Part shown: in pieces, positions 1 to 64,000 of the stretch
Layout: the number at the start of each line of letters is the position of its first letter
Numbering within the stretch: position 1 is the stretch's first letter
Assembly (NCBI GenBank): GCA_025963485.1
Contig: JAOQAO010000194.1
Span: 27,890 to 91,889 of the forward strand
Length of the DNA: 64,000 nucleotides
Source: Bacteroidota bacterium
GTDB lineage: Bacteria > Bacteroidota > Bacteroidia > Chitinophagales > LD1
Reading direction: 5' to 3'
Made by a program: the position numbers and the translations under genes
Notes under the pieces: model-generated
Told to the model about the DNA's origin: nothing
Database searches by the model: none
The model's input: the letters and a program-made list of their open reading frames with translations, nothing else

Positions 1-85
1 CTGGCATCAATCTATTCAGGTAGGCAACCTCTATCTAATAATAACAATGCTTCAGTAGTAAAGAAAAGAGAATGCTTTGAGTTAT

Positions 86-270
86 TTGCAATGTATTTAA
101 GCCTCCTTCAGGAGGTTTGGAGGTCGAAGCAGAAGCAATAATACCGCCATTTTATACGTTAAAATACTAGAATGAAACAGCCCTGCCCTCTCAGGGGATT
201 TAGGGGCGACACAGCAGCAGTGATAGTATGCCGATAAGTTGAAATGATATTCCGGTTTTGATATAAAAGT
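86..270. repeat. Two tandem units of an unclassified structured intergenic repeat; a third copy lies at 57174..57369
   Basis: The left flank TTGCAATGTATTTAAG (86-101) is identical to 57238-57253. Hairpins CCTCC-TTCA-GGAGG (102-115) and CCCT-CTC-AGGG (186-196) are each followed by TTT and a repeat of their own 3' arm, then (T/G)CGA. An AGAAGCAAT-like box and GTTAAAAT (158-165) or GTTGAAAT (238-245) follow. Confidence 0.6.
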
Positions 271-320
271 ATTCTGTAAGTAATCCACTATCTTCACAAC
301 TATACATTACAAACAGTTCT

Positions 321-830
321 GTGAAGCATACCCTTATCTGTTGTGCATTTTTCTCCATGGTGTCGCTATCGCTGATAGAGTGTAGCAAGACTGCGCCAAA
401 ACCGGAAGAGACAGATGCGGGTATCTTCGCTAAATCCGTGACGAAAGAAGGCTTTACCTATTACAAGAGCGACAGCACTATTCACCGTTCATCACCGCAG
501 TCCGCGCATTCAGGTTTTTTTCGCGTACGGTTCAATCTCATCGCCTATGCCGCACTCACTGACAATGGCAAGCTGCCTGCAGGTGGTTCATTCCCTGTGC
601 ACTCGCTGGTGGTGAAAGAACTGCATGACGACAGCACCGGAAACAACCCGCACGGATATGCCATCATGGAGAAACTACCCGATGACACCAGCGCCGCCGG
701 TGGCTGGGTCTGGGCTGAGTACGGACTCACCGGCACAGGCTACACGATCAATAATAAAGGTGCCATCTGCACCTCCTGCCACAGCACCAACTCTCGTGAC
801 AAGGTTAGGGTATTTGATCTGTTTCCGTAA
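321..830 (+). CDS. Cytochrome P460-like haem lipoprotein
   Basis: 169-aa ORF with a GTG start, a signal peptide and a Cys (SLIEC). It has a single C-terminal CxxCH motif (CTSCH) preceded by GYAIMEKL...GGWVWAEY, which matches the P460-family layout. Confidence 0.65.
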   Translation: MKHTLICCAFFSMVSLSLIECSKTAPKPEETDAGIFAKSVTKEGFTYYKSDSTIHRSSPQSAHSGFFRVRFNLIAYAALTDNGKLPAGGSFPVHSLVVKELHDDSTGNNPHGYAIMEKLPDDTSAAGGWVWAEYGLTGTGYTINNKGAICTSCHSTNSRDKVRVFDLFP

Positions 831-877
831 TGAAGGTGTGTATTAATCTAGCATCCAGCAACTAGCATCCAGTATGT

Positions 878-1921
878 TCACTCTGTTCCGATCCTGCTCA
901 GCCTGATGCACTGATGCGTCACCATCGTGTCACCCAGGTCATCCCAGATCAGGTTAGGTATTTTATCCTTGTGTATCGCGCCACTCGTGATGAGGCTATC
1001 GAGAAATAGCGGCAACTGTGCATTGGCTTTCACAGCACTCTTGCGTATCGTAGTAGGAGAGTTAGGATCGAAGGCTCCGCGTACCGCCTGTGCATCATGC
1101 TGCGTGATCTGCCATGCCAGCTGATAGAGCTCATCGCCATTGCCCTTGTAGGCTGCGAAGCGCTGCAGCTGATGCTCGCGCAGATCAGGATAGTGATTGT
1201 CATTGCTCCAGCCACCCGTCATTTGTATCGTATTCCCCGCGAACCAACCCTTAGCCCGGTTCTCCGCAGTGCTCTCCACGCCATGCAGGATCAGCAGCAC
1301 CTTGCCCTTGCTGCCATCGCCGAGTATAGGCTTCAGCGCGCGGTTGATAAATAGTTTTTTCTTGTCGCGCATCTCCGGCTCCCTGTATATCCTGTCGCCG
1401 AGTGTTTCATTTAGCAATGCGAGGAATGCCGTATCGGTAGGAGAGGAGTTGCAGAAATGCGATAGCTCAAAGATCACCAGCTCAGAGTGCGCATCGAGAA
1501 ATGCCCGCGTATCACGCAGGATATTCTTCATCATATCGCCTTTGCAGCCGAGGCCATTGCATCGCGTAGAGTGCTCCGTATAGAACTCACCCTGGTAGTA
1601 TACAGGCCGAAGGTCATAGATGCGCAGCCCCGCTTCGAGTTGGTTCTTCATGGTCAGGTACTGTGTCTGCGTATTGCCGTGATTGGTAAAGGCAGTACAA
1701 TGTTGTGCGATATACATCGCCGCATCATGAGAACCGGGCAGGCAGATGTCGGACAGCGATGCATCAGGACGGGCCATAATGATGTCGTGCATCCAGTCGC
1801 AGGTATTAGGCGCTGCTGCACAAAAGGCAGTATTATTATTAACCACATCATAGTGCGGTGCCTTGCAGTCCTGTAGGAAGATACCTAATGTTATGAGGAT
1901 GAGGAAAGACTTAATGCCCAC
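878..1921 (-). CDS. Phosphatidylinositol-specific phospholipase C X-domain-like secreted protein
   Basis: 347-aa ORF with a signal peptide. The motif LPGSHDA, followed by a RIYDLR-type segment, resembles the PI-PLC X-domain catalytic region. Confidence 0.55.
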   Translation of the reverse strand: MGIKSFLILITLGIFLQDCKAPHYDVVNNNTAFCAAAPNTCDWMHDIIMARPDASLSDICLPGSHDAAMYIAQHCTAFTNHGNTQTQYLTMKNQLEAGLRIYDLRPVYYQGEFYTEHSTRCNGLGCKGDMMKNILRDTRAFLDAHSELVIFELSHFCNSSPTDTAFLALLNETLGDRIYREPEMRDKKKLFINRALKPILGDGSKGKVLLILHGVESTAENRAKGWFAGNTIQMTGGWSNDNHYPDLREHQLQRFAAYKGNGDELYQLAWQITQHDAQAVRGAFDPNSPTTIRKSAVKANAQLPLFLDSLITSGAIHKDKIPNLIWDDLGDTMVTHQCIRLSRIGTE

Positions 1922-1974
1922 TGGGGTATTTTTAGGTAGGCAATATTACATTATCTTTGACTCAAAATCATGCA

Positions 1975-2238
1975 ATGAAAACACTTGCTGTCACCGTCGC
2001 TAATAAGAAACAAGAACTTTTGTTCACCCATCTGGCTAATGAGCTCGGTATAGAGATAACTGAAGCTAAGTTCAAACCACTAAGCACTAAAGATGTAGCG
2101 TTGGGGATAGGAAGAAAGTTTACCGAAGATGAATTAAGAGAGTATACACTAAGAACGGCAGGTGGCAAAGCGAAGCCTGCTTCAAAGGTAAAGGCAGATA
2201 TAAAGCAACGAATTGCTAAACGGATAGCCGCCAAATGA
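1975..2238 (+). CDS. Putative antitoxin (small Lys-rich protein upstream of a ParE-like toxin)
   Basis: The ORF frame is open from 1957 (TTG), and the first in-frame ATG is at 1975. Its stop overlaps the next gene's start (ATGA at 2235-2238). Confidence 0.4.
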   Translation: MKTLAVTVANKKQELLFTHLANELGIEITEAKFKPLSTKDVALGIGRKFTEDELREYTLRTAGGKAKPASKVKADIKQRIAKRIAAK

Positions 2239-2519
2239 AACTGACTTTAAAGCCTGAAGCTGAAAACGCGCTGCTGGAGATCGGTTTATGGGTGGAGGGT
2301 CGAAATACACCCGGTAGTGGTTCTCGTTTTATTGATAAACTTATTGATAAGATCGCGGGCTATGCACTCCCGCGCGTCAAGTATCCCGTATGCGGGAATA
2401 CTATATTAGCTGAGCTTCTCCTCTCATGTATATCTATTGATAATTGGGTTGTTGCCTTTCACCAAACTAATGATGAGTTAATTGTTCATTACATAATTTA
2501 TGGTCCGGGTCTACGATAG
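2235..2519 (+). CDS. RelE/ParE-family type II toxin-like protein
   Basis: 94 aa. The size, the 4-bp overlap with the upstream small gene and the C-terminal pattern ...WVVAFHQTNDELIVHYIIYG are typical of ParE/RelE-fold toxins. Confidence 0.5.
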   Translation: MKLTLKPEAENALLEIGLWVEGRNTPGSGSRFIDKLIDKIAGYALPRVKYPVCGNTILAELLLSCISIDNWVVAFHQTNDELIVHYIIYGPGLR

Positions 2520-2626
2520 ATGTGTTTCGTTCAGTTGGTGCCTTTGTATTTCCTTATATCCTTTGCGTCTTTGCGGAGATGTATTTGCCTCTTTGCCGCT
2601 TTCCGGGAAATCCTTTTCTTTGATAT

Positions 2627-3634
2627 ATGTCAAACTACAAAGCACTCGAAGAACTCGTCAATATCGACTCCCCCACCGGCTACACAGCCAAAGCCGGTAA
2701 ATATATCTATGACTATCTTGTAGCTCTCGGCTACAAACCCGAATACACCAATAAAGGCGCTGTCCGCTGTGCACTCGGAGACAAGCCGACCCTCGCCATC
2801 GCTGCGCACGTCGATACACTCGGCGCTATCGTATCGGGTATCAAAGTGGACGGCACACTCCACTTCAGCCCGCTGGGCGGTCTGCTGCTCACCAGTGCAG
2901 AGGGAGAGTATGTGAATATCATCACACTTAGCGGCCAGGTCTATACCGGTACGCTTCTATTCGACGATCCATCAGCTCATGCCAATCACAAGCGCGAAAC
3001 CGAGAAGCGCAGCCTCGATAATATGCATATCCGTATTGACGAAGAGGTCTACACCAAAGAGGACGTCGCCAAACTCAGCATACAGATCGGCGACATTATC
3101 GCATTCGAGCCACGCTATCGCGAATACGCCAATGGTTTTATCAAGTCACGCTTTATGGACAATAAAGCGGGCTGCTTCGTCCTCTTTGAGATCGCGAGGT
3201 ACTGCAAGGAGAAAGGCATCGCGCCACCGGTAGAGCTTTTCTTCTCCAACTATGAAGAGGTCGGCCACGGCGGCACCGTAGGCTATAGCGACACCATCAG
3301 TGAGCTCCTCGTCATCGACATGGGCGTCCTCGGCGAGGCCTGCGAAGGCACCGAGGTCCGCTGCTCCATATGCGCCAAGGACTCCTCCGGCCCATATGAC
3401 TATGAGTTTAGAAAGAAGCTCGTCGCACTAGCCGATGTCAATAAGATCCCGTACGCTATTGACGTCTATCCATACTACGGCAGTGATGGCAGCGCTGCAC
3501 TCCGCGCCGGCAAAGACTATAAGGTGGCTCTCATCGGCCCCGGTGTCGCCGCCTCCCACGGCGTCGAGCGCACACACAAGAAAGGTATACAGGCTACGAT
3601 AGATCTCTGCCTGAGGTATATGGAAGGCAAATAG
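2627..3634 (+). CDS. M42-family metallo-aminopeptidase (FrvX / glutamyl aminopeptidase-like)
   Basis: 335 aa. Metal-ligand motifs appear in the M42 order: AAHVDTLG, FMDNKAGC, NYEEVGHGG, VIDMG, ASHGVERTH. Confidence 0.8.
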   Translation: MSNYKALEELVNIDSPTGYTAKAGKYIYDYLVALGYKPEYTNKGAVRCALGDKPTLAIAAHVDTLGAIVSGIKVDGTLHFSPLGGLLLTSAEGEYVNIITLSGQVYTGTLLFDDPSAHANHKRETEKRSLDNMHIRIDEEVYTKEDVAKLSIQIGDIIAFEPRYREYANGFIKSRFMDNKAGCFVLFEIARYCKEKGIAPPVELFFSNYEEVGHGGTVGYSDTISELLVIDMGVLGEACEGTEVRCSICAKDSSGPYDYEFRKKLVALADVNKIPYAIDVYPYYGSDGSAALRAGKDYKVALIGPGVAASHGVERTHKKGIQATIDLCLRYMEGK

Positions 3635-3961
3635 CAATCGTTACATTAGTACCATAAGCCAGATCATAACGCTGACAGCCTGATGCATATATATTGCCGG
3701 GGACCTGTGTTCAGTTTTGACTTTTCAGTTTCTATTTTTCTCTCTTTTCTTGACCAGATTCATACCGGGATATGATTTTTATCAGTTTTGCCAGTCAGGG
3801 CTGCATTTACTTTTGTTACGGATGGTTACTTGTATGTATGGTAAAATAACAATATCTTAATTGTATTGATAAACATAGTTTTACTTATCGCGTAAGCGAA
3901 TATTATTATAACCATGTTATTTTTTCAGTGAAATGATAACTGAATTATACCCGTATCCTAT

Positions 3962-6900
3962 ATGCTGAATAAACTTTTAGAGAGACAAGCCAAAAAATAC
4001 CTTGGAGCGACTGATGATCTGCCAGATCAGTACAAGGCCTTTTTACAGGTCATCAGCGACTCCTATGAGCATTATGAGAATGACAGGAAGCTGCTCGAAC
4101 GCTCCAGCGACCTCAGCTCCAAGGAGATGCTCCATCTCAATGGCCAGCTCCGCAAAGAAGCCGATGAGGTCAAAAAGACCCATGGTGAACTCAATAGGAT
4201 ACTCAATAATATCAATGAGGCATTCTTCTCGATGGATATGACCACCGGTCGCTATGTATTCATATCACCAGCCTGCGAGAAGATCTATGGATATACTATA
4301 GAGGAGTTTATCGCAGATCCACTGCTACGGAGGCGACTGATCCATCCCGATGATATGCATCTGATCGCAAATAGCGAGGAGATACTGTCGCGTGGAGAGA
4401 TCGTAAATCTAGAGTACAGGATCATACACAAAGACAAAAGCATCCGATGGGTAAATGTAAAAGGGATACCTACTCTCCAATCCGGCAGGCTGATCTGCAA
4501 GGATGCGGTGGTCAATGATATCACAACCAGGAAAAATGCACAGCTGGAGCTCGAGAAGGCCAATAGAGATCTCAGCATGCTTTTCAATAATATCGATGAC
4601 GTCGTATATTCTGTCGACATGGTCTCCTATCAGCTGATACATATGTCTCCGGCATGCGAGGCGATATATGGATACAAGCCTGCGGATTTCTATGCCAATG
4701 GCGACCTTTGGAATCAGGTCATGCACCCCGACGACAGGTACCTGCTGGAAGATCACAACGCCCGGCTCAATAGCGGCCTGCAGGTCAAAAATCAGTACCG
4801 CATCATACACAAGGACGGATACATCCGCTGGATAGAAAATTCTGTGACACCCACTATGAACAATGAAGGCCACCTTGTCCGTCTGGATGGTGTCACACGG
4901 GATATCACAGGTCGCAAGCATGTAGAAATAGATCTCCGCGAAAGCCAGTTGCAGATACAGACCATATTCAATGCGTCATTAGACGCCATTGTTATTATCG
5001 ACGATAAGGGAAAGATCGTCAAGTGGGATGATAAATCTGTAGCACTTTTTGGCTGGGAAGAAGATGAAGTACTTGGGACTCTTTTGAGTGAAGTTGTTAT
5101 TCCCGAGCGGTTTCGCGAGATGCACGAGCGCGGTATGAAGCACTTTATGAGATCGGGTGATGGGCCCATACTGGGCAAGACGCTTGAGGTCCGCGCACTT
5201 AGTAAGCACAGAGGGGAATTTGATATTTCATTGAGCGTTTCACCTTCATTGGTCAAAGATAAATATCAGTTCATCGGATTTGTCCGCGATATCACCGAGC
5301 GGAAAGTAGCGGAAGAGTCCCTGCGCCAGAGCGAGCGCAATTTCCGGGAATTATTTGAGTCGGCTCCCGAGGCCATCGTGATACTGGACCTCGAGACAGG
5401 ATTGCTTACGGATTGCAATGCCAATGCGACGAAGATGTTCGGGTATTCGCGCGAAGAGCTGGCGGCAAAAACACCCGGAGATATCAGTCCCCCGGTCCAG
5501 CCCGATGGCCGTGATTCAACCTCTGCTGCGATGGAGCAGGTTGGTATTGCCATGACCGGTGCCAAAGTCTGTTTTGAATGGGCGCATTGCAATGCGGAGG
5601 GTGCGTCCTTCCCCTGCGAGGTGCACCTGACGAGGCTTTCCATCCCGGGGCGCTCACTCATGCGCGGCAGTGTGGTAGACATCAGCGATAGGAAGTCGGC
5701 CGAGCAAAATTTAGAAAAGGCCCATCAGGAATTGAATACCCTGTTTAATACCATCGATGAAGTGATATACTCCGTCGATGTCATGAGCGGCAAAATTACA
5801 CATATGTCACCGGCCTGTGAAAAGGTCTATGGCTACAAACCCATTGATTTCTGCGGAGATATCAACCTTTGGTATATGGTCACCCATCCTGACGACCTGG
5901 AGAGGGTCAGCGGCCACTATGCCTCATTGATGATGGGTGAGCATATTATCGGTCAGTGTCGCATTGCACACAAGAGCGGTACTATGCGCTGGGTGGAGTA
6001 CAATATGGTGCCTACGCTCAATGAAGAGGGACTGCTGATCAGGATAGATGGTGTCACCAGGGATATCACTGACAAAAAAATAGCCGAACAAAATCTGGAA
6101 AAGGCCCATCAGGAATTGAATAACCTGTTCAATACAATCGAGGAGGTAATATACTCTATAGATATGGCAAACGGCAGCGTCATACGCATATCCCCGGCGT
6201 GCGAGAAGGTCTATGGGTACAAGCCTGAAGATTTTTATGCCGATATCACCCTGTGGTACCAGATGACTCATCCCGATGATATGGATAGCGTCATGGCGCT
6301 TACTCCCCGCCTGGCGGCAGGTGAGCATATATTGGGCCAATGCCGTATAATAAATAAAAACAAAGACCTCCGGTGGATAGAGTACAATCTGATACCTACA
6401 CTTGACGCCAGTGGTGTACCGGTCAGGGTAGACGGGGTAACAAGAGATATCACAGACAAAAGGCTGGCCGAAGAAAAGCTCGGAAAAGCCAGTCTGGAAT
6501 TAAGCAACCTTTTCAATAGTATCGGTGAAGTATTGTACTCCCTGGATCTGGTCAATTTCAAATTCCTGCAAATGTCGCCCGCCTGTGAAAAGATATTTGG
6601 CTATCCACCTGCAGCATTTTATGCCAATCCCGGCCTATGGAGAGAACTGATCCATCCGGACGACTCCGCTTTTATTGGAAATAACCAGCCGCTTCTCGAG
6701 ATCGGGAAAATAGTACACAGCCAATACCGTATCAGGCATAAGGACCAAAGCTGGCGCTGGATAGAAAGTACCGTGACACCCACGCTTGATCAAAATGGAG
6801 CCCTCATCCGCATAGATGGAGTAGCCACTGATATCAATGACAGGAAAATAGCCGAGGAACTGTTAAAGCAAAGTGAGGAAGGTTACAGGTTGATCTGCTC

Positions 6901-8365
6901 CAACCCTATGCTCGGTGTCAGCTGGTCTGGGCCTGATGGTATACTATTTAAGACCAATGAGGCATTTGCAGATATGCTCGGGTATAGCCTCGATGAGATG
7001 ATAGGCATGCACTTTTCCAAGTTTACCCATCCTGAAGATTATGAGAGGGACAAGCCACTTATCCGCCAATTATTTCTCGGTGGTATCAGCAACTTCCGCT
7101 GTGAGAAAAGGTACATCACCAAAACCGGGAATATACTATGGGGAGAGCTCAATCTCAATTCGATAAAGGACCAGCATGGTACAGTACAATATAGTATAGG
7201 GATCATACAGGATATCTCAGCGCGCAAACAGGCCGAAGAAGAGATACGTAAGTCCGAAGCCAATCTCCGTGCTGTTTTTGAGAATACGGATACAGGATAT
7301 TTGCTGCTGGACCCCACACTGCATATTGTGTCATTTAACCAGCGCATACAGCAGTTCGCTCAAAAGGACCTTCATGTAAAATTTGAGGAAGGCAATTGCA
7401 TCATAGACTATTTCCTCGCGGAGAGAGGTCCCATACTGCGTGGTATGATGGGAAAAGCACTGACCGGCCAGGACATATACTATGAGATCAAATACCCCAA
7501 TCCCGGCCTGATGCCGACATGGTATCATATCCGGATGCTGGCGGTCAGGGAGGGTGAGCAGATCATAGGGCTGACCATGTCTCTCACAGATATCAGCGAT
7601 CAGAAAAACAATGAGGAAAATATAAAAGCGATCAATGAATCGCTCGAAAAGAAAGTCAAAGAACGCACTGCGCAACTCGAGTCTTCAAATAATGAGCTCG
7701 AAGCCTTCAGTTACTCTGTATCACATGACCTGCGCGCCCCGCTGCGTATTATCAATGGCTATGGCCAGCTACTGATAGATGATTGCGAGGGTAAGCTTAA
7801 CGAAGAGGACAAAGACAATCTGCAGGTCATTATGTCGACCACCGACCAGATGGGCCACCTCATAGATGATCTGCTCAATTTCTCCCGCCTGGGGCGTGCT
7901 TCGGTCGACAAGAAGCGTATCAATATGACTCAGATGGCAAATAGCGTTATCGACGAATTCAAAACAGGAAATATATCTACTCCGGTCATCATGCTGCATG
8001 ATCTGCCGCCTGCAGACTGCGACCCCAACCTCACTAAGCAGGTCTGGATAAACCTGCTCTCCAATGCTATAAAATACTCCGCCAAAAGCAAAGATCCCCG
8101 TATCGAGGTGGGATCAAAACTGCTCAACGGATCCATCACCTATTATGTCAAAGACAACGGTGCGGGTTTTGATATGCAGTATGCCGATAAATTATTCGGT
8201 GTATTCCAGCGACTACATGACGGCTCGGACTATGAGGGCACCGGTGTAGGCCTTGCGCTGACGCATCGCATTGTGACCAGGCAGGGCGGGCAGATATGGG
8301 CTGAGGCCAAAGTGAATGAAGGTGCTACATTTTATTTTTCATTTCCCTGTATAATTTCAAATTAA
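3962..8365 (+). CDS. Multi-PAS sensor histidine kinase (about nine to ten PAS/PAC modules, HisKA and HATPase_c)
   Basis: 1467 aa. PAS/PAC modules repeat and end in DITxRK. The H-box is SYSVSHDLRAPLR. N/G boxes (LLSNAIKYS, DNGAGFD, GTGVGLAL) sit at the C-terminus. Confidence 0.9.
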   Translation: MLNKLLERQAKKYLGATDDLPDQYKAFLQVISDSYEHYENDRKLLERSSDLSSKEMLHLNGQLRKEADEVKKTHGELNRILNNINEAFFSMDMTTGRYVFISPACEKIYGYTIEEFIADPLLRRRLIHPDDMHLIANSEEILSRGEIVNLEYRIIHKDKSIRWVNVKGIPTLQSGRLICKDAVVNDITTRKNAQLELEKANRDLSMLFNNIDDVVYSVDMVSYQLIHMSPACEAIYGYKPADFYANGDLWNQVMHPDDRYLLEDHNARLNSGLQVKNQYRIIHKDGYIRWIENSVTPTMNNEGHLVRLDGVTRDITGRKHVEIDLRESQLQIQTIFNASLDAIVIIDDKGKIVKWDDKSVALFGWEEDEVLGTLLSEVVIPERFREMHERGMKHFMRSGDGPILGKTLEVRALSKHRGEFDISLSVSPSLVKDKYQFIGFVRDITERKVAEESLRQSERNFRELFESAPEAIVILDLETGLLTDCNANATKMFGYSREELAAKTPGDISPPVQPDGRDSTSAAMEQVGIAMTGAKVCFEWAHCNAEGASFPCEVHLTRLSIPGRSLMRGSVVDISDRKSAEQNLEKAHQELNTLFNTIDEVIYSVDVMSGKITHMSPACEKVYGYKPIDFCGDINLWYMVTHPDDLERVSGHYASLMMGEHIIGQCRIAHKSGTMRWVEYNMVPTLNEEGLLIRIDGVTRDITDKKIAEQNLEKAHQELNNLFNTIEEVIYSIDMANGSVIRISPACEKVYGYKPEDFYADITLWYQMTHPDDMDSVMALTPRLAAGEHILGQCRIINKNKDLRWIEYNLIPTLDASGVPVRVDGVTRDITDKRLAEEKLGKASLELSNLFNSIGEVLYSLDLVNFKFLQMSPACEKIFGYPPAAFYANPGLWRELIHPDDSAFIGNNQPLLEIGKIVHSQYRIRHKDQSWRWIESTVTPTLDQNGALIRIDGVATDINDRKIAEELLKQSEEGYRLICSNPMLGVSWSGPDGILFKTNEAFADMLGYSLDEMIGMHFSKFTHPEDYERDKPLIRQLFLGGISNFRCEKRYITKTGNILWGELNLNSIKDQHGTVQYSIGIIQDISARKQAEEEIRKSEANLRAVFENTDTGYLLLDPTLHIVSFNQRIQQFAQKDLHVKFEEGNCIIDYFLAERGPILRGMMGKALTGQDIYYEIKYPNPGLMPTWYHIRMLAVREGEQIIGLTMSLTDISDQKNNEENIKAINESLEKKVKERTAQLESSNNELEAFSYSVSHDLRAPLRIINGYGQLLIDDCEGKLNEEDKDNLQVIMSTTDQMGHLIDDLLNFSRLGRASVDKKRINMTQMANSVIDEFKTGNISTPVIMLHDLPPADCDPNLTKQVWINLLSNAIKYSAKSKDPRIEVGSKLLNGSITYYVKDNGAGFDMQYADKLFGVFQRLHDGSDYEGTGVGLALTHRIVTRQGGQIWAEAKVNEGATFYFSFPCIISN

Positions 8366-8824
8366 ATGCAAACTATGGATAATAGTAAGACAGATATACT
8401 GCTCGTAGAGGACAATCCATTTGAGGCCAAACTGGCTATCAGGGCTTTGACCAAACACAATCTTGCTGAGCGGCTTTTTCATGTGGCAGACGGAGCGGAG
8501 GCGCTTGATTTTATCTTTGCCCGGGAGAACTATGAATACAGGAGCTCCCGGAATTTTCCCAAGATCATACTGCTCGACCTGAAATTGCCAAAAATAAACG
8601 GCCTCGAAGTAGTGAAGCTCCTAAAGGAGAATGCGCTTACCAAGGCGATCCCCATCGTTATCCTGACCGCTTCCAATCAGGAGAAGGACATCAAGACAGG
8701 ATATGAGATGGGCGTCAATAGCTATATCGTAAAGCCGGTTGATTTCACCAGTTTTTCAAAAGTAGTGACAGACCTCGGATTGTATTGGACGCTTTTAAAT
8801 CAAACCATCGACTCTGTCGGATAA
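8366..8824 (+). CDS. Single-domain response regulator (CheY-like receiver)
   Basis: 152 aa, starting immediately after the kinase stop codon. Receiver motifs present: LLVEDNP, ILLDLKLP, ILTAS, IVKP. Confidence 0.9.
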   Translation: MQTMDNSKTDILLVEDNPFEAKLAIRALTKHNLAERLFHVADGAEALDFIFARENYEYRSSRNFPKIILLDLKLPKINGLEVVKLLKENALTKAIPIVILTASNQEKDIKTGYEMGVNSYIVKPVDFTSFSKVVTDLGLYWTLLNQTIDSVG

Positions 8825-8878
8825 TTGCTGCCCGATTAATATATCACGGTAGCGGTTATTTAAAGGCTACCTTGCAGG

Positions 8879-9106
8879 ATGAGAAAAAAAGAGAACCTTG
8901 CATTTCTGGTATCCGTGGGCAAAAACCTGCGGGTCATCCGGATTTCAAAGGGTTTCACACAAAGAGCCTTTGCTTTTAGTTGTGATATAGAGCCGGGGTC
9001 TCTCAATCGTATAGAGCATGGCAAAAGTAACACATCACTGTCACTGGTCAAAACCATGTGTGATGTATTAGGCATCAAGCCCGTATTATTATTTGAGATA
9101 CCATAG
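8879..9106 (+). CDS. XRE-family helix-turn-helix transcriptional regulator
   Basis: 75 aa. The stretch GFTQRAFAFSCDIEPGSLNRIEHGKSNTSLSLV matches the Cro/C1-type HTH pattern. Confidence 0.7.
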   Translation: MRKKENLAFLVSVGKNLRVIRISKGFTQRAFAFSCDIEPGSLNRIEHGKSNTSLSLVKTMCDVLGIKPVLLFEIP

Positions 9107-9257
9107 ATCAGTTTTGATCCAAAGTTTAGTTTTATCAGGTATATTATCATTGGTACGGATGACGATGCATCAGTAAAATATATAAATTTTTGAACCTAAA
9201 TATAGTTGTCCCTGTTGCTTAATTTTCATCAACTTAGCGGTTCAAACATTTACCCAA

Positions 9258-9827
9258 GTGAAACTTTATATCAGGAATATGGCCTGCGAAAGCTGCAAGG
9301 TTGTAGTGCGCGATACGCTCAGGAAATTTAAGCTCACTCCACTCAAAGTAGAATTGGGCGAGGCCGATGTCAAAGAGAAAATGTCTGCTGAGGTCAAGCG
9401 CCGGTTCAATAATGAGATAAAAAAGGTGGGCCTGGAGATAGTAGAGAGCAAAAATGGCATCGTCGTCGAGCAGATCAAAAAGTGCATCCTCGACTATGTG
9501 ACTGCCATCAGAAGGCCAACGGTCAATTTCTCTGATTATCTCAGCCAGGCGCTACACTACGATTACAATTACCTGTCCAACCTTTTTACGGAGGTCATGG
9601 CCATGACCATCGCCGGCTATATGACGGCAGTGCGCATGGAGCGGGCCAAGGAAATGATGCTTTTTGAAGAACTGACACTCTCACAGATAGCGCACAAGCT
9701 TCACTACAGTAATCTGTCGCATTTCTCTGCGCAGTTCAAAAAAGCTACCGGGTTCCCTCCCTCTCATTTCAAAGAGCTCAAGGACAAAAGAAGGAAGGCG
9801 ATACACGAATTGACTGACGGCAAATAA
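9258..9827 (+). CDS. AraC-family transcriptional regulator with an N-terminal CxxC (HMA-like) domain
   Basis: 189 aa with a GTG start. The N-terminus reads MKLYIRNMACESCKVVV. The C-terminus has an AraC HTH (LTLSQIAHKLHYSNLSHFSAQFKKATGFPPSHF). Confidence 0.75.
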   Translation: MKLYIRNMACESCKVVVRDTLRKFKLTPLKVELGEADVKEKMSAEVKRRFNNEIKKVGLEIVESKNGIVVEQIKKCILDYVTAIRRPTVNFSDYLSQALHYDYNYLSNLFTEVMAMTIAGYMTAVRMERAKEMMLFEELTLSQIAHKLHYSNLSHFSAQFKKATGFPPSHFKELKDKRRKAIHELTDGK

Positions 9828-10057
9828 TTTAACTTTTTATTGTTTTTCTGTTTGTGCTGATAAAATATCTTAGCGCTTAACAGTTATTGTTTTAAAAGAC
9901 AATGAGGAAAAAAAATATGAGTATTATGTTTGATTTATCCCCCCGAGATCACTATTTTATTCTTTTCAGTAAAAAGCGAAAGTTTTTCCCGGAAATAGGA
10001 AATACCTGAACCTGTTTTAGCACATATATTTGCCGACACAATATTTCTCTGAAAAAT

Positions 10058-10459
10058 ATGGATCTGTATAAAAATATATTGTTGATCGATGATGACGATG
10101 GTGATCTGACCGTCTTTAGCCGTGCGTTGAAAGCGCTCGACCCCGCTATCATCTGCCATACAGCAGACAATGGCCTTCATGGTTTGAACCTGATCAGGAG
10201 GCTGCCTGAGCTCGACCTGATATTTGTAGACCTCAATATGCCGGGTATGGATGGCTTTGAATACCTCCAGGCGCTGAAGCTCGAGCCCGCCTACCGGGGT
10301 ATTCCATGTATCGCATGGACTTCTTCTGTCGATGAGAATAACCGGAAAAAAGCAATGGACCTGGGGGCAGCAGGATTTATCATCAAGCCTACTGATGTAG
10401 ATAAACTGAAAATAATACTCAGGCATGTTCTCAGCGGTGAGCTATCCGTTCAGTTATAG
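10058..10459 (+). CDS. Single-domain response regulator (class II, paralog of 11956..12357)
   Basis: 133 aa. Motifs: ILLIDDDDGD, FVDLNMPGMDGF, WTSS, IIKP. Confidence 0.85.
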   Translation: MDLYKNILLIDDDDGDLTVFSRALKALDPAIICHTADNGLHGLNLIRRLPELDLIFVDLNMPGMDGFEYLQALKLEPAYRGIPCIAWTSSVDENNRKKAMDLGAAGFIIKPTDVDKLKIILRHVLSGELSVQL

Positions 10460-10476
10460 TCCCGGATACTACTGCA

Positions 10477-11718
10477 TCATCTCACATGCTCCGGCCGGAG
10501 TCCCATACCCACTACCCGCGCAGGTATACGCTGGAGGATAGGGATATGCCTGAGCACCCACACGAAGGCCGACGTTAATTTGTTTCCCCCCGGGCCCGGC
10601 TCATATTGAGCATTGATGAACTTATCATGTATGAATTCCTGTATGCGCTGGATGACTCGCGCGGGCATCTCGCGGCGCTGTTGTACCTTCTTTAGCAGTA
10701 CCGTGGTCACGTTTCCTTTTTTGAGTGCACCAGAGAGGATATTGGCGGCAGCTACTGCATCCTGTATGGCGAGGTTGATACCCACACCACCCGCCGGCGA
10801 CATAGCATGCGCCGCATCGCCGATACATAGCAGGCCATCCGTATACCATCGTGACAGGTGGTTGATCTGTACCGTCAGCAGTTTGATATCATCCCAACTG
10901 TTTATAGCATCCACGTAGCCCCGGAGAAATGGCGCCAGGCTCAGCACATCTGCGCGAAAGGACTCCAGGCCGCGTGCGCGTATTTCTTCGTAAGCACCCT
11001 TGGCTATGATATAGCCGCATTGATAGTATTCATCGCGGTCTATGAGCACCATCGTCTTCCCTTCTTTGAAATATCCCAGCGTCTGTTCTTTGATCTCTTT
11101 GCCCTTGGGTATACGCAGCCACAGCACATCTATGGGCACGCCGCTCTCTATCACCTCCAGGCCGGCGAGCAGGCGTACCACAGAGTCACGGCCATCTGCA
11201 CCTACAGTGAGCGGAGTATATATAGCCTGCTCCCCTCCGGGAGTTCTGGCCCTGACTCCTCTCACCTGAGCACCCTCATGGATCAGTCCGGTGACCTCAG
11301 CATTTTTATAAAGATGGAAGGAGGGGAATTTTTGGCCCGCTTCCGCGAGGAAAGACAGAAAATCCCACTGAGGCATCAGCGCGATATACTGGCAGTGTAC
11401 CGGCAGGTGGCTGAAGTCCACCACCTTCACATGTTCACCGTTCAGCCGCACGTACAGTTCATACAGTGCCTGGTGCGGCACCCTCAGGAAAGCATCCAGG
11501 ATGCCCAGTTCATACAGCACCTCCATCGTAGAGGGATGTATCGTATCCCCGCGAAAGTCCCGGAAAAAATCCGCATGTTTCTCCAGCACTACCACATCTA
11601 CTCCAGCTCGTGCCAGCAGGTAGCCGAGCATGATTCCGGCAGGGCCCCCGCCCGCGATACAGCATTGTGTTTGAATATCTTCCGGCATACCGCAGGAGCT
11701 CGAAAAATCGTGCCGCAT
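10477..11718 (-). CDS. FAD-dependent monooxygenase (UbiH/PheA-type aromatic hydroxylase fold)
   Basis: GxGxxG dinucleotide fold (IAGGGPAGIMLGYLLARAGVDVVVLEK) and the FAD-contact motif GDAAHAMSPAGGVGINLAIQDA. The ORF is open up to 11808, but the Met at 11718 sits just before the Rossmann fold, so the start is uncertain. Confidence 0.8.
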   Translation of the reverse strand: MRHDFSSSCGMPEDIQTQCCIAGGGPAGIMLGYLLARAGVDVVVLEKHADFFRDFRGDTIHPSTMEVLYELGILDAFLRVPHQALYELYVRLNGEHVKVVDFSHLPVHCQYIALMPQWDFLSFLAEAGQKFPSFHLYKNAEVTGLIHEGAQVRGVRARTPGGEQAIYTPLTVGADGRDSVVRLLAGLEVIESGVPIDVLWLRIPKGKEIKEQTLGYFKEGKTMVLIDRDEYYQCGYIIAKGAYEEIRARGLESFRADVLSLAPFLRGYVDAINSWDDIKLLTVQINHLSRWYTDGLLCIGDAAHAMSPAGGVGINLAIQDAVAAANILSGALKKGNVTTVLLKKVQQRREMPARVIQRIQEFIHDKFINAQYEPGPGGNKLTSAFVWVLRHIPILQRIPARVVGMGLRPEHVR

Positions 11719-11955
11719 ACTATTCCGGCCCCCTTTTTGTATTAGGATATTTGTTTTCAATATGGGGATTTGCTCCTGACGGATTTTGACCGGAAACCGT
11801 CTCCTCACAAAAAATAACTATAATTGTTTTTTAAGTAAGATGAATACTTATATTTTGCGCTCATTATCATTAGTTTTTAGTATCCAGGAAAGCGTTTATC
11901 ATTTATTGAACCAATACCTTTGAGTGATCTTTTGATCGCCGATATTTTCGACAAT

Positions 11956-12357
11956 ATGTACTTATACCATAATATTTTGCTGATAGATGACGAGACGGAC
12001 GATCTGACCGTTCTGGTGCATACCTTTAAGGGGCTGTCTCCTTCATTGACGTTCACCACAGCGGATAGTGCGCTATACGGCCTCGCCAAGCTCAGGTCAC
12101 TGCCCGACCTCGACCTCATACTCGTAGATCTCAATATGCCCGGCATGGATGGATTCCAGTTTCTTGAGGCGCTTAGGTTTGAACCGCATTACAAAAATAC
12201 TCCCTGTATCATGTGGACCTCTTCGGTCGATGATATTCATCGCAAAAGAGCGATGGAGCTGGGCGCAGCAGGCTTTTATATCAAGCCTACAGACACCATC
12301 CGCCTCAAAAAAATGCTCCACGATATACTCCTCACGGATTTCTCCAAACCGGCCTGA
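11956..12357 (+). CDS. Single-domain response regulator (class II, paralog of 10058..10459)
   Basis: The first ATG is at 11956 (the ORF is open from a TTG at 11920). Motifs: ILLIDDETDD, LVDLNMPGMDGF, WTSS, YIKP. Confidence 0.85.
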   Translation: MYLYHNILLIDDETDDLTVLVHTFKGLSPSLTFTTADSALYGLAKLRSLPDLDLILVDLNMPGMDGFQFLEALRFEPHYKNTPCIMWTSSVDDIHRKRAMELGAAGFYIKPTDTIRLKKMLHDILLTDFSKPA

Positions 12358-12461
12358 TAGCCAATGTTTTGTTATGGTTTCTTTTTCTTTTGGCACGCTA
12401 TATGCTTGTATATAGGTAGCTGTTTTTTGATTTTTCTCAAAGCTGATATAAATTATGCATC

Positions 12462-12788
12462 ATGAGAACTCTGCTACTTACACTTTTTCTTTCTGGTTAT
12501 TTTATGAGTGCATTCCCTACCGGCCTCTATAGTGCAGCGGCTGCAGGAGCATATATGCAGGAGTCACGTGTGACCATCTATCCCAATCCTGCCCAAGACA
12601 TTATATATATCAAAGGCGGAGGAGCCTTTCGCATCGAGCTGATGAATATGATAGGAGAGGTCGTATTGAGCGAACAGATCACTGCGGGGACAGTTTCTAT
12701 ATCGGATGTGCGACCCGGTGTTTATATCGTGCGCATCTACGATACCGATGGTACGCTTATCTCTTCTTCCAAACTTACCAGGCAATAG
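12462..12788 (+). CDS. Small protein made of a signal peptide plus a T9SS type-A C-terminal sorting domain
   Basis: 108 aa. The sequence VTIYPNPAQDIIYIK...GVYIVRIYDTDG is a canonical T9SS CTD pattern with almost no cargo in front of it. Confidence 0.6.
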   Translation: MRTLLLTLFLSGYFMSAFPTGLYSAAAAGAYMQESRVTIYPNPAQDIIYIKGGGAFRIELMNMIGEVVLSEQITAGTVSISDVRPGVYIVRIYDTDGTLISSSKLTRQ

Positions 12789-12858
12789 TTTTTGTCTCAT
12801 CGTTTTGGCACGAATTTTTTACTGTACCCATATTATTTCACCATATAAATTCCAGGCT

Positions 12859-13029
12859 ATGTTAAAATGGTCATTCATATTCCTTATAGTTGCTATTGTG
12901 GCGGGCATATTTGGATTCACTGGTATAGAGGCCGGAGCTGCTTCTATAGCCAAGATATTATTCTTCATTTTTATTGCAGTATGGGTAGTTATGCTTGTTT
13001 TGGGCATCACTATCTTCAAGAAGGCCTGA
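12859..13029 (+). CDS. DUF1328-family small membrane protein
   Basis: 56 aa counted from the ATG at 12859. MLKWSFIFLIVAIVAGIFGFTGIEAGAASIAKILFFIFI matches the DUF1328 (YtjA-like) pattern. The upstream part of ORF 12706.. looks non-coding. Confidence 0.7.
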   Translation: MLKWSFIFLIVAIVAGIFGFTGIEAGAASIAKILFFIFIAVWVVMLVLGITIFKKA

Positions 13030-13060
13030 CACTCCGCTCCATCAGTATATTATAACACAA

Positions 13061-13089
13061 AGCCCTCTGATATTATCAGAAGGCTTTTT
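13061..13089 (+). terminator. Rho-independent terminator candidate after the DUF1328 gene
   Basis: An 11-bp stem (AGCCCTCTGAT / ATCAGAAGGCT) with one mismatch and a 3-nt loop, followed by TTTTT. Confidence 0.6.
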
Positions 13090-13125
13090 ATGTGTTTTGC
13101 GGGTTGGTTAGGCCGGTTGGTGTGA

Positions 13126-13233
13126 TCAGCGTACGCCCATATAGGCATACATACTGCCGACTATCAGCAGGGCTATGATGATCCCTACATATATCAGCAG
13201 CTGTTTCTCGTGTCCTGGATCTCGTAGTACCAT
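13126..13233 (-). CDS. Possible 35-aa single-pass membrane peptide
   Basis: ATG..TGA ORF read by hand: MVLRDPGHEKQLLIYVGIIIALLIVGSMYAYMGVR. It has one hydrophobic helix. No other support. Confidence 0.2.
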   Translation of the reverse strand: MVLRDPGHEKQLLIYVGIIIALLIVGSMYAYMGVR

Positions 13234-13516
13234 GGGTGGTTTTATTTTACTCAAAAATACAACGTGCGGATAAAAAAGTAAAGCCCCCGGATGATTACAA
13301 TATTATGCGTTTTTTGCAATGCATACATTTCCAGTTATTTGTATATATATCTGAAAATTTAAATTCTACCTTTCGCCACTATGCTGGGGTAGAGAGTTTG
13401 TTTTTTGGGGTAAATTATCGCCACTTTTTGTAGTCATTTTTGGAAAGCGATAATAACCTTGTAGCTTTATCAGGATTTTTTGTCTTTGAGACCATCCATA
13501 CTAAACCCATACGCTT

Positions 13517-13912
13517 ATGGCACGCAAACTACTCATCGCCGTATTACTCCTGTCGCTGATCGTAGAGCTGGGCCTCGCCGGGGGACTCTTCTTTGCCAGG
13601 GACCTGATGGGCAAAATGTTTGGCCTGGCGGTCAGTGGAGATACAGCACTTTTTCTCGCCTATATAGTCGGCTGGCTATGCCTGTTTGTATCGCTGGTCA
13701 TCGGCCTCGCCCTATACCAGCTGGTCAATAATAACCCCAACTATGCCACTCTCTGCTACCTCATGGGGTATTTCTGGATCGCGATCGGCATCGCCATCTT
13801 CGTAGCTTTCCACAAACCAGACAACCTCATCATCGATACGCTGAAGGGCATGCTCATCGTCGGGCTCACCATGGTCCACCAGCGGGTGGCGCCCATCGGG
13901 AGAAGGAGGTAA
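13517..13912 (+). CDS. Hypothetical multi-pass membrane protein
   Basis: 131 aa with four hydrophobic segments. No recognisable family motif. Confidence 0.5.
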   Translation: MARKLLIAVLLLSLIVELGLAGGLFFARDLMGKMFGLAVSGDTALFLAYIVGWLCLFVSLVIGLALYQLVNNNPNYATLCYLMGYFWIAIGIAIFVAFHKPDNLIIDTLKGMLIVGLTMVHQRVAPIGRRR

Positions 13913-13986
13913 TTAATTAAGAGATGTTATTTCCGGTAGCGGATCCATTTGCTTCCACCTCAAAACCCTATCTTCACCTCCGTCAG

Positions 13987-14355
13987 ATGAAACTAAAGTC
14001 CGTCATAAAAATTCTTTGCAGCCTGCTATTGCTACTCAGTACGCTGAGCAGCTATGCCGTCAGTACTGATCACCGCCATGGTGGTGGCGAGCATGTCCGG
14101 CAGGGTACTATGATAGATGCCGGCGGGGTCATCTCCACAGCCTTCTCTATACTGGAGGATGCTGTGATGCCGCAGTCTCTGTCTGCCCAGGTCAGCGCTC
14201 ATCTGGTGCGCGGCATTTCTGATATATATCCTGATATATATTGCCGTGCCGGTCATCGTGCGGACCATCACTTCATTTATTTCCGCTGCGGGCAGCATGC
14301 AGTGCTTCCTGCTGCCACTCCGCTATTCATATCCATCCGGCGGCTACTCATATGA
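13987..14355 (+). CDS. Hypothetical secreted protein (His/Gly-rich N-terminal region); possibly disrupted
   Basis: A signal-peptide-like start, MKLKSVIKILCSLLLLLSTLSSYA. It overlaps the next ORF, which lies in another frame (see findings). Confidence 0.3.
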   Translation: MKLKSVIKILCSLLLLLSTLSSYAVSTDHRHGGGEHVRQGTMIDAGGVISTAFSILEDAVMPQSLSAQVSAHLVRGISDIYPDIYCRAGHRADHHFIYFRCGQHAVLPAATPLFISIRRLLI

Positions 14356-14644
14356 TACCCTCCGCATACCTGCGGAGGATATAGTTCCACTATATACTAT
14401 TCTATGTATGCCCACGGGGTGTATCATAGGCCATCGTCCTGGCACATCCTCCATTTTTCTGAGCTGCACCGCAGCATTTATTTCTTTATCACAAAATCAG
14501 ATCATGGATCCATTATCTCAAAATATAGAAGCACACCCGGACGAGCGCTCCGGCTGTTTCAGGTCATTTCTCCTGATAGGGGGCTCTTTTGCTATACTTA
14601 TCATTGTGCTTTTTGCATTGAAACTTTGGTTAGGGTTAAACTAA
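14246..14644 (+). CDS. Hypothetical protein with a C-terminal transmembrane segment; possibly the 3' part of a frameshifted gene
   Basis: 132-aa ORF overlapping 13987..14355 by about 110 bp in a different frame. The C-terminus FLLIGGSFAILIIVLFALKLWLGL is hydrophobic. Confidence 0.25.
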   Translation: MPVIVRTITSFISAAGSMQCFLLPLRYSYPSGGYSYDTLRIPAEDIVPLYTILCMPTGCIIGHRPGTSSIFLSCTAAFISLSQNQIMDPLSQNIEAHPDERSGCFRSFLLIGGSFAILIIVLFALKLWLGLN

Positions 14645-14764
14645 GAACTGCAAAAACATGATGACGTAAGGGGTATCGGAGGGCTTTTGCTTTGCCTTCC
14701 GTGCCCCTTACACTTTTTCCGGCACACACTGTGCAGGCTTTTTATTATTTACAAAACATCTTTT

Positions 14765-15742
14765 ATGAATCCATTCATGCATCAGGTGATCGTGCAGACT
14801 GTGCTCCGGCACAAAAAGAAACCGGAAACACCATCTGCAGATTATTCTTCCTTCCGTATGGCCAAAGGTTTCCGCGAGCTGCGCATCCTCACCCGCCGCC
14901 TGCTCAAAGACATCATACTCATCTCACTCGGCATCGGCTGCGCCGCATTCGGCCTCGAGAGCTTCCTCCTGCCCAATCAGTTTATCGATGGCGGCGTGAC
15001 AGGCATATCTCTCCTCGCAGCAGAGGTCACCCGCCTGCCCCTTTTCATACTCTTGCCCGTCATCAATATTCCTTTTGTCCTGCTCGCATATCATGTCATC
15101 AGCAGGCAGTTTGCCATTCGAACGGCGATAGCCATCACAGGGCTCGTAGTGTGTATCGCCTTCGTGCATTTCCCCGAGGTTACGCATGACCGGTTGCTGG
15201 TGGCCGTATTTGGTGGCTTCTTTCTCGGAGCAGGTATAGGCCTGTGCATGAGGGGCGGAGCGGTGATAGATGGCACAGAGGTGCTCGCTATATTTCTCAG
15301 TCGCAAATTCAGCCTGACCGTCGGCGACGTTATCATTGCAGTGAATGTCCTCATCTTTTCCATCGCCGCCTGGGTACTGTCAGTAGAGGCCGCGCTATAC
15401 TCTATGATCACCTATCTGGTAGCCTCCAAAATGCTCGACTTCATCATCGAAGGCATAGAAGAATATATCGGAGTCACGATCATATCAGGTCAGAGCCAAC
15501 AGATATCAGAGATGATCAAATCCCAGCTGGGCCGCGGCCTCACCGTATACCGCGGCAAACGCGGATATGGCCGCCACGGAGATACACGCGATGCAGACAT
15601 CATCTACATCGTCATCACCCGCCTCGAGCTCCACCGCCTGCAAACAGAAATAGAGAAAATAGACGCCGATGCATTCGTCGTCATGAGCCCGGTCAAAGAC
15701 ACCAAAGGCGGTATGATCAAAAAACGCCCACTGGCGCAGTGA
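14765..15742 (+). CDS. YitT-family membrane protein (with a C-terminal DUF2179 domain)
   Basis: It has multiple TM helices, the motif FIDGGVTGISLL, and a C-terminal soluble domain (GVTIISGQS...LTVYRGKRGYG...VITRLELHRL...FVVMSPVKDTKGG). The start is uncertain (ORF open from 14687, Met at 14765). Confidence 0.8.
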   Translation: MNPFMHQVIVQTVLRHKKKPETPSADYSSFRMAKGFRELRILTRRLLKDIILISLGIGCAAFGLESFLLPNQFIDGGVTGISLLAAEVTRLPLFILLPVINIPFVLLAYHVISRQFAIRTAIAITGLVVCIAFVHFPEVTHDRLLVAVFGGFFLGAGIGLCMRGGAVIDGTEVLAIFLSRKFSLTVGDVIIAVNVLIFSIAAWVLSVEAALYSMITYLVASKMLDFIIEGIEEYIGVTIISGQSQQISEMIKSQLGRGLTVYRGKRGYGRHGDTRDADIIYIVITRLELHRLQTEIEKIDADAFVVMSPVKDTKGGMIKKRPLAQ

Positions 15743-15745
15743 TGA

Positions 15746-15773
15746 TTGACAATTGATAGTTTACAATTGTCAA
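15746..15773. terminator. AT-rich perfect 10-bp inverted repeat between convergent genes (possible bidirectional terminator)
   Basis: TTGACAATTG (15746-15755) and CAATTGTCAA (15764-15773) lie between the YitT stop and the stop of the minus-strand LRR gene. Confidence 0.35.
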
Positions 15774-15787
15774 TTGCAAATCAGTGT

Positions 15788-18700
15788 TTACCTCACCATA
15801 GTGAACCTCACCTGCCGTGAACTTTGCATTCCTTTCACCGTCAGTGTATAAACTCCGGCAGCTGCATCACGCATATCTATAGCCTGGGTATCGGATGTGA
15901 TAGCTTTCTCTTCGATCACTTCGCCCAGCATGTCGGTGATGATGTAGTTACTGTTGTGACTGTTTGATGTTTGCAGGGTGAATGAGCCGGTGTTGGGATT
16001 TGGATAGAGGTGAATGTCGCTGATTCCGGTGATGTCATGTACTCCGTCGACTCCGAACGAGAGATGTAGCGTGATAGTACTATCACAGCCATTGACCGAC
16101 GGGAGTGTATCATAATAAGTACCTGCGTTCCTAAGCGTATCTCCGCCAAAAATATAGAAGGCTGCATTGAATGCCGTAACATTGATCGTTTGGGAGGCAG
16201 ATGGCTTCACCGTCAGCGTCAGATTGATGATACTATCACATCCGCCCACCACCTGAAACGTATCCGCATAGATCCCTGAAGCAGTCAGATGTTGTATATA
16301 GAATGTGAACGTATCTCCCGCGCACATCGCATGACTGATCGGTGTGGTTGTATTTACACATGCAGCTACTGTAGTAGTCACGGTGTTTGTCACCACCGCC
16401 GGATTATTATCAAAGTAGATATACGCCGTATTATTGATCGCAGTGCCATTCGTCAGGTTGGCATTTGCCTTTACACGATACTGTATCCACCCCTCACTCA
16501 GCGGCGGATTAGTGGCACTATCCACCAGATTGATATGTGGGAATGTAAACGTCATCGCATTATGGTCCAGCTGTATCACAGCATGATGACTCGACGCGAG
16601 GTATTGGAATGATGCTGCATCTATATACTGGCTGAGAGTGTCTTTGAGCACTACGAGATAGGCAGTATCGCTTCCTGTATTCTGGAAGTGGATGGTGTAC
16701 GTGAGCCAGTCGGTAGCGCCGGGCTGTATGTTTTCAGGATACACATCCTTTAGATTTGGATCATATGAATTACGTATTTGGAAACATTGTGTTAGAGTAT
16801 TATTGGCAGGTATAAGGTCGGGTATCGTAGGTGTGATTGTAATGGTAAGACAGGCTGTAGTACCCAATATAGCAGATGGATCTGTAAGTAAAATAATGTC
16901 AAGGTCACCTTCCTCCAGAATATTGAGATCAGCCAGATTATATGTCACTATATTGCCAGAAACAGAAGATGGAGTCAATGCCCCTGACGCAGGACCTATA
17001 TAATGCAAAGCATTAGTCCACGTGGTTGTGACGGTGCCTGCAGTTCCTGCGCCGCAGTCTATATTATATCTCAAGCGTGCTACATTGCCAGCACTGATAT
17101 GGACTCCGGTTTGAAAGCCAGGGCGAAAGCGTGGTGCCGGTAAATTATAAACTCCAAAATCAATCCCTGAGCATTGAGCACCAAAACTTTCATATTTTTT
17201 GACAGAGTCAGCGGCAGATATCACTACACTGCGCATCATAGATGACGGGCACACTATTGATAGCGGTAGGGCGGTTGTATCTATATCTACTGTATAGCTG
17301 CCGTATCCTGGTGTCTTAAATGAATAACCACCTGAATTGAAAGTATAAAACTGTTGTATTACGCTACCGGCTTGCTTTAGCTGCACTTTCATATTAGTGA
17401 TCGATGCACCTGGGTGAATGCTATCAGATGTGCATGTAGCCGAGGTGTCAGAATGCACTGTGCCTGCTACATTGTAATAAAAGTCACAGCCTGAAGCGGC
17501 ATCGCACAGTGGCATGGTAGCCGGATTTATATCATACTGGATTGCTGTCAGTAGGTTGGGGAGACAATGGATATTTGTCCCGGCTATGAAAAAGGAATAT
17601 AACGGAGGACTATAAATTCGTGGCAGACATGTCAGGGATGGATTGGAATCGCAAGCAAACTCATTGAGTCGGATAGGGAGATCTGGCAAGGTAGTCAAAC
17701 GATTGGATCCGCAGCCAAGAAGGGTAAGGCTGGCAGGTAATGATGGCAGGGCAGATAAATTATTTTTGCTGCATGTCAACAGGTGAAGGTGGGGAGGCAA
17801 GGCTGGCAGCGATGCTATTGAGTTATAGTCGCATTCCAGCTCTGTGAGTGGATCTGGCAGTGCTGGCAGTGCGGATAGTAAATTCTTTTGGCACCAAAAT
17901 GTCTGAAGGGAATCGGATAATGCTGGCAGGACAGTGATATGATTGGAATGACAATACAGCGTTTGTAAAGGGACTGGCAATGCAGGTATGGTGCTGAGTG
18001 TATTGTAACTGCAATCGAGCCTATTTAAATAAGGTGGAAGAGCTGGTAATACGGAGATCGAATTAAAACTACAATCGAAGGTTCTCAGGGAATCTGGCAG
18101 TGCGGGTAAAACAGTCACATGATTGGAGGTTATACTCAAAAACGTCAATGCTGTAGGTAAAGAAGGTGTCGTAGTTAAGCTGGCATCCATGCAACTTAAG
18201 GATGTAAGGGATGCCGGGAGGGAAGGCAATGCAGTAACGGGATTGAAGCCACAGGCCAGCGTCTGCAAATGTGTCGGTAATGCCGGCAAACTAGTTAATT
18301 GATTAAACGTGCAATCCAACTCAAGCAATGAAGTACTAAGCTGTGATAAGTTGTTTAGGGAATCATGATTGCATGTAAGATATTTCAACGAGGACGGGAA
18401 AGAGGAAAGCGTGTGAAGGGGATTGTAACTGCAATCTAAAGTGATGAGTCCGGAAGACAAGGCTGGCAATGTTGTGAAATAATTGTGGCTTAGGATCAGG
18501 TATTTTACTGTAGATGATAATGTAGGAAGACCTGCGAGATGATTATTGGAGCAGTTGAGTGTTTGCAGGTGGGTGAAGTATTGTATCCCATCCAGATTTG
18601 AGATGCTATAAGACTCGCAATCTATACTCGATGCATTAATGACCAGAGGATCGGAAGCATTTAAAAAATATCCGCTCGTAGAGTTGCCGCTGATTGGGAA

Positions 18701-18826
18701 GCTGTGCCCATCCAACCAACTCGCAAAATTCTGATCTGGGATAGATACTACTTGCCCCCGCGCAGTCCCCATAGCGACACACAAACAAAGCACCAGCCAT
18801 AAGCGGTAAAGTAAAGTAGTTTTCAT
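15788..18826 (-). CDS. Secreted leucine-rich-repeat protein with a T9SS C-terminal sorting domain (paralog 1 of 3)
   Basis: 1012 aa with a signal peptide. About fifteen 20-21-aa LxxLxCxxNxLxxLPxLPxx repeats. A conserved DPN..YTIHFQNTG..IYFDNNP beta-domain, two Cys-repeat modules and the CTD IHLYPNPNTGSFTLQ...GVYTLTVKG. Confidence 0.85.
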   Translation of the reverse strand: MKTTLLYRLWLVLCLCVAMGTARGQVVSIPDQNFASWLDGHSFPISGNSTSGYFLNASDPLVINASSIDCESYSISNLDGIQYFTHLQTLNCSNNHLAGLPTLSSTVKYLILSHNYFTTLPALSSGLITLDCSYNPLHTLSSFPSSLKYLTCNHDSLNNLSQLSTSLLELDCTFNQLTSLPALPTHLQTLACGFNPVTALPSLPASLTSLSCMDASLTTTPSLPTALTFLSITSNHVTVLPALPDSLRTFDCSFNSISVLPALPPYLNRLDCSYNTLSTIPALPVPLQTLYCHSNHITVLPALSDSLQTFWCQKNLLSALPALPDPLTELECDYNSIASLPALPPHLHLLTCSKNNLSALPSLPASLTLLGCGSNRLTTLPDLPIRLNEFACDSNPSLTCLPRIYSPPLYSFFIAGTNIHCLPNLLTAIQYDINPATMPLCDAASGCDFYYNVAGTVHSDTSATCTSDSIHPGASITNMKVQLKQAGSVIQQFYTFNSGGYSFKTPGYGSYTVDIDTTALPLSIVCPSSMMRSVVISAADSVKKYESFGAQCSGIDFGVYNLPAPRFRPGFQTGVHISAGNVARLRYNIDCGAGTAGTVTTTWTNALHYIGPASGALTPSSVSGNIVTYNLADLNILEEGDLDIILLTDPSAILGTTACLTITITPTIPDLIPANNTLTQCFQIRNSYDPNLKDVYPENIQPGATDWLTYTIHFQNTGSDTAYLVVLKDTLSQYIDAASFQYLASSHHAVIQLDHNAMTFTFPHINLVDSATNPPLSEGWIQYRVKANANLTNGTAINNTAYIYFDNNPAVVTNTVTTTVAACVNTTTPISHAMCAGDTFTFYIQHLTASGIYADTFQVVGGCDSIINLTLTVKPSASQTINVTAFNAAFYIFGGDTLRNAGTYYDTLPSVNGCDSTITLHLSFGVDGVHDITGISDIHLYPNPNTGSFTLQTSNSHNSNYIITDMLGEVIEEKAITSDTQAIDMRDAAAGVYTLTVKGMQSSRQVRFTMVR

Positions 18827-18861
18827 AGCGGTAGATTATGCTCTAAATCTATCACTTTAAA

Positions 18862-18886
18862 AGCGGAACAGAAAAACTGTTTCGCT
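18862..18886 (-). terminator. Terminator-like hairpin downstream of LRR paralog 2
   Basis: AGCGGAACAG-AAAAA-CTGTTTCGCT (one G-U/mismatch position), flanked by T/A runs on both strands. Confidence 0.45.
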
Positions 18887-18925
18887 TTTTATATTAACCA
18901 GTATCAAGTATCTCGCATCCAGTAT

Positions 18926-21900
18926 CTATCTCACCACCACAAACCTCACCTGATGCGAGCTTTGTATGCCTTTAACCGTCAGTGTATAGACTCCTGCAGC
19001 TGCCTCGCTCATATCTATCGCTTGTGAGTCTGAGGTGATGGCTTTATCCTCTATCATATTGCCCAGCATATCAGTGATGATGTATTCACTATTCCTGTTG
19101 TCTGATGTTTGCAAAGTAAATACACCGCTGTTTGGATTTGGATAGAGATGGATATATTTATCCATAGGACTCTCTATGACACCAGGGCACACGGTAAATA
19201 GAAATGTTTTGTTGATCGAAGCGGTACATCCATGCCTATCAGTATAGCTATAGCTGATTACGTATATTGTATCCCTGTATGGCGATATGTCCAATGAATC
19301 CTGTGATATAGGTCCACCGGCGAATATGCCCCCAGCAGGGGCAGCATTTGTCAAAAGCCAAAATGAAGGAGGGCCAACATCGCTGACGCAATAGAATGTG
19401 TCGGATTGTGTCCAGCTAACTACCGGTGCGGGCCGTACCGCCAGCGCCAATACGATCAGGCTATCGCAGCCGTGGACATTGAGCAGCGTATCCGTATAGG
19501 TGCCTGCTGCTGTGAGCGACCTTCCATAAAATAAGTAAGATGTTCCGCTGCATATCGTATCAGCGAGTCTCGTCGTATCAGATGCGCGTACCTCCAGCAT
19601 CAGCATGATCACACTATCGCAGCCATGCATGTTTTGCAGTGTATCCATATACATACCCGACGCCGTCAGTGATTGCCCGTAGAAAGCATAGGATGCGCCG
19701 CTGCATATCGTATCCTCCAGCATCGTCATATCAGATGGCCGTACCGCGAGTATGATGCTGACGATGCTATCGCATCCATATACGCTCTGAAGTGTCGCGC
19801 TATACGGACCTGCCACCATCAGCGACTGTCCGTGGAATGCATACACATCACCATCGCAGATCGTATCATGCGTAGAAGGTGCTATATACTTCGGATGTAC
19901 GGCAAGCGTGAGGCTGATGATACTGTCACAGCCACCGGCGCGTGGCATGGTATCATTGTAGATACCCTGTGCTGTGAGCTGCTGCCCGTAGAATGTAAAG
20001 GTATCTCCGGCACAGATAGATTGACTGAGTGAAATCGTCGTGTCGCTACATGTGACGAGAGTTACATTAGTCGTAGCCGTATTGGTCACTACCGCAGGGT
20101 TATTGTCAAAGTAGATAAAGGCGGTGTTATTGATCAGAGTGCCATCGGTGAGATTTGGATTTGCCTTCACCCTGTACTGTATCCATCCTTCACTGAGGGC
20201 GGGATTAGTCGCACTGTCTACGAGGTTGATATGCGGGAAGGTAAACGTCATTACATTATGGTCGAGTTGCACCACCGCATGATGGCTCGATGCGAGGTAC
20301 TGGAAGGACGCTGCATCGACATACTGGCTGAGTGTGTCTTTCAGTACCACGAGATAGGCGGTGTCGCTGCCCGTATTCTGGAAGTGGATGGTGTAGGTGA
20401 GCCAGTCGGCGTTTGCAGGTAGAAGCCTCGATGGGTATACTTCTTTATAGTTAGGGTCCCATGAGTGTACTATAGTATAGCACTCCGTACGCGAGTCATT
20501 GGCAGGCTGTGCGTCAGCAGGAGCTACTGCGACAGTAGTAGTGATGCACAGTTGCGATCCTACTACCGCACCGGTATCTACTGTAAATATGAAGTCCAGG
20601 CTGCCCTCGTGTATAGAGTCGAGGTCGGTGACAATATAGGTCAGTGTGTGCCCGGATACAGACGTGGGAGTGAGTGCACCGGCGGCGGGCCCGCTGTACT
20701 GACCGGCATTGGTCCAGGTGGTCGTGATGATGCCTGATGTACCTGCGCCGCAGTCGGTACTGTATTGCAACAGGGAGATATTTCCCGCATTGATATGTAC
20801 GTATGAGGAGAAGGTGGGACGGAGATGCGCGGATGCTATATCTATCACGCCAAAGTCTACCGATGAGCAGCGCATACCAAAGTTCTCATACATATGGACA
20901 GAGTCAATAGCGGTGAGCGATACCGTGCGTGCACCTGATCCGGGGCATATCACAGACAACGGAAGCGAGGTAGTATCTATACTGACAGTATATGTGCTCA
21001 GCGATGGTGTTTTGAATGAATAGCCACCCGAAGTAAATGTATAGAACTGCTGTACTACTGACCCGCCTTGTTTGAGCTGTACTTTCATCCCTGTGACGGG
21101 TACACCAGGATTGAGGCTATCATTAAGGCAGTTGGGAGAGTTGTCGTAGTGGATATTACCCGAAATATTATAGTAAAACTCGCAGCCACTCGTAGCATCG
21201 CAGAGAGGATAGTTGGCCAGTATAGTGTCGCACACATGGCTGCTGAAGCGATTGGGCAGGCAGGAGATATTTGTGCCTTTGATATTAAGAAGATTGAGCT
21301 GATTTCGCGTGATACGTGGCAGGCAGGACAGGGAGGGATTATTGCTACAGGTGAGCGATATGATAGACGCAGGCAGTGAGGGCAATACGCTTATCTGATT
21401 GTCATTGCAATACAGTTCCCTCAGGAATGGGTTCGCCGACGACAGTGTAGTGATCATGTTGTGGCTGCAGTCTAGTATGTAGGCATAGGGCGTTGTCAAT
21501 GTGGTGAGGCGGTTATAGCTGCAGTTGAGGCTCGTGGCAGAGACGCCGGCCAGTGAGGTGATCATATTGTGGCTGCAGTCCAGCTGTTGCAGTGTGCCGG
21601 GCAGAGATGGCAGTGACGTGAGCTGGGCATTATTGCATATGAGATATATGAGGTTATATAGCCCGACGAGCGCAGGCAGGCTAGTGATAGGATTATGATC
21701 GCAGGACAGGTATTGCATGCCGGGGGGGACCGTAGGCAGTGTTGTGAGGTTGTTATAGCCGCATGAGAGGGAATAGAGGGGATCTGGCAGTGCCGAAAGC
21801 GTGCTGAGCCCGTTGTATCCGCACTCCAGGACTTGCAGCGAGTCAGGCAGTGTGCCGGGGAGTGAGCCCAGTGGGTTAAAGCTGCAGTAAAGCTCTGCTA

Positions 21901-22534
21901 GCTCATTGGGCATGGCGGGCAGGCTGGTGAGCTGGTTGCTGTTGCAGTTTAGTACCCGGATACTGGCCGGTAGTACTGGCACAGCAGTGAGAGAGTCATA
22001 AGAGCAGTTGAGTATGGTCAGTGTGGAGGGTAGGGACGGCAGGCTGTGAAGCGCTGGATTGTCCTGGCAGTATAGCTCTCTGAGGTCTGTCGGGAATGGT
22101 AGCATGCTGTGCAGGTTATTAAGGTTACAGCGAATGACCTGCAGGTATACGGGCCAAAATGAGGTATTGAAGGAGCTGATCTGATTAAATTCACAATTGA
22201 AAGAATCAAGGTAGTAGGGTAGATAAGGTATTGTGGTCAGGTAATTTTGGGAACAGTTGACATATTTCACATTGATAAAAGCCCCTATACCCTCCAGGTC
22301 ATGTATATTGGAATAATGGCAGTCGATCATGGTTGCATTCCGTACAGAAGGGTCCGAACCGTTCAGTTGCCAGCCACTGACGCTGTTGCCCGTGAGGGCT
22401 GGGGCATAGCCATTATTGTATAGCCAGTTGCCAAAGTTGGTATCGGGTATCGCTACATATTGCGCCCGCGCAGTACTCATAGCGATACACAAAGTACAGA
22501 TGAGCAGAATCCTGAATAGAGTGTAGTTTTTCAT
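18926..22534 (-). CDS. Secreted leucine-rich-repeat protein with a T9SS C-terminal sorting domain (paralog 2 of 3)
   Basis: 1202 aa with the same architecture as 15788..18826, but with four Cys-repeat modules and an extra segment before the CTD. Confidence 0.85.
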   Translation of the reverse strand: MKNYTLFRILLICTLCIAMSTARAQYVAIPDTNFGNWLYNNGYAPALTGNSVSGWQLNGSDPSVRNATMIDCHYSNIHDLEGIGAFINVKYVNCSQNYLTTIPYLPYYLDSFNCEFNQISSFNTSFWPVYLQVIRCNLNNLHSMLPFPTDLRELYCQDNPALHSLPSLPSTLTILNCSYDSLTAVPVLPASIRVLNCNSNQLTSLPAMPNELAELYCSFNPLGSLPGTLPDSLQVLECGYNGLSTLSALPDPLYSLSCGYNNLTTLPTVPPGMQYLSCDHNPITSLPALVGLYNLIYLICNNAQLTSLPSLPGTLQQLDCSHNMITSLAGVSATSLNCSYNRLTTLTTPYAYILDCSHNMITTLSSANPFLRELYCNDNQISVLPSLPASIISLTCSNNPSLSCLPRITRNQLNLLNIKGTNISCLPNRFSSHVCDTILANYPLCDATSGCEFYYNISGNIHYDNSPNCLNDSLNPGVPVTGMKVQLKQGGSVVQQFYTFTSGGYSFKTPSLSTYTVSIDTTSLPLSVICPGSGARTVSLTAIDSVHMYENFGMRCSSVDFGVIDIASAHLRPTFSSYVHINAGNISLLQYSTDCGAGTSGIITTTWTNAGQYSGPAAGALTPTSVSGHTLTYIVTDLDSIHEGSLDFIFTVDTGAVVGSQLCITTTVAVAPADAQPANDSRTECYTIVHSWDPNYKEVYPSRLLPANADWLTYTIHFQNTGSDTAYLVVLKDTLSQYVDAASFQYLASSHHAVVQLDHNVMTFTFPHINLVDSATNPALSEGWIQYRVKANPNLTDGTLINNTAFIYFDNNPAVVTNTATTNVTLVTCSDTTISLSQSICAGDTFTFYGQQLTAQGIYNDTMPRAGGCDSIISLTLAVHPKYIAPSTHDTICDGDVYAFHGQSLMVAGPYSATLQSVYGCDSIVSIILAVRPSDMTMLEDTICSGASYAFYGQSLTASGMYMDTLQNMHGCDSVIMLMLEVRASDTTRLADTICSGTSYLFYGRSLTAAGTYTDTLLNVHGCDSLIVLALAVRPAPVVSWTQSDTFYCVSDVGPPSFWLLTNAAPAGGIFAGGPISQDSLDISPYRDTIYVISYSYTDRHGCTASINKTFLFTVCPGVIESPMDKYIHLYPNPNSGVFTLQTSDNRNSEYIITDMLGNMIEDKAITSDSQAIDMSEAAAGVYTLTVKGIQSSHQVRFVVVR

Positions 22535-22785
22535 AATAACATATTTGTGTTTGAGTTCAAGTTGATATGTAAATGTCTTTTATAATATCGTAACAAGAAA
22601 ATATTTATTTAGTCAAAAATATGAAAGCTGACGTTCAAGCAGAATCACTTCGTCGTTGAACTCCACATTAGTATGCATTCATCTGTTACCATCATGCCGA
22701 CCCTTAGATACTTCATCGTGACACCAGGTTGAGTATCTTAAAAGGATTAAAAGGCCTTTCCGGTACTTTGAAAATCAGCGGATCA

Positions 22786-22818
22786 GGGATACAGGATCCG
22801 TGGATCTCCTGTATTCCC
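22786..22818 (-). terminator. Hairpin downstream of LRR paralog 3 (weak terminator candidate)
   Basis: GGGATACAGGA ... TCCTGTATTCCC is an imperfect inverted repeat about 26 bp beyond the stop codon. There is no strong T tract. Confidence 0.3.
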
Positions 22819-22843
22819 GACCGACCGACCGTTTTCAGTTTTT

Positions 22844-25800
22844 TTATCGCACTACTACAAACTTCACCTGCCGCGAACTTTGTGTTCCTTTCACTGTCAG
22901 TGTATAAACGCCAGCCGCTGCTTCATGCATGTCGATAGCTTGTGTATCCGATGTGATAGCTTTCTCCTCGATCATATTTCCGAGCATATCAGTGATGATG
23001 TAGCTACTGTTGTGGCTATTTGATATTTGCAGCGCGAAGGTGCCTGTGTTCGGATTTGGATACAGGTGGATGTCGTTCAGGTTGGCCACATCATTGATAC
23101 CTTCGCAGACTGTTACAACCAAAATGGCACTCGTTACATTACTGCATCCATGCACATCCGTATATGTATAGTAGATCGTATCAAGGGCGGGAAATCCTGA
23201 CAAATGTTGCATAGCGAAGTGGCCATTTAAAGTATCATTCTGAACACCCAGCCCTGAGAAAGTCCCACCAGATGGCGATCCCCCGGTCAGCGGTATCATA
23301 TAGCGGGGGAAAGCTAATTCGCACCAGATAGCATTGCTATCAACGAAAGAACGATAATCCAGATAGTGAGTTGCTACCAGCGAATCCCATGAGAAGTTCA
23401 CCACCGGCAAAGACCTCACTTGGAGATCTAGTACGATCAAACTATCGCAGCCATGCACATTGTGCATTGTATCCACATAGGTACCCGCGGCAGTGAGCGA
23501 TCGTCCGTAGAAGGTGTATGATGCACCACTACAGATCGTATCTGCCATCCTCGTAGTATCTGATGCCCTGACCTCCAGCATTAGCATGATCACACTATCG
23601 CAGCCGTGGACATTGCTCAGCGTATCCAGATACATGCCTGTTGCAGTCAACGACTGACCGTAGAATGCATAAGACGATCCACTGCATATAGTGTCTTCTA
23701 TCATCGTCATGTCCGATGGCCTTACGGCCAGCACTATACTGACCATACTGTCGCATCCATGTATGGTTTGCAGCGTAGCGTTATAAGTACCCGCAGATGT
23801 CAACGACTGACCGTGATAGGAGAGTGTGCCTCCATCACAGATCGTGTCGTACGTGGCCGGAGCTATATATTTGGGGTGTACCACGAGTGTCAGGCTGATG
23901 ATGCTATCGCATCCACCCGCACGAGGAAAGGTATCATTGTAGGTACCCTGTGCAGTCAGCGCCTGCCCGTAGAACATGAATGTATCTCCTGAGCAGATGG
24001 ACTGGCTGAGCGTACTAGTGGTGTCGCTGCAGGTGAGCAGAGTTACATTGGTCGTAGCGGTATTGGTCACGACGGCAGGGTTATTATCAAAATATATGTA
24101 CGCAGTATTATTTATCGCAGTGCCATCAGTGAGGTTGCCATTTGCCTTTACACGATATTGTATCCATCCTTCACTGAGTGGTGGGTTCGTGGCACTATCC
24201 ACGAGATTGATATGCGGGAATGTAAAAGTCATCGCATTATGGTCCAGCTGTATCACCGCATGATGGCTTGATGCCAGATATTGGAAAGAAGATGCATCAA
24301 GGTTTGAGCTAAGCGTATCACGCAGTATGACGAGATAAGCAGTGTCGTTTCCTGTATTCTGGAAATGAATGGTATAGGTCAGCCAGTCCGCAGCGCCCGG
24401 CTGTATGCGTTCCGGATACGCTTCTTTGTAGTTAGGATCCAGTGAGTTCGTGATCGTGAAACATTGTGTCAGCGTATTATTGCCCGGCACCGGATCTGAT
24501 CCCGATGATGTGACCGTGGTGGTGATGCAAGTCGTAGATCCCAGCACTGCCGATGCGTCCACGGAGAACAAAATGTCCAGGCTGTGGCTCCCGAGTGTAT
24601 TGAGGTCGGCAATATTATATGTCAGTGTATTGCCTGATACAGATGTAGGTGTGAGTGAACCCGGTGCAGGTCCGGTGTAGTGCACGCCGGAGTTGGTGTA
24701 GGTAGTGGTCACAGTGCCCGAGCTGCCGCTGCCGCAGGTGGCATGGTAGTTGAGCAGTGCGACATTGCCGGCCTCTATATGAGCAGTGAGCTGCTGTAGC
24801 GAAGCCCTGAAGGTCGGCGCTTCGATGTGCGCTACCGCAAAATCCGTCACCGAGCACTGCATCCCAAAGCTTTCATTTCTTTTGATCGAGTCGATAGCAG
24901 AAATGGTCACCGTACGCAGGTCAGACTGAGGGCAGGCCACCGTGATGGGCAAAGAAGTAGTATCGATATTCACTGTATAGGTGCCATAGGCTGGGGTCTT
25001 AAATGAATAACCACCGGAGCTAAATGTATAGAACTGCTGTATCACGCTACCGCCTTGTTTGAGCTGCACCTTTACATTGGTGATAGGCGCTCCGGGGTTG
25101 ATGCTGTCAGATGTACAGTTGGCAGATACGTCATTGTGGATGCCGCCTGCTATATTGTAGTAGAAATCACAGCCCGATGCCGGTGTACACAGCGGCATCG
25201 TACCCGGATTGAGATCGAATGTCGTCGCGGAGAAACGGCTTGGCAAACAAGTAAGGGCGGTTGACCCGAATTTGAACTCAGTGAATTGCGTCTGTGTGAT
25301 ACGCGGCAGGCAGCTGAGGTGACGGTTCAGGTATAGTGTGAAAGTGGTCAGGTAAGAAGGGATATTGACAAAAGACCTGATATCATTGTCATCACACTTC
25401 AGTAAGTACATAGTGTTTGGCAATAGCGGCATGGAGGTTATTAGATTTCCGCTGCAGATCAGACTACCCATCGCACGCGGCATCGCCGGCAGAGAGGTCA
25501 GTTGATTATAACTGCAGTTGATTGAGCTTATTGTATCGGGCAATGCCGGCAGTGTCGATAGAAGATTGGAGTGGCAGTCAAGGCGGTACATAGTGCGTGG
25601 CAGTGCAGGCATGACCGTTATTGAGTTTTGATTGCAGTCCAGGTCTTGCAGCGTAGCTGGCAGGGCCGGCAGGCTTGTCAGCTGGTTTTGGTTGCATCCC
25701 AATGTGCTCAGGTTGGGGGGTAGTGTAGGGAGTACAGTCAGAAGATTCAAATTGACTTCCATGTTTGTGATAGATGACGGGAGCGCAGGGAGGCTGGTCA

Positions 25801-26464
25801 GGCCGCAAGCCTGCATCCAGAAATCGGTGAGCCCTGCCGGCAGCACGGGTAATGTTGTGATCGGGTTGTAGTCACAATAGAGCCTGCGCAGGCTCGCCGG
25901 CAATGTGGTCAATTGGCTTATCTGGTTACCGCTGCAGGTCAGGATCTGTAGTGTACTGGGCAGTCCCGGCAGGTACGTTGTGTGATTATTACTACAGGTG
26001 TAGTCTACCAGACTGGTTGGCAGGTTTATTATATTATCATACAGGTCATTGTCATTTACATACAGGTACATTAGGTTATTGGGTAGTGAGAAGGGCAGTG
26101 ACTGCACATGTGAGTTGCTGCAGTCCAGGGTCAGCAGGTACATCGGCAGGTCATTTATATAGGGTATGTTATTGTACCGGCAGCTGATATGAGCTGTGTT
26201 GGTCAGGTACTCTATCCCTGTCAGGTCAGTGATGCCCAGATTGTCCATATTGAGGTCAGGTACATATTGCTGGCCGGCGCAGGTGGGATCTATTTGCCAT
26301 CCGCTGCCGCTGCTGCCGGTCATGCAGCTGGCATAGCCGTTATTATAGAGATAGGTGCCGAAGTTCGCATCGGGTATCGGCATATACTGCGCACGGGCTA
26401 CAGAGAGCGTACAGCAGAAACAACAAAAAAGAAGAATGCGACGAAGGGTAAGTAGTGTTTTCAT
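22844..26464 (-). CDS. Secreted leucine-rich-repeat protein with a T9SS C-terminal sorting domain (paralog 3 of 3)
   Basis: The ORF is open to 26662, but Met67 (ATG at 26464) begins a signal peptide, MKTLLTLRRILLFCCFCCTLSVARAQ, that aligns with the two paralogs. That gives 1206 aa from this start. Confidence 0.85.
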   Translation of the reverse strand: MKTLLTLRRILLFCCFCCTLSVARAQYMPIPDANFGTYLYNNGYASCMTGSSGSGWQIDPTCAGQQYVPDLNMDNLGITDLTGIEYLTNTAHISCRYNNIPYINDLPMYLLTLDCSNSHVQSLPFSLPNNLMYLYVNDNDLYDNIINLPTSLVDYTCSNNHTTYLPGLPSTLQILTCSGNQISQLTTLPASLRRLYCDYNPITTLPVLPAGLTDFWMQACGLTSLPALPSSITNMEVNLNLLTVLPTLPPNLSTLGCNQNQLTSLPALPATLQDLDCNQNSITVMPALPRTMYRLDCHSNLLSTLPALPDTISSINCSYNQLTSLPAMPRAMGSLICSGNLITSMPLLPNTMYLLKCDDNDIRSFVNIPSYLTTFTLYLNRHLSCLPRITQTQFTEFKFGSTALTCLPSRFSATTFDLNPGTMPLCTPASGCDFYYNIAGGIHNDVSANCTSDSINPGAPITNVKVQLKQGGSVIQQFYTFSSGGYSFKTPAYGTYTVNIDTTSLPITVACPQSDLRTVTISAIDSIKRNESFGMQCSVTDFAVAHIEAPTFRASLQQLTAHIEAGNVALLNYHATCGSGSSGTVTTTYTNSGVHYTGPAPGSLTPTSVSGNTLTYNIADLNTLGSHSLDILFSVDASAVLGSTTCITTTVTSSGSDPVPGNNTLTQCFTITNSLDPNYKEAYPERIQPGAADWLTYTIHFQNTGNDTAYLVILRDTLSSNLDASSFQYLASSHHAVIQLDHNAMTFTFPHINLVDSATNPPLSEGWIQYRVKANGNLTDGTAINNTAYIYFDNNPAVVTNTATTNVTLLTCSDTTSTLSQSICSGDTFMFYGQALTAQGTYNDTFPRAGGCDSIISLTLVVHPKYIAPATYDTICDGGTLSYHGQSLTSAGTYNATLQTIHGCDSMVSIVLAVRPSDMTMIEDTICSGSSYAFYGQSLTATGMYLDTLSNVHGCDSVIMLMLEVRASDTTRMADTICSGASYTFYGRSLTAAGTYVDTMHNVHGCDSLIVLDLQVRSLPVVNFSWDSLVATHYLDYRSFVDSNAIWCELAFPRYMIPLTGGSPSGGTFSGLGVQNDTLNGHFAMQHLSGFPALDTIYYTYTDVHGCSNVTSAILVVTVCEGINDVANLNDIHLYPNPNTGTFALQISNSHNSSYIITDMLGNMIEEKAITSDTQAIDMHEAAAGVYTLTVKGTQSSRQVKFVVVR

Positions 26465-26855
26465 ATTTCGTGGGGTTATTGTCTTAAATGTATAAATAAT
26501 TTTTAACAAAAAATATGTGATCCGGCTGTAAGCTATGTACAAACTCATCAAATGGCAATACAAAACGAATAAGTGATAGGGAATAGGCAATAAGTGATGG
26601 CTCGTGAGGAATAACTGCACAAATGGCCCTGATTTTTGCCCGATTCGTATCACAGAGGGCAAAAATCAAGGTGCTTTTTTGTAGCCCCGACTATGCAATA
26701 TGCTGAGTTGACGTCATCTATCAAACATCGGGCCCTTTTTTCAGCTTTAGCCTGTGAGCTACCCTGCCGGATCTTATACGAAGCTGCACTCCGGCGGAGA
26801 TAAGGCCGTCAGCAGGAGCAAAAAGTACTCTCTGGGTACGAGCCGTTTCCGGTTT

Positions 26856-27227
26856 TTATTTGGCGGAGCCTATCGGGAAAATCCGTAAAAAGTAGTAGCA
26901 GTGGTCAGCGGAATGGTATTCACCGTATCGGTATTGCTGATATTGAGTGTGTGGGTGCTCAGCGTATTGATAGTGTAGTACATCCCGGTAGTAGATCCCG
27001 AGTCTATTATGCTCAGCAAATGTAAGTGTAGAATATCCGACCGGGATACCTGCTGTAGTATCCAGCGTCGTATTGCCATTGACCTGATTGAGGTTCCGGC
27101 GGCTGGTCCAGTTCCAGGTGCCAGTGATAGATGAATTGTTGCTAGTCGAGGCATTATTGCCACATCCGCCCAGATAGATAATACAGGTGAGGAGCAGGAG
27201 CGCAGGCAGTAGATATTTACCTTTCAT
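26856..27227 (-). pseudogene. Small lipoprotein (lipocalin-like pattern), apparently frameshifted near 27000-27020
   Basis: A lipobox (YLGGCGNN) and GTWNWTS...STLTFAE lie in one frame. A plausible continuation, DSGSTTGMYYTINTLSTHTLNISNTDTVNTIPLTTATTFYGF, lies in the overlapping frame (ORF 26870..27163). The in-frame tail is Y/H/Q-rich nonsense-like sequence. Confidence 0.45.
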
Positions 27228-27417
27228 GATCGAGTTATTTTTGATGTAAAACTATCCTCAAGGATAATGAAAAATGAAGGAAGGGAAAAGTCTGTCGCTG
27301 CTGTTTTTGGGATAGTGGCTGATCTTTAGGAGATTTGATTATTGATCTGTCTGATCCGTGTCATCTGTGTGCTTTCATTAGGCCGTTTTCCGTATCATTG
27401 CTGTAAACCAATCGCTC

Positions 27418-28113
27418 ATGAAAAAGCTTTTGCACACGGTGATCACAATGCTATGCCTTGGCCATCTCATGGCCCAGGATAGTACCCTGGATATCCATGT
27501 GCGCAAGCCGGAGACCAAAACTGAGCCGGAGGAGTCGATGCCGCAATACAAAGGAGGGGAGCCCGCGCTTTTCAGGTTTATAGAGGCCAACTTCGTCCGT
27601 CCGCGCGATGCGCAGGATATACAGATACAGGGCAGGATAGTGGTGGGTATGCAGATCACAGCGGCAGGTGTGGTAGACAGCGTATATATACTGGAGAAAC
27701 TCTGGCCCACTATAGATGCAGCCTGCATACGCGCCATATGGCGGACGCAGGGCAACTGGCTCCCCGGCAAGACTGGCAGCAAGACCGCAAAATTCAAATA
27801 CAAAATACCCGTCAAAACTCTCATCGCCGGCGGGGACAGCGGCATAGCTCTCAATAACCTCAATAGCCGGGACGGTGAAGAGAGCACGGCATATTATGAC
27901 TGTGAAGCGGGCAGGTATGCAGCAGCGCTTCCTCGTTTGCGCGAAGTATGTGCGAAAGACCCCGTCAATAATTTCGCCGCGCACAATCTTGGGCTTTGCC
28001 TCTTCCGCACTGGCGATCTCGCAGGGGCCTGCACTATATGGCGGCGGCTACGCAGCCAGGATTGGCATACAGCTGACTATCTGCTGTTGCGATTTTGCGA
28101 CGGCGTGAAGTAG
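27418..28113 (+). CDS. Secreted TonB-C-terminal-like domain protein with a TPR-like tail (paralog A)
   Basis: 231 aa with a signal peptide. MPQYKGGEPALFRFIEANFVRPRDAQDIQIQGRIVV is the TonB_C pattern. The C-terminus reads NNFAAHNLGLCLFRTGD...DWHTADYLL. Confidence 0.65.
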   Translation: MKKLLHTVITMLCLGHLMAQDSTLDIHVRKPETKTEPEESMPQYKGGEPALFRFIEANFVRPRDAQDIQIQGRIVVGMQITAAGVVDSVYILEKLWPTIDAACIRAIWRTQGNWLPGKTGSKTAKFKYKIPVKTLIAGGDSGIALNNLNSRDGEESTAYYDCEAGRYAAALPRLREVCAKDPVNNFAAHNLGLCLFRTGDLAGACTIWRRLRSQDWHTADYLLLRFCDGVK

Positions 28114-28149
28114 CGCAAATTATTATTTTAGCGCTCACTAAAACAGCTC

Positions 28150-28854
28150 ATGAAAACGATACTCACTTGCTTTATCATTATGACCGGCATAGCTACCGCT
28201 CATGCACAGGCTCCTCCTGCACCTGATATGTCTAAGTTCGCACCAGTCGTCGACGAACATGGTGACACGATCTTCAAAATAGTGGACGTGATGCCCGTTT
28301 TCGAGGGAGGTGAGACTGCTCTGATGAAGTTCGTACAGACCCATATCTTTTACCCGGAGGATGCGCGCACTATGAATATACAGGGAAGGCTCATGGTCAG
28401 CTTTGTCACTGACACTGCCGATGGAGTAGAAAATATCACCATGAAGCAGAAAGTATGGCCATCTATGGATGAGGAGGCGATAAGGGTAGTGCGACTCACA
28501 CAGGGCAAATGGACACCGGGCGTGCGAGGAGGGAGAAAAGTGCGGGTATTTTTTATGCTGCCCATTGTGATGAAAACGGGTGAAGGGGATTTCTCTCCGA
28601 TTCTCAACCCTGCTATGAGTGCGGCTGAGAAGAAAGCTATTAAAGCCATTGAAGCTGATAAATTTGAGGTTGCGCTGAAGTTATACCGCGATCTGTGCCA
28701 GCAGGAGCCGGGCAATAACTTCGCCGCGCACAATCTCGGCCTTTGCCTGTACAAGACCGGGGATACAGAAGCTGCACTGGACATTTGGAAAAAACTCCGT
28801 GACAAAGATTGGCATACTGCTGACGACCTCATACGCAAAGCAGGAAAGCGGTAG
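28150..28854 (+). CDS. Secreted TonB-C-terminal-like domain protein with a TPR-like tail (paralog B)
   Basis: 234 aa. MPVFEGGETALMKFVQTHIFYPEDARTMNIQGRLMV, and the same C-terminal NNFAAHNLGLCLYKTGD...DWHTADDLI. Confidence 0.65.
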   Translation: MKTILTCFIIMTGIATAHAQAPPAPDMSKFAPVVDEHGDTIFKIVDVMPVFEGGETALMKFVQTHIFYPEDARTMNIQGRLMVSFVTDTADGVENITMKQKVWPSMDEEAIRVVRLTQGKWTPGVRGGRKVRVFFMLPIVMKTGEGDFSPILNPAMSAAEKKAIKAIEADKFEVALKLYRDLCQQEPGNNFAAHNLGLCLYKTGDTEAALDIWKKLRDKDWHTADDLIRKAGKR

Positions 28855-28980
28855 TCAGATTTAACATCTGTCATAATCATCTCTATCTCTAGACATTCTC
28901 TTGTTTCTGTGTGGTGAAAGGATTCCCTGCTGAGCGAATGGCACAAATTTCGATGCCTCTTTATCACAAAATCGAATGCC

Positions 28981-29190
28981 ATGAAAGGTTTTATCCGTCT
29001 CACCAATGTCTACCAGAATGCACCTGTCCTGGTCAATGTCAATAATATCTGTTACTTCTACCGGCAGGATGTCGGCACCAAGCATACGGTGATCAGTACG
29101 ACCAGTTCGCAGCATTGTCTCGCCGTGCAGGAGGATTTTGATCAGGTAGTCGAGATGATAGAGAAAGCGCAGGCAGAGAAGCAGTCGTAG
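28981..29190 (+). CDS. Hypothetical small protein
   Basis: 69-aa ORF with ordinary composition in an otherwise empty interval. No motif recognised. Confidence 0.3.
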   Translation: MKGFIRLTNVYQNAPVLVNVNNICYFYRQDVGTKHTVISTTSSQHCLAVQEDFDQVVEMIEKAQAEKQS

Positions 29191-29323
29191 CCGGTTGTCT
29201 ATTCATTTCTCTGTACGCTCTCTTGTATTTCTATTATCCTCTGCGGCCTCTGTGACACTTGTATTCATTTCGCTGATTGCAGGATTAATATTTACTTTAG
29301 TCCATGTATAAATCGCAGAAGGA

Positions 29324-30607
29324 GTGAAAGAGCCTCTACCATTTTTTAGCAGGAAGGTGATCGATACGACTATCCGGCTGAGGCTATCTCTTCGCATGCT
29401 GATAGGCTTATTGCTCTGCGCATATGTCGGCGGTGAGTGGTATTGGGGTTGGCATCTCGGCCTGCCATATATCAAGTGGCATACGCACCTGATGCCATAT
29501 GTCATTATTGCATTCACCGGTTCGGTCATGTATGACGCATGGCGTACGCATCATTCATCGCGCTTCGCGCAAAACCTCTTCCTGGCATTTATCGCCGTTG
29601 TTATTTCGCTCTTCTCGGCAGAGGCGGTGCTGATGATCACCGGCACTACCAAGACTCAGAGCGAGCGCGCCTATGGCTATTATATCAGTCCCTACTCCAC
29701 GGCAGAGAATAGTTACTACCATGTGTGGCCCCCACGCCATATACACCGTGTGGCCAAGGTAGAATATGCTTACTGGCGCTCTAGCAACTCCCTTGGCTTC
29801 TCTGACAGGGAGTGGCCGGTATCCAAAAAAGCGGGAGAGAAGCGGATACTCGCACTCGGCGATTCCTTTACGGAGGGCGATGGGGCGCCCGGCGACTCCG
29901 GCTATGTCGCGCAGATGAGGCAGATGCTCATGGCATCGGCGGATTCCATTACGGTAATGAACGTCGGCTCCTGCGGCAGTGATCCTTTTCACAATTATGT
30001 CAATGTCCGTGACCGTCTGCTTACTTTCAAGCCGGACATTATCATCCAATCACTCGGCTCCAACGATATGGACCCTGACCTTCTCCTCAGGGGCGGCATG
30101 GAACGTTTCAAAAAGGATGGTTCGCAAAAATATAAGCCCGCTCCCCGGTGGGAACCGCTCTATGAGGTCAGTTATATCGGCCGGTTGTTTTTCCGCGCAG
30201 CGGGATACAATGAGCTGCTGCGCGATCACGGCATCACTCCTGCAGAGCGGGAGAAGATGGACCATGACATGGAGGTACTATTTGATCAATATGCTACACT
30301 GTGCAAGGCGAACGGGATACAACTCTGCGTCGCGCTACATCCGGAGATCAATGAACTGAAGGAAGGTAAATATAACTATGATCTCTCTCCGCTGCTACAG
30401 CATCTCGCTGCGGACAGCACCATACGTATCATCGATCTGCTGCCATCCTATCGCTCATATATCGGTCAGCAGCATGGCCAACCGGCAGACTACTACTGGC
30501 GCCTGGATGAGCATCATAATGTGCGCGGCTATAAAATGATGGCAATCACCACGATGCGCGGCATCATGCCATTGGTCGCAGATACTGCGAACCTTGCCGG
30601 CAAATAA
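29324..30607 (+). CDS. Membrane-anchored SGNH/GDSL-family hydrolase
   Basis: N-terminal TM helices, then block I ILALGDSFTEGDG and later GSND / DxxH-like elements. The start is uncertain (GTG at 29324 or ATG at 29396). Confidence 0.65.
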   Translation: MKEPLPFFSRKVIDTTIRLRLSLRMLIGLLLCAYVGGEWYWGWHLGLPYIKWHTHLMPYVIIAFTGSVMYDAWRTHHSSRFAQNLFLAFIAVVISLFSAEAVLMITGTTKTQSERAYGYYISPYSTAENSYYHVWPPRHIHRVAKVEYAYWRSSNSLGFSDREWPVSKKAGEKRILALGDSFTEGDGAPGDSGYVAQMRQMLMASADSITVMNVGSCGSDPFHNYVNVRDRLLTFKPDIIIQSLGSNDMDPDLLLRGGMERFKKDGSQKYKPAPRWEPLYEVSYIGRLFFRAAGYNELLRDHGITPAEREKMDHDMEVLFDQYATLCKANGIQLCVALHPEINELKEGKYNYDLSPLLQHLAADSTIRIIDLLPSYRSYIGQQHGQPADYYWRLDEHHNVRGYKMMAITTMRGIMPLVADTANLAGK

Positions 30608-30632
30608 GTTTCACGATTTATATCATTCTCGC

Positions 30633-30654
30633 CACTGACAAAAGTCAGTGTTTT
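30633..30654 (+). terminator. Rho-independent terminator after the SGNH hydrolase gene
   Basis: CACTGAC-AAAA-GTCAGTG followed by TTTTCTGTTT. Confidence 0.6.
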
Positions 30655-30694
30655 CTGTTTGCCCCCTGCGTTCCTTTGTCGTAAAATAAATTAT

Positions 30695-31261
30695 ATGAAA
30701 CTACTCATCGTATACGGCACCACGGAGGGACAGACCAGGAAGATAGCTGAGTTTCTCAAGAGCGAGGCGCAGAAAACAGGTACGGAAGCAACGCTCTGTG
30801 ATGCTACCACAGAGCAGGCCGATCCGGATCACTATGACGCTGTGATCCTGGCATCCTCTATACACATGGGCAGGTACCAGGCATCCATATCACACTATAT
30901 CAGGAACTATGTAGATGTGCTGAATAATAAGCCGTCAGCATTTCTGTCAATAAGCCTGACAGCCGCAGGCAACGACCCCGACTCATGGATGGAGCTGATG
31001 GATATTACCAATAAATTTCTCTCGTGGTCAGGATGGAAACCATCGATGGTGGAGCAGGTGGCCGGAGCCCTGCGTTTTGTACGCTATGATTTTTTCAAGG
31101 CATTTATCATGCGGCAAATAGCAAAGAAGGCAGGAGAGCATGTGAGCGGGAAGGAAGACAAAGAGTATACTGATTGGACCAAACTCAGTGTGTTTATCAC
31201 AGACTTTCTGAAGCATGCAGGTGTCACCTCATCGAGGCTCTCTGACGAAATATTAGGATAA
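30695..31261 (+). CDS. Flavodoxin-domain protein (HemG-like long flavodoxin)
   Basis: From the ATG at 30695 the sequence MKLLIVYGTTEGQTRKIAEFL is the flavodoxin FMN phosphate-binding loop pattern. 188 aa. Confidence 0.7.
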   Translation: MKLLIVYGTTEGQTRKIAEFLKSEAQKTGTEATLCDATTEQADPDHYDAVILASSIHMGRYQASISHYIRNYVDVLNNKPSAFLSISLTAAGNDPDSWMELMDITNKFLSWSGWKPSMVEQVAGALRFVRYDFFKAFIMRQIAKKAGEHVSGKEDKEYTDWTKLSVFITDFLKHAGVTSSRLSDEILG

Positions 31262-31499
31262 GGAAGAATGAGGCATATATACATTTATTCGGGGGTGAAG
31301 CCTGTAGATACTGGCAGGTATAAGGTGCCGGACTTCGTTCATGGCCGATTGATAGGCGGCTCATACATCATCATCGGCAAATGGCGCAAGCGGATACAGC
31401 TGCGCATCATACGCGATAAACCGGTGAACTACGTAACACAGAAAATGGCAGGGCGGGACAAAATGATGACGCTCATGGTCGGGTCATGATCCCATATCG

Positions 31500-31997
31500 T
31501 TATTGTTTGGAGAAGATCAGCTTGCCGCCTTTGGCTGCGGAAAAATTGACCAAAGCCATCGTGTGGGCATCAGGCATCTGGATCTCTACTATTTCTTTTT
31601 TGTCTTCTGCCATATCCATGGTCAGTTTGCCGTCAGCTACGCTGTAGTGCATTGTTTCTGTTTCTGTTTTCTTTTTGCCATCCATGGTGATACCTATTGT
31701 AGCGTGCAGGGAGTCATTAGCCTTAAATTCAAACCTGACATCACCCACCATACCGTAGATCATCTTGCCCATTTCTTTCATCAGGGTGCTGTCTTCGTGG
31801 CTCATTTTCTTCTTGTCTGCAGACAGAAAGAATTGCGTGATACTCGCTTCGCTGGAGATGGAGAAGGTTTTGCCGTCAGCCTCCATAGCAGTCGCTCTCC
31901 ATTTTCCGATGATCTTGCTCTTCGTCACTGCCTGTGCTGAGGCTGCGGATGCGGATGCGATGAGCAAGAAGATAAGAATGGCTAGTATATTTTTCAC
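31500..31997 (-). CDS. Secreted hypothetical protein (lipocalin-like pattern), paralog of 32047..32541
   Basis: 165 aa with a signal peptide. It begins GKWRATAMEADGK and ends LIFSKQ, and aligns along its whole length with the neighbouring gene. Confidence 0.55.
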   Translation of the reverse strand: MKNILAILIFLLIASASAASAQAVTKSKIIGKWRATAMEADGKTFSISSEASITQFFLSADKKKMSHEDSTLMKEMGKMIYGMVGDVRFEFKANDSLHATIGITMDGKKKTETETMHYSVADGKLTMDMAEDKKEIVEIQMPDAHTMALVNFSAAKGGKLIFSKQ

Positions 31998-32046
31998 TTG
32001 TTTTATTTAGTACAAAGATAGTGTAATATAAGGGTGGTGAATAAGG

Positions 32047-32541
32047 CTATTGCTTTTTAAATACCAGGCTATTGCCGCCAGCCGGGCCGAAGTTGACAAA
32101 GATCAATGTACGTGGATCGGGCATTGAGAGGGCGATCTTGTCCGGTTTGGCGCTGTCTGCATTCATGAGCAGGTTATTTCCCGCCAGCCCATACACTACG
32201 TCGTCCTCTTCATTTTCCATTTCACCTTTGCCATTTACATTCGGAGTGGATACATGGACGATACTATCATTTCTGAAATCAAACATGATCCCATTATAGA
32301 GTTCATAGAGGAGCCGGGCGCTTTTTTTCATCTGCGCGCTATCACCCTTTGCGGCGGTCTGCGGAGAGAGCGTGCGCAGGATACTTCTTAGCATCGGTTC
32401 GTCTGCTATGGAATACCGCCTGCCGTTTGATTCTATGGCTATAGGTTTCCATTTGCCCTTGAGTTTAGCTTTGGTCACGGTCTGTGCCATCGAGCTGCCG
32501 ATAAAAAGAAGCATAACAAATAAAAAGAAAGATGCTTTCAT
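32047..32541 (-). CDS. Secreted hypothetical protein (lipocalin-like pattern), paralog of 31500..31997
   Basis: 164 aa with a signal peptide. It begins GKWKPIAIESNGR and ends LVFKKQ. Confidence 0.55.
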   Translation of the reverse strand: MKASFFLFVMLLFIGSSMAQTVTKAKLKGKWKPIAIESNGRRYSIADEPMLRSILRTLSPQTAAKGDSAQMKKSARLLYELYNGIMFDFRNDSIVHVSTPNVNGKGEMENEEDDVVYGLAGNNLLMNADSAKPDKIALSMPDPRTLIFVNFGPAGGNSLVFKKQ

Positions 32542-32839
32542 GAGCGTATTTATGTAAGGATCAAATATAACAAAATGCCTGCGGAAGCCCGGCCCTGCAA
32601 TGGCTATCGCGGTCTTATCCAGGTATATCTATTGGGCGATTCGATATCGCGGGGTCATCAGTGATAAAAGTGATGAAGGAATAGGCTTTCATCATCACTG
32701 TTCTTGTACAACATTGCTAGTGTTATTGTCCCTCCAAATACGTGAATGATGTAACTATTAGGTGTAATAGTGTAACACTTTGGATTTTAATAGATTGTAC
32801 CTTTCCATCGGGAAAATTATTTCCTGTTTAAACTATACC

Positions 32840-35011
32840 ATGTTTCATATAAATAGACTTATTACTTTTCTTTTTGCCTTTTTAGCTTTCATCATTTCCG
32901 GGTTCTCGCAGGCACCTTCATTAGGCACTGCCGCTTCATTTGTATTATTTTCTACCAATGGAGCAGTGTCCAATGTCGGCATCACGCATCTCACCGGCAA
33001 TGTAGGCACCAATAATGGATCCAACACAGGTTTTGGTAATGTGAATGGTGTCATGCACAGTGCTGACGGTGCCACGGCTCAGTGCGCAGCAGACCTGCTC
33101 ACTGCCTATCATCAGCTGAATACAGCCACTGCCACGCACTTTCCCGCTCCGCTGCTGGGCAATGGGCAGACCCTGCCCGCGGGTGTGTACTCTATAGGCA
33201 GTGCTGCGACGCTGAATGGCAACCTGCTGCTGGATGCACAGAATAATGCCAGTGCAGTTTTTATCATCAAGATACAAGGTTCCTTCTCTACAGGCGCCGG
33301 GGCTAAAGTGAAACTCGTCAATGGTGCTCGCGCCTGCAATGTATACTGGAAGGTAGAAGGCCTCGTGGATATGGCCACGGGCACAAACATGAAAGGCACC
33401 CTCATCGTAAACAATGCCGCGATCAGTATGCATACCGGTGATACGCTGGAAGGCAGGGCGCTCACTACGACAGGTGCTGTGACTGTCGACGGCATTCTCG
33501 GATATACACCGATAGGCTGCGGTAGCCCTATACTGACCGGGCCATCCGCACCGGCACTCGCCTCATCAGAATGCTACGCTATATTTTCTGCCAATGGTGC
33601 TGTGACCAACTCCGGCATCACTCATGTCACCGGCGATGTAGGTACCAATGTCGGCCTGACCACAGGCTATGATACACTACTCGTCAATGGCAAGGTGCAT
33701 CCGATACCTGATGCATCTACCGCACAGTGCGCAGCAGACCTGCATACGGTCTATACCTATCTCAATACTATGCCCTACGATATCCAGCTACTATATCCTG
33801 CGCAGTTTGGCGGTGAGCTGGTACTGACACCACATACTTACCTGCTCAATGCTGCCACCGTGCTGACCGGCACGGTGTACCTCGATGCTCAGGGCAATGC
33901 CGGTGCAGTATTTGTGATCAAGATCAATGGTGCAATGTCTACGGGTACATATGCGCATGTGGTACTGATGAATAGTGCACAAGCGAAGAATGTTTTCTGG
34001 AAGATAGAAGGCGCTGTAAGCATAAACAACTATTCTACTTTCTGCGGCACGATCGTCTGCAACAATGGCGCCCTGAATGCACTTAATACAGGTGTGTCTA
34101 TAGATGGGAGGGCATTTACTACCGGTGGCCAGGTGACGACCAGTGCCATCACGGATATCATGCCTCCCGGCTGCACGTCCGGTGCGCCGAGTATCGGTAC
34201 GCAACCTAATAGCCAGTCGGCCTGCCTGGGCAGCGCGGCGAGTTTCTCCGCTGTGGCGCATGGCTCCGGCCTCACCTATCAGTGGAGGCGGGGAAATGTA
34301 AATATCACCAATGGCTCACATATCTCAGGAGCCACTGCCGCGATACTGACCATCGATCCTGTGGCGGCATCTGATGCAGCTTCCGATTATAATGTGATCG
34401 TAAGCGGTTCTTCCGGTCCCAAAGATACCTCCGCATACGTTTCTCTGATAGTACGAACTGCACCCGCTATCACCACTCCTCCTGCGAGCCAGATGGTATG
34501 TACAGGCGGTGCAGCGACTTTCTCAGTGAGCGCATCAGGCACGCAGCCTACCTATCAGTGGAGAAAAGGAAATGTAAACCTCGTCAATGCAGTAAATGTA
34601 TCCGGGGCTAATACACCTACACTGATCATAGACCCGGCGACAGCGCTGGATGCAGCGACTGACTATAATGTGGTAGTCACAGGCACATGTGCACCCGCCG
34701 CCACATCGGGCAATGCGGCACTCACTATATGTCCTACAGGTATCGCCACGATGGCCGGGAACGATCAAGCGGTGACCATATACCCAAATCCTTTTGGCGC
34801 GGTATTCACGATCAGTCTCAATGATGTATCTGCCATAGGTAAATATGAGATGAAGCTATACAATATACTCGGCGCAGAAGTGATGACCATCAGCATCACA
34901 AAGCAGCTGACCACAGTGGATGCTACTGACCTCGCAGCAGGGATCTATATATACAAGGTCAGCAGTAACAAAAAGGATATTCAGACGGGCAGGCTGGTGA
35001 CGCAGAAATAA
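32840..35011 (+). CDS. T9SS-secreted protein with two tandem ice-binding-like (DUF3494) domains and Ig-like repeats
   Basis: The signal peptide starts at the ATG at 32840. The DUF3494 pattern occurs twice (LGTAASFVLFSTNGAVSNVGITHLTGNVGTN...AVFIIKIQG...NVYWKVEG...GRALTTTGAVTVDG, and again from 33545). Two YQWR(R/K)GNVN repeats follow, then the CTD VTIYPNPFGAVFTISL...GIYIYKV. Confidence 0.85.
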   Translation: MFHINRLITFLFAFLAFIISGFSQAPSLGTAASFVLFSTNGAVSNVGITHLTGNVGTNNGSNTGFGNVNGVMHSADGATAQCAADLLTAYHQLNTATATHFPAPLLGNGQTLPAGVYSIGSAATLNGNLLLDAQNNASAVFIIKIQGSFSTGAGAKVKLVNGARACNVYWKVEGLVDMATGTNMKGTLIVNNAAISMHTGDTLEGRALTTTGAVTVDGILGYTPIGCGSPILTGPSAPALASSECYAIFSANGAVTNSGITHVTGDVGTNVGLTTGYDTLLVNGKVHPIPDASTAQCAADLHTVYTYLNTMPYDIQLLYPAQFGGELVLTPHTYLLNAATVLTGTVYLDAQGNAGAVFVIKINGAMSTGTYAHVVLMNSAQAKNVFWKIEGAVSINNYSTFCGTIVCNNGALNALNTGVSIDGRAFTTGGQVTTSAITDIMPPGCTSGAPSIGTQPNSQSACLGSAASFSAVAHGSGLTYQWRRGNVNITNGSHISGATAAILTIDPVAASDAASDYNVIVSGSSGPKDTSAYVSLIVRTAPAITTPPASQMVCTGGAATFSVSASGTQPTYQWRKGNVNLVNAVNVSGANTPTLIIDPATALDAATDYNVVVTGTCAPAATSGNAALTICPTGIATMAGNDQAVTIYPNPFGAVFTISLNDVSAIGKYEMKLYNILGAEVMTISITKQLTTVDATDLAAGIYIYKVSSNKKDIQTGRLVTQK

Positions 35012-35074
35012 CTGTGGCCTGACTCAAAAACACACACAAGGGAAAGAATACTAAAACTAACTTAACCTGACTAT

Positions 35075-35485
35075 ATGCAGAAGAAAATCATAATGATCAT
35101 AGATGACAATCCTCATGATAATTTCTTTACGAAAAGGGTGATCAAACAGAATGATGCGGACGATATTATCATTACTATGGAGTCGGCGGTATTGGCACTG
35201 GAATATTTAGAGGCAGGTACAGTTCCCAAACCCGATCTTATATTCCTGGACATATATATGCCTGTGATGGATGGTTGGGAGTTTCTCGACCGATACTGCA
35301 AACTGGATGCGGATTTGCGAATTGGATTAATGATCGTCATGCTCGCCACGTCCGGAGATCCTGCCCACGTACAGCGGGCTAAAACCTGGGATTGCATTTC
35401 GGAGTACATCATGAAACCTCTGACAATAGAAAAAATGGAAGGGCTTTCTGATAAATATTTTGTTGCGTCCCGGGAGGTATTATAA
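35075..35485 (+). CDS. Single-domain response regulator (class III, DDNPHDNFF type)
   Basis: 136 aa. Motifs: IIDDNPHDNFF, FLDIYMPVMDGWEFL, MLATSGDP, YIMKPLT. Confidence 0.85.
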   Translation: MQKKIIMIIDDNPHDNFFTKRVIKQNDADDIIITMESAVLALEYLEAGTVPKPDLIFLDIYMPVMDGWEFLDRYCKLDADLRIGLMIVMLATSGDPAHVQRAKTWDCISEYIMKPLTIEKMEGLSDKYFVASREVL

Positions 35486-35601
35486 ATGCCTGTTTCGCGC
35501 TATTGGTGATGATGTGACGCTTTGTGCTACTTGCTTACATAGATACCATCTTTGAGATTATGCATGTCGCGGCCATTCTGCCGTCCTGTCAATACTTGTA
35601 C

Positions 35602-36009
35602 ATGAAGAAGAAACTCATAATGATCATAGATGATAATCCTGATGACAATTTCTTTACGGAGAAAGTGATCCAACAGAATGATCCCGGGGATATTGTCATT
35701 ATCATGGAGGATGCAGCAAAGGCCCTGCAATATTTGCTGACAAAGGCAGACCCAAAGCCTGACCTGATATTCCTGGATATATATATGCCCAGTATGGATG
35801 GTTGGGAGTTTCTCGATGCATATTGCCTGCTTGACACGACCATACGCAGCGGGATAATGATCGTCATGCTGGCCACCTCAGGCGACCCTGCTCACATCGG
35901 GAGAGCGAATAGCTGGGATTGCATATCAGAGTATATCACCAAGCCATTGACGAAGGAAGCAATGAAAAATATTTCCCGTAAATACTTTAATACTCAGGAC
36001 GTGGCCTGA
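35602..36009 (+). CDS. Single-domain response regulator (class III)
   Basis: The ATG at 35602 gives MKKKLIMIIDDNPDDNFF. Also FLDIYMPSMDGWEFL, MLATSGDP and YITKPLT. Confidence 0.85.
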   Translation: MKKKLIMIIDDNPDDNFFTEKVIQQNDPGDIVIIMEDAAKALQYLLTKADPKPDLIFLDIYMPSMDGWEFLDAYCLLDTTIRSGIMIVMLATSGDPAHIGRANSWDCISEYITKPLTKEAMKNISRKYFNTQDVA

Positions 36010-36211
36010 TTGTTGCCTTTACTTTATATATTAGATTTGATGGGTACAACGTATTTGTTGTAATGAATTCGTTGATTTTAAATGATATACGTTTAACAAA
36101 TTAAACTTACGCATATTGCACATGAGGCCCTTCGATCTGAAGGGATGTCCTCGTCACAGGGACCTATTTACCCACCTGATCTTTAGTATAGATTAATTTA
36201 TTGTTGTCATC

Positions 36212-38221
36212 ATGGACAAAAAAAAATCGGACGAGCTATTAATAGCTACCAGGGAGCTGGCTTTTCAATATGAAGAGAAAGCAAAACGCGCGGGTGAATT
36301 GCTCATTGCTAATGAAGAATTTCAAAAGCAGGGGGAGGCGCTGAGGAAATCCCATGAGCTTTTCCTTACACTATTTGAATATAATCATGCGGGCATTTCT
36401 GTCAGCAGGATCAGCGATGGCGTTTTGCTCAATGTGAATGATGCTTTCGTCAGGTTATTTGGTTTTGCTGACAAAGAAGATATCGTAGGCCGGGCCAGCC
36501 GTGATGTGATCCAGCACCTGGATGTCCGTCAGATGGAGCGTGCCTTTCTCGATATGAAGAAAAACGGACCGGGGAAAGAATTTGAAATGAACGTGCGGAC
36601 ACAGGGCGCCGAGCTCTGGGTCTCTATATCCCTCATGGAGGTGGAGATAGAGGATATCCCTTGTTGTTTATCGGCTTTCATAGACATCACCAGGCGCAAA
36701 AAAGTGGAAGACGAGCTAAAAGCAACAAACCAAAAGATGCTCCTCCAAAATGAGGAGAAAGAAAAGCGTACTGCCGAACGGCTCATAGCGATCAGGGAAC
36801 TCAGTTTTCAAAATGCGGAAAAGGAAAAACGGGCCGAGGAGCGTATCATAGCAAGGAGGGAGCTGACCTTTCAAAATGAAGAGAAAGAAAAACGGGCTGC
36901 TGAGCTGGTCATTGCCAATAGGGAACTTATCTTTCAAAACACAGAGAAAGAAAAACGGGCAGCGGAGCTGATCATAGCCAATAGGGAACTTGCTTTTCAA
37001 AACGAGGAAAAGGAGAAACGTGCGGCTGAGCTTATCATTGCCAACAGGGAACTCGTTTTCCAAAGCGAGGAGAAAGGGAAACGTGCAGCCGAGCTGATCA
37101 TAGCCAATAGAGAATTGATCTTTCAGAATGAAGAGAAAGAAAAGCGTGCGGCGGAATTGACCATTGCCAATCGGGAACTTGCCTTCCAAAATGAGGACAA
37201 AGAGAAACGTGCGGCTGAGCTGATCATAGCCAATAGGGAATTGATCTTTCAAAATGAGGAGAAAGAAAAGCGCGCAGATGAGCTGGTGATCGCAAACAGG
37301 GAGCTGGCATTCCAGAATGAAGAGAAAGAAAAACGCGCCGCCGAGCTTATCATTGCAAACCGGGAATTAGCCTTCCAAAGTGAAGAGAAGGGAAAACGCG
37401 CCGCCGAGCTGATCATTGCCAACAGGGAACTGGCATTCCAAAGCGAAGAAAAAGGTAAACGGGCGAATGAACTGATCATCGCCAATAGGGAGCTCAGCTA
37501 CCAAAATGAAGAGAAGGAAAAGCGCGCACATGAGCTGATCATCGCCAATGTAGAGCTGGAGCAATTTGCCTATGTGGCCTCGCATGACCTGCAGGAGCCA
37601 CTGCGTACGGTTTCCAACTATATGAAAGTTTTTGAGGAAGATTACCTGAATATATTTGACGATAATGCGCGCAAATACCTCAAAGCGGTAAATGAATCAG
37701 TAGAAAGGATGAGCCTGCTTATCAAATCATTGTTGGATTTTTCGCGGTTGGGCAGCAACAAGCAAGTGATCTCTGTGGACTGCGGCCATATGGTCTCCAA
37801 TGTGATAGCAGATCTCAATAAGATGATAAAAACATCAGGAGCGGTCATCGAGATAGGAGAATTGCCTATACTGAATGTCTACAAAACGCAGATCCGGCAG
37901 GTGTTCCAGAATCTTATTACCAATGCGATCAAATTTCAGAAGGAGGGGGTCCAGCCCAGGATACAGATACTGGCAGAGCAAGCGGATGGGGCATGGAAAT
38001 TCTCCGTCAGCGACAATGGCATTGGGATATCTTCCGATCATTTCGAAAAAGTCTTTGATATTTTCCAGCGTTTGCGTACTGACCGGACGTATGAGGGAAA
38101 CGGTATCGGACTTGCCAACTGTAAAAAGATAATACAACTGCATCAGGGAGAGATATGGATCGAGTCCGTACTCGGCCATGGGACTACTTTTTATTTCACC
38201 ATATCAAATATGACACCATGA
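36212..38221 (+). CDS. PAS sensor histidine kinase with a long tandem-repeat helical linker
   Basis: 669 aa with one PAS domain and 13 tandem 21-aa repeats. The H-box is FAYVASHDLQEPLR. The N box is QNLITNAIKF, with DNGIGI and GNGIGLAN G boxes. Confidence 0.9.
   Translation: MDKKKSDELLIATRELAFQYEEKAKRAGELLIANEEFQKQGEALRKSHELFLTLFEYNHAGISVSRISDGVLLNVNDAFVRLFGFADKEDIVGRASRDVIQHLDVRQMERAFLDMKKNGPGKEFEMNVRTQGAELWVSISLMEVEIEDIPCCLSAFIDITRRKKVEDELKATNQKMLLQNEEKEKRTAERLIAIRELSFQNAEKEKRAEERIIARRELTFQNEEKEKRAAELVIANRELIFQNTEKEKRAAELIIANRELAFQNEEKEKRAAELIIANRELVFQSEEKGKRAAELIIANRELIFQNEEKEKRAAELTIANRELAFQNEDKEKRAAELIIANRELIFQNEEKEKRADELVIANRELAFQNEEKEKRAAELIIANRELAFQSEEKGKRAAELIIANRELAFQSEEKGKRANELIIANRELSYQNEEKEKRAHELIIANVELEQFAYVASHDLQEPLRTVSNYMKVFEEDYLNIFDDNARKYLKAVNESVERMSLLIKSLLDFSRLGSNKQVISVDCGHMVSNVIADLNKMIKTSGAVIEIGELPILNVYKTQIRQVFQNLITNAIKFQKEGVQPRIQILAEQADGAWKFSVSDNGIGISSDHFEKVFDIFQRLRTDRTYEGNGIGLANCKKIIQLHQGEIWIESVLGHGTTFYFTISNMTP
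36739..37550 (+). repeat. Coding tandem repeat: about 13 units of 63 bp (21 aa, consensus AELIIANRELAFQNEEKEKRA)
   Basis: The string GAGCTGATCATAGCCAATAG recurs near 36965, 37091 and 37217, each 126 bp (2 x 63) apart. In the translation I count 13 consecutive xFQ(N/S)xEKxKR units. One and a half further units lie at the N-terminus (about 36227-36331). Confidence 0.9.
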
Positions 38222-38619
38222 ACAAGAAATTGAAATGCATCCTGCTGATCGATGACAATCCTCATGACAATTTTTTTCATGAGCGGGCGATCAAGGCATA
38301 CGATGAGACGGAGATCGTGGTCACCAAAGACTCAGGAGCGGAGGCGCTGGAATATTTAAAAGCAAAGACAGGCCCGCATTCCGACCTGATCTTTCTGGAT
38401 ATAAATATGCCGGCTATGAATGGCTGGGAATTTCTGCAACAATATAGCCAACTTGACAAAACCGTGCGTGAGCAAACAATAATAATCATGCTCACTACAT
38501 CAGCCAACCCCTCTGATATTGAGAAAGGGCAGAAAAATGCTTTCGTATCAGACTATATCACCAAGCCCCTGACCAAAGAAAAAATGCAACTGATCGCAGA
38601 TAAATATTTCGGGGAATGA
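38218..38619 (+). CDS. Single-domain response regulator (class III)
   Basis: The ATG at 38218 overlaps the kinase stop (ATGA). Sequence MNKKLKCILLIDDNPHDNFF, with FLDINMPAMNGWEFL, MLTTS and YITKPLT. Confidence 0.85.
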   Translation: MNKKLKCILLIDDNPHDNFFHERAIKAYDETEIVVTKDSGAEALEYLKAKTGPHSDLIFLDINMPAMNGWEFLQQYSQLDKTVREQTIIIMLTTSANPSDIEKGQKNAFVSDYITKPLTKEKMQLIADKYFGE

Positions 38620-38654
38620 ATACGGTCCACCGGATCGCAGACTAATAGGATACT

Positions 38655-39056
38655 ATGAACAAAAAACCGAGATGCATTATGCTGGTGGATGACAATCCGC
38701 ATGACAATTTCTTTCATGAGAGAGCGATCAAGGCAAACGATGCCGGTGATATTGTTTTGACCAAAGAATCAGCTGCCGATGCCCTGGAGTGTCTGAGATC
38801 TGATACGGATCCTCATTCCGACCTGATCTTTCTGGATATCAATATGCCGGGTATGAATGGTTGGGAGTTTCTCCGGGCATATAGTGAACTGGACAAGACA
38901 GTACAAGAGCAGAATATAATTATCATGCTCACCACCTCCGAGCATCCTGAAGATCTGAAGAAAACAGATAAGTGGAACTTTGTATCAGACTATATCACCA
39001 AGCCCCTGACCAAAGAAAAGATGAAAGCTATCGCTGATAAATATTTCAGGGAATAA
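38655..39056 (+). CDS. Single-domain response regulator (class III)
   Basis: 133 aa. Motifs: MLVDDNPHDNFF, FLDINMPGMNGWEFL, MLTTS, YITKPLT. Confidence 0.85.
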   Translation: MNKKPRCIMLVDDNPHDNFFHERAIKANDAGDIVLTKESAADALECLRSDTDPHSDLIFLDINMPGMNGWEFLRAYSELDKTVQEQNIIIMLTTSEHPEDLKKTDKWNFVSDYITKPLTKEKMKAIADKYFRE

Positions 39057-39124
39057 ATTTCTTCTTCTACCCTATACCGGAATGTTACCTTGTTGCGCTT
39101 TAACAACGCAGCCCATCATCATCG

Positions 39125-40705
39125 CTACTCTATCACAAATATATAGCGGCTGAATACATCAGCCTTCAGCTTTTCATTGTAGCGCTCCAACTTCTCGCTG
39201 GCGATGGCCTGGCGGCAGAGTTCGCGGACCTCGTCGAGGGGTTTCACCTTTGGTTCGTCTTTACGATAGGGGAGGATGAGGTGCATTGGTGCGTCTGGCC
39301 ATTCGCGTACGGGGGTGCTTACAGTATGCAGCGGAGTATTTTTGATCACTGTGTAGAGGTCATTGCTTGGGTCAAAGCTATGCTCTCCTTCGTTGGTAAT
39401 GACATAGCGGCCTTCGCCTTTTATTTTGAGGTCGGCTTGTTTAGTATCAGCGCTGAGCATTTCTTTTTTGACCTGTGCGATGGTAGCCGCTGACGAGTCT
39501 ATGAGTTCTGCTTTGAGGTATGCGCATAGGCCGTACTTTGCGTAGAGGTTCTGATGCGATGCATAGTATGCTTGGATCTCTGCTTCGGGTACCTGATTTA
39601 GTTTTTCTTTTTCAGCCTTCTCGTATTTCTCTGCCAGTTTTGAGTCGTAGGTGTTGCTTAGTATCCGGTCCAGTATGAGGCTATCCTGCACAGACATTTT
39701 TTTGAGTAGCCGGGCCTTCATCTCCGGTGTGCTCACATATGTCCTGAGCAGGACTATGAATGCATCGGGCTGCTGTGAGAAATGGAAGTGCGGGTTCACA
39801 CCCTGCACTTCGGTCAGGAAATCCTTGTTTATTGTGTCAGTGCCTATAGCGCCGTATATGACAGAAATATCTTTGCCTGTGATAGACTGTACTGCATCGA
39901 TATCCAGCCTCAGCGGTATCAGGCTGTCTGCCTGGTGCGCGATAGCTGTATATCGCAGCTCCGTTTTTTCTTTTTTTATGGCGGCCCTTAGTTCGCTTTG
40001 CACATTTTCTATCGGTATAGCTGTCTCGGGTATATAGTTGAGGACCATGTAGCAGGCCATATTGCTACCGCTTTTGCCACATACGATAGCGTCCTTCTGA
40101 CTGTGGGATAGCAGGGGGTACAGAGGTGTTTGCGGACTGATCGTCACATCCTGCTCCATATTGATGGACCATTTTTCATTCGCGCCTTTTTTGAAACTGC
40201 CCTTGTCCGCTCCGCCGGATGCGAGAGCTCTCATCTCCTGTTTGAGTGAATTGGTATCGCTTTCATGCCCCGGGTTCAGCACGCCTTGTATGAAAGTAGC
40301 CACTGCGTATTTTTTATAGTCCCGTGTATGCGTGTCATAGTATTTGCGGATATCAGCATCGGTGATGCCGTCAGCCACTTCATGCACCAGGGCGCTGTCA
40401 TAGAGTTCTGCTTTATACTTTATCGCCTTCCACTTGTTTATCCTGCGGATATAGGCAGAGTCTGCTACCGTGAGTTTGAATCCCGCTGCCTGCGCCTGCC
40501 CGCTCAGGTAGTAAGGTTTGACCAGTGGCTTGTAGAGATGGGTGGGTAGTTCGTCTGTGGTGATCTTTAGTCCCGGGTATTGCCATGCCAGCGCAGCCTG
40601 TGCTATGCGCGACACAGCTATGCGCTGCGGGTCAGATGCCTGTATGAAAAAAGGGCTTGCCATCATAGCGATGGCAAGCCCCGTCGATAATATTATTTTC
40701 TTCAT
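39125..40705 (-). CDS. Secreted hypothetical protein with SurA/PpiD-N-like chaperone phrases (no parvulin motif seen)
   Basis: 526 aa with a signal peptide. The phrase typical of SurA_N/PpiD-type chaperone modules occurs twice (DADIRKYYDTHTRDYKKY and EAEIQAYYASHQNLYAKY). Its start lies 4 bp downstream of the stop of fibre gene 40710..43649. Confidence 0.45.
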   Translation of the reverse strand: MKKIILSTGLAIAMMASPFFIQASDPQRIAVSRIAQAALAWQYPGLKITTDELPTHLYKPLVKPYYLSGQAQAAGFKLTVADSAYIRRINKWKAIKYKAELYDSALVHEVADGITDADIRKYYDTHTRDYKKYAVATFIQGVLNPGHESDTNSLKQEMRALASGGADKGSFKKGANEKWSINMEQDVTISPQTPLYPLLSHSQKDAIVCGKSGSNMACYMVLNYIPETAIPIENVQSELRAAIKKEKTELRYTAIAHQADSLIPLRLDIDAVQSITGKDISVIYGAIGTDTINKDFLTEVQGVNPHFHFSQQPDAFIVLLRTYVSTPEMKARLLKKMSVQDSLILDRILSNTYDSKLAEKYEKAEKEKLNQVPEAEIQAYYASHQNLYAKYGLCAYLKAELIDSSAATIAQVKKEMLSADTKQADLKIKGEGRYVITNEGEHSFDPSNDLYTVIKNTPLHTVSTPVREWPDAPMHLILPYRKDEPKVKPLDEVRELCRQAIASEKLERYNEKLKADVFSRYIFVIE

Positions 40706-40709
40706 TTAC

Positions 40710-43649
40710 TTACTGTAGGTCTATGCTGAAGTGTTGGTTCGATGCATTGTCATCGAGCAGTTTGGTATTGTATCCCATCGGTACAGTACGTGCAGAGCTA
40801 CCTCCGGAATACTGGAACCCAAAAGTAGCGTTAGCGCCCTGGGCATCGGCATTAGAACCCTGCGCGAGATAGCGCACTGATACCACATTGGACCCTTCGC
40901 TGAGCGTGATATAGGCCATGACCCTCGATGCGCCGCCTGTACATGTGGTGGCCTCCGACCCCTGCCATTGTATGAAGCAGTTCCTATTTGGCGCTGTGCC
41001 CTGTACGACATACCTGATGAGGTCGGCACCATCATCATCCCAGTGGAAGAACAACATCGGGTCATTCGATATAGATGTAGGAATGGAGGTATTGGTATAC
41101 ACTGTACTCGCACCAGAACCAAATCCCAATACACCATTGGTACTGATCCAGCCGGATGTATAGCTGGCACCGTCTATGACGATAGGGAAGCCCCAGTTGA
41201 TCGTATATGTACCATCATCTGTGCACGAGCTGAGTACCGTAGTCCAGCCTGTGATATCATCCATGCTCGGGTGCATAGAAGAGGAGACCGCGCTGATACC
41301 ATTTGCATCCATACGCACCCATGAGCTGTAGGTGCCACCTTCATTCACACGCATCCACATACCTGCTGCTGCTGCACTGAATCTCGGATAGGCGAGCTCC
41401 AGTGAATATGATCCTGCACCTCTGCCCGCATAGTTGGAACCCAGACTCGTGATCTCCCTGTACCACTGAGATGATACAGTGCTAGGTCCGTTTGTGGTGT
41501 TTTGTACATAGTTCCAACCCCAATAGGCAGGTGTAGTATTGAAGTCAGTATAAGTACCATGTGCTTCGAACTGGCCGAAGTTGCCCACCGGAAATCCGCC
41601 GCCGCCAGATGCCGATGCAGGGCTGTTTCCGTAGTTGAGGTTCAGTGTAGGGTTGCCTGAAACGCCATTGCCATTGGTCACTGTGATGCCTGTGCCAGAT
41701 ATGGCTATGCTGCGTGGTGTAGTGAGTGTGCCTGAGCCATCTCCCACGTGGAATCCATTGGCGTAGCTCGATAATTTCACCGTACCGCCTATAGTGCCGC
41801 TACCGGTCACGTTGTAGCTTGCGCTCTGCGCTCCTGTACCATTCTGGATATAGTTGCCGCTGCCGGAGTTTTGAGCTATACCTACTCCTGCTGTCCACGT
41901 CTGGCCCGGCTGGATGATCGTACCGCTACCGGTCCTCAGTGTATTGTCATCTCCATTTACGATAGCGATGAGTATCCAGTTCTCCGGTACGGTCAGTGCT
42001 GAGGTGAAAGAAGCGACACGGAAGTTTGCTGCGACAGAAGCATTATTGCTACCTATGGGAAGGATATAGTACAATGCCTGCCACCCGGCCATAGGGATAC
42101 CGCTGGCAGTAGCAGTTACGTTTGCCGCTGCACCTACACCTGTGATAGTGCCCGATGTAGGCATAGTGATGTCAAAATACCCGGAGGTAGAGAACTGCGC
42201 ACCGTTGCCATTGGAGATCACGATAAACCTGTTTGACCAGGCGAAGTTGCTACTGATATATGAGAAAGTGCCACCACCTGTCAGGGCAAATGGCGATTTG
42301 AGTGCAGCGCTGTATGCCGTATTGATATTGATAGTTGGATTGCCCGATACACCATTGCCATTGGTAAGGTCTATCTGATTGGATGTACCTGTGATCGTGC
42401 GCGGAGCGGTGAGCGTACCAGTGGCATCCGCAGCATAGAGGCCGCTCGGATAGTTGGCAAAGCGCACTGTGCCGGTAGTATGAAGCTGTGCTGTAGGTGT
42501 AGTGGTCAGACCGATACCTACGTTATTGCCCTGGCTGTTTATGAGGAGCGGTTTGCTATTCCACGACTGGTCATAGGCAAATGAAGCATCACTGCCGATG
42601 GTGTAGTCTACACTTCCGGAGCGTGCCACGCCCAATGCATAACTATTAGTAGTATTGGCAGTGGTCGTAGCGCCATTATTGACAGTGAGGTTATTCAGGA
42701 CAGAGGTTGTATTTACGCTTACATTATTGACTGGGAAAACGACACTCCCTACAGTGGCTCCAGCGCCACGGTTGACCTGCAGCCAGTTATTGGCAGCAGA
42801 GTTAGCGTCATTGACAGCGCGGCCCAGGAGCGTGGTTCCTGATGTCACCATATCCCACCATTTCTGGTCGGCTGCTTGTGTATTGGCATCCCATGCATAG
42901 CTGGGCGACGCTGCATTACCTATGAAGGCAGATGCTGATCCGCCGCCGCTTGATGCGGCATTGACGGTAGCTCCTACATAGGCACTGCCGCTGATACCGG
43001 CACCGCCGGTGATCACTGCTGTACCTGTGGTAGTAGAGGTAGACGCGATGTTGTCATTCATCAGGATACCTGCTGCAGGCTTTGTTGCGCTCGATGTAGC
43101 TTTGAGCGTCAGCGTGCCGCTGACCGCTGTAGAGCCCTGCACAGTAGGCGAGGTCGTAGATGTACCGACCGTGAGTGTCGTGCCTATAGTACCGGTATTG
43201 CTGATATTAAAATCTGAAGATGGTTGCTGCGTGGTCCTGTTCTGGATATAGCTGCCGCTGCCTGATGCTGCACCTGATGTGGGTACCCAGGCTGAGTTGC
43301 TATAGATAAACTCGAGTGCTACACCATTAGGTATAGTAGTCGATCCGTATGACGCACTGAAACCGCCCGTAGTATTATTGAAAATGACGAGAACCTGGCC
43401 TGCATTGGGCGGAGCCGCAGGAGCAGTGACGGTGATCGTAGCAGAAGCTGCGCCGGTGAGCTGCACCTGGCTGACATTGGATGGGATCGTAGCGGCATTG
43501 GCTGCTATAGCTACTGATGTCTCACGGTGTGTGATGGCTCCGCTGACATCGAGCTTAGTACCGGGGCTGTTGTTTCCGATACCTACATTTTGTGCTTGCA
43601 AAGATCCAAGGGAAAATACGATACTTACAAGGGTAATTAATTTTTTCAT
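40710..43649 (-). CDS. Tail-fibre-like secreted protein F1 (N-module A, shared Thr/Ser-rich module B, NIDO-like C-terminal domain)
   Basis: The ATG at 43649 gives MKKLITLVSIVFSLGSLQAQ|NVGIGNNSPGTKLDVSGAI. The protein is a long G/T/S/A/N-rich beta-type sequence. The C-terminus contains ISTNGVLGFG ... FFHWDDDGAD. No T9SS CTD. Confidence 0.8.
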   Translation of the reverse strand: MKKLITLVSIVFSLGSLQAQNVGIGNNSPGTKLDVSGAITHRETSVAIAANAATIPSNVSQVQLTGAASATITVTAPAAPPNAGQVLVIFNNTTGGFSASYGSTTIPNGVALEFIYSNSAWVPTSGAASGSGSYIQNRTTQQPSSDFNISNTGTIGTTLTVGTSTTSPTVQGSTAVSGTLTLKATSSATKPAAGILMNDNIASTSTTTGTAVITGGAGISGSAYVGATVNAASSGGGSASAFIGNAASPSYAWDANTQAADQKWWDMVTSGTTLLGRAVNDANSAANNWLQVNRGAGATVGSVVFPVNNVSVNTTSVLNNLTVNNGATTTANTTNSYALGVARSGSVDYTIGSDASFAYDQSWNSKPLLINSQGNNVGIGLTTTPTAQLHTTGTVRFANYPSGLYAADATGTLTAPRTITGTSNQIDLTNGNGVSGNPTININTAYSAALKSPFALTGGGTFSYISSNFAWSNRFIVISNGNGAQFSTSGYFDITMPTSGTITGVGAAANVTATASGIPMAGWQALYYILPIGSNNASVAANFRVASFTSALTVPENWILIAIVNGDDNTLRTGSGTIIQPGQTWTAGVGIAQNSGSGNYIQNGTGAQSASYNVTGSGTIGGTVKLSSYANGFHVGDGSGTLTTPRSIAISGTGITVTNGNGVSGNPTLNLNYGNSPASASGGGGFPVGNFGQFEAHGTYTDFNTTPAYWGWNYVQNTTNGPSTVSSQWYREITSLGSNYAGRGAGSYSLELAYPRFSAAAAGMWMRVNEGGTYSSWVRMDANGISAVSSSMHPSMDDITGWTTVLSSCTDDGTYTINWGFPIVIDGASYTSGWISTNGVLGFGSGASTVYTNTSIPTSISNDPMLFFHWDDDGADLIRYVVQGTAPNRNCFIQWQGSEATTCTGGASRVMAYITLSEGSNVVSVRYLAQGSNADAQGANATFGFQYSGGSSARTVPMGYNTKLLDDNASNQHFSIDLQ

Positions 43650-43927
43650 GGAGCGCTCCAAAAGGGGACCTGGAGTAGGGAATTTCTAAAGTTTTAAAAT
43701 GACGAACTCAAAACAGGCGCAAAAGTAATGCCTTTTTTTTAATTATTTGACAATCAGATTTATATAGATTGTTTTACCGGTACAAAACGTTGATTGTGTA
43801 GTAAATAATGGAGGGATTCATCCTTAAAACAGCACAGACATATCTGTATTTTTTTACAACGAGGATATTCATTTTGAACATATTATCGATGTGACGGAGG
43901 ATATACGGATCCATCCCTCGCTAAAGC

Positions 43928-43950
43928 AAAAAAGCCGCACAAAGTGCGGC
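43928..43950 (-). terminator. Rho-independent terminator of fibre gene F2
   Basis: On the minus strand: GCCGCAC-TTT-GTGCGGC followed by TTTTTT, about 25 bp after the stop. Confidence 0.75.
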
Positions 43951-43975
43951 TTCCAATATCAGTTTATCAATTGTA

Positions 43976-46900
43976 TTATTTCTTTCCTGAGTCTTTGAGC
44001 GGAGGCATATCAAAGCGGATCTTATTGCCATCCCACCACATAGGTTTGGCATTATGTTCTTTATTGCTTTCATTGAACATCGCTTCTTTCAGATTGTCAT
44101 CAAAGCTCTGATTGGTAAAATCTGCAGGTGTAGAAGCAGATGCGGCATCGACCCTTTTGCCCATCACTATATATGTGAACGCGACACTTGAATTGCCATT
44201 GTTGTTTTCCTCTGCTTCAAATCCGTCTTTGCTCACGCTCATCAGGTGTATGCCGTTGCAGTTTCCGATAGGAGTGATGGTGACGATCGGGCTTTCTTCT
44301 GCTGTGAGCAGCGCCGCAAATTTTGCGTCAAAGCTGACCGTTGCTTTTCCGTTTGACAGTTGCCCTTTGCCTGCTTTGCTCACGGTGGCTTCGGTAGAGG
44401 TATTGCTGTATGCTGCTACTTTTTGTCCTCCATTGCTGACCAGTTCTATGTTGTGGCCGCTGGTGTATACGTTGCCGACATTGTAGCCTGCAGCGAGTTC
44501 GCCCGATGCTATATGGCCGACCACACCGCCCTTGGTCCAGCTACCTATAAACTCACCTACACCACCTGCACCTACACCGCTGACCACTCCTGTAGGGAGG
44601 AAGCCAGAACCGGTACCGGAACTGGTATAATACAATCCGTAATACGAGAAGCCTGAATAGTAATAGCCGAGTGCGCCCCATCCCATAAGGTAGTTGCCGC
44701 TGCCGGTGTACCATGATGACCCCATCACACCACCGCTACGCAGGTCATAGTAATAAGCTCCGTCATTGTTGAGGTCTTTCTGTCCTACTACGCCAAACTG
44801 ATAAGCATTCTGATAGGAGCCTCTGAGTGATGCGGGATTGTAGCCTGCGAGACCTGCGTAAGAGGCATTGTAAGTATAGTTGGAGCCGAGCGCCGTGGTC
44901 GCGGGCAGATTGGCGTAGAGCCTGTCATTGCCTACCGGATTGGCACCCATGCCCACTGAGCCGCGGAAGTATGCCGCATAGCCGCTACCCGAGCTGGTGA
45001 CCTCAAATGCAGAAAGCCCGCTGATCACATCGCCTACGGCAAATCCCTGTCCGGCGCCATTGGCGAAGGTCGCGTACTCTACGTGACTGGTCGCAATATT
45101 TCTGGAGAATCCAACTGCGGCATTGGTGCTTTGCATTCCTATGCGCCAGTTGACATCTGTAGGTGACCATGAGTATATGGAGTAGCCGCCGGCGCCGTTT
45201 GTGCTCACGTTGCCGATGATGTCGAGCTTCTGCTGAGGTGTGGTAGTGCCGATGCCGACATTGCCCGTAGTGCCTGTGGTCTGGAGGTAGACATGTCCTG
45301 TACCCCTGGAGTTGATCGCGAGGTCCTGATTGGTATTGGAGCCCAGGGCCTGGATGCCCATGTATCCGATGCCTATACCTTGGGTGAGGTTATTGGCATA
45401 TACGGATACAGTACCGCTGTATTGATTTGCATTGGTCGCGTCTACGACAGTGAGCTTCTGGCCGGGACCGGGGCTACCGATGCCTACGTTGCCGGCTGCG
45501 GTGATACGTACGACTTCGGAGGGAGCTACGTTGGTCGTACCATTACGCTGTGCGAATACGATATCGCCTAATGTATACCCGGCTATATTGGTCGTGATGA
45601 AGCCGATCTCTGCGGGCTGTATGCTGCCTACATTATATCCAAAGCCAAGAGACTGGATACTGTTGGTTTTGTACTCTGAACCGCCTATTTTGATATATGG
45701 TGCGCCGTAGGTCGTGACCATACTGGCATCAGAGCCTTGCAAGCCCCTGCGAAGTGTGGCTGTGGTAGCGGCTGAGGTTCCTTCGAGTACATCCAGTTTG
45801 AATGAAGGTGAAGTATTGCCGATGCCTACATTGCCATTGCCGTCGAGGGTCATCACTTGCTTGGTGCCTATCGTGCCTGTGGCATCAGTTCCCTGATTCC
45901 ATACAAAGAAGTCTATTGCATTGCCCGCTTGTGCGGCCGAGTTGTGCCGCGATTTGATCGCATGCTGATAGGTATTGGTGCCATTGTATCCGAGTGCTAG
46001 CTGGCTATTGGTGAATGTAACATTCGAGTTGCCATTCCTGAAAAGGCCTACGCCATTGACATCCAGTGCCTGCACGGGAGCGGCGGCTGTGTTGATGCCG
46101 AGCCTTGAGTTGGTATTGTCCCAAAAGAAGTTTGCGTTATTCTGTGCATAGTTGCCACTCGCTCCGGCAAAAACCACCGAGCCTTGTGTGAAAGTACCTG
46201 CACCTGTACCGCCGTTGGCTACAGGGAGTGTTGCGGTAGTGCCAAGGAGGCCCGCCGCCGTGTTGGTCACTATGCCCGCAGTGGTCAGCGATTTCACGCT
46301 CACACCGCCTGTTGTATTGCCTAGGTTGACCGCGCCTGTGCCGCCTACGCCGATGCTGCTGACCGCAGCGCCTGATGTATTGATACTGGCAGTGCCTGTC
46401 TCAGTGAGGCCGCCATTCTGTGTGACGAGTCCTGTGACTGTTTCTGTGCCGCCTACGTTGAGGTTACCGCTGATGCCTTCGCCGCCTGTGATCACCGCAG
46501 TACCTGTGGTAGTGGATGTGGAGGCGATATTATCTGTGAGGAGTACACCTGCTGTGGGTTTGGTGGTGCTCGATGTAGCTTTGAGCGTGAGCGTCCCGCT
46601 GGCAGCAGTGGAACCTTGTAGAGTAGGAGATGTGGTAGATGTACCTACCGTCAGCGTAGTACCCACCGTACCCGTGCTACTGACATTGAAATCCGACGAT
46701 GCCTGTGTGCTCGTCGTGTTTTTGATAAAGTTATTTCCACCGGCCTGGTTGTCACTCACCATGCGCCAGCCGGTATTGATATACTGGAATGTCATCACAC
46801 CGCTCGCCGCAGCTATGGTCTGCCCGGCGAATGTGGCCGGTTGTGCGTCGGTATTATATATCGTGAGGAATTGCCCATCGACCGGACCGGTAGCGCTCAC

Positions 46901-47119
46901 CGCATTGGCTGCCGATGCTCCATCGTCTGTGATGCGGAAGATCGTGACATTGGCAGGTATAGTGATGGCAGCTCCTGCTGATCCGCTTTGCGGGGTGGAG
47001 GCGACTGCACCGTTGACCGTCAGTTTGGCGCCGGGGCTGTTGGTACCGACACCTACGTTTTGGGCCTGAAGCGCACTAAAAGAAAAGGCGATGCACAGAA
47101 CCGTAATTAATTTTTTCAT
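43976..47119 (-). CDS. Tail-fibre-like secreted protein F2 (C-terminal module type B)
   Basis: 1047 aa. It starts MKKLITVLCIAFSFSALQAQ|NVGVGTNSPGAKL and has repeated GNVGIG(T/N)xxPxxKLD(V/I) motifs. The C-terminus is ...GNCNGIHLMSVSKDGF...KPMWWDGNKIRFD, shared with F4. Confidence 0.8.
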   Translation of the reverse strand: MKKLITVLCIAFSFSALQAQNVGVGTNSPGAKLTVNGAVASTPQSGSAGAAITIPANVTIFRITDDGASAANAVSATGPVDGQFLTIYNTDAQPATFAGQTIAAASGVMTFQYINTGWRMVSDNQAGGNNFIKNTTSTQASSDFNVSSTGTVGTTLTVGTSTTSPTLQGSTAASGTLTLKATSSTTKPTAGVLLTDNIASTSTTTGTAVITGGEGISGNLNVGGTETVTGLVTQNGGLTETGTASINTSGAAVSSIGVGGTGAVNLGNTTGGVSVKSLTTAGIVTNTAAGLLGTTATLPVANGGTGAGTFTQGSVVFAGASGNYAQNNANFFWDNTNSRLGINTAAAPVQALDVNGVGLFRNGNSNVTFTNSQLALGYNGTNTYQHAIKSRHNSAAQAGNAIDFFVWNQGTDATGTIGTKQVMTLDGNGNVGIGNTSPSFKLDVLEGTSAATTATLRRGLQGSDASMVTTYGAPYIKIGGSEYKTNSIQSLGFGYNVGSIQPAEIGFITTNIAGYTLGDIVFAQRNGTTNVAPSEVVRITAAGNVGIGSPGPGQKLTVVDATNANQYSGTVSVYANNLTQGIGIGYMGIQALGSNTNQDLAINSRGTGHVYLQTTGTTGNVGIGTTTPQQKLDIIGNVSTNGAGGYSIYSWSPTDVNWRIGMQSTNAAVGFSRNIATSHVEYATFANGAGQGFAVGDVISGLSAFEVTSSGSGYAAYFRGSVGMGANPVGNDRLYANLPATTALGSNYTYNASYAGLAGYNPASLRGSYQNAYQFGVVGQKDLNNDGAYYYDLRSGGVMGSSWYTGSGNYLMGWGALGYYYSGFSYYGLYYTSSGTGSGFLPTGVVSGVGAGGVGEFIGSWTKGGVVGHIASGELAAGYNVGNVYTSGHNIELVSNGGQKVAAYSNTSTEATVSKAGKGQLSNGKATVSFDAKFAALLTAEESPIVTITPIGNCNGIHLMSVSKDGFEAEENNNGNSSVAFTYIVMGKRVDAASASTPADFTNQSFDDNLKEAMFNESNKEHNAKPMWWDGNKIRFDMPPLKDSGKK

Positions 47120-47298
47120 GGGGTTGCTCCGAATGACCTGAAGCGCAGGTGTTCTGGGGTTTTGAAAATAGCATTATAAAAAGCCGCGTAATTTATGACC
47201 TTTTTCGCCCCGATTGAGGCCTGGGAAGATATAATTTCATTCACCGACACTATTTCCTGTTTGTATGAGTCCAAATACGCGGATGCGCGTTAAATAGA

Positions 47299-47324
47299 CA
47301 AAAAGGGCTGCGAGATACAGCCCT
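47299..47324 (-). terminator. Rho-independent terminator of fibre gene F3
   Basis: On the minus strand: AGGGCTG-TATCTCG-CAGCCCT followed by TTTTTG. Confidence 0.75.
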
Positions 47325-47360
47325 TTTAATTCGTTCGTGAAGTATGTATTTAGCCGCGTA

Positions 47361-50300
47361 TTATTTCATCGGTGCTGGTAGTGCCACGGATGCCGGATAT
47401 TTCTTTTGCTGCTCCAGTGATTCTTTGGCAGGATCACCTTTCACGGCAAATTTTTTGGCCTGTTGTTCCTGTATCACTTTGGCAGCGGCGCGTTCTTTGT
47501 CTTCTCTTTCTTTCTCACGCTGAGGAGCTGCATCCCACCATCCTTTGGCTTTGGTGCGGACATCGTCGGACACATGGACACGGCTCATCACTTCTGATGG
47601 GATAGCTTCTTTCTTTTCTGCCATATTGTTTTTGACCTTCGCCATAGCTATGTAGTCAAAAGAAACAGCCTGCAATGAAGAAGAAACTACTTTGAATCCT
47701 TTGGATGTTTTCTCCGTGATAGCGAGTGTAGTGCCTGGTGTATTTGAGGTGACAGTCACTGATGGTATTTCATTGCCGAGCTTAGCTGAGAAGTCAGAGC
47801 CGAATGATACAAACATCTCTGCACCGCTCATCTGCTTGCTGCCAAAATCCTGCACAGTCATGGTCTCATCATTGAGGCCGATGCTTTGCTTGATCTGTTT
47901 GATTTCATCGCGGTTTGCCTTGCCTGCTGCTACGCCGAGAGTAGCTACTGCATATATATCTACTCCGTCAAATGACTGCGACTTGATATAGTCTGGCGAT
48001 TCGTCGAGTATGAGGCCCATGTGCAGTCCCGGACGGTATTTGGCTTCGTAGCCTGGTTTCCATTCATCAGTTTCTTCTTTGTAGCGATACATGTATGGAT
48101 GCAGTTTGTCGAGGTCGCTCATGACGAGGTCACTGAGGCTGCCACTGACTGCATTGATGTCTTTTTTCTTATCACGCGCAGAAGCGTTATTGAATGAGTA
48201 TCCCCATATCTGCCACCATCCCAGGCCGCTCTGTCCCAGCAGTCCCCAGGCTGCGGTGGATGATGAGACAGGTTTGTCTGATGGGCCGGTACCATTCTGG
48301 TCGTACATCGAAAACAGGGTGTTGTATGTCGTGCTATTAGATACTATCTTCAATCCGGTACTGCCTCTGTATGTCACCGGGCCATCATTGTAGTCAAAGA
48401 AACCGCCATCATCCGATATCATCACACCGCCGCCGTTTGTGTTTGCATTATTGGCGTAGATGGTAGCATTAGTACCATATGCTGTGCTGGCTGTGCCCTG
48501 TATGATCATACCGCCCGATGCGAATATCTGCCTGTCATTATAGGTCCTCAGGTAGGACGCATCCTGCATCCACCAGCCTCCGGCATAGGTACCATTGTAC
48601 CAACCTGTAGCGCCATAGCTGCGGTGCCAGCCACCACCGTTGTCGATGACCTGATTGCCGTTCGCATCCTGGAAGCCCGCTCCCCGGATCACGCCGGAGG
48701 CATTGATAGTACCACCGCCGAGACCGCCTATGCCTCCCGATGCGAAACCACCGTCGGTCCGCAAAAAGTACGGTGTATAGGTCCCATTGCTATAGCTGTT
48801 TTGTTGATTGATACGGAGCCATGCATCGGTACCATCCACGACATATTTGCCGGCGACCTGCAGGTATGAACTACCCGCATTGACTACTCCGCTGGAGCCG
48901 GTTAGCGTCAGGGTGCCTCCGTCATTATTTACGCCGCCACGTGCTATTATAGTGCTCTGTGCGTAGACGGTGCCCTGGCTGAAGTATGAATATCCTACAG
49001 GTGCGAAGACGATATTGGTACCATCATCCGTGGTCTGGCTATTGCCGAGTGAGTTAGCTCCGGTGAATTTCGGTATCCTGTTGGTCGAGCCGGATATAGC
49101 ACCGGAGAGATCGCCGGGCTGTATCGCAGATGATACGAAGTTGGTACCGTTGCCGCGGAGGTACTGGCCTGATGGTGCCGCACCGTTTACTCTGTATCCT
49201 ATGGCGCTGTTGATCGCATTATTCATGGTCAGGTAGCCGGTGGCGTCTACAGATCCGATCACGCCCGTCGCGCCATTGCCAAAATTGATGCCGCCTGTAC
49301 CTTTGTAGAAATTGAGGTACATCGCAGTGCCCGGTCCTACGCTTGATGCGTCAAGGTGAAGGTTGCCATTGGTAGTGACTACGCTGGCGTTGTTGTCTAC
49401 GTTGCCATTGCCACCTACGCGGAGATACGACGACCAGGTGGAGTTAGGTCCGTAGAGGGAGTATTTATCCTGAAAGAGCTGAAGCCCTGCAGCCGGAGTA
49501 GTAGTGCCTATACCAACGTTGCCATTATAAGTCCCGCCGAGGCCAACGTACATAGTAGTGGTGGCGCCGGCATTGGACTGGATGTAAAATCCGTTGGTCG
49601 TGGCGCTGCTAACGATAGAGCGGTATGCGCCATTGGTACCATCCTGATAGTAACCGCCGTTGATACCTGTGCCCAGGATAGCGCTGCCGCCTGCGGTGAT
49701 GGTGCCACCTGCATTGACATTGCCACTGACACCTACGCCGCCTGTGACCACTGCTGTACCTGTCGTAGTGGATGTCGATGCGATATTGTCAGTCATGAGG
49801 ATACCTGCGGCGGGCTTTGTAGTGCTTGACGTTGATTTGAGTGTCAGCGTGCCGCTGGCTGCAGTAGAGCCTTGCACAGTGGGTGCAGTGACCGATGTAC
49901 CTGCGGTAAAAGTCGTACCTACGGTACCGGTATTGCTGACATTGAAATCTGATGATGGCTGCTGCGTGGTCCTGTTCTGCACATAGTTGCCGCTGCCTGA
50001 GGCAGGGGATGCTGTGGCGACCCATGCACCGCTGCTGTAGATAAACTCTACCGCTGCGCCACTGGGTATACTGGTCGATCCATATGTCGCGCTGAAGCCG
50101 CCGGTGGTATTATTATAGATGACCAGTACCTGTCCCGCATTGGGTGGAGCAGCCGGGGCTGTGAGTGTGATCGTGGCTGTAGCTGCGCCAGTGAGTTGTA
50201 CCTGGCTGACATTGGCTGGTATAGTGGCAGCATTGGATACTACGGCTACTGATGTCTCGCGGTGCGTGATAGCACCACTCACATCGAGCTTCGTGCCGGG

Positions 50301-50384
50301 AGCATTATTTCCGATACCGACGTTTTGAGAATGTAAATAGCTAAAAGAAAACAGGATGGAGGCAAGGGTAATTAATTTCTTCAT
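47361..50384 (-). CDS. Tail-fibre-like secreted protein F3 with an internal S74-type intramolecular chaperone domain
   Basis: 1007 aa. Its N-terminal ~200 aa are near-identical to F1. It contains YLRGNGTNFVSSAIQPGDL, then SARDKKKDINAVSG...LHMGLILDESPDYI...VDIYAVATLGVAA...EIKQIKQSIG (endosialidase-chaperone pattern), followed by about 170 more residues. Confidence 0.85.
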   Translation of the reverse strand: MKKLITLASILFSFSYLHSQNVGIGNNAPGTKLDVSGAITHRETSVAVVSNAATIPANVSQVQLTGAATATITLTAPAAPPNAGQVLVIYNNTTGGFSATYGSTSIPSGAAVEFIYSSGAWVATASPASGSGNYVQNRTTQQPSSDFNVSNTGTVGTTFTAGTSVTAPTVQGSTAASGTLTLKSTSSTTKPAAGILMTDNIASTSTTTGTAVVTGGVGVSGNVNAGGTITAGGSAILGTGINGGYYQDGTNGAYRSIVSSATTNGFYIQSNAGATTTMYVGLGGTYNGNVGIGTTTPAAGLQLFQDKYSLYGPNSTWSSYLRVGGNGNVDNNASVVTTNGNLHLDASSVGPGTAMYLNFYKGTGGINFGNGATGVIGSVDATGYLTMNNAINSAIGYRVNGAAPSGQYLRGNGTNFVSSAIQPGDLSGAISGSTNRIPKFTGANSLGNSQTTDDGTNIVFAPVGYSYFSQGTVYAQSTIIARGGVNNDGGTLTLTGSSGVVNAGSSYLQVAGKYVVDGTDAWLRINQQNSYSNGTYTPYFLRTDGGFASGGIGGLGGGTINASGVIRGAGFQDANGNQVIDNGGGWHRSYGATGWYNGTYAGGWWMQDASYLRTYNDRQIFASGGMIIQGTASTAYGTNATIYANNANTNGGGVMISDDGGFFDYNDGPVTYRGSTGLKIVSNSTTYNTLFSMYDQNGTGPSDKPVSSSTAAWGLLGQSGLGWWQIWGYSFNNASARDKKKDINAVSGSLSDLVMSDLDKLHPYMYRYKEETDEWKPGYEAKYRPGLHMGLILDESPDYIKSQSFDGVDIYAVATLGVAAGKANRDEIKQIKQSIGLNDETMTVQDFGSKQMSGAEMFVSFGSDFSAKLGNEIPSVTVTSNTPGTTLAITEKTSKGFKVVSSSLQAVSFDYIAMAKVKNNMAEKKEAIPSEVMSRVHVSDDVRTKAKGWWDAAPQREKEREDKERAAAKVIQEQQAKKFAVKGDPAKESLEQQKKYPASVALPAPMK

Positions 50385-50543
50385 CGTAGGGGTTTACTTG
50401 GGTGTTAGTCTAAATTAATAACTATTCGCTACAAAGTCAATACCTGCTTTAAAAATATTGCTGGTAATCAATAAAATGATGGCGGGCACAGGCGACTCGT
50501 TGTATAAGATAATACAATTGGCACCGACTCTCCGCTGAGGACA

Positions 50544-50569
50544 GAAAAGGCTGTACACATGTGCAGCCT
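50544..50569 (-). terminator. Terminator-like hairpin of fibre gene F4
   Basis: On the minus strand: AGGCTGCACA-TG-TGTACAGCCT followed by TTTCTGT. Confidence 0.55.
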
Positions 50570-50593
50570 CCTGTATTAATATAAACTCCGTCT

Positions 50594-53116
50594 TTATTTT
50601 TTACTCTGAGTAGCGTCGCTCTGCTGGCCGGGCATAGCCGGGTTATTGCCATAGCCGGCTTTGATTATAGGGAGCACCGGATGTTTTTCGAGCGTAGGTG
50701 CTTTGGGATCGTGTGGCGTTTCTTTTTGTTTTGCCGCAGAGCTTCTGATGAGTTGATTTACTTCTTCTGCTTTTGCGCCAGCATCCGTAGTTTTAAATTC
50801 TGCCTTTTTTCTGAATTCCTCCGGCACGGCATCAAAACGGACCTTGCTGCCATCCCACCACATTGGTTTTGCGCTTTGCTCTGCATTGGCTTCATTAAAC
50901 ATGACACCTTTCAGGTTTTCATCAAACTGTGCCTGCATGATATCGGCAGGAGCGGTCGCCGATGCGGCATCTGCTCTTTTGCCGATGACGATATAGGTGA
51001 ACTCTACATTTGAAGTACCGGCGTTATTCTCTTCGATCACAAATCCCGTGCTGCTCATACTCACTATATGAATACCGTTGCAGTTGCCAATCGGCGATAT
51101 GGTCACTACGGGCCTGCTTGATCTATCCAGCATACCAGCGTAGTTTTCATCGAAAGTGACAGTCGCCTTTCCATTTATCAGATTGCCGACACCTGCCTTG
51201 CTCACCTGTACATCGGGAGAGGTAGATGAGTAAGCTACAGAACGTTTGCCATCGACAGTGACAATATCTGCCTGGTGACCGCTGGTGTATTCATTGCCTT
51301 GATTGTAGCTAGCCATGAGTTCGCCGGCAGATATACTACCTATCACATCACCACGGGTCCAGCTGCCTACGAAGTCTCCATAGCCACCTGCACCTATGCC
51401 TGCAGCACCAGTGGTGGGCAGGTAGCCTGCTCCCGAACCGGCAGAAGTATAATAGAGGCCGTAAATAGAACCGCCGCTATTGACATAACCCAGGGTTCCC
51501 CATGTGACGGATGAATATGCACCATGCGTACCGCCTGAGCGTGCGCTGCTGCCAATGTCATATCCTGTCACACCAAAGGTATAAGCACCGGTAGATGCTG
51601 CCCCTGCACCATACACTGCATTGACAGTGCCCGAACCATAAAAGCTTCCTGCGCCACCCGCCGGCTGATACGCATATAGTTTGTTATTGCCCGGAGTGGT
51701 CGTACTGATACCTGTATTCCCGTTTGCCTGTACGATGAATGCATCTACACTGGCGCCGTTGCCGATCCTAAGTGCCTGACTGGTTCCTGTAGTGCCATTA
51801 TCCCAGTTGAGGATCACTGCATAGCCTGCGCCTGAGTTGAGGTGCAGGTTGGGCGTGAGGCGTACCTCATAGTTTGGCGGGAAGTTGCCGCTCATACCAG
51901 AGATCGGCCCACCGAAATAAGTAGTACCATTGGTACCCCCTGCTATGGTCAGGTCTCCTGCTGCGTCGCTGTGTATACCGCCACGGCATTGATATTGGGC
52001 CTCGGTGTAGACAGTGCCGCTATTGAAGTATGCACCACCCGGGCACACATAGTATGATGAGGATACGATATAAGGATTGGCAGCGTCGAAGCGAAGGTTG
52101 CCTCCTCCGATGGATCCGCCGGTCACTCTGATGTAGGAGTTATTGTAGGTCGCGACCTCGCCCCCTGTGGTAGAGTACCAGCCTGTGGCGTAGGTACCAT
52201 TGTACCATCCTGCCTGCCCATAGCTCCTGTGCCAGCCGCCGCCGGCATCGATCACCTGATTGCCCGTAGAGTAGTCCTGGAAGCCCGCACCACGGATCAA
52301 ACCGGAGGCATGTATGGTACCACCTCCCAGTCCGCCTATGCCGCCTGAGGCAAAACCGCCATCCACGCGCAAGAAGCCCGGAGAATAAATGCCGCTGCCG
52401 AAACTGCCTGAGTTATTTAATCTCAGCCAGCTATCAGTGCCTTGCACTGCATTACTTCCGCCTATATACAGGTATCCATTGGGTAGGTTTACGATAGAGT
52501 TGGATGCGGTCAGTGCGAGTGTACCGCCATCATTGGATACGCCGCCGCGGGCTATGATATTGTTATTGGCATAGACTGTGCCCGTATTGAAGTATGTATA
52601 AACAGATGGATTGAACACGACGTGACCCGAGCCATCATCTGTGATGACACTATTGCCTATGGTATTTGTTCCGGTAAATTTGGGGATCGTATTGGCCGTA
52701 CCGGAAATACCTAGCGAGAGATCTGCAGGCTGTATAGCCGATGATACGAAGTTCGTGCCATTGCCACGCAGATAGTTGCCTGCCACTGCTGCGCCGCTGT
52801 ATTGGAAACCTACTGCAGAGTTGATGACGCCTGTGGCATTGATCGTACCGCCACCGAGAGAGCCCACGCCACCGGATGCGATACCGCCATCAGCTCTGAA
52901 AAATCCGGGCGTATAAACACCATTGGTATATGCGCCGCTCTGATTTAGTCTCAGCCATCCATCTGCCAGATCGGAAAAGGCGAGCCTGCTATTCATGCTC
53001 ATATTGCCATACACATCCAGTTTCTGGGCCGGGGCGTTTGTGCCTATACCGACATTCTGGGCATGTAAAAAGGAAAAGGAAAAGGCGAAGGCAAGAAGGG
53101 TAATTATTTTTTTCAT
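50594..53116 (-). CDS. Tail-fibre-like secreted protein F4 (C-terminal module type B)
   Basis: 840 aa. It starts MKKIITLLAFAFSFSFLHAQ|NVGIGTNAP and has an internally duplicated WLRLN..GGxASGGxGxLGGGTIxAxG module. Its C-terminus aligns with F2 (GNCNGIHIVSMSSTGF...KPMWWDGSKVRFD). Confidence 0.8.
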   Translation of the reverse strand: MKKIITLLAFAFSFSFLHAQNVGIGTNAPAQKLDVYGNMSMNSRLAFSDLADGWLRLNQSGAYTNGVYTPGFFRADGGIASGGVGSLGGGTINATGVINSAVGFQYSGAAVAGNYLRGNGTNFVSSAIQPADLSLGISGTANTIPKFTGTNTIGNSVITDDGSGHVVFNPSVYTYFNTGTVYANNNIIARGGVSNDGGTLALTASNSIVNLPNGYLYIGGSNAVQGTDSWLRLNNSGSFGSGIYSPGFLRVDGGFASGGIGGLGGGTIHASGLIRGAGFQDYSTGNQVIDAGGGWHRSYGQAGWYNGTYATGWYSTTGGEVATYNNSYIRVTGGSIGGGNLRFDAANPYIVSSSYYVCPGGAYFNSGTVYTEAQYQCRGGIHSDAAGDLTIAGGTNGTTYFGGPISGMSGNFPPNYEVRLTPNLHLNSGAGYAVILNWDNGTTGTSQALRIGNGASVDAFIVQANGNTGISTTTPGNNKLYAYQPAGGAGSFYGSGTVNAVYGAGAASTGAYTFGVTGYDIGSSARSGGTHGAYSSVTWGTLGYVNSGGSIYGLYYTSAGSGAGYLPTTGAAGIGAGGYGDFVGSWTRGDVIGSISAGELMASYNQGNEYTSGHQADIVTVDGKRSVAYSSTSPDVQVSKAGVGNLINGKATVTFDENYAGMLDRSSRPVVTISPIGNCNGIHIVSMSSTGFVIEENNAGTSNVEFTYIVIGKRADAASATAPADIMQAQFDENLKGVMFNEANAEQSAKPMWWDGSKVRFDAVPEEFRKKAEFKTTDAGAKAEEVNQLIRSSAAKQKETPHDPKAPTLEKHPVLPIIKAGYGNNPAMPGQQSDATQSKK

Positions 53117-53352
53117 TGGGAATAATGTTTAAAATAACCTGGGGGTTTTAATAAAGTTAAAGCAAGATCAGCACCTCTCTGTATATTTTCAATGATCAAT
53201 TTGATAAAAACAATGAAGGCATTAATACTCTTTATCATTAGGGCTCAAATTGACTCTTACCTCATCGGAAAAAAATGATCGCGCCATGCGTTCATCTTGT
53301 CCGGTTTTTCATCAGTCCGTATAGTCTCCTGTTTTTAGGGCCTGGTTCCTGA

Positions 53353-56300
53353 CTATTTTTTAGGGTACGATATACCCGGCTTCACTTCTTCATCCTTCTT
53401 AGGCGCTGACGGGCCTGTAGATATGACTGTATTTTTGGGTGCTGCGGCCGCTTTGGTTGCTTCTGCCTGATTGTGCTCCATCTGCTGTTTCCAGAATTCC
53501 CTCATAGCGGCTTTCTTGCTTTCATCCACTTTGAGCTGAGATGCCAGGGCAGGGGAGAGGGTTTGATCTTCGGTTTTGGTATCCTGTTTCAGGTCTACTT
53601 TGGCCATCGCGATCCAGTTGAATGCCGCAGCAGGTGCATCGCCACTCCTTACTACTTTGAACCTGTCTGCTTTGGTCTCCGTCACACTCAGCGATACGCC
53701 CGGTATCGTAGAGGTCACGGTCACTACGGGTATGACGGCGCCTTTGTTCTTTGACATAAACTCATCAGACAGCATGACCCATGTCTCTGCGCCGGTGCTC
53801 ACTTCGCTACCGAAATCACTGATCGTCATTTTGTTTTTAGATATGCCGACAGCTTCTTTGAGTTGTTTGATCTCCTCGCGGTTGTATTTCACTCCGGCCA
53901 CTCCGAGTGTAGCCATCGCATAGATATCTATACCGCTGAAGGCCTGGTCCTGCAGGTAGTCCGGTGACTCATCGAGTATGACTCCGAGGTGCATGTTTGG
54001 CCTGTATTTGGCCTCATTGCCACTTTGAAGCTCGTCAGTCTCATCTTTTGTTTTGTAGAAAGACGGTTTGATCTTATCGATGTCATTCATCACGTAGTCA
54101 TACATAGCGGTATTGAGCGGAGTGATATCCCTTTTCATTTTGCGCTGTGACATATTCACGTGACTGGCGGCGTAGGAGTAGTACCAATACTGGCCCGATG
54201 TGCCCAGGTATCCCCAATTGCCCGTGAGCGGCAGGTACTGGTGGCCATCAGCCGTACTGGCGGTCTGCATGATACCATTCAGGTATCCGCTCACGCTGTA
54301 TGAACCTAGGCCATGATACAGCGTAGCGATAGTCGTAGTTCCGATGAAGTTATTGCCCACCGGGTTTTCATTCTGCAGGAATGAGCCCCACCAGTTCACT
54401 TTGCGGCCGCCGCCATCTGTGTTGATACCTACTATATTGAGGCCTACGGCGAAAGGCGCCGTACCCAGCACACCATCATTGGCATCGGTAGAGCCGTTTG
54501 TAAATTTCATAGCATTATTTACTTCCAGTTTCCTGGCAGGACCTGTAGTGCCTATGCCGAGATTGCCCGAGATATAAGCGTTGCCGATCACGTTAAATTT
54601 GTTGCTGCCATAGTTGGATGATACACCGCCGACAGATACTGTACCTGCATCCGGATTGAGCGCGATATTATTGCAGCAGGCGCCTGCATATGTAGTGCGG
54701 CCTGCCCAGCCTCCGCCCCCGATACCTGCGTCGATGTATGACTGGAGGGTGAAGTTGTTGTCCATCGTGATATCTGCTGCCATGACCATGCCGTCGCCGT
54801 TTGCGGCGGTATTGTAGACGTCCAGTTTGCCGTTTGGCGTAGTGGTGCCTATACCTACATTGCCCACCTGGCCAAATATGGTCCTGCCACTTTCCCAAAA
54901 CGCTGCGATCTCCGAAGTGTTATTGTATATCTGCAATGCATAGATACCATCGCTCGCTGTATAGCCTCTGATGTGCATGCCATATCCGCCGCCGTGCGCC
55001 AGGTAGACATCAGAGCCCGGGCTGTTCGCGTTGGCGAAGTGGCTTTGCCAGCCGGCCATCGGTTTGGTGACGCTAAGGGCTTCTGAAGGGGCCGCACCGA
55101 TACCGATACTGCCATAGTGCGTCTCGCTGGCCAGTGTGCCCCAGCCCATGTCGCGGCCTACGGTGATCGTATTACCAGTATAATACATCGCGCTCGCTAC
55201 GCGTGCACCGGAGTGGTGTATTGCTATTTCTGTAGGGCCGTTGGTCTCCATAAGCAGGCCGGCAGTATTGGCCGTCCATCCGCTGCCACCACCATAGCCG
55301 GCAGTGATGCCTCCGATGGTGAGACTGCCGTTCGCCATATATCCGTTGGGCACGGCAAAGGGGCTGCCATTGTTGATATCGCCTTTTCCATTGATACGAA
55401 ATCCCGCTGACTGGTCAGCGGCGGTCTGATTTTGTATATATCCCGTGCCGCCTGTAGGGAGGTCGCCGGGTTGGATAGCAGATGATACGAAGTTAGTTCC
55501 ATTGCCTCTCATATATTGTCCTGACGGAGCTGCACCACCTACGCGAAATCCTACGCCGCTATTGATCGCATTATTCATACTGAGGTAGCCGGTATTGTCG
55601 ATAGTACCGATCACCGCACCTGCACCATTACCGAAATTGATACCGCCGTTGCCTTTGTAGTAGTTAAGATACATTGCTGTGCCGGGCCCTACGCTGGATG
55701 CATCGAGATGGAGATTGCCGTTAGTCGTGGCTACGCTGGCGAGGTTGTCTATGCTGCCACCATTGCCACCTACGCGCAGGAGTGAAGTCCATGTGGAGTT
55801 AGGACCATAGAGCGTGTATCTATCCTGATATAGCTGCTGCGCTGCTGTGGGCACTGTCGGTGTACCGATGCCCAGATTGCCACTGATGAGCTGTGATCCG
55901 GCTACGGTATCATTGCCTCCCACATAAGCGCCGCCGCTGATGCGGTAGTCACCGGCCTGTATGGCTGTTTTTTGATTTTGGATATATGAGCCACTGCCTG
56001 CAGAGGGAGAGGAGGTAGGTACCCAGGCAGAGTTGCTGTAGACGAACTCCAATGCTGTACCTGCCGGTATCGTGGTACCGCTGTATGTTGCGCCAAATCC
56101 TCCAGTTGTATTATTATATATAATGAGCGCTTGTCCTGCATTGGGCGGTGCTGCGGGCGCAGCGAGCGTGACCGTAGCAGTCGCAGCACCTGTGACGCGC
56201 ACCTGGCTGACATTGGATGGTATCGTCGCTGCGTTGGCAGCTATGGCTACAGATGTTTCGCGGAGCGTGATGGCGCCGCTTACATCCAGTTTAGTGCCGG

Positions 56301-56385
56301 GGCTGTTAGTGCCGATGCCGACATTTTGAGCCTGCAGATATGTGAAAGAGAAAAAAAAGGAAACAAGGGTAACTGCTTTCTTCAT
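53353..56385 (-). CDS. Tail-fibre-like secreted protein F5 with an internal S74-type intramolecular chaperone domain
   Basis: The ATG at 56385 gives MKKAVTLVSFFFSFTYLQAQ|NVGIGTNSPGTKLDVSGAI (N-module A). It also has YMRGNGTNFVSSAIQPGDLP and MSQRKMKRDITPLN...MHLGVILDESPDYL...IDIYAMATLGVAG...EIKQLKEAVG, plus a ~170-aa tail like that of F3. Confidence 0.85.
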   Translation of the reverse strand: MKKAVTLVSFFFSFTYLQAQNVGIGTNSPGTKLDVSGAITLRETSVAIAANAATIPSNVSQVRVTGAATATVTLAAPAAPPNAGQALIIYNNTTGGFGATYSGTTIPAGTALEFVYSNSAWVPTSSPSAGSGSYIQNQKTAIQAGDYRISGGAYVGGNDTVAGSQLISGNLGIGTPTVPTAAQQLYQDRYTLYGPNSTWTSLLRVGGNGGSIDNLASVATTNGNLHLDASSVGPGTAMYLNYYKGNGGINFGNGAGAVIGTIDNTGYLSMNNAINSGVGFRVGGAAPSGQYMRGNGTNFVSSAIQPGDLPTGGTGYIQNQTAADQSAGFRINGKGDINNGSPFAVPNGYMANGSLTIGGITAGYGGGSGWTANTAGLLMETNGPTEIAIHHSGARVASAMYYTGNTITVGRDMGWGTLASETHYGSIGIGAAPSEALSVTKPMAGWQSHFANANSPGSDVYLAHGGGYGMHIRGYTASDGIYALQIYNNTSEIAAFWESGRTIFGQVGNVGIGTTTPNGKLDVYNTAANGDGMVMAADITMDNNFTLQSYIDAGIGGGGWAGRTTYAGACCNNIALNPDAGTVSVGGVSSNYGSNKFNVIGNAYISGNLGIGTTGPARKLEVNNAMKFTNGSTDANDGVLGTAPFAVGLNIVGINTDGGGRKVNWWGSFLQNENPVGNNFIGTTTIATLYHGLGSYSVSGYLNGIMQTASTADGHQYLPLTGNWGYLGTSGQYWYYSYAASHVNMSQRKMKRDITPLNTAMYDYVMNDIDKIKPSFYKTKDETDELQSGNEAKYRPNMHLGVILDESPDYLQDQAFSGIDIYAMATLGVAGVKYNREEIKQLKEAVGISKNKMTISDFGSEVSTGAETWVMLSDEFMSKNKGAVIPVVTVTSTIPGVSLSVTETKADRFKVVRSGDAPAAAFNWIAMAKVDLKQDTKTEDQTLSPALASQLKVDESKKAAMREFWKQQMEHNQAEATKAAAAPKNTVISTGPSAPKKDEEVKPGISYPKK

Positions 56386-56636
56386 GAACAAGGGGTTTGA
56401 TCATTGGGGTAAAATAATTAAAAACAGGGTGGCCCCTGTCCATCAACAATTTACACTCAAAATCTATGCCTTGCCAGACTTTTCGGTAAATTGATTTCTA
56501 AAAAACTGAAAATCAGTAATATAAAAAACAATAAACAGGAATGTGTTAAAGAAAACTGTCTAAAAACAATAAGGTAGAGTCTTCAAAACCAAACATATAA
56601 TAAGCCGTGCGCTTCGCCGTTACATCACAGTATCAC

Positions 56637-57161
56637 ATGAAAAGTAAAATCCATATTTTTCTCATCATCGCCCGCATCATCGTGGCCATCCTATTGGCCC
56701 TCTGGATAGCGGGCTGTATCATATGGCCTTCCTGCCACCTGATCGCTACTGATGGATCGGAAGCCTATTTCAAGATATATCTGCTCTGCTTTTTCGCGCC
56801 TTATATTATGTTAGTGTTTATCCTGCGCATGCCGGATAAATGGTGGCAAGTGATCCTGAAGATCTCGGGTATCATCATTGTATCATTTCTAGTGATGATA
56901 CTCATGATACCGTTCGTGTTCGCAGATATGTGTGTAGAGAGGATCACGACGATACTGTACAGAAATAAGGCAGACAGCCGACAGGTCATTGTGAGAACAG
57001 ACTTTGGGTGCGGAGCTACTGATAGCACGCCATCTACTATTACTACTGCATCAGCGAAACAACTGACGAAGAATATTTTTATGATGGGAGGTAGTATAGA
57101 TACAATGACTATTGATAGGGCAAAATGGGAGCGGGTGGACGAAGACCCGAGGAAATATTAA
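56637..57161 (+). CDS. Hypothetical multi-pass membrane protein
   Basis: The Met at 56637 begins MKSKIHIFLIIARIIVAILLALWIAG. There are three to four hydrophobic helices and no family motif. Confidence 0.45.
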   Translation: MKSKIHIFLIIARIIVAILLALWIAGCIIWPSCHLIATDGSEAYFKIYLLCFFAPYIMLVFILRMPDKWWQVILKISGIIIVSFLVMILMIPFVFADMCVERITTILYRNKADSRQVIVRTDFGCGATDSTPSTITTASAKQLTKNIFMMGGSIDTMTIDRAKWERVDEDPRKY

Positions 57162-57173
57162 GGGCGATTTCGA

Positions 57174-57369
57174 CGTCAGTTTGAAACCCAATGTCAGTGA
57201 CTTAGGCTGTTACACTATGCCATTTGCAGTAAACCCATTGCAATGTATTTAAGTCCCTATAGGGATTTAGGGCGAGGTAGAAGCAATGAAAGCTAAATTT
57301 TAGATGTTGAAATCTCGATAGGAGCGACCTGTTTTTCTTAAATTAATGACATTGGGTCTCAAACCGACG
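57174..57369. repeat. Third copy of the structured repeat, enclosed by 23-bp terminal inverted repeats
   Basis: CGTCAGTTTGAAACCCAATGTCA (57174-57196) and TGACATTGGGTCTCAAACCGACG (57347-57369) are complementary at 21 of 23 positions. The core at 57238-57313 matches the units at 86-270. Confidence 0.6.
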
Positions 57370-57447
57370 GCTAGTGAAGTATGAAGCCCGTTGAAAAGTA
57401 TTGGGTAGCATGGCTAAGGATGATGCCTTACGCTATCATTTATATTT

Positions 57448-58008
57448 TTAATGATACACTCTTTGAGTGAAGAATCTCGTATCCAGATAATACCTCGAAG
57501 GGTCCATAGGATCCACATATAAAGGGGTCGTTTTCTGGTTTGTCATTTTGAAAGTGATGGCGATCTTCTCCAGGTCTGTGGCTTCGCTCACGAAGTGATG
57601 GCTGCGACCAGCGATCTCCATATCACATACGATCACGTGGCCCGGTGTGGGGCCTGCGCTTTTGTCTTCACCGGCGACGATATTCCAGGAGTAGTTGCCC
57701 GTGGTGCCGTCCTCCTCTGCGGCTGGGACGATGCGGCAGGTGGAGAGGTCGATGGTATATTTAGTGCCGGTCTTTTGGATGTCTTGTTGCACGTCCTGTA
57801 CTATCTCGCGCAGGCTGCGGTTGGCGGGCTTCACGATGCGCCACAGCAGCATCAGGCCTGCGACGATGAATATCAGGCACGGCGCGATATACCACTCATG
57901 ATGCGGTATGCGGTCGTAGTAGTAGAAGAACTGCGAAGCCTTGATCCCGATGATGATCAGGAAGGAACCGATGATGAACTTGATTATTGCGCTGATGGTT
58001 CGGGCCAT
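57448..58008 (-). CDS. Hypothetical membrane protein (two N-terminal TM helices plus a soluble domain)
   Basis: 186 aa. The layout resembles DUF3592-type proteins. This rests on topology only, so the family call is weak. Confidence 0.45.
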   Translation of the reverse strand: MARTISAIIKFIIGSFLIIIGIKASQFFYYYDRIPHHEWYIAPCLIFIVAGLMLLWRIVKPANRSLREIVQDVQQDIQKTGTKYTIDLSTCRIVPAAEEDGTTGNYSWNIVAGEDKSAGPTPGHVIVCDMEIAGRSHHFVSEATDLEKIAITFKMTNQKTTPLYVDPMDPSRYYLDTRFFTQRVYH

Positions 58009-58046
58009 TATTGCTTTTGAGGTTGAAGATAACCAAACAGCAAGAA

Positions 58047-58331
58047 CTATTTGCTGTTCATAAAGGTCGATGCATACATCATACCTGCGCCTATCACCCC
58101 TGCTATGGCCAGGCGTGTGATCACCTTGAGGCGTGTTTTGTTGAACTCTTTTATGTTGGCGAGGTTCTCGTCCAGTTTTTGACGGGACTCTTCATCCTTG
58201 CTCATATTGCGCGATAGCGCAGCGCCCGCCTGTCCCGATGCACCGAGTAGCAGAAATATGCCCTGGAATATGGCCCTGCCACCGCCACCTATCACGAGTA
58301 TGAGACCGATAAAGAAAAATGCGTTTTGCAT
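58047..58331 (-). CDS. Hypothetical small membrane protein
   Basis: 94 aa with hydrophobic N- and C-terminal segments flanking a charged middle region. Confidence 0.4.
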   Translation of the reverse strand: MQNAFFFIGLILVIGGGGRAIFQGIFLLLGASGQAGAALSRNMSKDEESRQKLDENLANIKEFNKTRLKVITRLAIAGVIGAGMMYASTFMNSK

Positions 58332-58502
58332 AAAATGTATTTTGAGTTTGATTAATGGAATGAATGTATGAATTGTCCCGCAAAAGCAAAGACAATATTT
58401 TCCTTATAATCGGATTTTTGAGGCGGCCCAAAACGGTTGTGTGGATATAAGCACGAAGGTTGCCAGGGTTTTACAACGGCTCGTACTATTGTAATAACAT
58501 TT

Positions 58503-59006
58503 TCATTTAGCCCAGCTCGCCTTCTTATGCCTCGGCCACTCATCAGGCAGCACACCTTTATCAGCGAAATTTTTGTACAGCATTTTTACTTCATATAATT
58601 TAAGGCCGCTGCCGGTGCCGGAGTCGAGGTATGCTATATATGATCTGCGATCGGTAAACATCCGCTCATCACGGCGCAGGGTATCAGCTACGATCCATGC
58701 TTCGCTCATCTCAGAGCCAGTGTAGAAGCTATCAAAGTGTATCGCCATGCATGAGCCCTTGACACCTACAGAGTCAAATCCGGTCACCTGATTATCGTGG
58801 AGTTTGCTATACCACAGCGGCATGGTGAAGGTATTTCCGCGATCTGCCGAAACTATATCGCGCGGCTTGATGAGCGGTACACGGTCCAGGTCAGAGATAT
58901 GAGAATAGTCGTAAAAGTCGGTTTGCCGGCCCGGGCCGCAATTGGTAAAAACCACACCCATGAGTAGGACAAAAAAGGTATTCAACGCTCTTATACGGAT
59001 CGCCAT
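58503..59006 (-). CDS. Hypothetical lipoprotein
   Basis: 167 aa with a signal peptide and a Cys (VVFTNCG). No family motif recognised. Confidence 0.5.
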   Translation of the reverse strand: MAIRIRALNTFFVLLMGVVFTNCGPGRQTDFYDYSHISDLDRVPLIKPRDIVSADRGNTFTMPLWYSKLHDNQVTGFDSVGVKGSCMAIHFDSFYTGSEMSEAWIVADTLRRDERMFTDRRSYIAYLDSGTGSGLKLYEVKMLYKNFADKGVLPDEWPRHKKASWAK

Positions 59007-59254
59007 TACAAAACTTTAGGCCAATATACTAAGATGCAGATCAATTCTATACTACGGGGATATTGTCATACTAACCAATTTCCCCGACAGAGGTTGTGCA
59101 TTTAGTATTGGCCTAGTAGATTGTTTATTAGTGTGTTGCAAATGGATAAAAAATTTTCTTATCACAAATGCGCAATAGATGTAAATTTTTGAGTGATCCT
59201 AAGATGTAGTATTGAGGTCAATATGGGAATTCCCTCAAAACTAAAATCAATTGT

Positions 59255-59392
59255 ATGAAGCATTTATCACACATCCTTACTGCCCTCGTACTCCTTCTTT
59301 CCCCAGGCTTATGGGCACAGGCTCCGCAGCAGGTCAGCTATCAGGCTGGCAACGAGAATTTCACAAGTTTCTCAGGATATAAAGTGTATTGA
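59255..59392 (+). pseudogene. Truncated N-terminal remnant of a fibre/collagen-like gene
   Basis: The 45-codon ORF MKHLSHILTALVLLLSPGLWAQAPQQVSYQAG... parallels the N-terminus of 60042..63065 (..LGLTAQVPQLVNYQAVV..), then diverges and stops. Confidence 0.35.
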
Positions 59393-59499
59393 GTCAGGCT
59401 TTTAAATCAGACATCCGATAATCAGACAAATTATAGCGCAAATAAATTTCTTAATAGCAGATACTAAACGTAATTTTAAAATAACTAAAACTACTGATC

Positions 59500-60018
59500 A
59501 TGATTAAACACGTACTTCTTTTCGCATGTTGCCTTTTCTCAGCATGCACTTTCGCACAATCGCTAAGCCCGCAGGTACTCGCTACCGCAGGGGCATACTC
59601 TCTCGTAGGCAACTATAGCTTGTCATATACTGTGGGCGAGATGGCCGCGGTGCAGACGCTCTCTGCAGGTGGCACTATCCTCACACAGGGCTTTCAGCAG
59701 CCCAATGATATCACTATCGGCCTGCTCGAGATCAATCAGGAAGCCAATGGCACATTTGTAGTCTACCCTATACCTGCTACGGACAACCTTTGGTTTGGCT
59801 ACGAGTTTGATGACCGTGGCGAGGTAGAGGTGAGCCTGCATGATATCACTGGCCGTCTCCTCGGTTTTTCGCTCCGCGAAAACTACAGCCCCGGCAAGGT
59901 GGTTCACAGCTTTGACTGCACGCCATATGCAGCCGGAAACTATGTACTCACTGCGAAATACACCTCGCACAATGGACAAGTGAAAACAATGAGCAAGAAA
60001 TTTCAGATCATAAATTAA
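59500..60018 (+). CDS. Small secreted protein with a T9SS-CTD-like C-terminal half, immediately upstream of fibre gene F6
   Basis: 172 aa with a signal peptide. The N-terminal half reads SYTVGEMAAVQT...LTQGFQQP. The C-terminal half reads FVVYPIPATDNLWF...GNYVLTAKY. It ends 23 bp before the next start. Confidence 0.55.
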   Translation: MIKHVLLFACCLFSACTFAQSLSPQVLATAGAYSLVGNYSLSYTVGEMAAVQTLSAGGTILTQGFQQPNDITIGLLEINQEANGTFVVYPIPATDNLWFGYEFDDRGEVEVSLHDITGRLLGFSLRENYSPGKVVHSFDCTPYAAGNYVLTAKYTSHNGQVKTMSKKFQIIN

Positions 60019-60041
60019 TACATAAATAAACCCTGTCTTAT

Positions 60042-63000
60042 ATGAAACAAATAAAACACCTTTTAACTGTCCTTACAGTTCTGATCGCTCTGGGCCTGAC
60101 CGCTCAGGTGCCGCAGCTAGTCAACTATCAAGCTGTCGTGCGCGACAATTTGGGCCATCTGGTCCCCAATAGCACGCAGGTAAAACTGCAGTTCATTATA
60201 CATGACAACTCAGCGACCGGCACCTCTGTGTACACCGAGACATCGGCTGTACTCACTACAAATGCATTTGGCCTGGTGACTACTGCCATCGGTGCCAATG
60301 CTAACCTCAGTACAGTCGTATGGGGTACCAATACCAAGTGGCTGCAGGTGAAAGTCGACGTAGGCAATACGGGCACATTCACAGACATGGGCACTACGCA
60401 GATGAACGCGGTGCCTTATGCACTCTATGCTGCCAATTCACCAGCAGGATCTACCGGACCGACCGGACCAGCCGGTACTAACGGCACAAATGGAACAGCC
60501 GGTACAAATGGAACTAACGGGACCAATGGTATAAATGGCGTCGATGGCGCTACCGGTCCTACTGGCCCTACGGGTCCGGGTGGTATCGCAGGTCCTACCG
60601 GCGCAGGTGCGACCGGCCCTACCGGCGCTACAGGTACAGGCGGCGGCCCTACAGGCCCTACTGGTCCTACTGGCGCTACAGGCAGCGGTGGCGGAGCTAC
60701 TGGTGCCACGGGTGTAGCAGGCCCTACTGGTGCAGCAGGTCCTACAGGCGCAGCCGGTTCTAACGGTACGAATGGAACAAACGGATCTAATGGTGCTACC
60801 GGACCTACGGGTGCGGCCGGTACGAATGGAACAAATGGATCTAATGGTGCTACCGGACCTACAGGTGCGGCCGGCACGAATGGTACTAACGGTATCAATG
60901 GCCTGACCGGCCCTACCGGCGCAGCTGGCACGAACGGTACTAACGGAACGAATGGCACGAACGGCCTGACCGGTGCTACGGGCCCGACAGGCGCTACCGG
61001 TCTGTCAGGTGTTGATTTCGCCGTCACTAACAGCGGTACATCTGCATACCTCATCGGCGCTTCTGCTGATTACAATGCCTCTCCGTTCAACGTCAATCCT
61101 ACTTTGGTATTGACACGCGGATTGACATACAGGTTCAATGTAAATGCAAGCGGACATCCTTTCCGTATATCTTCTACCAATGCATTCCCGGGTACGCAGT
61201 ACAATGTAGGTGTGACCAACAATGATGCGCAGACAGGTACAGTGACATTCAAGGTGCCGATGGATGCACCTAATACACTTTACTATCAGTGTACCAACCA
61301 CTCAGTCATGCACGGTACTATCAATATAGTAGCTGCAGGTGGCGGTGGCGCTACCGGCCCTACAGGTCCGACAGGCGTTACAGGTCCGACGGGCACCGGC
61401 ACAGCTGGTGCTACTGGTCCTACAGGCCCGGCAGGTTCGGGCTCAGTGAGCGGCACGATCAACTATGTAGCAAAATTCACAGCCGCTACAGCAGTGGGCA
61501 ACTCACAAATATTTGACAATGGAACAAGTGTAGGCGTGGGTACGATCACTCCTAACTTTAACCTGCAAGTGAATAGCACCGGCACGGATGCGAGTATCCA
61601 ACTCTCCAATAGCACCACGGGTGGTACTTCGGCTGATGGCTTGCGTATCCGCCAGCTGGGCAATGATGGAGGCATCTATGTCAATGAAGTTGGTAACCTT
61701 GAGTTCGGTACTAATGGTAACTCCAGGGTCCGTATCCTCAGCAATGGTGTCGTGGGCGTAGGTACTACCACACCGATAGGTAGCACCAGGCTCCACACTG
61801 TGGGGCATGGCCGCACTGCAGGTTATTTCACTACAGATAGTACGGCGGGTTCACTGGGCACCGGATCGCTGTATACCAATATCAACCGCTCCGCTGGCTT
61901 GCGCGGGGAGTATATTGGTACAGGCAGCAATGACGGTTTTGGTGTGCTCGGTATTAGTCGCAATACCCTAAGCTACGGCTACGGTGGCGTATTTGCCGGC
62001 AATTGGGTAGGCGCTTATGGCCTGTCAAATAATACTGGCCTCGCAGGTCTCTATGGCCAGGCTGATAGCAGCAGCGCTGCTGGTGTTGTAGGCCAGGGTA
62101 GCGGTACCACGCCTATAGGGGTCGATGGTTTTAGCGCCTTGATAGGTACTGTGGGACAGGCAAATGCTAATGGTGGCGGTGTTGTTACGACATATTTCGG
62201 CGGTGGCGGAACTCTTGAGGCGGCTGGTGTTTTTGGTACAACAACGACTGCAAGCACACCTGCGGGATTTTCTTATGGTGTAGTAGGCGAACCAAATGAT
62301 CCGGGTTCAAACTTCAACATAGGAGTAGCCGGCATCAGTGCATCAAACACTGTAGCAGGAACAGTCAATATAGGTGTGTTAGGGATAGTGGACTCTTCTA
62401 CAATCGGTACAGCCGCCTTTTACAATGCGATACAGGGTGAAGCCAATTTTGGCGGCAATGCTGGTCAGTTCTTCGGAAAGGTAGATGTACAGGGCAACAC
62501 GCATATCCTGGGTAATTTATTTGTACAAGGCAATCTCTCTAAGTCAGGTGGTACATTTATGATAGACCACCCGCAGGATCCGTCAGGTAAATATCTCTAC
62601 CACTCATTCGTAGAGAGTCCTGATATGATGAACGTATACAACGGCAACGCTACTACTGATGCATCAGGTATTGTTACTGTGACCCTGCCTTCATACTTTG
62701 AGGCGGAGAATAAAGACTTCCGCTATCAGCTCACAGTGATAGGCCAGCCTGCACAAGTATGGATAGCTGAGAAGGTAAGCGGCAATAAATTTGTCGTAAA
62801 ATCTGACAAACCTAATGTGGAAGTGAGCTGGCAGGTGACAGGTATACGCCAGGATGCATGGGCCAATGCTCACCGCGTAGTAGCGGAAGTAGAAAAGGCA
62901 CCTGCTGACAAGGGTAAATACCTCCACCCGGAGCTCTTTGGCGCTCCCGGGTCTGCTACTATTGGGTTAAGCCAAAGCAAGGCCAGCGCAATGCCTAAGG

Positions 63001-63065
63001 CAGCTACATCTACTCAGACTGTAGTACAGAAGGCACAGGCTAAGATCAAGGCTCAGAAGAAATAA
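60042..63065 (+). CDS. Collagen-like / cupredoxin-like fibre protein F6
   Basis: 1007 aa. Signal peptide, then an AQVPQLVNYQAVVRD N-domain. G-X-Y tracts lie at 60447-61010 and 61338-61446, with a HPF...YYQCTNHSVMHG domain between them. VGVGT(I/T)TP fibre motifs follow. The C-terminus reads FMIDHPQDPSGKYLYHSFVESPDMMNVY...SWQVTGIRQD. Confidence 0.85.
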   Translation: MKQIKHLLTVLTVLIALGLTAQVPQLVNYQAVVRDNLGHLVPNSTQVKLQFIIHDNSATGTSVYTETSAVLTTNAFGLVTTAIGANANLSTVVWGTNTKWLQVKVDVGNTGTFTDMGTTQMNAVPYALYAANSPAGSTGPTGPAGTNGTNGTAGTNGTNGTNGINGVDGATGPTGPTGPGGIAGPTGAGATGPTGATGTGGGPTGPTGPTGATGSGGGATGATGVAGPTGAAGPTGAAGSNGTNGTNGSNGATGPTGAAGTNGTNGSNGATGPTGAAGTNGTNGINGLTGPTGAAGTNGTNGTNGTNGLTGATGPTGATGLSGVDFAVTNSGTSAYLIGASADYNASPFNVNPTLVLTRGLTYRFNVNASGHPFRISSTNAFPGTQYNVGVTNNDAQTGTVTFKVPMDAPNTLYYQCTNHSVMHGTINIVAAGGGGATGPTGPTGVTGPTGTGTAGATGPTGPAGSGSVSGTINYVAKFTAATAVGNSQIFDNGTSVGVGTITPNFNLQVNSTGTDASIQLSNSTTGGTSADGLRIRQLGNDGGIYVNEVGNLEFGTNGNSRVRILSNGVVGVGTTTPIGSTRLHTVGHGRTAGYFTTDSTAGSLGTGSLYTNINRSAGLRGEYIGTGSNDGFGVLGISRNTLSYGYGGVFAGNWVGAYGLSNNTGLAGLYGQADSSSAAGVVGQGSGTTPIGVDGFSALIGTVGQANANGGGVVTTYFGGGGTLEAAGVFGTTTTASTPAGFSYGVVGEPNDPGSNFNIGVAGISASNTVAGTVNIGVLGIVDSSTIGTAAFYNAIQGEANFGGNAGQFFGKVDVQGNTHILGNLFVQGNLSKSGGTFMIDHPQDPSGKYLYHSFVESPDMMNVYNGNATTDASGIVTVTLPSYFEAENKDFRYQLTVIGQPAQVWIAEKVSGNKFVVKSDKPNVEVSWQVTGIRQDAWANAHRVVAEVEKAPADKGKYLHPELFGAPGSATIGLSQSKASAMPKAATSTQTVVQKAQAKIKAQKK
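60447..61010 (+). repeat. Coding collagen-like G-X-Y triplet tract (GTNGTNG / GPTGATG units)
   Basis: Gly falls at every third residue over roughly 185 codons, with a few GGG/GAG irregularities. The Pro-rich ORF 60425..61054 on the opposite strand is its mirror image. Confidence 0.9.
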
Positions 63066-63093
63066 TCAGGACATACATAACTATTGAAGATCA

Positions 63094-63125
63094 TCCCTCT
63101 CAGTTATACTGAGGGGGATTTTTTT
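63094..63125 (+). terminator. Rho-independent terminator after F6 (between convergent genes)
   Basis: TCCCTCTCAG-TTATA-CTGAGGGGGA (one G-U position) followed by TTTTTTT. Confidence 0.75.
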
Positions 63126-63136
63126 GCATATAGGTA

Positions 63137-64000
63137 TTACATCTTCACCAGCTTTGTGATATAGGTACCACCTGGTGCAGATACCCTGAGGAAATACAGA
63201 CCGGCAGGCCCGCTTATGTTTATTTTGGTTTCGTTGCGGCTGACGTTATTTTTGTAGATCAGCTGTCCCTCCGCATTAGTCACCTCGATCTGGCTTCCTG
63301 TCAGGTTGCTTCTCGTCGTGAACATCCATTGACCTGTAGATGGATTGGGATAGACGGAGAAGGGGAGGAAAGTATCGGAACCTCTCACAGCAGTTGGGGT
63401 CGCAGTGCGCAGCCAGTGGTTGTCATTAGCCCGGCAGTATAGTACTCTGTCAGTGATCTGTGTATCGCTGAGCATCAGTATCGGGCACAGCTGCATGCGG
63501 GAGATGAGGCTATCGTTATTCAATGTGAGCAGCGCATATCCATTGTCAAAAAGGTTGAGGTACTGCTGCTGCGGGTTCAGTCCGAATGACGCCTGTATCA
63601 GCCCGGGGCCGGCAGAGGGAGAGATACCCGACTCATCCACATTGCCGCGGCTGATACTGATGCCATTGACCTCCACGCCTATGCCACCTGCTCCTGTTGC
63701 GCGATCGTATGCCGTACTGTCAAATGGGTTCAGCGCGATATCACTCACGATATTCATATGGAGGTCACCGCTGACAAAGACCGGATTATTGATGTGCCTC
63801 CGGGCGATATTGGCGAGCAATGAGTCCCTGCTCTCCGGGTATCCGTCCCAGCTATCGTCGAGGCCGCCGCCGGGCAGGTTGAGGCCTCCGAGGTTCCATG
63901 GGCTGAAGAGTTTGCTTACAGCTATTATTTTCCATACGGCATGTGAGCTGTCGAGGCCATCCAGCAGCCAGTGAGTCTGCGGGTCAAGCATCATTTTTTT
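63137..64000 (-). CDS. PhoD-like metallophosphatase C-terminal part with a T9SS sorting domain (5' end outside the window)
   Basis: DSWDGYPESRDSLLANIARRHINNPVFVSGDLHMN matches the PhoD-type phosphatase motif. The C-terminus FSVYPNPSTGQWMF...GLYFLRVSAPGG is a T9SS CTD. The reading frame runs to the window edge. Confidence 0.7.
   Translation of the reverse strand, partial: KKMMLDPQTHWLLDGLDSSHAVWKIIAVSKLFSPWNLGGLNLPGGGLDDSWDGYPESRDSLLANIARRHINNPVFVSGDLHMNIVSDIALNPFDSTAYDRATGAGGIGVEVNGISISRGNVDESGISPSAGPGLIQASFGLNPQQQYLNLFDNGYALLTLNNDSLISRMQLCPILMLSDTQITDRVLYCRANDNHWLRTATPTAVRGSDTFLPFSVYPNPSTGQWMFTTRSNLTGSQIEVTNAEGQLIYKNNVSRNETKINISGPAGLYFLRVSAPGGTYITKLVKM

Follow-up and report, generated by a model that had tools for sequence, protein, structure and literature searches.

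Three intergenic copies of a hairpin repeat of about 76–80 nt are present in the genome of an uncultured member of the Bacteroidetes, and the repeat is most likely one of the ordinary small intergenic repeats of bacteria. All three copies lie on the same strand (+) of the 64-kb stretch of DNA that was analysed, hereafter called the window. The element has spread to two or more loci separated by 57 kb, one of which holds a tandem duplication. The units are as follows.

86..165, + strand: unit u1, with the 16-mer TTGCAATGTATTTAAG, a hairpin, GGAGG, TCGA, the AGAAGCAAT box and GTTAAAAT; homologous over its full length to u3
172..245 (start approximate), + strand: unit u2, a diverged copy in tandem with u1, 6 nt further on
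57238..57313, + strand: unit u3, with the 16-mer TTGCAATGTATTTAAG, a hairpin, AGGG, GCGA, AGAAGCAAT and GTTGAAAT

Family members and their homology

The homology between u1 and u3 extends from end to end over about 78 nt and was recovered with an E value of 3.3e-4 when u1 alone was used as the nhmmer query against the 64-kb window. The two units have in common the perfect 16-mer TTGCAATGTATTTAAG and a perfect AGAAGCAAT box, together with CGA, ATTTTA and GTTRAAAT. In the alignment, these perfect blocks of 16/16 and 9/9 stand inside copies that are otherwise about 60–70% alike. MAFFT alignment of the units places the u3 stem wrongly.

The second unit follows u1 head-to-tail on the same strand and retains the hairpin, ATTT-AGGGG, GCGA, AGCAGCAGT and GTTGAAAT; it does not contain the 16-mer. 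Single-sequence searches recovered u2 weakly (E=1.2–3.2), and a profile of u1 and u3 recovered it with an E value of 0.0097. Its best non-self matches are exactly the homologous portions of u1 and u3. Judged by its sequence, u2 is probably a marginal, diverged member of the family, and its position next to u1 adds weight to this assignment. No fourth unit was found in the 64-kb window. A candidate at 57350–57398, which resembles the 3′ half of u2, had no statistical support and was dropped.

The coordinates and strings given in an earlier note on this DNA proved correct when the window was read again. The note had also stated that both tandem units and the third copy carry an identical 16-nt flank, which was not the case: with up to 3 mismatches allowed, TTGCAATGTATTTAAG occurs only at 86 and 57238 and is missing from u2. 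The intergenic repeat family that had been proposed is genuine, but it is smaller and less regular than claimed, with u2 a marginal member that lacks the 16-mer.

Conserved blocks and two arm states

In all three units, the 3′ arm of a short hairpin is repeated after TTT, as had been noticed before. The arms of u1 are CCTCC (102–106) and GGAGG (111–115), with a second GGAGG at 119–123; those of u2 are CCCT (186–189) and AGGG(G) (193–197), with a second AGGGG at 202–206; and those of u3 are TCCC and GGGA, within 57254–57265, with a second AGGG at 57269–57272. This repeated segment is referred to below as the third segment or third arm. The motif (T/G)CGA comes next (124–127 in u1, 206–209 in u2 and 57272–57275 in u3), followed by the box, which reads AGAAGCAAT, AGCAGCAGT and AGAAGCAAT and starts at 131, 213 and 57279, respectively. 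The last block is GTTAAAAT at 158 in u1 and GTTGAAAT at 238 in u2 and 57306 in u3. Its distance from the hairpin start was measured as 56, 52 and 52 nt in u1, u2 and u3, in agreement with the near-constant spacing of 52–56 nt reported earlier.

The hairpin sequence had been said to differ in every copy. Pairing is indeed kept despite sequence change, but u2 and u3 have the same arms (CCCT/AGGG). The two units have CCCT..GGGATTTAGGG(G)CGA in common by descent, so that the family contains two arm states and only one independent three-way change is seen, namely that of u1 (CCTCC/GGAGG/GGAGG).

The layout in which an arm is followed by its complement and, after a spacer, by the complement again (X′-loop-X-spacer-X) was found 13 times in the window with 5-nt arms, compared with about 4 (maximum 11) in shuffled sequences; the layout alone is therefore not rare. 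That it recurs at one aligned position, with an unchanged TTT spacer and in both arm states, would be beyond chance at roughly 1e-3 to 1e-4, a figure that is our own estimate rather than the outcome of a formal test and that allows for the purine constraint on the lower stem. The segments on either side of TTT can be read equally well as a mirror repeat, GGAGG-TTT-GGAGG in u1, GGGGA-TTT-AGGGG in u2 and GGGA-TTT-AGGG in u3.

Several other identities for these blocks were considered and rejected. A G-quadruplex or H-DNA formed by the purine mirror repeat was set aside because the arms are too short and four G-runs are present in u1 only. Each unit contains a short ORF with an ATG start (16, 17 and 21 aa), but the peptides are unconserved and the frames diverge after the hairpin. 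Sigma-54 and Bacteroidetes −33/−7 promoter motifs were sought by eye and had inconsistent spacing across the copies. A tRNA-like identity was likewise rejected.

A predicted long hairpin on the + strand may account for the third segment

Folding predicted the following hairpins.

96..121, + strand: long hairpin of u1, 96–106 paired with 111–121, 11 bp including 3 G·U, with a UUCA loop
180..207, + strand: two-part hairpin of u2, upper stem 186–189/194–197 and lower stem 180–184/203–207, with an AUUU bulge
57248..57271, + strand: long hairpin of u3, 57248–57257 paired with 57262–57271, 10 bp including 3 G·U, with a UAUA loop

An alternative 5-bp hairpin (181–185/192–196) can be formed in u2. Each copy contains 2–3 G·U pairs, which become C·A mismatches on the − strand, where 3 pairs of the u1 stem would break. 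The local fold of the + strand is 3–6 kcal/mol more stable than that of the − strand; the hairpin energies are −13.6 (+) versus −7.6 (−) kcal/mol for u1, −11.7 versus −8.9 kcal/mol for u2 and −9.8 versus −6.1 kcal/mol for u3.

In u1 and u3, the helix extends below the short hairpin described previously. There AAG is paired with UUU, after which the 16-mer contributes its UUU, paired through A-U and G·U with the first three purines of the third arm (these are GGA in u1 and AGG in u3). The third arm of u1 (119–123) provides in this manner the last 3 pairs of the 11-bp stem. In u2 the 16-mer is replaced, and a second CCCU pairs with the third segment through G-C pairs. The lower stems of u1 and u3 differ by A-U to G·U changes that preserve pairing, and a compensatory change between u1 and u2/u3 maintains the pairing of the hairpin. 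The core of the element, as folded, is thus a + strand hairpin of 10–11 bp whose lower stem is predicted to join the third arm to the 3′ half of the conserved 16-mer. The blocks CGA, AGAAGCAAT and GTTRAAAT are conserved and unpaired.

The earlier note had considered the coordinated change of three segments to be the pattern expected of mutually exclusive RNA pairings, that is, a switch, or of an inverted-plus-direct repeat site recognized by a protein. The data do not sustain either proposal. Both appeal to what is a single independent event. For the switch, the folding model offers a simpler reading, in which the third segment would be the 3′ strand of one long + strand hairpin; for the protein site, sequence-specific recognition is unlikely since the motif differs between copies in one genome.

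The structure nevertheless bears on a broader explanation, according to which the units are a family of structured + strand RNAs of small size, whether free-standing sRNAs or cis elements of untranslated regions, with a 5′ arm that takes part in two exclusive hairpins. The strand-specific structure with its G·U pairs and lower folding energy is what such a family would show, and the fold z-scores of u1 and u3 point the same way (about −2.0 on the + strand versus −1.4 and −0.8 on the − strand), whereas the fold of u2 is no better than that of shuffled sequence (z +0.9). With the first 3′ arm blocked, the 5′ arm could instead form a helix with the third segment (−9.2, −7.4 and −6.7 kcal/mol for u1, u2 and u3), but the minimum-energy fold already pairs the third segment with the UUU of the 16-mer or, in u2, with the second CCCU. 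All three segments have changed together between u1 and u2/u3, although this is the one event mentioned above. The conserved unpaired blocks could serve as seed or binding regions, and a weak hairpin (a 5-bp stem when folded) followed by UUUUUCUU can be read in the sequence after u3. Against this, a consensus scan called no promoter-like or terminator-like site at the units, the genome's own terminators are canonical and unlike the unit hairpins, and the element is missing from relatives and from every collection scanned. The position of u3 between convergent genes also means that this unit cannot be a 5′ leader. We therefore regard a family of small structured RNAs of this kind as unlikely, if still the most credible of the alternatives to a mobile-type repeat; a switch is possible, and nothing found here favours or requires one.

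Genomic setting and distribution

The tandem units u1 and u2 are located upstream of a cytochrome P460 family gene and u3 between two convergent genes of unassigned function. Given that the settings differ, the family has no common gene association. The P460 protein and a 186-aa protein match the NCBI MAG locus tags JWO03_2905 and JWO03_2948, and the reads SRR13312974 carry the same genes as the window. The window is ordinary chromosome of an uncultured member of the Bacteroidetes, and its genes encode T9SS cargo, an ice-binding protein, PAS histidine kinases and response regulators. A Pfam scan of the approximately 40 window proteins revealed no transposase, integrase or reverse transcriptase, and no Y1, HUH, Rep or RAYT gene was found among them. 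Homology between the flanks of the u1/u2 locus and those of the u3 locus was not significant beyond the unit itself.

SRR13312974 is the sole read set with the organism; its Logan contigs are the one further assembly available for it, and two of them break at the 5′ arm of u3. Contig L038 ends at window position 57251 and contig L015 starts at 57258, leaving AGTCCC (57252–57257, u3 5′ arm) between them. The break could reflect a coverage gap or heterogeneity at the variable arm, and it hints weakly at a repeat or a variable site. The Logan contig bearing the adjacent 347-aa gene breaks off at window position 878.

Relatives with a P460 protein 66–69% identical to that of the window, which include Chitinophagales, keep the gene order P460, 349-aa gene and M42 peptidase gene. 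In these relatives 59 bp separate a 247-aa gene from the P460 gene, compared with more than 320 bp, including u1 and u2, in the window. No copy of the element was detected at the relatives' loci by nhmmer or by fuzzy patterns. No homologue of the upstream 247-aa gene from the window's MAG was present among the search matches, which places the element at an insertion combined with a break in gene order. On this comparison, u1 and u2 appear to be inserted and lineage-specific with respect to relatives that are themselves distant (P460 protein only 66–69% identical). Homologues of the u3-adjacent gene were uninformative (42–44% identical, in a different context).

Two adjacent small ORFs (93 and 94 aa) lie nearby at 1957–2519, with the 347-aa gene on one side and the M42 peptidase gene on the other, and are called as genes of 87 and 94 aa in the Logan contig L045. 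They are missing from the relatives' interval and thus represent a small insertion of their own, possibly a toxin–antitoxin pair.

Pattern searches beyond these relatives gave chance or unrelated matches. The pattern of 16-mer, TTT and CGA had 14 matches in 185,579 species (one genome each, the window's own being absent), all of them unrelated and most of them belonging to one conserved Clostridia coding stretch. The pattern of box and GTTRAAAT had 22 matches in JGI metagenomes that do not include the window's MAG, all attributable to chance. A scan of viral contigs, again a collection without the window's MAG, gave 0 matches, and blastn against plasmids and phages gave no match. These results suggest that the family is young or narrow.

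A scan of the whole window against Rfam at gathering thresholds returned no match. The best sub-threshold scores, PYLIS_5 with 26 bits (60 needed) and CRISPR-DR35 with 15 bits (35 needed), were at chance level, as were the best scores around u3 (sn2429, 15 bits; RAGATH-35, 14 bits). The empty Rfam scan and the lack of any match in plasmids, phages and viral contigs agree with the earlier note, which could match the repeat to no known RNA family or mobile-element end.

Termini and inverted repeats around the units

The following features were identified at the ends of the units and in their flanks.

154..164, − strand: 3′ end of u1, TTTTAACGTAT, matching the 5′ 11-mer TTGCAATGTAT at 8/11 positions
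302..312, − strand: solo inverted copy of the 5′ 11-mer, TTGTAATGTAT, with 1 mismatch and no unit attached
57174..57204, + strand: left arm of a 31-nt inverted repeat around u3; family membership is not implied
57339..57369, − strand: right arm of the same inverted repeat enclosing u3

The 3′ ends of u2 (234–244) and u3 match the inverted 5′ 11-mer at 8/11 and 7/11 positions, respectively, and the centroid fold of u1 pairs both ends of the unit. The 11-nt inverted ends may therefore be a weak terminal inverted repeat or a closing stem; allowing for freedom of register, we estimate a p of about 0.01–0.03 for the inverted termini. Inspection of the flanks for a target-site duplication was negative, in that TA/TA can be drawn at u1 only and the flanks of u2 and u3 differ.

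The solo copy TTGTAATGTAT lies 9 nt 5′ of the first possible P460 start codon, and a 12-nt inverted repeat (85–96/302–313) brackets u1 and u2 together upstream of the P460 gene. Also noticed was an inverted repeat that is perfect over 11 nt, TTCCGGTTTTG and CAAAACCGGAA at 250–260 and 397–407; it brackets the P460 start codon and spans the sequence from just past u2 to the early P460 coding region. By our estimate, about 0.02 repeats of this type are expected by chance in 420 nt, and the pair might form a long-range 5′ UTR pairing.

The arms of the 31-nt inverted repeat around u3 are 84% complementary and separated by 134 nt, and their core GTTTGARACCCAATGTCA occurs in the window at these two places only. 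The fold z-scores of the repeat are −4.2 and −4.8, with 23 contiguous pairs in the − strand RNA. Candidate identities are a second type of repeat, an inverton-like structure and a hairpin that took in u3. With respect to an invertible-promoter pattern, the repeat sits between convergent gene ends, and the two Logan contigs show the MAG orientation only. Both arms begin with CGTC, and the spacer minus u3 is about 58 nt, which is REPIN-like. No similar inverted repeat was found around u1 and u2.

A possible lineage-specific repeat of the mobile type

Taking the dispersal, the tandem duplication and the narrow distribution together, we tentatively favour the reading that the element is a small, non-coding, lineage-specific intergenic repeat of the MITE, REP or BOX kind, and consider it plausible. 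Under this reading, copies would arise by recombination or through the action of a transposase or recombinase whose gene lies at another place in the genome. The enzyme would read the conserved flank and the shape of the hairpin (in single-stranded DNA or RNA) rather than the sequence of the stem, and recognition by shape would leave the stem free to change while pairing holds. When transcribed within neighbouring + strand mRNAs, the units might act as processing or stability hairpins, as REP and BOX elements do, and not as a dedicated switch.

Several observations count against a mobile-type repeat. There are three copies only in the 64 kb searched; no target-site duplication is evident and the inverted termini are weak; the approximately 40 window proteins scanned include no transposase, integrase or reverse transcriptase; the head-to-tail tandem is atypical of REP dimers; and the 16/16 and 9/9 blocks beside a compensating stem are more like the product of functional selection than of neutral decay.

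Comparison with described systems shows resemblance in part to each. Like MITEs such as the Correia elements, RUP and Nezha, the element is shorter than 300 bp, non-coding, intergenic, multi-copy and dispersed, with a site that is empty in relatives, weak terminal inverted similarity and a stable hairpin when transcribed. Unlike MITEs, its inverted termini match at only 7–8/11 positions, no target-site duplication accompanies it, it has no known cognate transposase, and three copies were seen in 64 kb. With the BOX elements of Streptococcus pneumoniae (boxA-boxB(n)-boxC) it shares a modular organization, a tandem sub-unit, an intergenic location and a predicted stable RNA structure; it differs in showing no sequence similarity to them, in belonging to another phylum and in having one recognized module type.

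REP sequences are palindromes of 20–40 nt, one end of which carries an unpaired tag (GTAG or CGTC), and REP dimers are mostly arranged head-to-head (PMC3733652). The element resembles the REP/REPIN and RAYT systems in its unpaired 5′ flank, in a stem-loop that varies while pairing is kept, in its strand-asymmetric G·T/G·U pairs and in its extragenic, clustered copies. It departs from them in that the bases before the stem are GTAT (u1 and u3) or ACAG (u2) and not a GTAG or CGTC tag, in being about 80 nt long with an extended 3′ half that is not palindromic, in its head-to-tail arrangement where head-to-head or tail-to-tail dimers would predominate, and in that no RAYT is encoded among the approximately 40 window proteins. 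The stem-loop and iteron origins of Rep/HUH replicons (rolling-circle plasmids and CRESS-DNA viruses) also have a hairpin beside a direct copy of an arm; however, the loop of the element is 4 nt long and has no nick-site motif, no Rep gene is present, and the motif varies within the genome.

Four further classes were examined and rejected. For an integron attC site, GTTGAAA/GTTAAAA has A instead of Y at position 7 of the core R′ (GTTRRRY), no RYYYAAC (R″) is present at the 5′ end of the units, and no integrase was found in the window. For an IS200/IS605 end or a TnpB/IscB guide RNA, the window contains no tnpA, tnpB or iscB gene and no Rfam (HEARO/omega-RNA) match. A type III toxin–antitoxin RNA (toxI-like) was discarded since the gene downstream of u1/u2 encodes cytochrome P460 and not a toxN-type protein, and u3 has no downstream gene. 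An intrinsic terminator was discarded since the terminator scan was negative and the full stem is followed by GGUCGA or GCGAGG and not by a U-tract.

A more specific version of the mobile-element reading is that the hairpin and the direct copy of its arm form an iteron-like site for an HUH/Y1 enzyme (RAYT or an IS200/IS605 TnpA-like protein) or a Rep-like protein. An unpaired conserved 5′ flank followed by a structure-conserved hairpin recalls the tag and stem-loop of REP sequences (PMC3733652), the GTAT directly before the stem is one base off GTAG, and the strand asymmetry would suit recognition of one strand. The tag itself is absent, however, and neither the unit length nor the orientation of the tandem copies is that of REP sequences; the scanned window proteins include no Y1, HUH or Rep protein, and an iteron read by sequence would demand separate proteins for GGAGG and AGGG in one genome. 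We consider an HUH/Y1 or Rep-like site doubtful.

The units might also be neutral leftovers of duplication or weak terminators, with a triple arm produced by slippage or template switching in a quasi-palindrome and not by selection. Template switching in quasi-palindromes can alter both arms in one event. The AAG-stem-TTT layout is like that of a miniature bidirectional terminator, and the X′-loop-X-spacer-X layout is common in the window, as shown by the comparison with shuffles. On the other side, the unit hairpins were not called as terminators in the scan, the perfect 16- and 9-nt blocks in copies about 60–70% alike argue for constraint, and the u1/u2 and u3 loci have nothing in common outside the unit, which speaks against segmental duplication. 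An origin of this neutral kind is improbable in our judgement.

Finally, it is very improbable that the two arms and the purine segment form a variable but matched specificity module, a three-segment code that would choose a pairing partner in + strand RNA or single-stranded DNA, whether within the unit as a two-state switch in cis or, in trans, on another copy or a target; if it were so, Chitinophagales-like Bacteroidetes would possess a programmable structured element of a new class. Many more copies in which the arms and the third segment change together would mean a structural or guide-like code undescribed for bacterial repeats, and with three copies and one independent change such a code cannot be shown. 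If the mobile-type repeat that we favour is the true reading, the element is a further lineage-specific family of intergenic repeats from a group that has been poorly sampled, and such a family would be useful chiefly for annotation and as a marker of genome rearrangement.

Other repeats and genes in the window

Repeats of other kinds were observed within coding sequences of the window. A gene for a PAS/HisKA/HATPase sensor kinase (36212–38221) contains 11–12 tandem repeats of 63 nt (21 codons) at 36681–37610. Five paralogous proteins of about 840–1050 aa, with repeated DNA segments in common and no Pfam match, are encoded at 40710–56391, and an array of three proteins with LRR, DUF7619 and a T9SS tail is encoded at 15788–26662. 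After the large paralogue arrays there is a gene for a collagen-repeat protein (60042–63065). The ice-binding-like protein encoded at 32780–35011 has Ig domains and a T9SS sorting tail, and its presence suggests a cold-environment origin.

What the first reader, a model, noticed from the sequence alone, without database searches (positions are those of the whole stretch)
15788..26464. Three tandem paralogs that combine YopM/IpaH-style LRRs with T9SS export
Each protein carries about fifteen 20-21-residue repeats of the form LxxLxCxxNxLxxLPxLPxx. This short LPX-type LRR is best known from type III effectors (YopM, IpaH/SspH, SlrP). Here the repeats sit behind a Sec signal peptide and in front of a T9SS C-terminal sorting domain. 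No NEL ligase domain is visible. The LRR arrays (roughly 17600-18620, 21300-22330 and 25280-26240) are the most divergent parts of the paralogs. That fits a family of surface-exposed binding modules with diversified specificity.
Basis: partly seen in the sequence, partly recalled or inferred. Interest (0 to 1): 0.6.

Follow-up and report, generated by a model that had tools for sequence, protein, structure and literature searches.

The report
Tandem T9SS surface proteins with YopM-type LRRs
Three neighbouring genes of an uncultured Bacteroidota bacterium encode large exported proteins with a YopM/IpaH-type leucine-rich-repeat binding domain on a rigid stalk and a type IX secretion tag; the reading is correct, but the design is common in this phylum and so fairly ordinary.

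Summary
Three minus-strand genes encode paralogs of 1012, 1202 and 1206 aa: A 15788-18826, B 18926-22534, C 22844-26464. Each has a Sec-type signal peptide and 15-16 units of about 20 residues, LxxLxCxxNxLxxLPxLPxx. A three-domain beta-sandwich stalk follows, including DUF7619, a predicted isopeptide domain. Then come 2-4 uncatalogued 51-aa two-Cys modules and a type A T9SS sorting domain.

Sequence and fold searches both place the repeats in the "bacterial"/LPX class. YopM, SspH2 and IpaH are the best solved matches, and no NEL domain is present. The LRR arrays are the most divergent parts (34-40% identity, against 85-88% in DUF7619).

The combination is not rare. All 45 family members tested hit the SspH2/SlrP models, and 38 carry a T9SS tail. 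The stalk core has about 990 representatives at 50% clustering. LRR proteins exported by T9SS are already known experimentally (BspA, InlJ, AdpC/F).

The most likely function is a T9SS-displayed adhesin with the LRR solenoid as its distal binding tip. Diversifying selection could not be tested, because synonymous sites are saturated. Verdict: a new member of a known kind, of modest interest.

The parts
15788..18826 (-). Gene A, 1012 aa (NCBI MCW3127265.1, named 'Adhesin AidA-related protein'). Order of parts: signal peptide, N-cap, 16 LRR units, C-cap, three beta-sandwich domains, 2 two-Cys modules, T9SS sorting domain.
   Evidence: ORF; domains; exact database match.
18755..18826 (-). Signal peptide of A (residues 1-24, MKTTLLYRLWLVLCLCVAMGTARG|Q). 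B has ...STARA|Q and C has ...SVARA|Q. The Gln after the cleavage motif is at least 90% conserved in the family.
   Evidence: Read from the sequence. Q25 is nearly invariant in 45 sequences. The model shows a helix over residues 2-20 with lower pLDDT. No signal-peptide predictor was run.
18569..18754 (-). N-terminal cap of A (residues 25-86), with the motif IPDxNFxxWL and a small alpha/beta fold. It is unlike the helical cap of YopM. Residues 30-259 match the internalin J model.
   Evidence: Secondary structure; family consensus; NF033187 internalin_J at E 2.7e-18.
17609..18568 (-). LRR array of A: 16 units of exactly 20 residues, LxxLxCxxNxLxxLPxLPxx (LPX / bacterial class, N-subtype, with Cys at position 6).
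   Evidence: model; YopM/SspH2 matches.
17474..17608 (-). C-terminal cap of A (residues 407-451), with family-conserved Cys and Pro (P402, C421, P423, C441, C447). These are probably disulfide-stabilised.
   Evidence: Nearly invariant columns; strands 409-413 and 428-431. The disulfides are inferred.
17192..17473 (-). Stalk domain 1 of A (residues 452-545), an SdrD_B / CarboxypepD_reg-like beta-sandwich.
   Evidence: Weak Pfam hits below cut-off; all-beta model with pLDDT about 90.
16763..17191 (-). Stalk domain 2 of A (residues 546-688), a beta-sandwich with no Pfam family.
   Evidence: No Pfam hit at E <= 5; model pLDDT 89-98.
16370..16762 (-). Stalk domain 3 of A: DUF7619 (residues 689-819). 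It is a predicted intramolecular-isopeptide domain. The candidate triad is K693, D729, N799.
   Evidence: PF24595 at E 1.7e-39. The K, D and N columns are invariant in 51 sequences (residues read). The Lys-Asp-Asn triad of DUF7619 is described in PMC12617251. The bond itself is not shown.
16058..16348 (-). Two two-Cys modules of A of about 51 aa (C.GD.F.FYGQ.LT..G.Y.DT....GCDS.I.L.L.V). The second has lost its first Cys.
   Evidence: model pLDDT 43-85; no Pfam family.
15791..16009 (-). Type A T9SS C-terminal sorting domain of A (residues 940-1012).
   Evidence: PF18962 at E 8e-11 and TIGR04183 at E 1.4e-9, both above cut-off.
18926..22534 (-). Gene B, 1202 aa (MCW3127266.1, hypothetical). It has the same plan as A, but with 4 two-Cys modules and an extra segment of about 90 aa before the sorting domain.
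21299..22270 (-). LRR array of B: 16 units of 18-22 residues (residues 89-412).
20069..20458 (-). DUF7619 of B (residues 693-822).
   Evidence: PF24595 at E 6e-39.
19436..20014 (-). Four two-Cys modules of B (residues 841-1033, period 51-52 aa, 153 nt at the DNA level).
   Evidence: direct-repeat family D1 with 153-nt spacing.
18929..19147 (-). Type A T9SS sorting domain of B (residues 1130-1202).
22844..26464 (-). Gene C, 1206 aa (MCW3127267.1, hypothetical). It has the same plan as B.
25286..26197 (-). LRR array of C: 15 units of 20-21 residues (residues 90-393).
24050..24439 (-). DUF7619 of C (residues 676-805).
   Evidence: PF24595 at E 8e-40.
23417..23995 (-). Four two-Cys modules of C (residues 824-1016).
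22847..23065 (-). Type A T9SS sorting domain of C (residues 1134-1206).

Best explanation
The three genes are old tandem duplicates. They belong to a large, uncharacterised Bacteroidota family of T9SS-exported, adhesin-like surface proteins.

Proposed mechanism:
1. The Sec system exports the precursor, and signal peptidase I cleaves after ARG/ARA, leaving an N-terminal Gln.
2. The protein folds in the periplasm. It forms a 16-turn, helix-free LRR solenoid of the YopM type with an internal column of Cys residues and capped ends. Behind it lie three beta-sandwich domains, one of them (DUF7619) probably locked by a Lys-Asn isopeptide bond, and then 2-4 small two-Cys modules.
3. The type A C-terminal domain directs the protein through the T9SS translocon. 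A PorU-type sortase removes that domain and probably links the new C-terminus to a surface glycolipid.
4. The stalk then holds the N-terminal LRR solenoid away from the cell. Its concave face, which differs completely among the three paralogs, binds a ligand. Each paralog probably binds a different one.

Shown here: the gene structures, the domain order, the LRR class, the sorting domain, the absence of NEL, the pattern of divergence and the family distribution.
Inferred: actual secretion, anchoring, the isopeptide and disulfide bonds, binding, and different specificities.
For: LRR class.
- The SspH2 and SlrP models are the best NCBIfam hits, and they cover only the LRR part of those models.
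- YopM at E 8e-57, SspH2 at 3e-35 and IpaH/SspH1 at 1e-23 to 1e-17 lead the PDB sequence search.
- Foldseek on a pLDDT-96.6 model gives YopM 4ow2 (E 3e-18, TM 0.68), then SspH2, then YopM 1g9u.
- The repeat fits the published definition of the bacterial N-subtype: 20 residues, variable segment xxLPxLPxx (PMC5976695).

Export.
- The type A sorting domain scores above the curated cut-offs in all three proteins.
- Other proteins with sorting domains lie in the same window.
- The T9SS mechanism is taken from PMC5445135.

Stalk.
- DUF7619 hits at E 1e-39.
- The Lys/Asp/Asn columns are invariant. They match the isopeptide triad predicted for DUF7619, a domain found in elongated surface proteins of Gram-negative bacteria (PMC12617251).
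- The stalk model is all-beta. Multi-Ig adhesins (Bap, PrgB, Cna, Sgo0707, AspA) are among its fold matches.

Family.
- LRR_4 + DUF7619 + Por_Secre_tail is the majority architecture among 894 hits.
- The stalk core has 991 representatives at E <= 1e-30.
- Of the 148 best representatives, 110 have at least 4 strict LPX units.
- A syntenic metagenome locus also holds tandem copies.

Precedents.
- T9SS-exported LRR adhesins are known: P. gingivalis InlJ binds Candida Als3 (PMC5915736), and P. intermedia has LRR cargo (PMC11969387).
- InlJ-type LRRs count as the adhesive domain of fibrillar adhesins (PMC9210967).

Divergence.
- dN is 0.64-0.75 in the LRR arrays and 0.08-0.10 in DUF7619.
Against: - There is no experimental evidence for secretion, anchoring or binding, and the organism is known only as a MAG.
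- T9SS machinery genes were not seen in the 64-kb window, so their presence in the genome is assumed from the many sorting-domain proteins.
- Type A cargo is released rather than anchored in some Bacteroidota.
- The divergence of the LRRs fits relaxed constraint as well as selection for new specificities. The variable positions are at the random floor on both the concave and the convex side.
- The stalk fold matches are generic, with TM 0.1-0.3.
Confidence: 0.7

Rival explanations
1. The proteins are secreted by the T9SS but released into the medium. They act as soluble LRR binding proteins, for example to coat, agglutinate or capture prey, algal or host surfaces or polymers, and are not cell-anchored adhesins.
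For: The type A sorting domain itself does not decide between anchoring and release; anchoring depends on A-LPS (PMC5445135). Many short family relatives are only LRR plus sorting domain, with no stalk (400-480 aa).
Against: A stalk of more than 500 residues, with a predicted isopeptide-locked domain and a variable number of spacer modules, is typical of anchored proteins that bear mechanical load. It has no obvious use in a soluble protein.
Confidence: 0.18
2. The proteins work like YopM, IpaH or SspH: their LRR domains reach the cytosol of a eukaryotic cell and scaffold or redirect host proteins there.
For: The LRR arrays resemble YopM and the NEL effectors most closely. One Salmonella NEL subfamily even shares the Cys at position 6.
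Against: - No NEL domain is present.
- The proteins have a cleavable Sec signal and a T9SS tail, not a T3SS signal.
- The T9SS is not known to inject proteins.
- Cys-rich caps and Ig-like stalk domains are extracellular features.
- The similarity to the Salmonella array comes entirely from the repeat consensus; no unit register stands out.
Confidence: 0.02
3. Two of the three copies are redundant duplicates drifting under relaxed constraint. On this view the divergence of the LRR arrays carries no functional meaning.
For: The variable repeat positions are as different between corresponding units as between unrelated units. dN/dS cannot be estimated.
Against: - All three ORFs are intact over 1000-1200 codons, although synonymous sites are saturated.
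- The scaffold positions of the repeats are kept (52-61% identity at consensus positions).
- The number of units is kept at 15-16.
- DUF7619 and the sorting domain are under strong purifying selection in every pair (dN/dS 0.03-0.11 where it can be estimated).
Confidence: 0.05
4. The LRR tips bind each other or other surface proteins of the same species. They would then serve cell-cell cohesion, biofilm building or gliding-related surface functions, and would not recognise foreign ligands.
For: The same two-Cys modules occur in proteins with type B (CHU_C, 'gliding motility-associated') sorting domains. T9SS LRR proteins of oral Bacteroidota contribute to biofilm and coaggregation (PMC5915736).
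Against: Nothing specific points this way. The type A tail differs from that of SprB-type motility adhesins, and no gliding genes flank the locus.
Confidence: 0.05

Closest known systems
YopM (Yersinia) and the LRR domains of the NEL effectors SspH1/2, SlrP and IpaH ('bacterial'/LPX class LRR)
   Same: The repeats are 20 residues long with the variable segment xxLPxLPxx. The convex side has no helices. These are the best sequence and fold matches.
   Different: - The window proteins use Sec plus T9SS export, not T3SS.
- They have no NEL domain.
- Position 6 is Cys, where YopM has V or A.
- The N-cap is a small alpha/beta fold, not a helical hairpin.
- The C-cap is rich in Cys.
- The solenoid is fused to a long beta-sandwich stalk.
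Listeria monocytogenes InlJ (PDB 3bz5), the internalin with a cysteine ladder
   Same: It is an extracellular LRR adhesin tip on a stalk with a C-terminal anchor. A conserved Cys replaces a core hydrophobic residue. The internalin_J model matches residues 30-259 of A at E 2.7e-18 and matches 19 of 45 family members. The fold match has TM 0.64 and rmsd 3.4.
   Different: InlJ has 21-residue repeats without the LPxLP segment and is anchored by LPXTG in a Gram-positive wall. Whether the Cys sits at the same repeat position was not checked here.
T9SS-exported LRR proteins of oral Bacteroidota: T. forsythia BspA, P. gingivalis InlJ (PG0350), P. intermedia AdpC/AdpF
   Same: They share the logic of Sec signal, LRR domain and C-terminal T9SS sorting domain, and have shown adhesin and coaggregation roles (PMC5915736, PMC11969387, PMC5445135).
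   Different: From my own knowledge, not tested here, they use other LRR classes (BspA is TpLRR-like). They lack the SdrD_B-like / DUF7619 stalk and come from host-associated species.
Unnamed Bacteroidota family with the architecture LRR_4 + DUF7619 + Por_Secre_tail (e.g. P0130, P0133, P0146; NCBI 'T9SS type A sorting domain-containing protein')
   Same: Homology runs over the full length, with 47-63% identity in the stalk. The caps, the Cys-6 LPX units and the sorting domain are the same.
   Different: The window copies are longer (1012-1206 aa, against mostly 750-1000). The extra length comes from the two-Cys modules and, in B and C, one more segment. The number of LRR units varies widely across the family: the stalk starts at residues 267-543.
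Fibrillar adhesins (adhesive tip + stalk + anchor), including isopeptide-stabilised stalks
   Same: The window proteins have an N-terminal binding domain, beta-sandwich stalk domains including a predicted isopeptide domain, and a C-terminal anchoring signal (PMC9210967, PMC12617251).
   Different: The stalk is three different domains plus a few small modules, not a long tandem array of one domain. Anchoring would be through the T9SS.

Membership tests
Bacterial (LPX) class LRR, N-subtype | Repeat length of 20 residues (conserved segment of 11 plus variable segment of 9) | tested here: met
   A has 16 consecutive units of exactly 20 residues. B and C have mostly 20, with a range of 18-22. The model has a strand every 20 residues. 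The definition is from PMC5976695.
Bacterial (LPX) class LRR, N-subtype | Variable segment xxLPxLPxx with two Leu-Pro pairs | tested here: met
   In A: L14 13/16, P15 13/16, L17 14/16, P18 11/16. The family consensus is the same.
Bacterial (LPX) class LRR, N-subtype | Closest solved relatives are YopM, SspH, SlrP and IpaH, not other LRR classes | tested here: met
   YopM E 8e-57, SspH2 3e-35 and IpaH 1e-23, against Leptospira LIC 8e-11 and internalin B 6e-4. The Foldseek top three are YopM, SspH2, YopM.
Bacterial (LPX) class LRR, N-subtype | Convex side without alpha-helices (extended / polyproline II conformation) | tested here: met
   DSSP on the pLDDT-96.6 model shows no helix between residues 87 and 409. 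Polyproline II itself was not assigned.
NEL E3-ligase T3SS effectors (IpaH/SspH/SlrP) | C-terminal NEL domain (PF14496) with a catalytic Cys | tested here: not met
   PF14496 is not hit at E <= 0.01. The SspH2 and SlrP models match only at their positions of about 200-440.
NEL E3-ligase T3SS effectors (IpaH/SspH/SlrP) | Uncleaved N-terminal T3SS signal and a T3SS in the genome | tested here: not met
   The N-terminus is a classical Sec signal: K/R, then a hydrophobic core, then AR[GA]|Q. Whether the genome has a T3SS cannot be tested from the window.
T9SS type A cargo | C-terminal type A sorting domain above the curated threshold | tested here: met
   PF18962 scores 42.0-42.6 bits (cut-off 27) and TIGR04183 37.8-39.3 bits (cut-off 23), at the extreme C-terminus of all three proteins.
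T9SS type A cargo | N-terminal Sec signal peptide | tested here: met
   Shown by sequence inspection and family conservation of AxA|Q. No dedicated predictor was available.
T9SS type A cargo | T9SS machinery in the genome, and T9SS-dependent export with removal of the sorting domain | not testable with these tools
   Only 64 kb of a MAG is available. Indirect support comes from other sorting-domain ORFs in the window (32780-35011, 63137-63994, 12706-13029).
LRR_4 + DUF7619 + Por_Secre_tail family of Bacteroidota | Full-length collinear homology: cap, LPX LRRs, C-cap, three-domain stalk, sorting domain | tested here: met
   Hits of 750-1000 aa have this Pfam combination and 47-63% identity over the stalk. 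Consensus motifs are shared along the whole alignment. The three paralogs sit inside the family tree.
DUF7619 intramolecular-isopeptide domain | Conserved Lys-Asp-Asn triad | tested here: met
   K693, D729 and N799 of A lie in columns invariant in 51 sequences. Their spacing matches Lys657/Asp695/Asn764 of the reference protein to within 1-2 residues (PMC12617251).
DUF7619 intramolecular-isopeptide domain | The covalent Lys-Asn bond is actually formed | not testable with these tools
   This needs mass spectrometry or a crystal structure.
InlJ-type cysteine-ladder LRR | 21-residue repeat in which a conserved Cys replaces a core hydrophobic residue | tested here: inconclusive
   A Cys column is present (14/16 units in A; 86% of 927 units in the family), and the internalin_J model matches. 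However, the repeat is 20 residues, not 21, and carries LPxLP. The equivalence of the Cys position was not checked.
Fibrillar adhesins | Adhesive domain plus a stalk of repeated domains plus a surface anchor | tested here: inconclusive
   The tip and the anchoring signal are present. The stalk consists of three unlike beta-sandwiches plus 2-4 small modules, not a long tandem array. Adhesion is untested.

The most novel reading that the evidence does not exclude
The Cys-6 LPX solenoid may be primarily an extracellular module. About a thousand diverse Bacteroidota T9SS surface proteins use it as their binding tip, and the intracellular T3SS effectors would then be a side branch of that pool. One Salmonella NEL subfamily carries exactly this Cys-6 variant (P0006 and relatives, 758 aa). 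In addition, the tandem paralogs here could be a receptor-like set whose concave faces were diversified by selection.
Probability: 0.25. Interest if true: 0.45.

Novelty: new member of a known kind. Interest (0 to 1): 0.3.

Why it matters
The finding corrects the common view that LPX-type LRRs are a hallmark of type III effectors. In public data, most close relatives of these arrays are Sec/T9SS-exported surface proteins of environmental Bacteroidota.

The family is large: about 990 clusters at 50% identity for the stalk core. It is entirely uncharacterised. It combines three features useful for protein engineering and for understanding adhesion in non-pathogenic Bacteroidota:
- a very regular 20-residue solenoid with an internal Cys column;
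- a predicted isopeptide-locked stalk domain;
- an uncatalogued spacer module next to T9SS sorting signals.

None of this would surprise a T9SS or LRR specialist, and no open question turns on it.

Tried and rejected
Nei-Gojobori pS is 0.54-0.94 in every segment, which is saturation, so the ratios are meaningless for the LRRs.
- Position-specific test for concave-face hypervariability. Identity at the concave x positions is 5-17% and at the convex x positions 14-24%. Both equal the values for non-corresponding units (10-13% and 18-19%), so no signal is left.
- Recent unit amplification or gene conversion. There is no 60-nt DNA periodicity. The highest DNA identity between copies is 80-82%, in DUF7619 and the sorting domain, where pS is still 0.54-0.74. 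Conversion is therefore rejected as the cause of the conserved C-terminal half.
- Transfer between Salmonella NEL effectors and this family. The 758-aa Salmonella proteins share Cys-6 and score higher against A (268 bits) than against YopM (220) or SspH2 (134). No unit register shows above-background identity at variable positions, so the similarity is consensus-driven and direction cannot be inferred.
- Search for the source species among genome representatives. The best hit was 35% identical (uncultured Chitinophaga), so no close genome is available.
- Look-up of the fourth paralog of the same MAG (P0137): not on record.
- Pfam on the two-Cys modules, on the extra segment of B and on stalk domain 2: nothing at E <= 5.
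- Foldseek on the whole stalk: only generic multi-Ig matches, TM 0.1-0.3.
- Sigma-70 promoter and terminator scan: 21 promoter-like sites against 21.0 expected, so uninformative. Bacteroidota-type promoters are not covered by the tool.
- Literature search for LPX-class LRRs combined with T9SS: no paper addressing the combination was found.

Full report
**What is there.** The interval holds three intact ORFs on the minus strand: A 15788-18826 (1012 aa), B 18926-22534 (1202 aa) and C 22844-26464 (1206 aa). The gaps between them are 99 and 309 nt. The ORF of C continues upstream to a TTG at 26662. The ATG at 26464 gives an N-terminus that matches A and B, and its product is exactly the NCBI protein MCW3127267.1. 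All three proteins are on record from one MAG ('Bacteroidetes bacterium', locus tags JWO03_29xx, contig 108 kb). A is named 'Adhesin AidA-related protein' there, and B and C are hypothetical. Each is the only member of its 90% cluster. A and B also sit on a Logan contig from SRR13312974. No close genome exists among 185,579 species representatives; the best match is 35% identical, from an uncultured Chitinophaga.

**Checking the observation.** Pfam finds LRR_4, DUF7619 (E about 1e-39) and the T9SS sorting domain Por_Secre_tail (42-43 bits, cut-off 27) in all three. It also finds a weak SdrD_B-like match. No NEL domain is hit. NCBIfam gives SspH2 (E 6e-48 to 6e-39) and SlrP as the best models. 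Both matches are restricted to the LRR part of those models. TIGR04183, the type A sorting domain, scores above its cut-off.

A repeat HMM and a tiling procedure give these arrays:
- A: 16 consecutive units of exactly 20 residues (residues 87-406).
- B: 16 units of 18-22 residues.
- C: 15 units of 20-21 residues.

Each array has one capping unit before it and two after it. In A the consensus is L1 15/16, L4 13/16, C6 14/16, N9 14/16, L14 13/16, P15 13/16, L17 14/16 and P18 11/16.

**LRR class.** The published definition of the 'bacterial' class is a 20- or 21-residue repeat with two Leu-Pro pairs in the variable segment. The N-subtype has xxLPxLPxx (PMC5976695), and the units here fit it. Against PDB sequences, the LRR domain of A matches as follows:
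- YopM at E 8e-57 and 8e-48
- SspH2 at 3e-35
- IpaH and SspH1 at 1e-23 to 1e-17
- Leptospira LIC proteins at 1e-10 or weaker
- internalin B at 6e-4

An AlphaFold2 model built on 45 sequences has pLDDT 96.6. It shows a three-residue strand every 20 residues from 89 to 409 and no helix on the convex side. Foldseek against the PDB ranks YopM 4ow2 first (E 3e-18, TM 0.68), then SspH2 and YopM 1g9u.

**Differences from the T3SS proteins.** There are four.
- Position 6 of the repeat, a core position, is Cys. In the aligned YopM units it is V or A. This is a family trait: 86% of 927 strict LPX units in 148 relatives have Cys there.
- The N-terminal cap (IPDxNFxxWL, a small alpha/beta fold) is not the helical cap of YopM. 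Residues 30-259 of A match the NCBIfam model of Listeria InlJ at E 2.7e-18, as do 19 of 45 relatives. InlJ is the internalin known for a cysteine ladder. Its structure 3bz5 is fold match number 21, with TM 0.64.
- The C-terminal cap carries nearly invariant cysteines (C421, C441, C447). This suits an extracellular protein.
- The N-terminus is a Sec-type signal peptide that ends in AR[GA] followed by Gln. This Gln is at least 90% conserved in the family.

**The rest of the protein.** This part is missing from the finding. A model of residues 441-1012 of A (pLDDT 85.6) is all-beta. In order it contains:
- an SdrD_B-like sandwich;
- a second sandwich with no Pfam family;
- DUF7619;
- two small five-strand modules;
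- the sorting domain.

DUF7619 was recently predicted to be an intramolecular-isopeptide domain with a Lys-Asp-Asn triad, typical of elongated surface proteins of Gram-negative bacteria (PMC12617251). The corresponding K693, D729 and N799 of A lie in columns invariant across 51 sequences.

The small modules have the pattern C.GD.F.FYGQ.LT..G.Y.DT....GCDS.I.L.L.V and a period of 51 aa (153 nt). There are two in A and four each in B and C. They match nothing in Pfam. They do occur in at least 179 database proteins, nearly always next to a type A (PF18962) or type B (PF13585) T9SS sorting domain. B and C have about 90 further residues before the sorting domain. Foldseek on the whole stalk returns only generic multi-Ig proteins. 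Several Gram-positive adhesins are among them, at low TM.

**How the paralogs differ.** The table gives amino-acid identity between the paralogs by segment.

| Segment | aa identity |
|---|---|
| LRR arrays | 34-40% |
| N-cap | 33-51% |
| C-cap | 42-50% |
| Stalk domains 1 and 2 | 50-71% |
| Sorting domain | 77-83% |
| DUF7619 | 85-88% |

Synonymous differences are saturated everywhere (pS 0.54-0.94), including in DUF7619. So the duplicates are old. The conserved half reflects purifying selection (dN/dS 0.03-0.11 where it can be estimated), not recent gene conversion. For the same reason, dN/dS cannot be obtained for the LRRs.

I also compared the arrays unit by unit. Identity at the five concave-face variable positions is 5-17%, and at the six convex positions 14-24%. 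Non-corresponding units give the same values (10-13% and 18-19%). Scaffold positions keep 52-61% identity. The binding surfaces of A, B and C are thus completely different. The data cannot say whether selection or drift made them so. There is no 60-nt DNA periodicity, so the arrays did not grow recently.

**Distribution.** With the LRR domain of A as query, 660 proteins pass E 1e-5. Apart from a block of Salmonella NEL proteins, most listed hits carry LRR_4 plus Por_Secre_tail. Many are only 400-480 aa long, and their sources name them 'T9SS type A sorting domain-containing protein [Bacteroidetes bacterium]'. With the stalk as query, 894 proteins pass. The usual architecture is LRR_4 + DUF7619 + Por_Secre_tail at 750-1000 aa, and a fourth paralog of the same MAG (JWO03_2260) is among them.

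Further counts:
- All 45 sequences of the LRR alignment hit the SspH2 and SlrP models, and 38 hit TIGR04183.
- In a library of 1.84 billion 50%-identity representatives, the 369-residue stalk core finds 991 proteins at E <= 1e-30.
- Of the 148 best representatives, 110 have at least four strict LPX units.
- The stalk starts anywhere from residue 267 to 543, so the number of LRR units varies widely in the family.

A metagenome contig of 1.29 Mb (L038) is syntenic with the window. It shares the M42 peptidase, a 347-aa ORF, a 107-aa sorting-domain ORF and a 131-aa ORF. It holds two tandem family members and a third 5 kb away. In a neighbour-joining tree of the stalk core, A, B and C form their own clade, sister to the second L038 gene. 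The other L038 gene and the fourth MAG paralog branch elsewhere. The triplication is therefore lineage-specific, within a family that already had several paralog lines.

**Mechanism.** Established knowledge of the T9SS comes from PMC5445135: Sec export, folding in the periplasm, recognition of the C-terminal domain, its removal by the PorU sortase, and attachment to anionic LPS. Combined with the anatomy above, this gives the most likely reading. The proteins are surface-displayed and adhesin-like. The N-terminal solenoid is the distal binding tip, and the stalk plus a variable number of spacer modules sets its distance from the cell.

Precedents exist. P. gingivalis InlJ is a T9SS cargo that binds Candida Als3 (PMC5915736). 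P. intermedia exports LRR proteins through its T9SS (PMC11969387). InlJ-type LRRs are a recognised adhesive domain of fibrillar adhesins (PMC9210967).

Four things are not shown here: secretion, anchoring as opposed to release, the covalent bonds, and any ligand. I give 0.7 to the anchored-adhesin reading, 0.18 to a released binding protein, and very little to a YopM-like intracellular role.

**Side observation on the T3SS link.** The Salmonella proteins that top the LRR search (758 aa, with a NEL domain, for example P0006) themselves have Cys at position 6 in 13 of 15 strict units. Their array scores 268 bits against A, 220 against YopM and 134 against SspH2. No unit register gives above-background identity at variable positions. 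So the resemblance lies in the scaffold, not in unit-by-unit ancestry, and no transfer event can be claimed.

**Novelty and score.** Its kind, T9SS-exported LRR surface proteins, is known from experiments. I found no paper that discusses LPX-class repeats in T9SS cargo. The point that this repeat class is mainly extracellular in Bacteroidota is therefore modestly new. I rate the finding a new member of a known kind, with interest 0.3.

Noticed in passing
window 40710-56391 (-): Five tandem large ORFs (983, 1047, 1007, 840 and 1012 aa) have no Pfam hit at E < 1e-4. They are mosaic paralogs. All share an N-terminus MKKLITL..FSFS.LQAQ NVGIGTNSPGTKLDVSGAI (signal peptide, Gln, then a VGIGT..P..KL.V.G motif). 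Blocks of 51-81% identity are shared between different pairs at different positions. A PPIase-like ORF follows at 39125-40705.
   Followed up: partly
window 19436-20014, 23417-23995, 16058-16348 (-): A two-Cys module of about 51 aa (C.GD.F.FYGQ.LT..G.Y.DT....GCDS.I.L.L.V) has no Pfam family. It occurs in at least 179 database proteins, nearly always directly before a type A or type B T9SS sorting domain. Its GCDS[IVL] matches the Bacteroidota O-glycosylation sequon D(S/T)(A/I/L/V/M/T). A, B and C have 13, 24 and 21 such sequons in all.
   Followed up: partly
P0006, P0029, P0043, P0048 (Salmonella enterica, 758 aa, NEL domain): A subfamily of Salmonella NEL-type E3 ligases has 18 strict 20-residue LPX units, with Cys at position 6 in 13 of the 15-16 strict-pattern units. 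This matches the Bacteroidota family and differs from YopM and SspH2. The array scores higher against window protein A than against any solved T3SS LRR, but no unit register stands out.
   Followed up: yes
L038 10001-22391 (JGI 3300056798, contig of 1.29 Mb): This locus is syntenic with the window. It has two tandem LRR-DUF7619-sorting-domain genes, the same 131-aa and 107-aa (sorting-domain) ORFs, an M42 peptidase, a 347-aa ORF, and a third family member. Copy number at this locus therefore differs between related genomes.
   Followed up: partly
window 32780-35011 (+): A 743-aa protein has two ice-binding-like domain matches (PF11999, E 1.5e-70), an Ig domain and a T9SS sorting domain.
   Followed up: no
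window 60042-63065 (+): A 1007-aa protein with a signal peptide and collagen triple-helix repeats (PF01391, E 9e-17). A PhoD-like phosphatase with a T9SS sorting domain lies next to it at 63137-63994.
   Followed up: no
window 3962-8365 (+): A 1467-aa histidine kinase with an unusually long run of PAS domains (PAS_3 matched six times).
   Followed up: no
window 18863-18885 (-) and about 22790-22825 (-): Inverted repeats lie shortly after the stop codons of B (GCGAAACAG-ttttt-CTGTTCCGC, then TTTT) and of C. A TATTTTTG (TAnnTTTG) motif lies about 75 nt upstream of B. Together these suggest three separate transcription units. All were seen by eye, and the consensus scan was not enriched.
   Followed up: no
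window 26465-26662 (-): The ORF of gene C extends 66 codons upstream to a TTG. That stretch has no counterpart in A or B and precedes the signal peptide, so it is very likely not translated.
   Followed up: yes

Follow-up and report, generated by a model that had tools for sequence, protein, structure and literature searches.

Gene context and domain organization of the kinase

The gene under study lies at positions 36212..38221 on the plus strand of the window, that is, of the entire 64,000-nucleotide stretch of DNA that was analyzed. The ORF list, together with Pfam matches to PAS_9/PAS, HisKA, and HATPase_c, identifies it as a sensor histidine kinase gene encoding 669 amino acids. The protein is a 100% match to the database entry [quoted passage not shown] and has no hydrophobic run of transmembrane length, which indicates that it is soluble. 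Genes for single-domain response regulators flank it on both sides, all on the plus strand. Upstream are RR1 (35075..35485; Pfam Response_reg, 7.1e-13) and RR2 (35602..36009), which is 71% identical to RR1 and probably starts with the ATG at 35602, the mechanically called ORF beginning at 35524. The downstream pair, RR3 (38218..38619) and RR4 (38655..39056), both recognized by Pfam, are 74% identical and appear as a 437-bp tandem repeat in the output of Tandem Repeats Finder (TRF). The ATG of RR3 overlaps the stop codon of the kinase gene (ATGA), an arrangement that suggests translational coupling.

Direct reading of the kinase shows that it begins with a cap, MDKKKSDEL, and 1.5 repeat units (aa 1-35; 36212..36316, plus strand). 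The repeat units occupy aa 5-35, and in the AF2 model they form part of a helix (aa 2-57) that continues toward the PAS domain. The same cap is present at the array start at loci L003-L010 of Mucilaginibacter, Hanamia, and Ferruginibacter. The PAS sensor domain (aa 49-160; 36356..36691, plus strand; PF13426, 1.1e-7, and PF00989, 1.9e-6) ends in a DIT motif, with which a degenerate junction unit begins (aa 158-178, DITRRKKVEDELKATNQKMLL; 36683..36745, plus strand). The register print-out places this unit in register with the array, DIT occupying unit positions 1-3 and E11, L12, and N16 being retained; its AF2 helix starts at aa 160. There follow 13 tandem units of 63 bp or 21 aa, each of three heptads, without interruption (aa 179-451; 36746..37564, plus strand; consensus QNEEKEKRAAELIIANRELAF), for which TRF, the protein register, unit tables, identity matrices, and a codon test were available. 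The final unit leads without a gap and in phase into the H-box FAYVASH458DLQEPLR of the HisKA/DHp domain (aa 449-515; 37556..37756, plus strand; PF00512, 4.7e-12), and the phospho-acceptor His458 (codon at 37583-37585) lies 12 residues past Asn16 of that unit. The HATPase_c catalytic domain (aa 559-664; 37886..38203, plus strand; PF02518, 2.1e-27) completes the protein, which has the hallmarks of a HisKA-type sensor histidine kinase, namely, an H-box histidine in DHp (SH458DLQEP) and HATPase_c. The solved structures nearest to its kinase core were 8f71 (2e-42), bacteriophytochrome kinases, HK853, and YF1. An earlier note on this DNA had described the 13 uninterrupted units, their direct passage into the H-box helix, and the one and a half units ahead of the PAS domain, and all three descriptions were borne out.

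Sequence divergence and age of the array

TRF, which had been proposed as a check on copy number, returned a period of 63 with 12.8 copies and 74% matches at 36744-37549; its rows at periods 126 and 189 are mere multiples of 63. On average, the 13 units are ~74% identical in DNA and ~82% identical in protein, and the reading frame is unbroken through all of them. The earlier note had seen near-identical units at a spacing of 126 bp and had taken them as a sign that the array grew recently by two units at a time. This near-identity was not confirmed: units 5 and 7, the most similar pair, share 56/63 nucleotides (89%), and the mean DNA identity was independent of spacing, with 74.6% at lag 1, 75.3% at lag 2, and 74.0% at lag 3. 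Identity between units amounted to 87%, 84%, and 48% at codon positions 1, 2, and 3, respectively, and the fraction of identical codons was 0.486, against a random expectation of 0.416-0.454, with no trend with lag. As judged from these sequence comparisons, the synonymous sites of the array are near saturation, and in this gene strong purifying selection acts on an old array. Recent expansion thus does not hold, given this near-saturation and the flat profile of identity against spacing; by high synonymous divergence, which the note itself had named as one mark of an old array, it is ancient.

Predicted structure and composition of the array

The AF2 models predict a helix from the PAS exit to DHp helix 1, in agreement with the helical spacer between PAS domain and kinase that had been proposed. 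The full-length model contains helices at aa 160-291 and 295-477, the latter passing His458, with a pLDDT of just 45-70 over the array. The second model (aa 158-493) was also helical, with a pLDDT of 80-91 and helices at fragment positions 2-147 and 156-302. The sole break, with a pLDDT of <50, was located at aa 292-294 in the full-length model versus aa 305-312 in the fragment; because it shifts between constructs, it points to fold-back of the monomer and not to a fixed turn.

The array (273 aa) contains no Pro and 3 Gly. Glu, Lys, and Arg make up 42% of its residues and large hydrophobic residues (ILVFMWY) 24.5%, no run without the latter exceeding 12 aa. Each unit combines one wholly polar heptad (QNEEKEK) with two hydrophobic ones (RAAELII ANRELAF), and its EEKEKRA segment carries opposite-charge pairs at i/i+4 spacing (2.85 per unit). 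The periodicity of hydrophobicity at 3.5 residues was moderate, with an amplitude of 0.51 versus 0.96 at period 7.

A repeat family in signaling proteins

The unit matched at least 7800 database proteins, and the motif was present in 1582 clusters (50% identity). The earlier note had been unable to place an array of this length; among the 120 best database matches, 73 carried at least 13 units, and the maximum was 26. The array also occurs in an isolate genome, that of Mucilaginibacter flavidus RT5R15. Within the family, arrays join PAS, GAF, CHASE3, and REC inputs to histidine kinase (HK), SpoIIE/PP2C, GGDEF, HD-GYP, and cyclase outputs. Pfam architectures included PAS+array+SpoIIE, array+PAS+GGDEF, GGDEF+HD-GYP, GAF+array+cyclase, and CHASE3+array+HK, and in the majority the array lies between sensor and output. 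The unit defines a repeat family, mostly from Bacteroidota in these searches, whose members use it as a generic linker between sensor and output. In about 30 of the 120 best matches, no sensor domain was recognized ahead of the array, so that it cannot act as a wire alone there; loci L008 and L010 likewise comprise nothing but cap, array, and kinase core. A full-text literature search with motif substrings gave no match and a keyword search only general coiled-coil and S-helix literature, so that no description of the repeat family was found in these searches.

Heptad phase, conservation, and changes in copy number

Across the family, 1647 of the 1651 within-array steps (99.8%) are multiples of 7 aa; 1614 measure 21 aa, and nearly all of the remainder 14 or 28 aa. 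The distance from Asn16 to the histidine follows 12+7n in 82 of 95 cases, which cover three H-box types, and is exactly 12 in 58 family members. For the distance between the PAS DIT motif and Asn16, obtained with a loose regular expression and too noisy to be relied on, 15+7n was the commonest class (25/57). The within-array steps and the distances to the histidine agree with the earlier proposal that heptad register is kept. Conservation over 1797 units was at least 92% at each of the positions Q1, E4, K5, R8, A9, E11, L12, A15, N16, E18, and L19, and reached 79% at Ile14 and Phe21. Variable positions are confined to two of the seven heptad columns, 3/10/17 and 6/13/20, which mark one exposed face; the other five columns are conserved.

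Gain and loss of whole units, also proposed earlier, does occur in relatives. Near-identical alleles differ by one 21-aa indel and one 63-aa indel, corresponding to one and three units, and arrays of Mucilaginibacter orthologues differ in length by about five units. In the course of evolution, copy number shifts in steps of whole units or heptads. A unit-by-unit comparison of L004 with L006 gave a weak diagonal only. Searches for orthologues of the kinase itself retrieved sequences of at most 33% identity over the PAS part from genome contigs (query aa 1-178) and of at most 36% identity from metagenome contigs (query aa 37-178).

A long signaling coiled coil as the preferred reading

We consider it probable (roughly 0.6) that the array forms one ~40-nm dimeric, parallel, and marginally stable coiled coil that relays the PAS signal to the kinase. 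The 13 units and the degenerate unit would form a single continuous helix of ~40-48 nm that runs from the PAS DIT motif to the His458-bearing DHp helix and keeps a constant heptad phase relative to His458. In the obligate homodimer of the kinase, the two arrays most likely pair in parallel and in register, as suggested by the obligate dimerization of HisKA and the Asn-at-'a' pattern. In a register extended from the DHp core, 'a' would be filled by Asn2, Ala9, and Asn16 and 'd' by Lys5, Leu12, and Leu19, so that the core would resemble GCN4 in its Asn at 'a' and the S-helix in its basic 'd' residue; Gln1/Arg8/Ala15 would form another conserved seam beside the Leu seam. Because of the polar core residues and the second seam, the coil should be marginally stable or "slippery." The PAS signal could then reach the kinase as a rotation of the helix or as a shift in register, propagated cooperatively from one identical unit to the next. 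Mechanistic precedents are the heptad-dependent linkers of PAS/LOV kinases (PMC6798134) and the "slippery" coiled coils with two overlapping registers in PadC, DgcR, LadC, and BvgS (PMC12805367).

Several observations count against this model. Ile14 and Phe21 are conserved yet fall at the outermost 'f' position in the DHp-derived register, and the five conserved columns exceed the need of a two-stranded coil, a hint of additional packing or of an interacting partner. The moderate 3.5-residue periodicity and the low pLDDT of the array in the full-length model also speak against a coiled coil, the sensor-less best matches against a role as a wire only. In addition, passing a torsional signal across 40 nm is physically demanding, and the linkers of natural phytochrome kinases keep close to a single length (PMC11164954).

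Alternative explanations

It is scarcely credible that the array arose as an artefact of assembly or represents a fast-slipping contingency repeat of meaningless present length. In favor of this reading, the source is metagenome-assembled, other family members have near-identical alleles that differ by whole-unit indels, and relative L009 carries a masked N-run within its array. Near-identical units and long exact repeats, by which slippage-prone contingency repeats are recognized, are seen in some relatives (L005 and L009, with units up to 95-98% identical), but not in this array. Its longest exact internal repeat is just 24 bp, which makes an artefact unlikely, and together with the ~74% DNA identity this means that reads or k-mers can be placed uniquely and that substrates for slippage are poor. 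Near-saturated synonymous sites, a frame intact over 13 units, and the recurrence of similar arrays across thousands of independent assemblies, the M. flavidus isolate included, point the same way. Single alpha-helices of the ER/K type are known from myosin VI/X and caldesmon, and the earlier note had likened the EEKEKR segment to them. The array shares their i/i+4 salt-bridge spacing and is modeled as helix throughout, but a monomeric helix of this kind, acting as a pure spacer between PAS domain and kinase, is extremely improbable. Sequences of this type are dominated by E, K, and R and almost devoid of large hydrophobic residues, whereas the array has the composition given above, two-thirds of its unit being conserved hydrophobic or Asn-containing sequence with Leu12, Leu19, Ile14, and Phe21 retained. 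Furthermore, the AF2 helix folds back and buries a face instead of staying extended, and the conserved heptad phase would be needless in a single alpha-helix. That fold-back could in turn be taken at face value, with the array forming an antiparallel hairpin, the dimer a four-helix bundle like the cytoplasmic domain of chemoreceptors, and the PAS domain lying near the kinase. Both monomer models have one break and two long helices, and the five conserved columns, with the hydrophobic half of the unit hydrophobic around most of its circumference, would suit a bundle. However, the break moves with the construct and has a low pLDDT, the usual behavior of monomer predictions in which a dimer interface becomes buried. 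Pro is absent from the family, as is any conserved turn unit, and Gly, which reaches 13% at a single position, shows no bias toward the array center in these data. Odd as well as even unit numbers occur, and single-unit indels would unbalance a hairpin. Such a fold is therefore very improbable.

An unlikely reading that touches the family as a whole is that the array is not a passive wire but an input or assembly module, that is, a physical sensor or a shared interaction surface. As a sensor, it would be length-tuned and respond to temperature or ionic strength via reversible melting of the coiled coil; as an assembly module, it would let signaling enzymes bearing the motif pair or cluster with each other or with a common partner. 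The proteins reduced to cap, array, and kinase core (~30 of the 120 best matches, plus L008 and L010) favor this reading. So does the near invariance of the surface residues Q1, E4, R8, E11, and E18 and of Ile14 and Phe21 at 'f' over 1797 units, a degree of conservation beyond the requirements of a generic coiled coil. Moreover, half of the core is polar (N, K, and N at a/d), which would make stability marginal and tunable through copy number, and identical units permit out-of-register or heterotypic pairing in principle. On the other hand, this kinase has a PAS domain directly upstream and in register, most family architectures have the array between sensor and output, strict heptad phase to the phospho-histidine is what a transmitting helix requires, and no partner gene is evident in the neighborhood. 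More specifically, the unit could form a coiled coil of marginal stability, programmable through copy number, that either senses a physical variable (temperature, ionic strength, or crowding) or zips many motif-bearing Bacteroidota signaling enzymes into hetero-oligomers. This proposal is decidedly unlikely; sensing would proceed by cooperative melting or a register shift, and gain or loss of units would tune the set-point.

Comparison with known linkers

The long signaling coiled coil that we favor has several partial counterparts. Poly-HAMP arrays, as in Aer2 and the fungal group III kinases Nik1/Os-1, place a variable number of tandem helical modules between the N terminus or sensor and the output, each HAMP unit being a helix-connector-helix four-helix bundle of ~50 residues. 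The array likewise consists of tandem helical modules, variable in number, ahead of the kinase or other output, but its units have 21 aa and no connector, and no HAMP family was among the Pfam matches of the kinase at E ≤ 0.01. The S-helix (Anantharaman, Balaji and Aravind 2006, PMC1592074) is a single ~40-residue module with five heptads, the central one of which carries an ERT signature at c-d-e, and it forms a coiled coil between PAS/GAF/CHASE-type sensors and histidine kinase/PP2C/GGDEF/HD-GYP/cyclase outputs (PMC1592074). The repeat family occupies the same niche between sensor and output and shares Asn at 'a' and a basic 'd' after Glu at 'c', with E4-K5-E6 of the unit at c-d-e in the DHp-derived register. 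It differs in its 21-aa unit, in its up to 26 copies, and in far stronger conservation at nearly every position, and neither ERT nor E[RK][TS] occurs in the array.

In FixL, YF1 (4GCZ), and bacteriophytochrome kinases, a helix similarly leads from the PAS DIT motif into DHp helix 1. The core of the kinase studied here is of the same subfamily as theirs. Linkers between PAS, LOV, or phytochrome domains and DHp have lengths that follow heptad periodicity (PMC6798134), as does the array. Natural phytochrome-kinase linkers, however, stay within ~10 residues of one length (PMC11164954), whereas the array linker comprises ~290 residues of near-identical repeats. In the linkers of IsPadC, DgcR, MsLadC, and BvgS (PMC12805367, PMC5829827), overlapping heptad patterns share one hydrophobic seam, with polar Asn, Lys, or Gln in the core. 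The Leu12/Leu19 seam of the array unit, flanked by two conserved columns, resembles this pattern, register switching itself being conjectural here; those linkers are short (few heptads) and nonrepetitive.

It is disputed whether signals travel along the helical linker of sensor kinases by rotation, piston movement, register switch, or local unfolding, and the linkers studied so far comprise few heptads. The family constitutes a natural length series of 1 to ~26 copies (up to ~80 nm) of a near-invariant 21-residue unit. As its members all keep strict heptad phase to the phospho-histidine and are found on at least five classes of output enzymes, the series offers a test of signal reach and mechanism; synthetic two-component systems might also use the array as a tunable component.

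Annotation of the repeat

Neither Pfam nor NCBIfam returned a significant model match for the repeat, and without a model such regions are at present unannotated or spuriously annotated (PH_SLA1, CMV_1a_C). The array in this kinase gave a match to PF24081 PH_SLA1, no stretch of which passed, and one to TIGR01456 (6.5e-4), far under the cut-off; both are compositional noise. A PDB sequence search with the array yielded nothing beyond the H-box end. The antisense ORF at 36716-37252 (178 aa) is a mechanical consequence of the repeat being free of stops, and the repeated minus-strand sigma-70 "promoters" that the promoter/terminator scan placed inside the array are the repeat itself.

The repeat array and its family

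The sensor histidine kinase under study, an ORF of 669 aa at nt 36212-38221 (+), contains PAS (aa 49-160), HisKA (aa 449-515) and HATPase_c (aa 559-664) domains according to Pfam, and the closest matches of its kinase core are 8f71 and bacteriophytochrome kinases. Printing the protein in 21-residue lines revealed 13 uninterrupted units at aa 179-451 (nt 36746-37564) and, in the same register, a preceding degenerate unit (aa 158-178) that starts at the DIT motif of the PAS domain; 1.5 additional units were read directly after the N-terminal MDKKKSDEL (aa 5-35). Tandem Repeats Finder reported a period of 63 bp, 12.8 copies and 74% matches between PAS and HisKA, so that the array and its coordinates had been described correctly in the earlier note. 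The unit consensus is QNEEKEKRAAELIIANRELAF, and the last unit is followed by ...ELIIANVELEQFAYVASH458DLQEPLR. The motif was not found in other genes of the 64-kb window.

This array is real and ancient, and is a long member of a widespread family of 21-residue repeats. An identical protein, P0001, is listed in the public collection as a kinase from a Bacteroidetes MAG, and at least 7,800 proteins matched at E <= 1e-10 (7,800 of 8,000 scored candidates). A position matrix derived from the 13 window units detected 1,797 units in the 120 best hits, of which 73 contained at least 13 units; the longest arrays among the hits had 26, 24 and 23 contiguous units. Exactly 21 aa separated the units in 1,614 of 1,651 within-array steps in these 120 proteins, nearly all remaining steps were 14 or 28 aa, and 99.8% were multiples of 7. 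Q1, E4, K5, R8, A9, E11, L12, A15, N16, E18 and L19 were each conserved in at least 92% of the 1,797 units, and variable positions were confined to two heptad columns (3/10/17 and 6/13/20). The 28-aa variant has an additional polar heptad, EKEKRAA (P0010, P0012, P0016, P0023), and the 14-aa variant lacks LAFQNEE (P0003, P0014, P0037, P0098). The latter reads ANKE|KGKRAAEL, often with Gly, and forms runs in some proteins.

With a three-unit query and no filters, HMMER retrieved 1,582 proteins at E <= 1e-3, 427 of them at E <= 1e-30, from 1.84 billion representatives clustered at 50% identity, and 30 of the top 150 had at least 13 units. Judged by source names, nearly all named members are Bacteroidota, including Chitinophagaceae, Cytophagaceae, Cyclobacteriaceae, Flavobacterium, Mucilaginibacter, Puia and Mariniphaga; the exceptions among the labels seen were one 'FCB group' and one Clostridia MAG. 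The latter protein (P0269, from the cluster of P0158; array, PAS and GGDEF/HD) is labelled 'Clostridia bacterium' by NCBI, which could reflect mis-binning or horizontal transfer. No match to the repeat was found among Pfam and NCBIfam models or PDB sequences, and no description in the papers searched; the family is apparently undescribed.

Age of the array and changes in unit number

The mean pairwise identity between window units was approximately 74% for DNA and 82% for protein, with 87%, 84% and 48% at codon positions 1, 2 and 3. Codon pairs encoding the same residue used the same codon in 48.6% of cases, against random expectations of 41.6% (window codon usage) and 45.4% (the array's own usage), and this fraction showed no trend across lags 1 to 8. 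The closest pair of units was 89% identical, and lag-2 identity did not exceed lag-1 identity. Given these values, the recent expansion in 126-bp steps proposed earlier is wrong; the units are old duplicates whose protein sequence is maintained by purifying selection. The longest exact repeat within the array is 24 bp, which makes assembly collapse or expansion unlikely and the array a poor substrate for slippage.

An orthologue of the kinase gene was not found in the genome and metagenome contig collections searched. Among relatives, one Mucilaginibacter orthologue has 15 units and another 20, a difference of 105 aa or five units; elsewhere the two are 68-88% identical across aligned blocks. 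A second orthologue pair shows 14-aa and 7-aa indels and unit DNA identities of up to 95-98%, indicative of units that were recently duplicated or converted. Within 90%-identity clusters, one 21-aa unit separates P0146 from P0266, which are otherwise 99.8-100% identical, and P0158 and P0270 differ by three units, with 97% identity after the indel and 88% before it. These differences, observed in metagenome assemblies, argue that gain and loss of whole units and whole heptads are real in the family; the length variation by whole units suggested in the earlier note thus holds for relatives and not for the window array. In the Mucilaginibacter MAG locus L009, an N-run (34 X when translated) lies inside the array, approximately 310-345 aa into the ORF; units of this array are up to 98% identical, and the run probably reflects masking or a gap in the assembly where the array was recently homogenised.

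Helix prediction and heptad phase

AF2 predicted the array region to be helical, with helices at 160-291 and 295-477 in the full-length model (array pLDDT 45-70), the second of which passes His458 and reaches the end of DHp helix 1. A single-sequence model of aa 158-493 again gave two long helices (pLDDT 80-91), with the break now at aa 305-312, roughly halfway along the construct. Because the break moves with the construct, as expected of a monomer model that buries a dimer interface, we read it as evidence of a partner-seeking face and not of a real turn. As one helix, the 273 residues would measure approximately 41 nm and aa 160-477 approximately 48 nm. The resemblance to an ER/K single helix noted earlier was not borne out by the composition of the array, since E, K and R account for 42%, large hydrophobic residues for 24.5%, and no stretch free of the latter exceeds 12 aa; the array has no Pro and 3 Gly.

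Asn16 of the last unit lies 12 residues before the phospho-accepting His in 58 proteins and 12+7n residues before it in 82 of 95, which indicates that the heptad phase between the array and the catalytic helix is fixed. If the DHp core (H-5, H-2, H+2) is continued backward, Asn2/Ala9/Asn16 would fall at 'a', a pattern reminiscent of GCN4, and Lys5/Leu12/Leu19 at 'd'. Conservation is centred one column away, on Gln1/Arg8/Ala15 adjoining the Leu seam, so that two overlapping registers with a common Leu seam are possible, similar to those described for 'slippery' register-switching linkers (PMC12805367). Ile14 and Phe21 are also conserved, at a position that faces outward in the DHp-derived register.

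Domain architectures and possible function

Pfam scans showed that the array is not restricted to kinases. Family members include PAS + 20 units + SpoIIE/PP2C, 13 units + SpoIIE, 16 units + PAS + GGDEF, array + GGDEF + HD-GYP, GAF + 13 units + class III cyclase, CHASE3 + array + kinase, and REC + PAS + array + kinase, and at least three H-box types (SHDLxEP, SHELRTP, SHEIRTP) are joined to arrays. The N-terminal cap MDKKKSDEL(I/V/L)IA (nt 36212-36238 in the window; around position 6001 in L003-L010, contig loci of array-bearing relatives) recurs near-verbatim in array proteins of Mucilaginibacter, Hanamia and Ferruginibacter whose kinase cores differ considerably, and appears to be a conserved module with which the array starts.

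The array is most likely a signalling coiled coil, dimeric and marginally stable, that connects sensors to dimeric output enzymes; its oligomeric state is our inference, and a signal would presumably pass along it from sensor to output. No sensor domain is listed in approximately 30 of the 120 best hits, and short proteins in L008 and L010 consist of just the cap, 3-4 units and a kinase core; a less likely reading is that the array acts as an input or assembly module in its own right. As a signalling coiled coil, the array would work similarly to PAS-DHp linkers and the signalling helix (S-helix), which is defined by its niche as sensor-to-output linker (PMC1592074), a niche that the family also occupies. 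However, the S-helix is one segment of approximately 40 residues with an ERT signature (PMC1592074), whereas the array consists of repeated units and lacks this defining signature, ERT being absent from the window array; E4-K5-E6, at c-d-e in the proposed register, is reminiscent of it. Natural phytochrome-kinase linkers vary in length by only about ±10 residues (PMC11164954), whereas the array is far longer, and its regularity and length are unprecedented.

Genomic neighbourhood

The kinase gene lies between two tandem-duplicate pairs of single-domain response regulators, RR1/RR2 (35075-36009, +; 71% identical) and RR3/RR4 (38218-39056, +; 74% identical), with 52-55% identity across pairs and a DDNPxDNFF motif in all four receivers. 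The start of RR3 overlaps the kinase stop codon (ATGA), which suggests that the two form a cognate pair. A 178-aa antisense ORF through the repeat (36716-37252, -) and minus-strand sigma-70-like hexamers every 126 or 252 bp in the array were dismissed as by-products of the repeat, and not a gene or promoters. Directly upstream of the two-component cluster, a 743-aa protein (32780-35011, +) contains two Ice_binding-like domains (PF11999, 1.5e-70), two Ig domains and a T9SS C-terminal sorting domain, features suggestive of an origin in Bacteroidota and possibly of a cold habitat. Convergent with the end of the receiver genes is a 526-aa protein (39125-40705, -) with a PPIC-type rotamase domain (PF13145, 2.1e-7).
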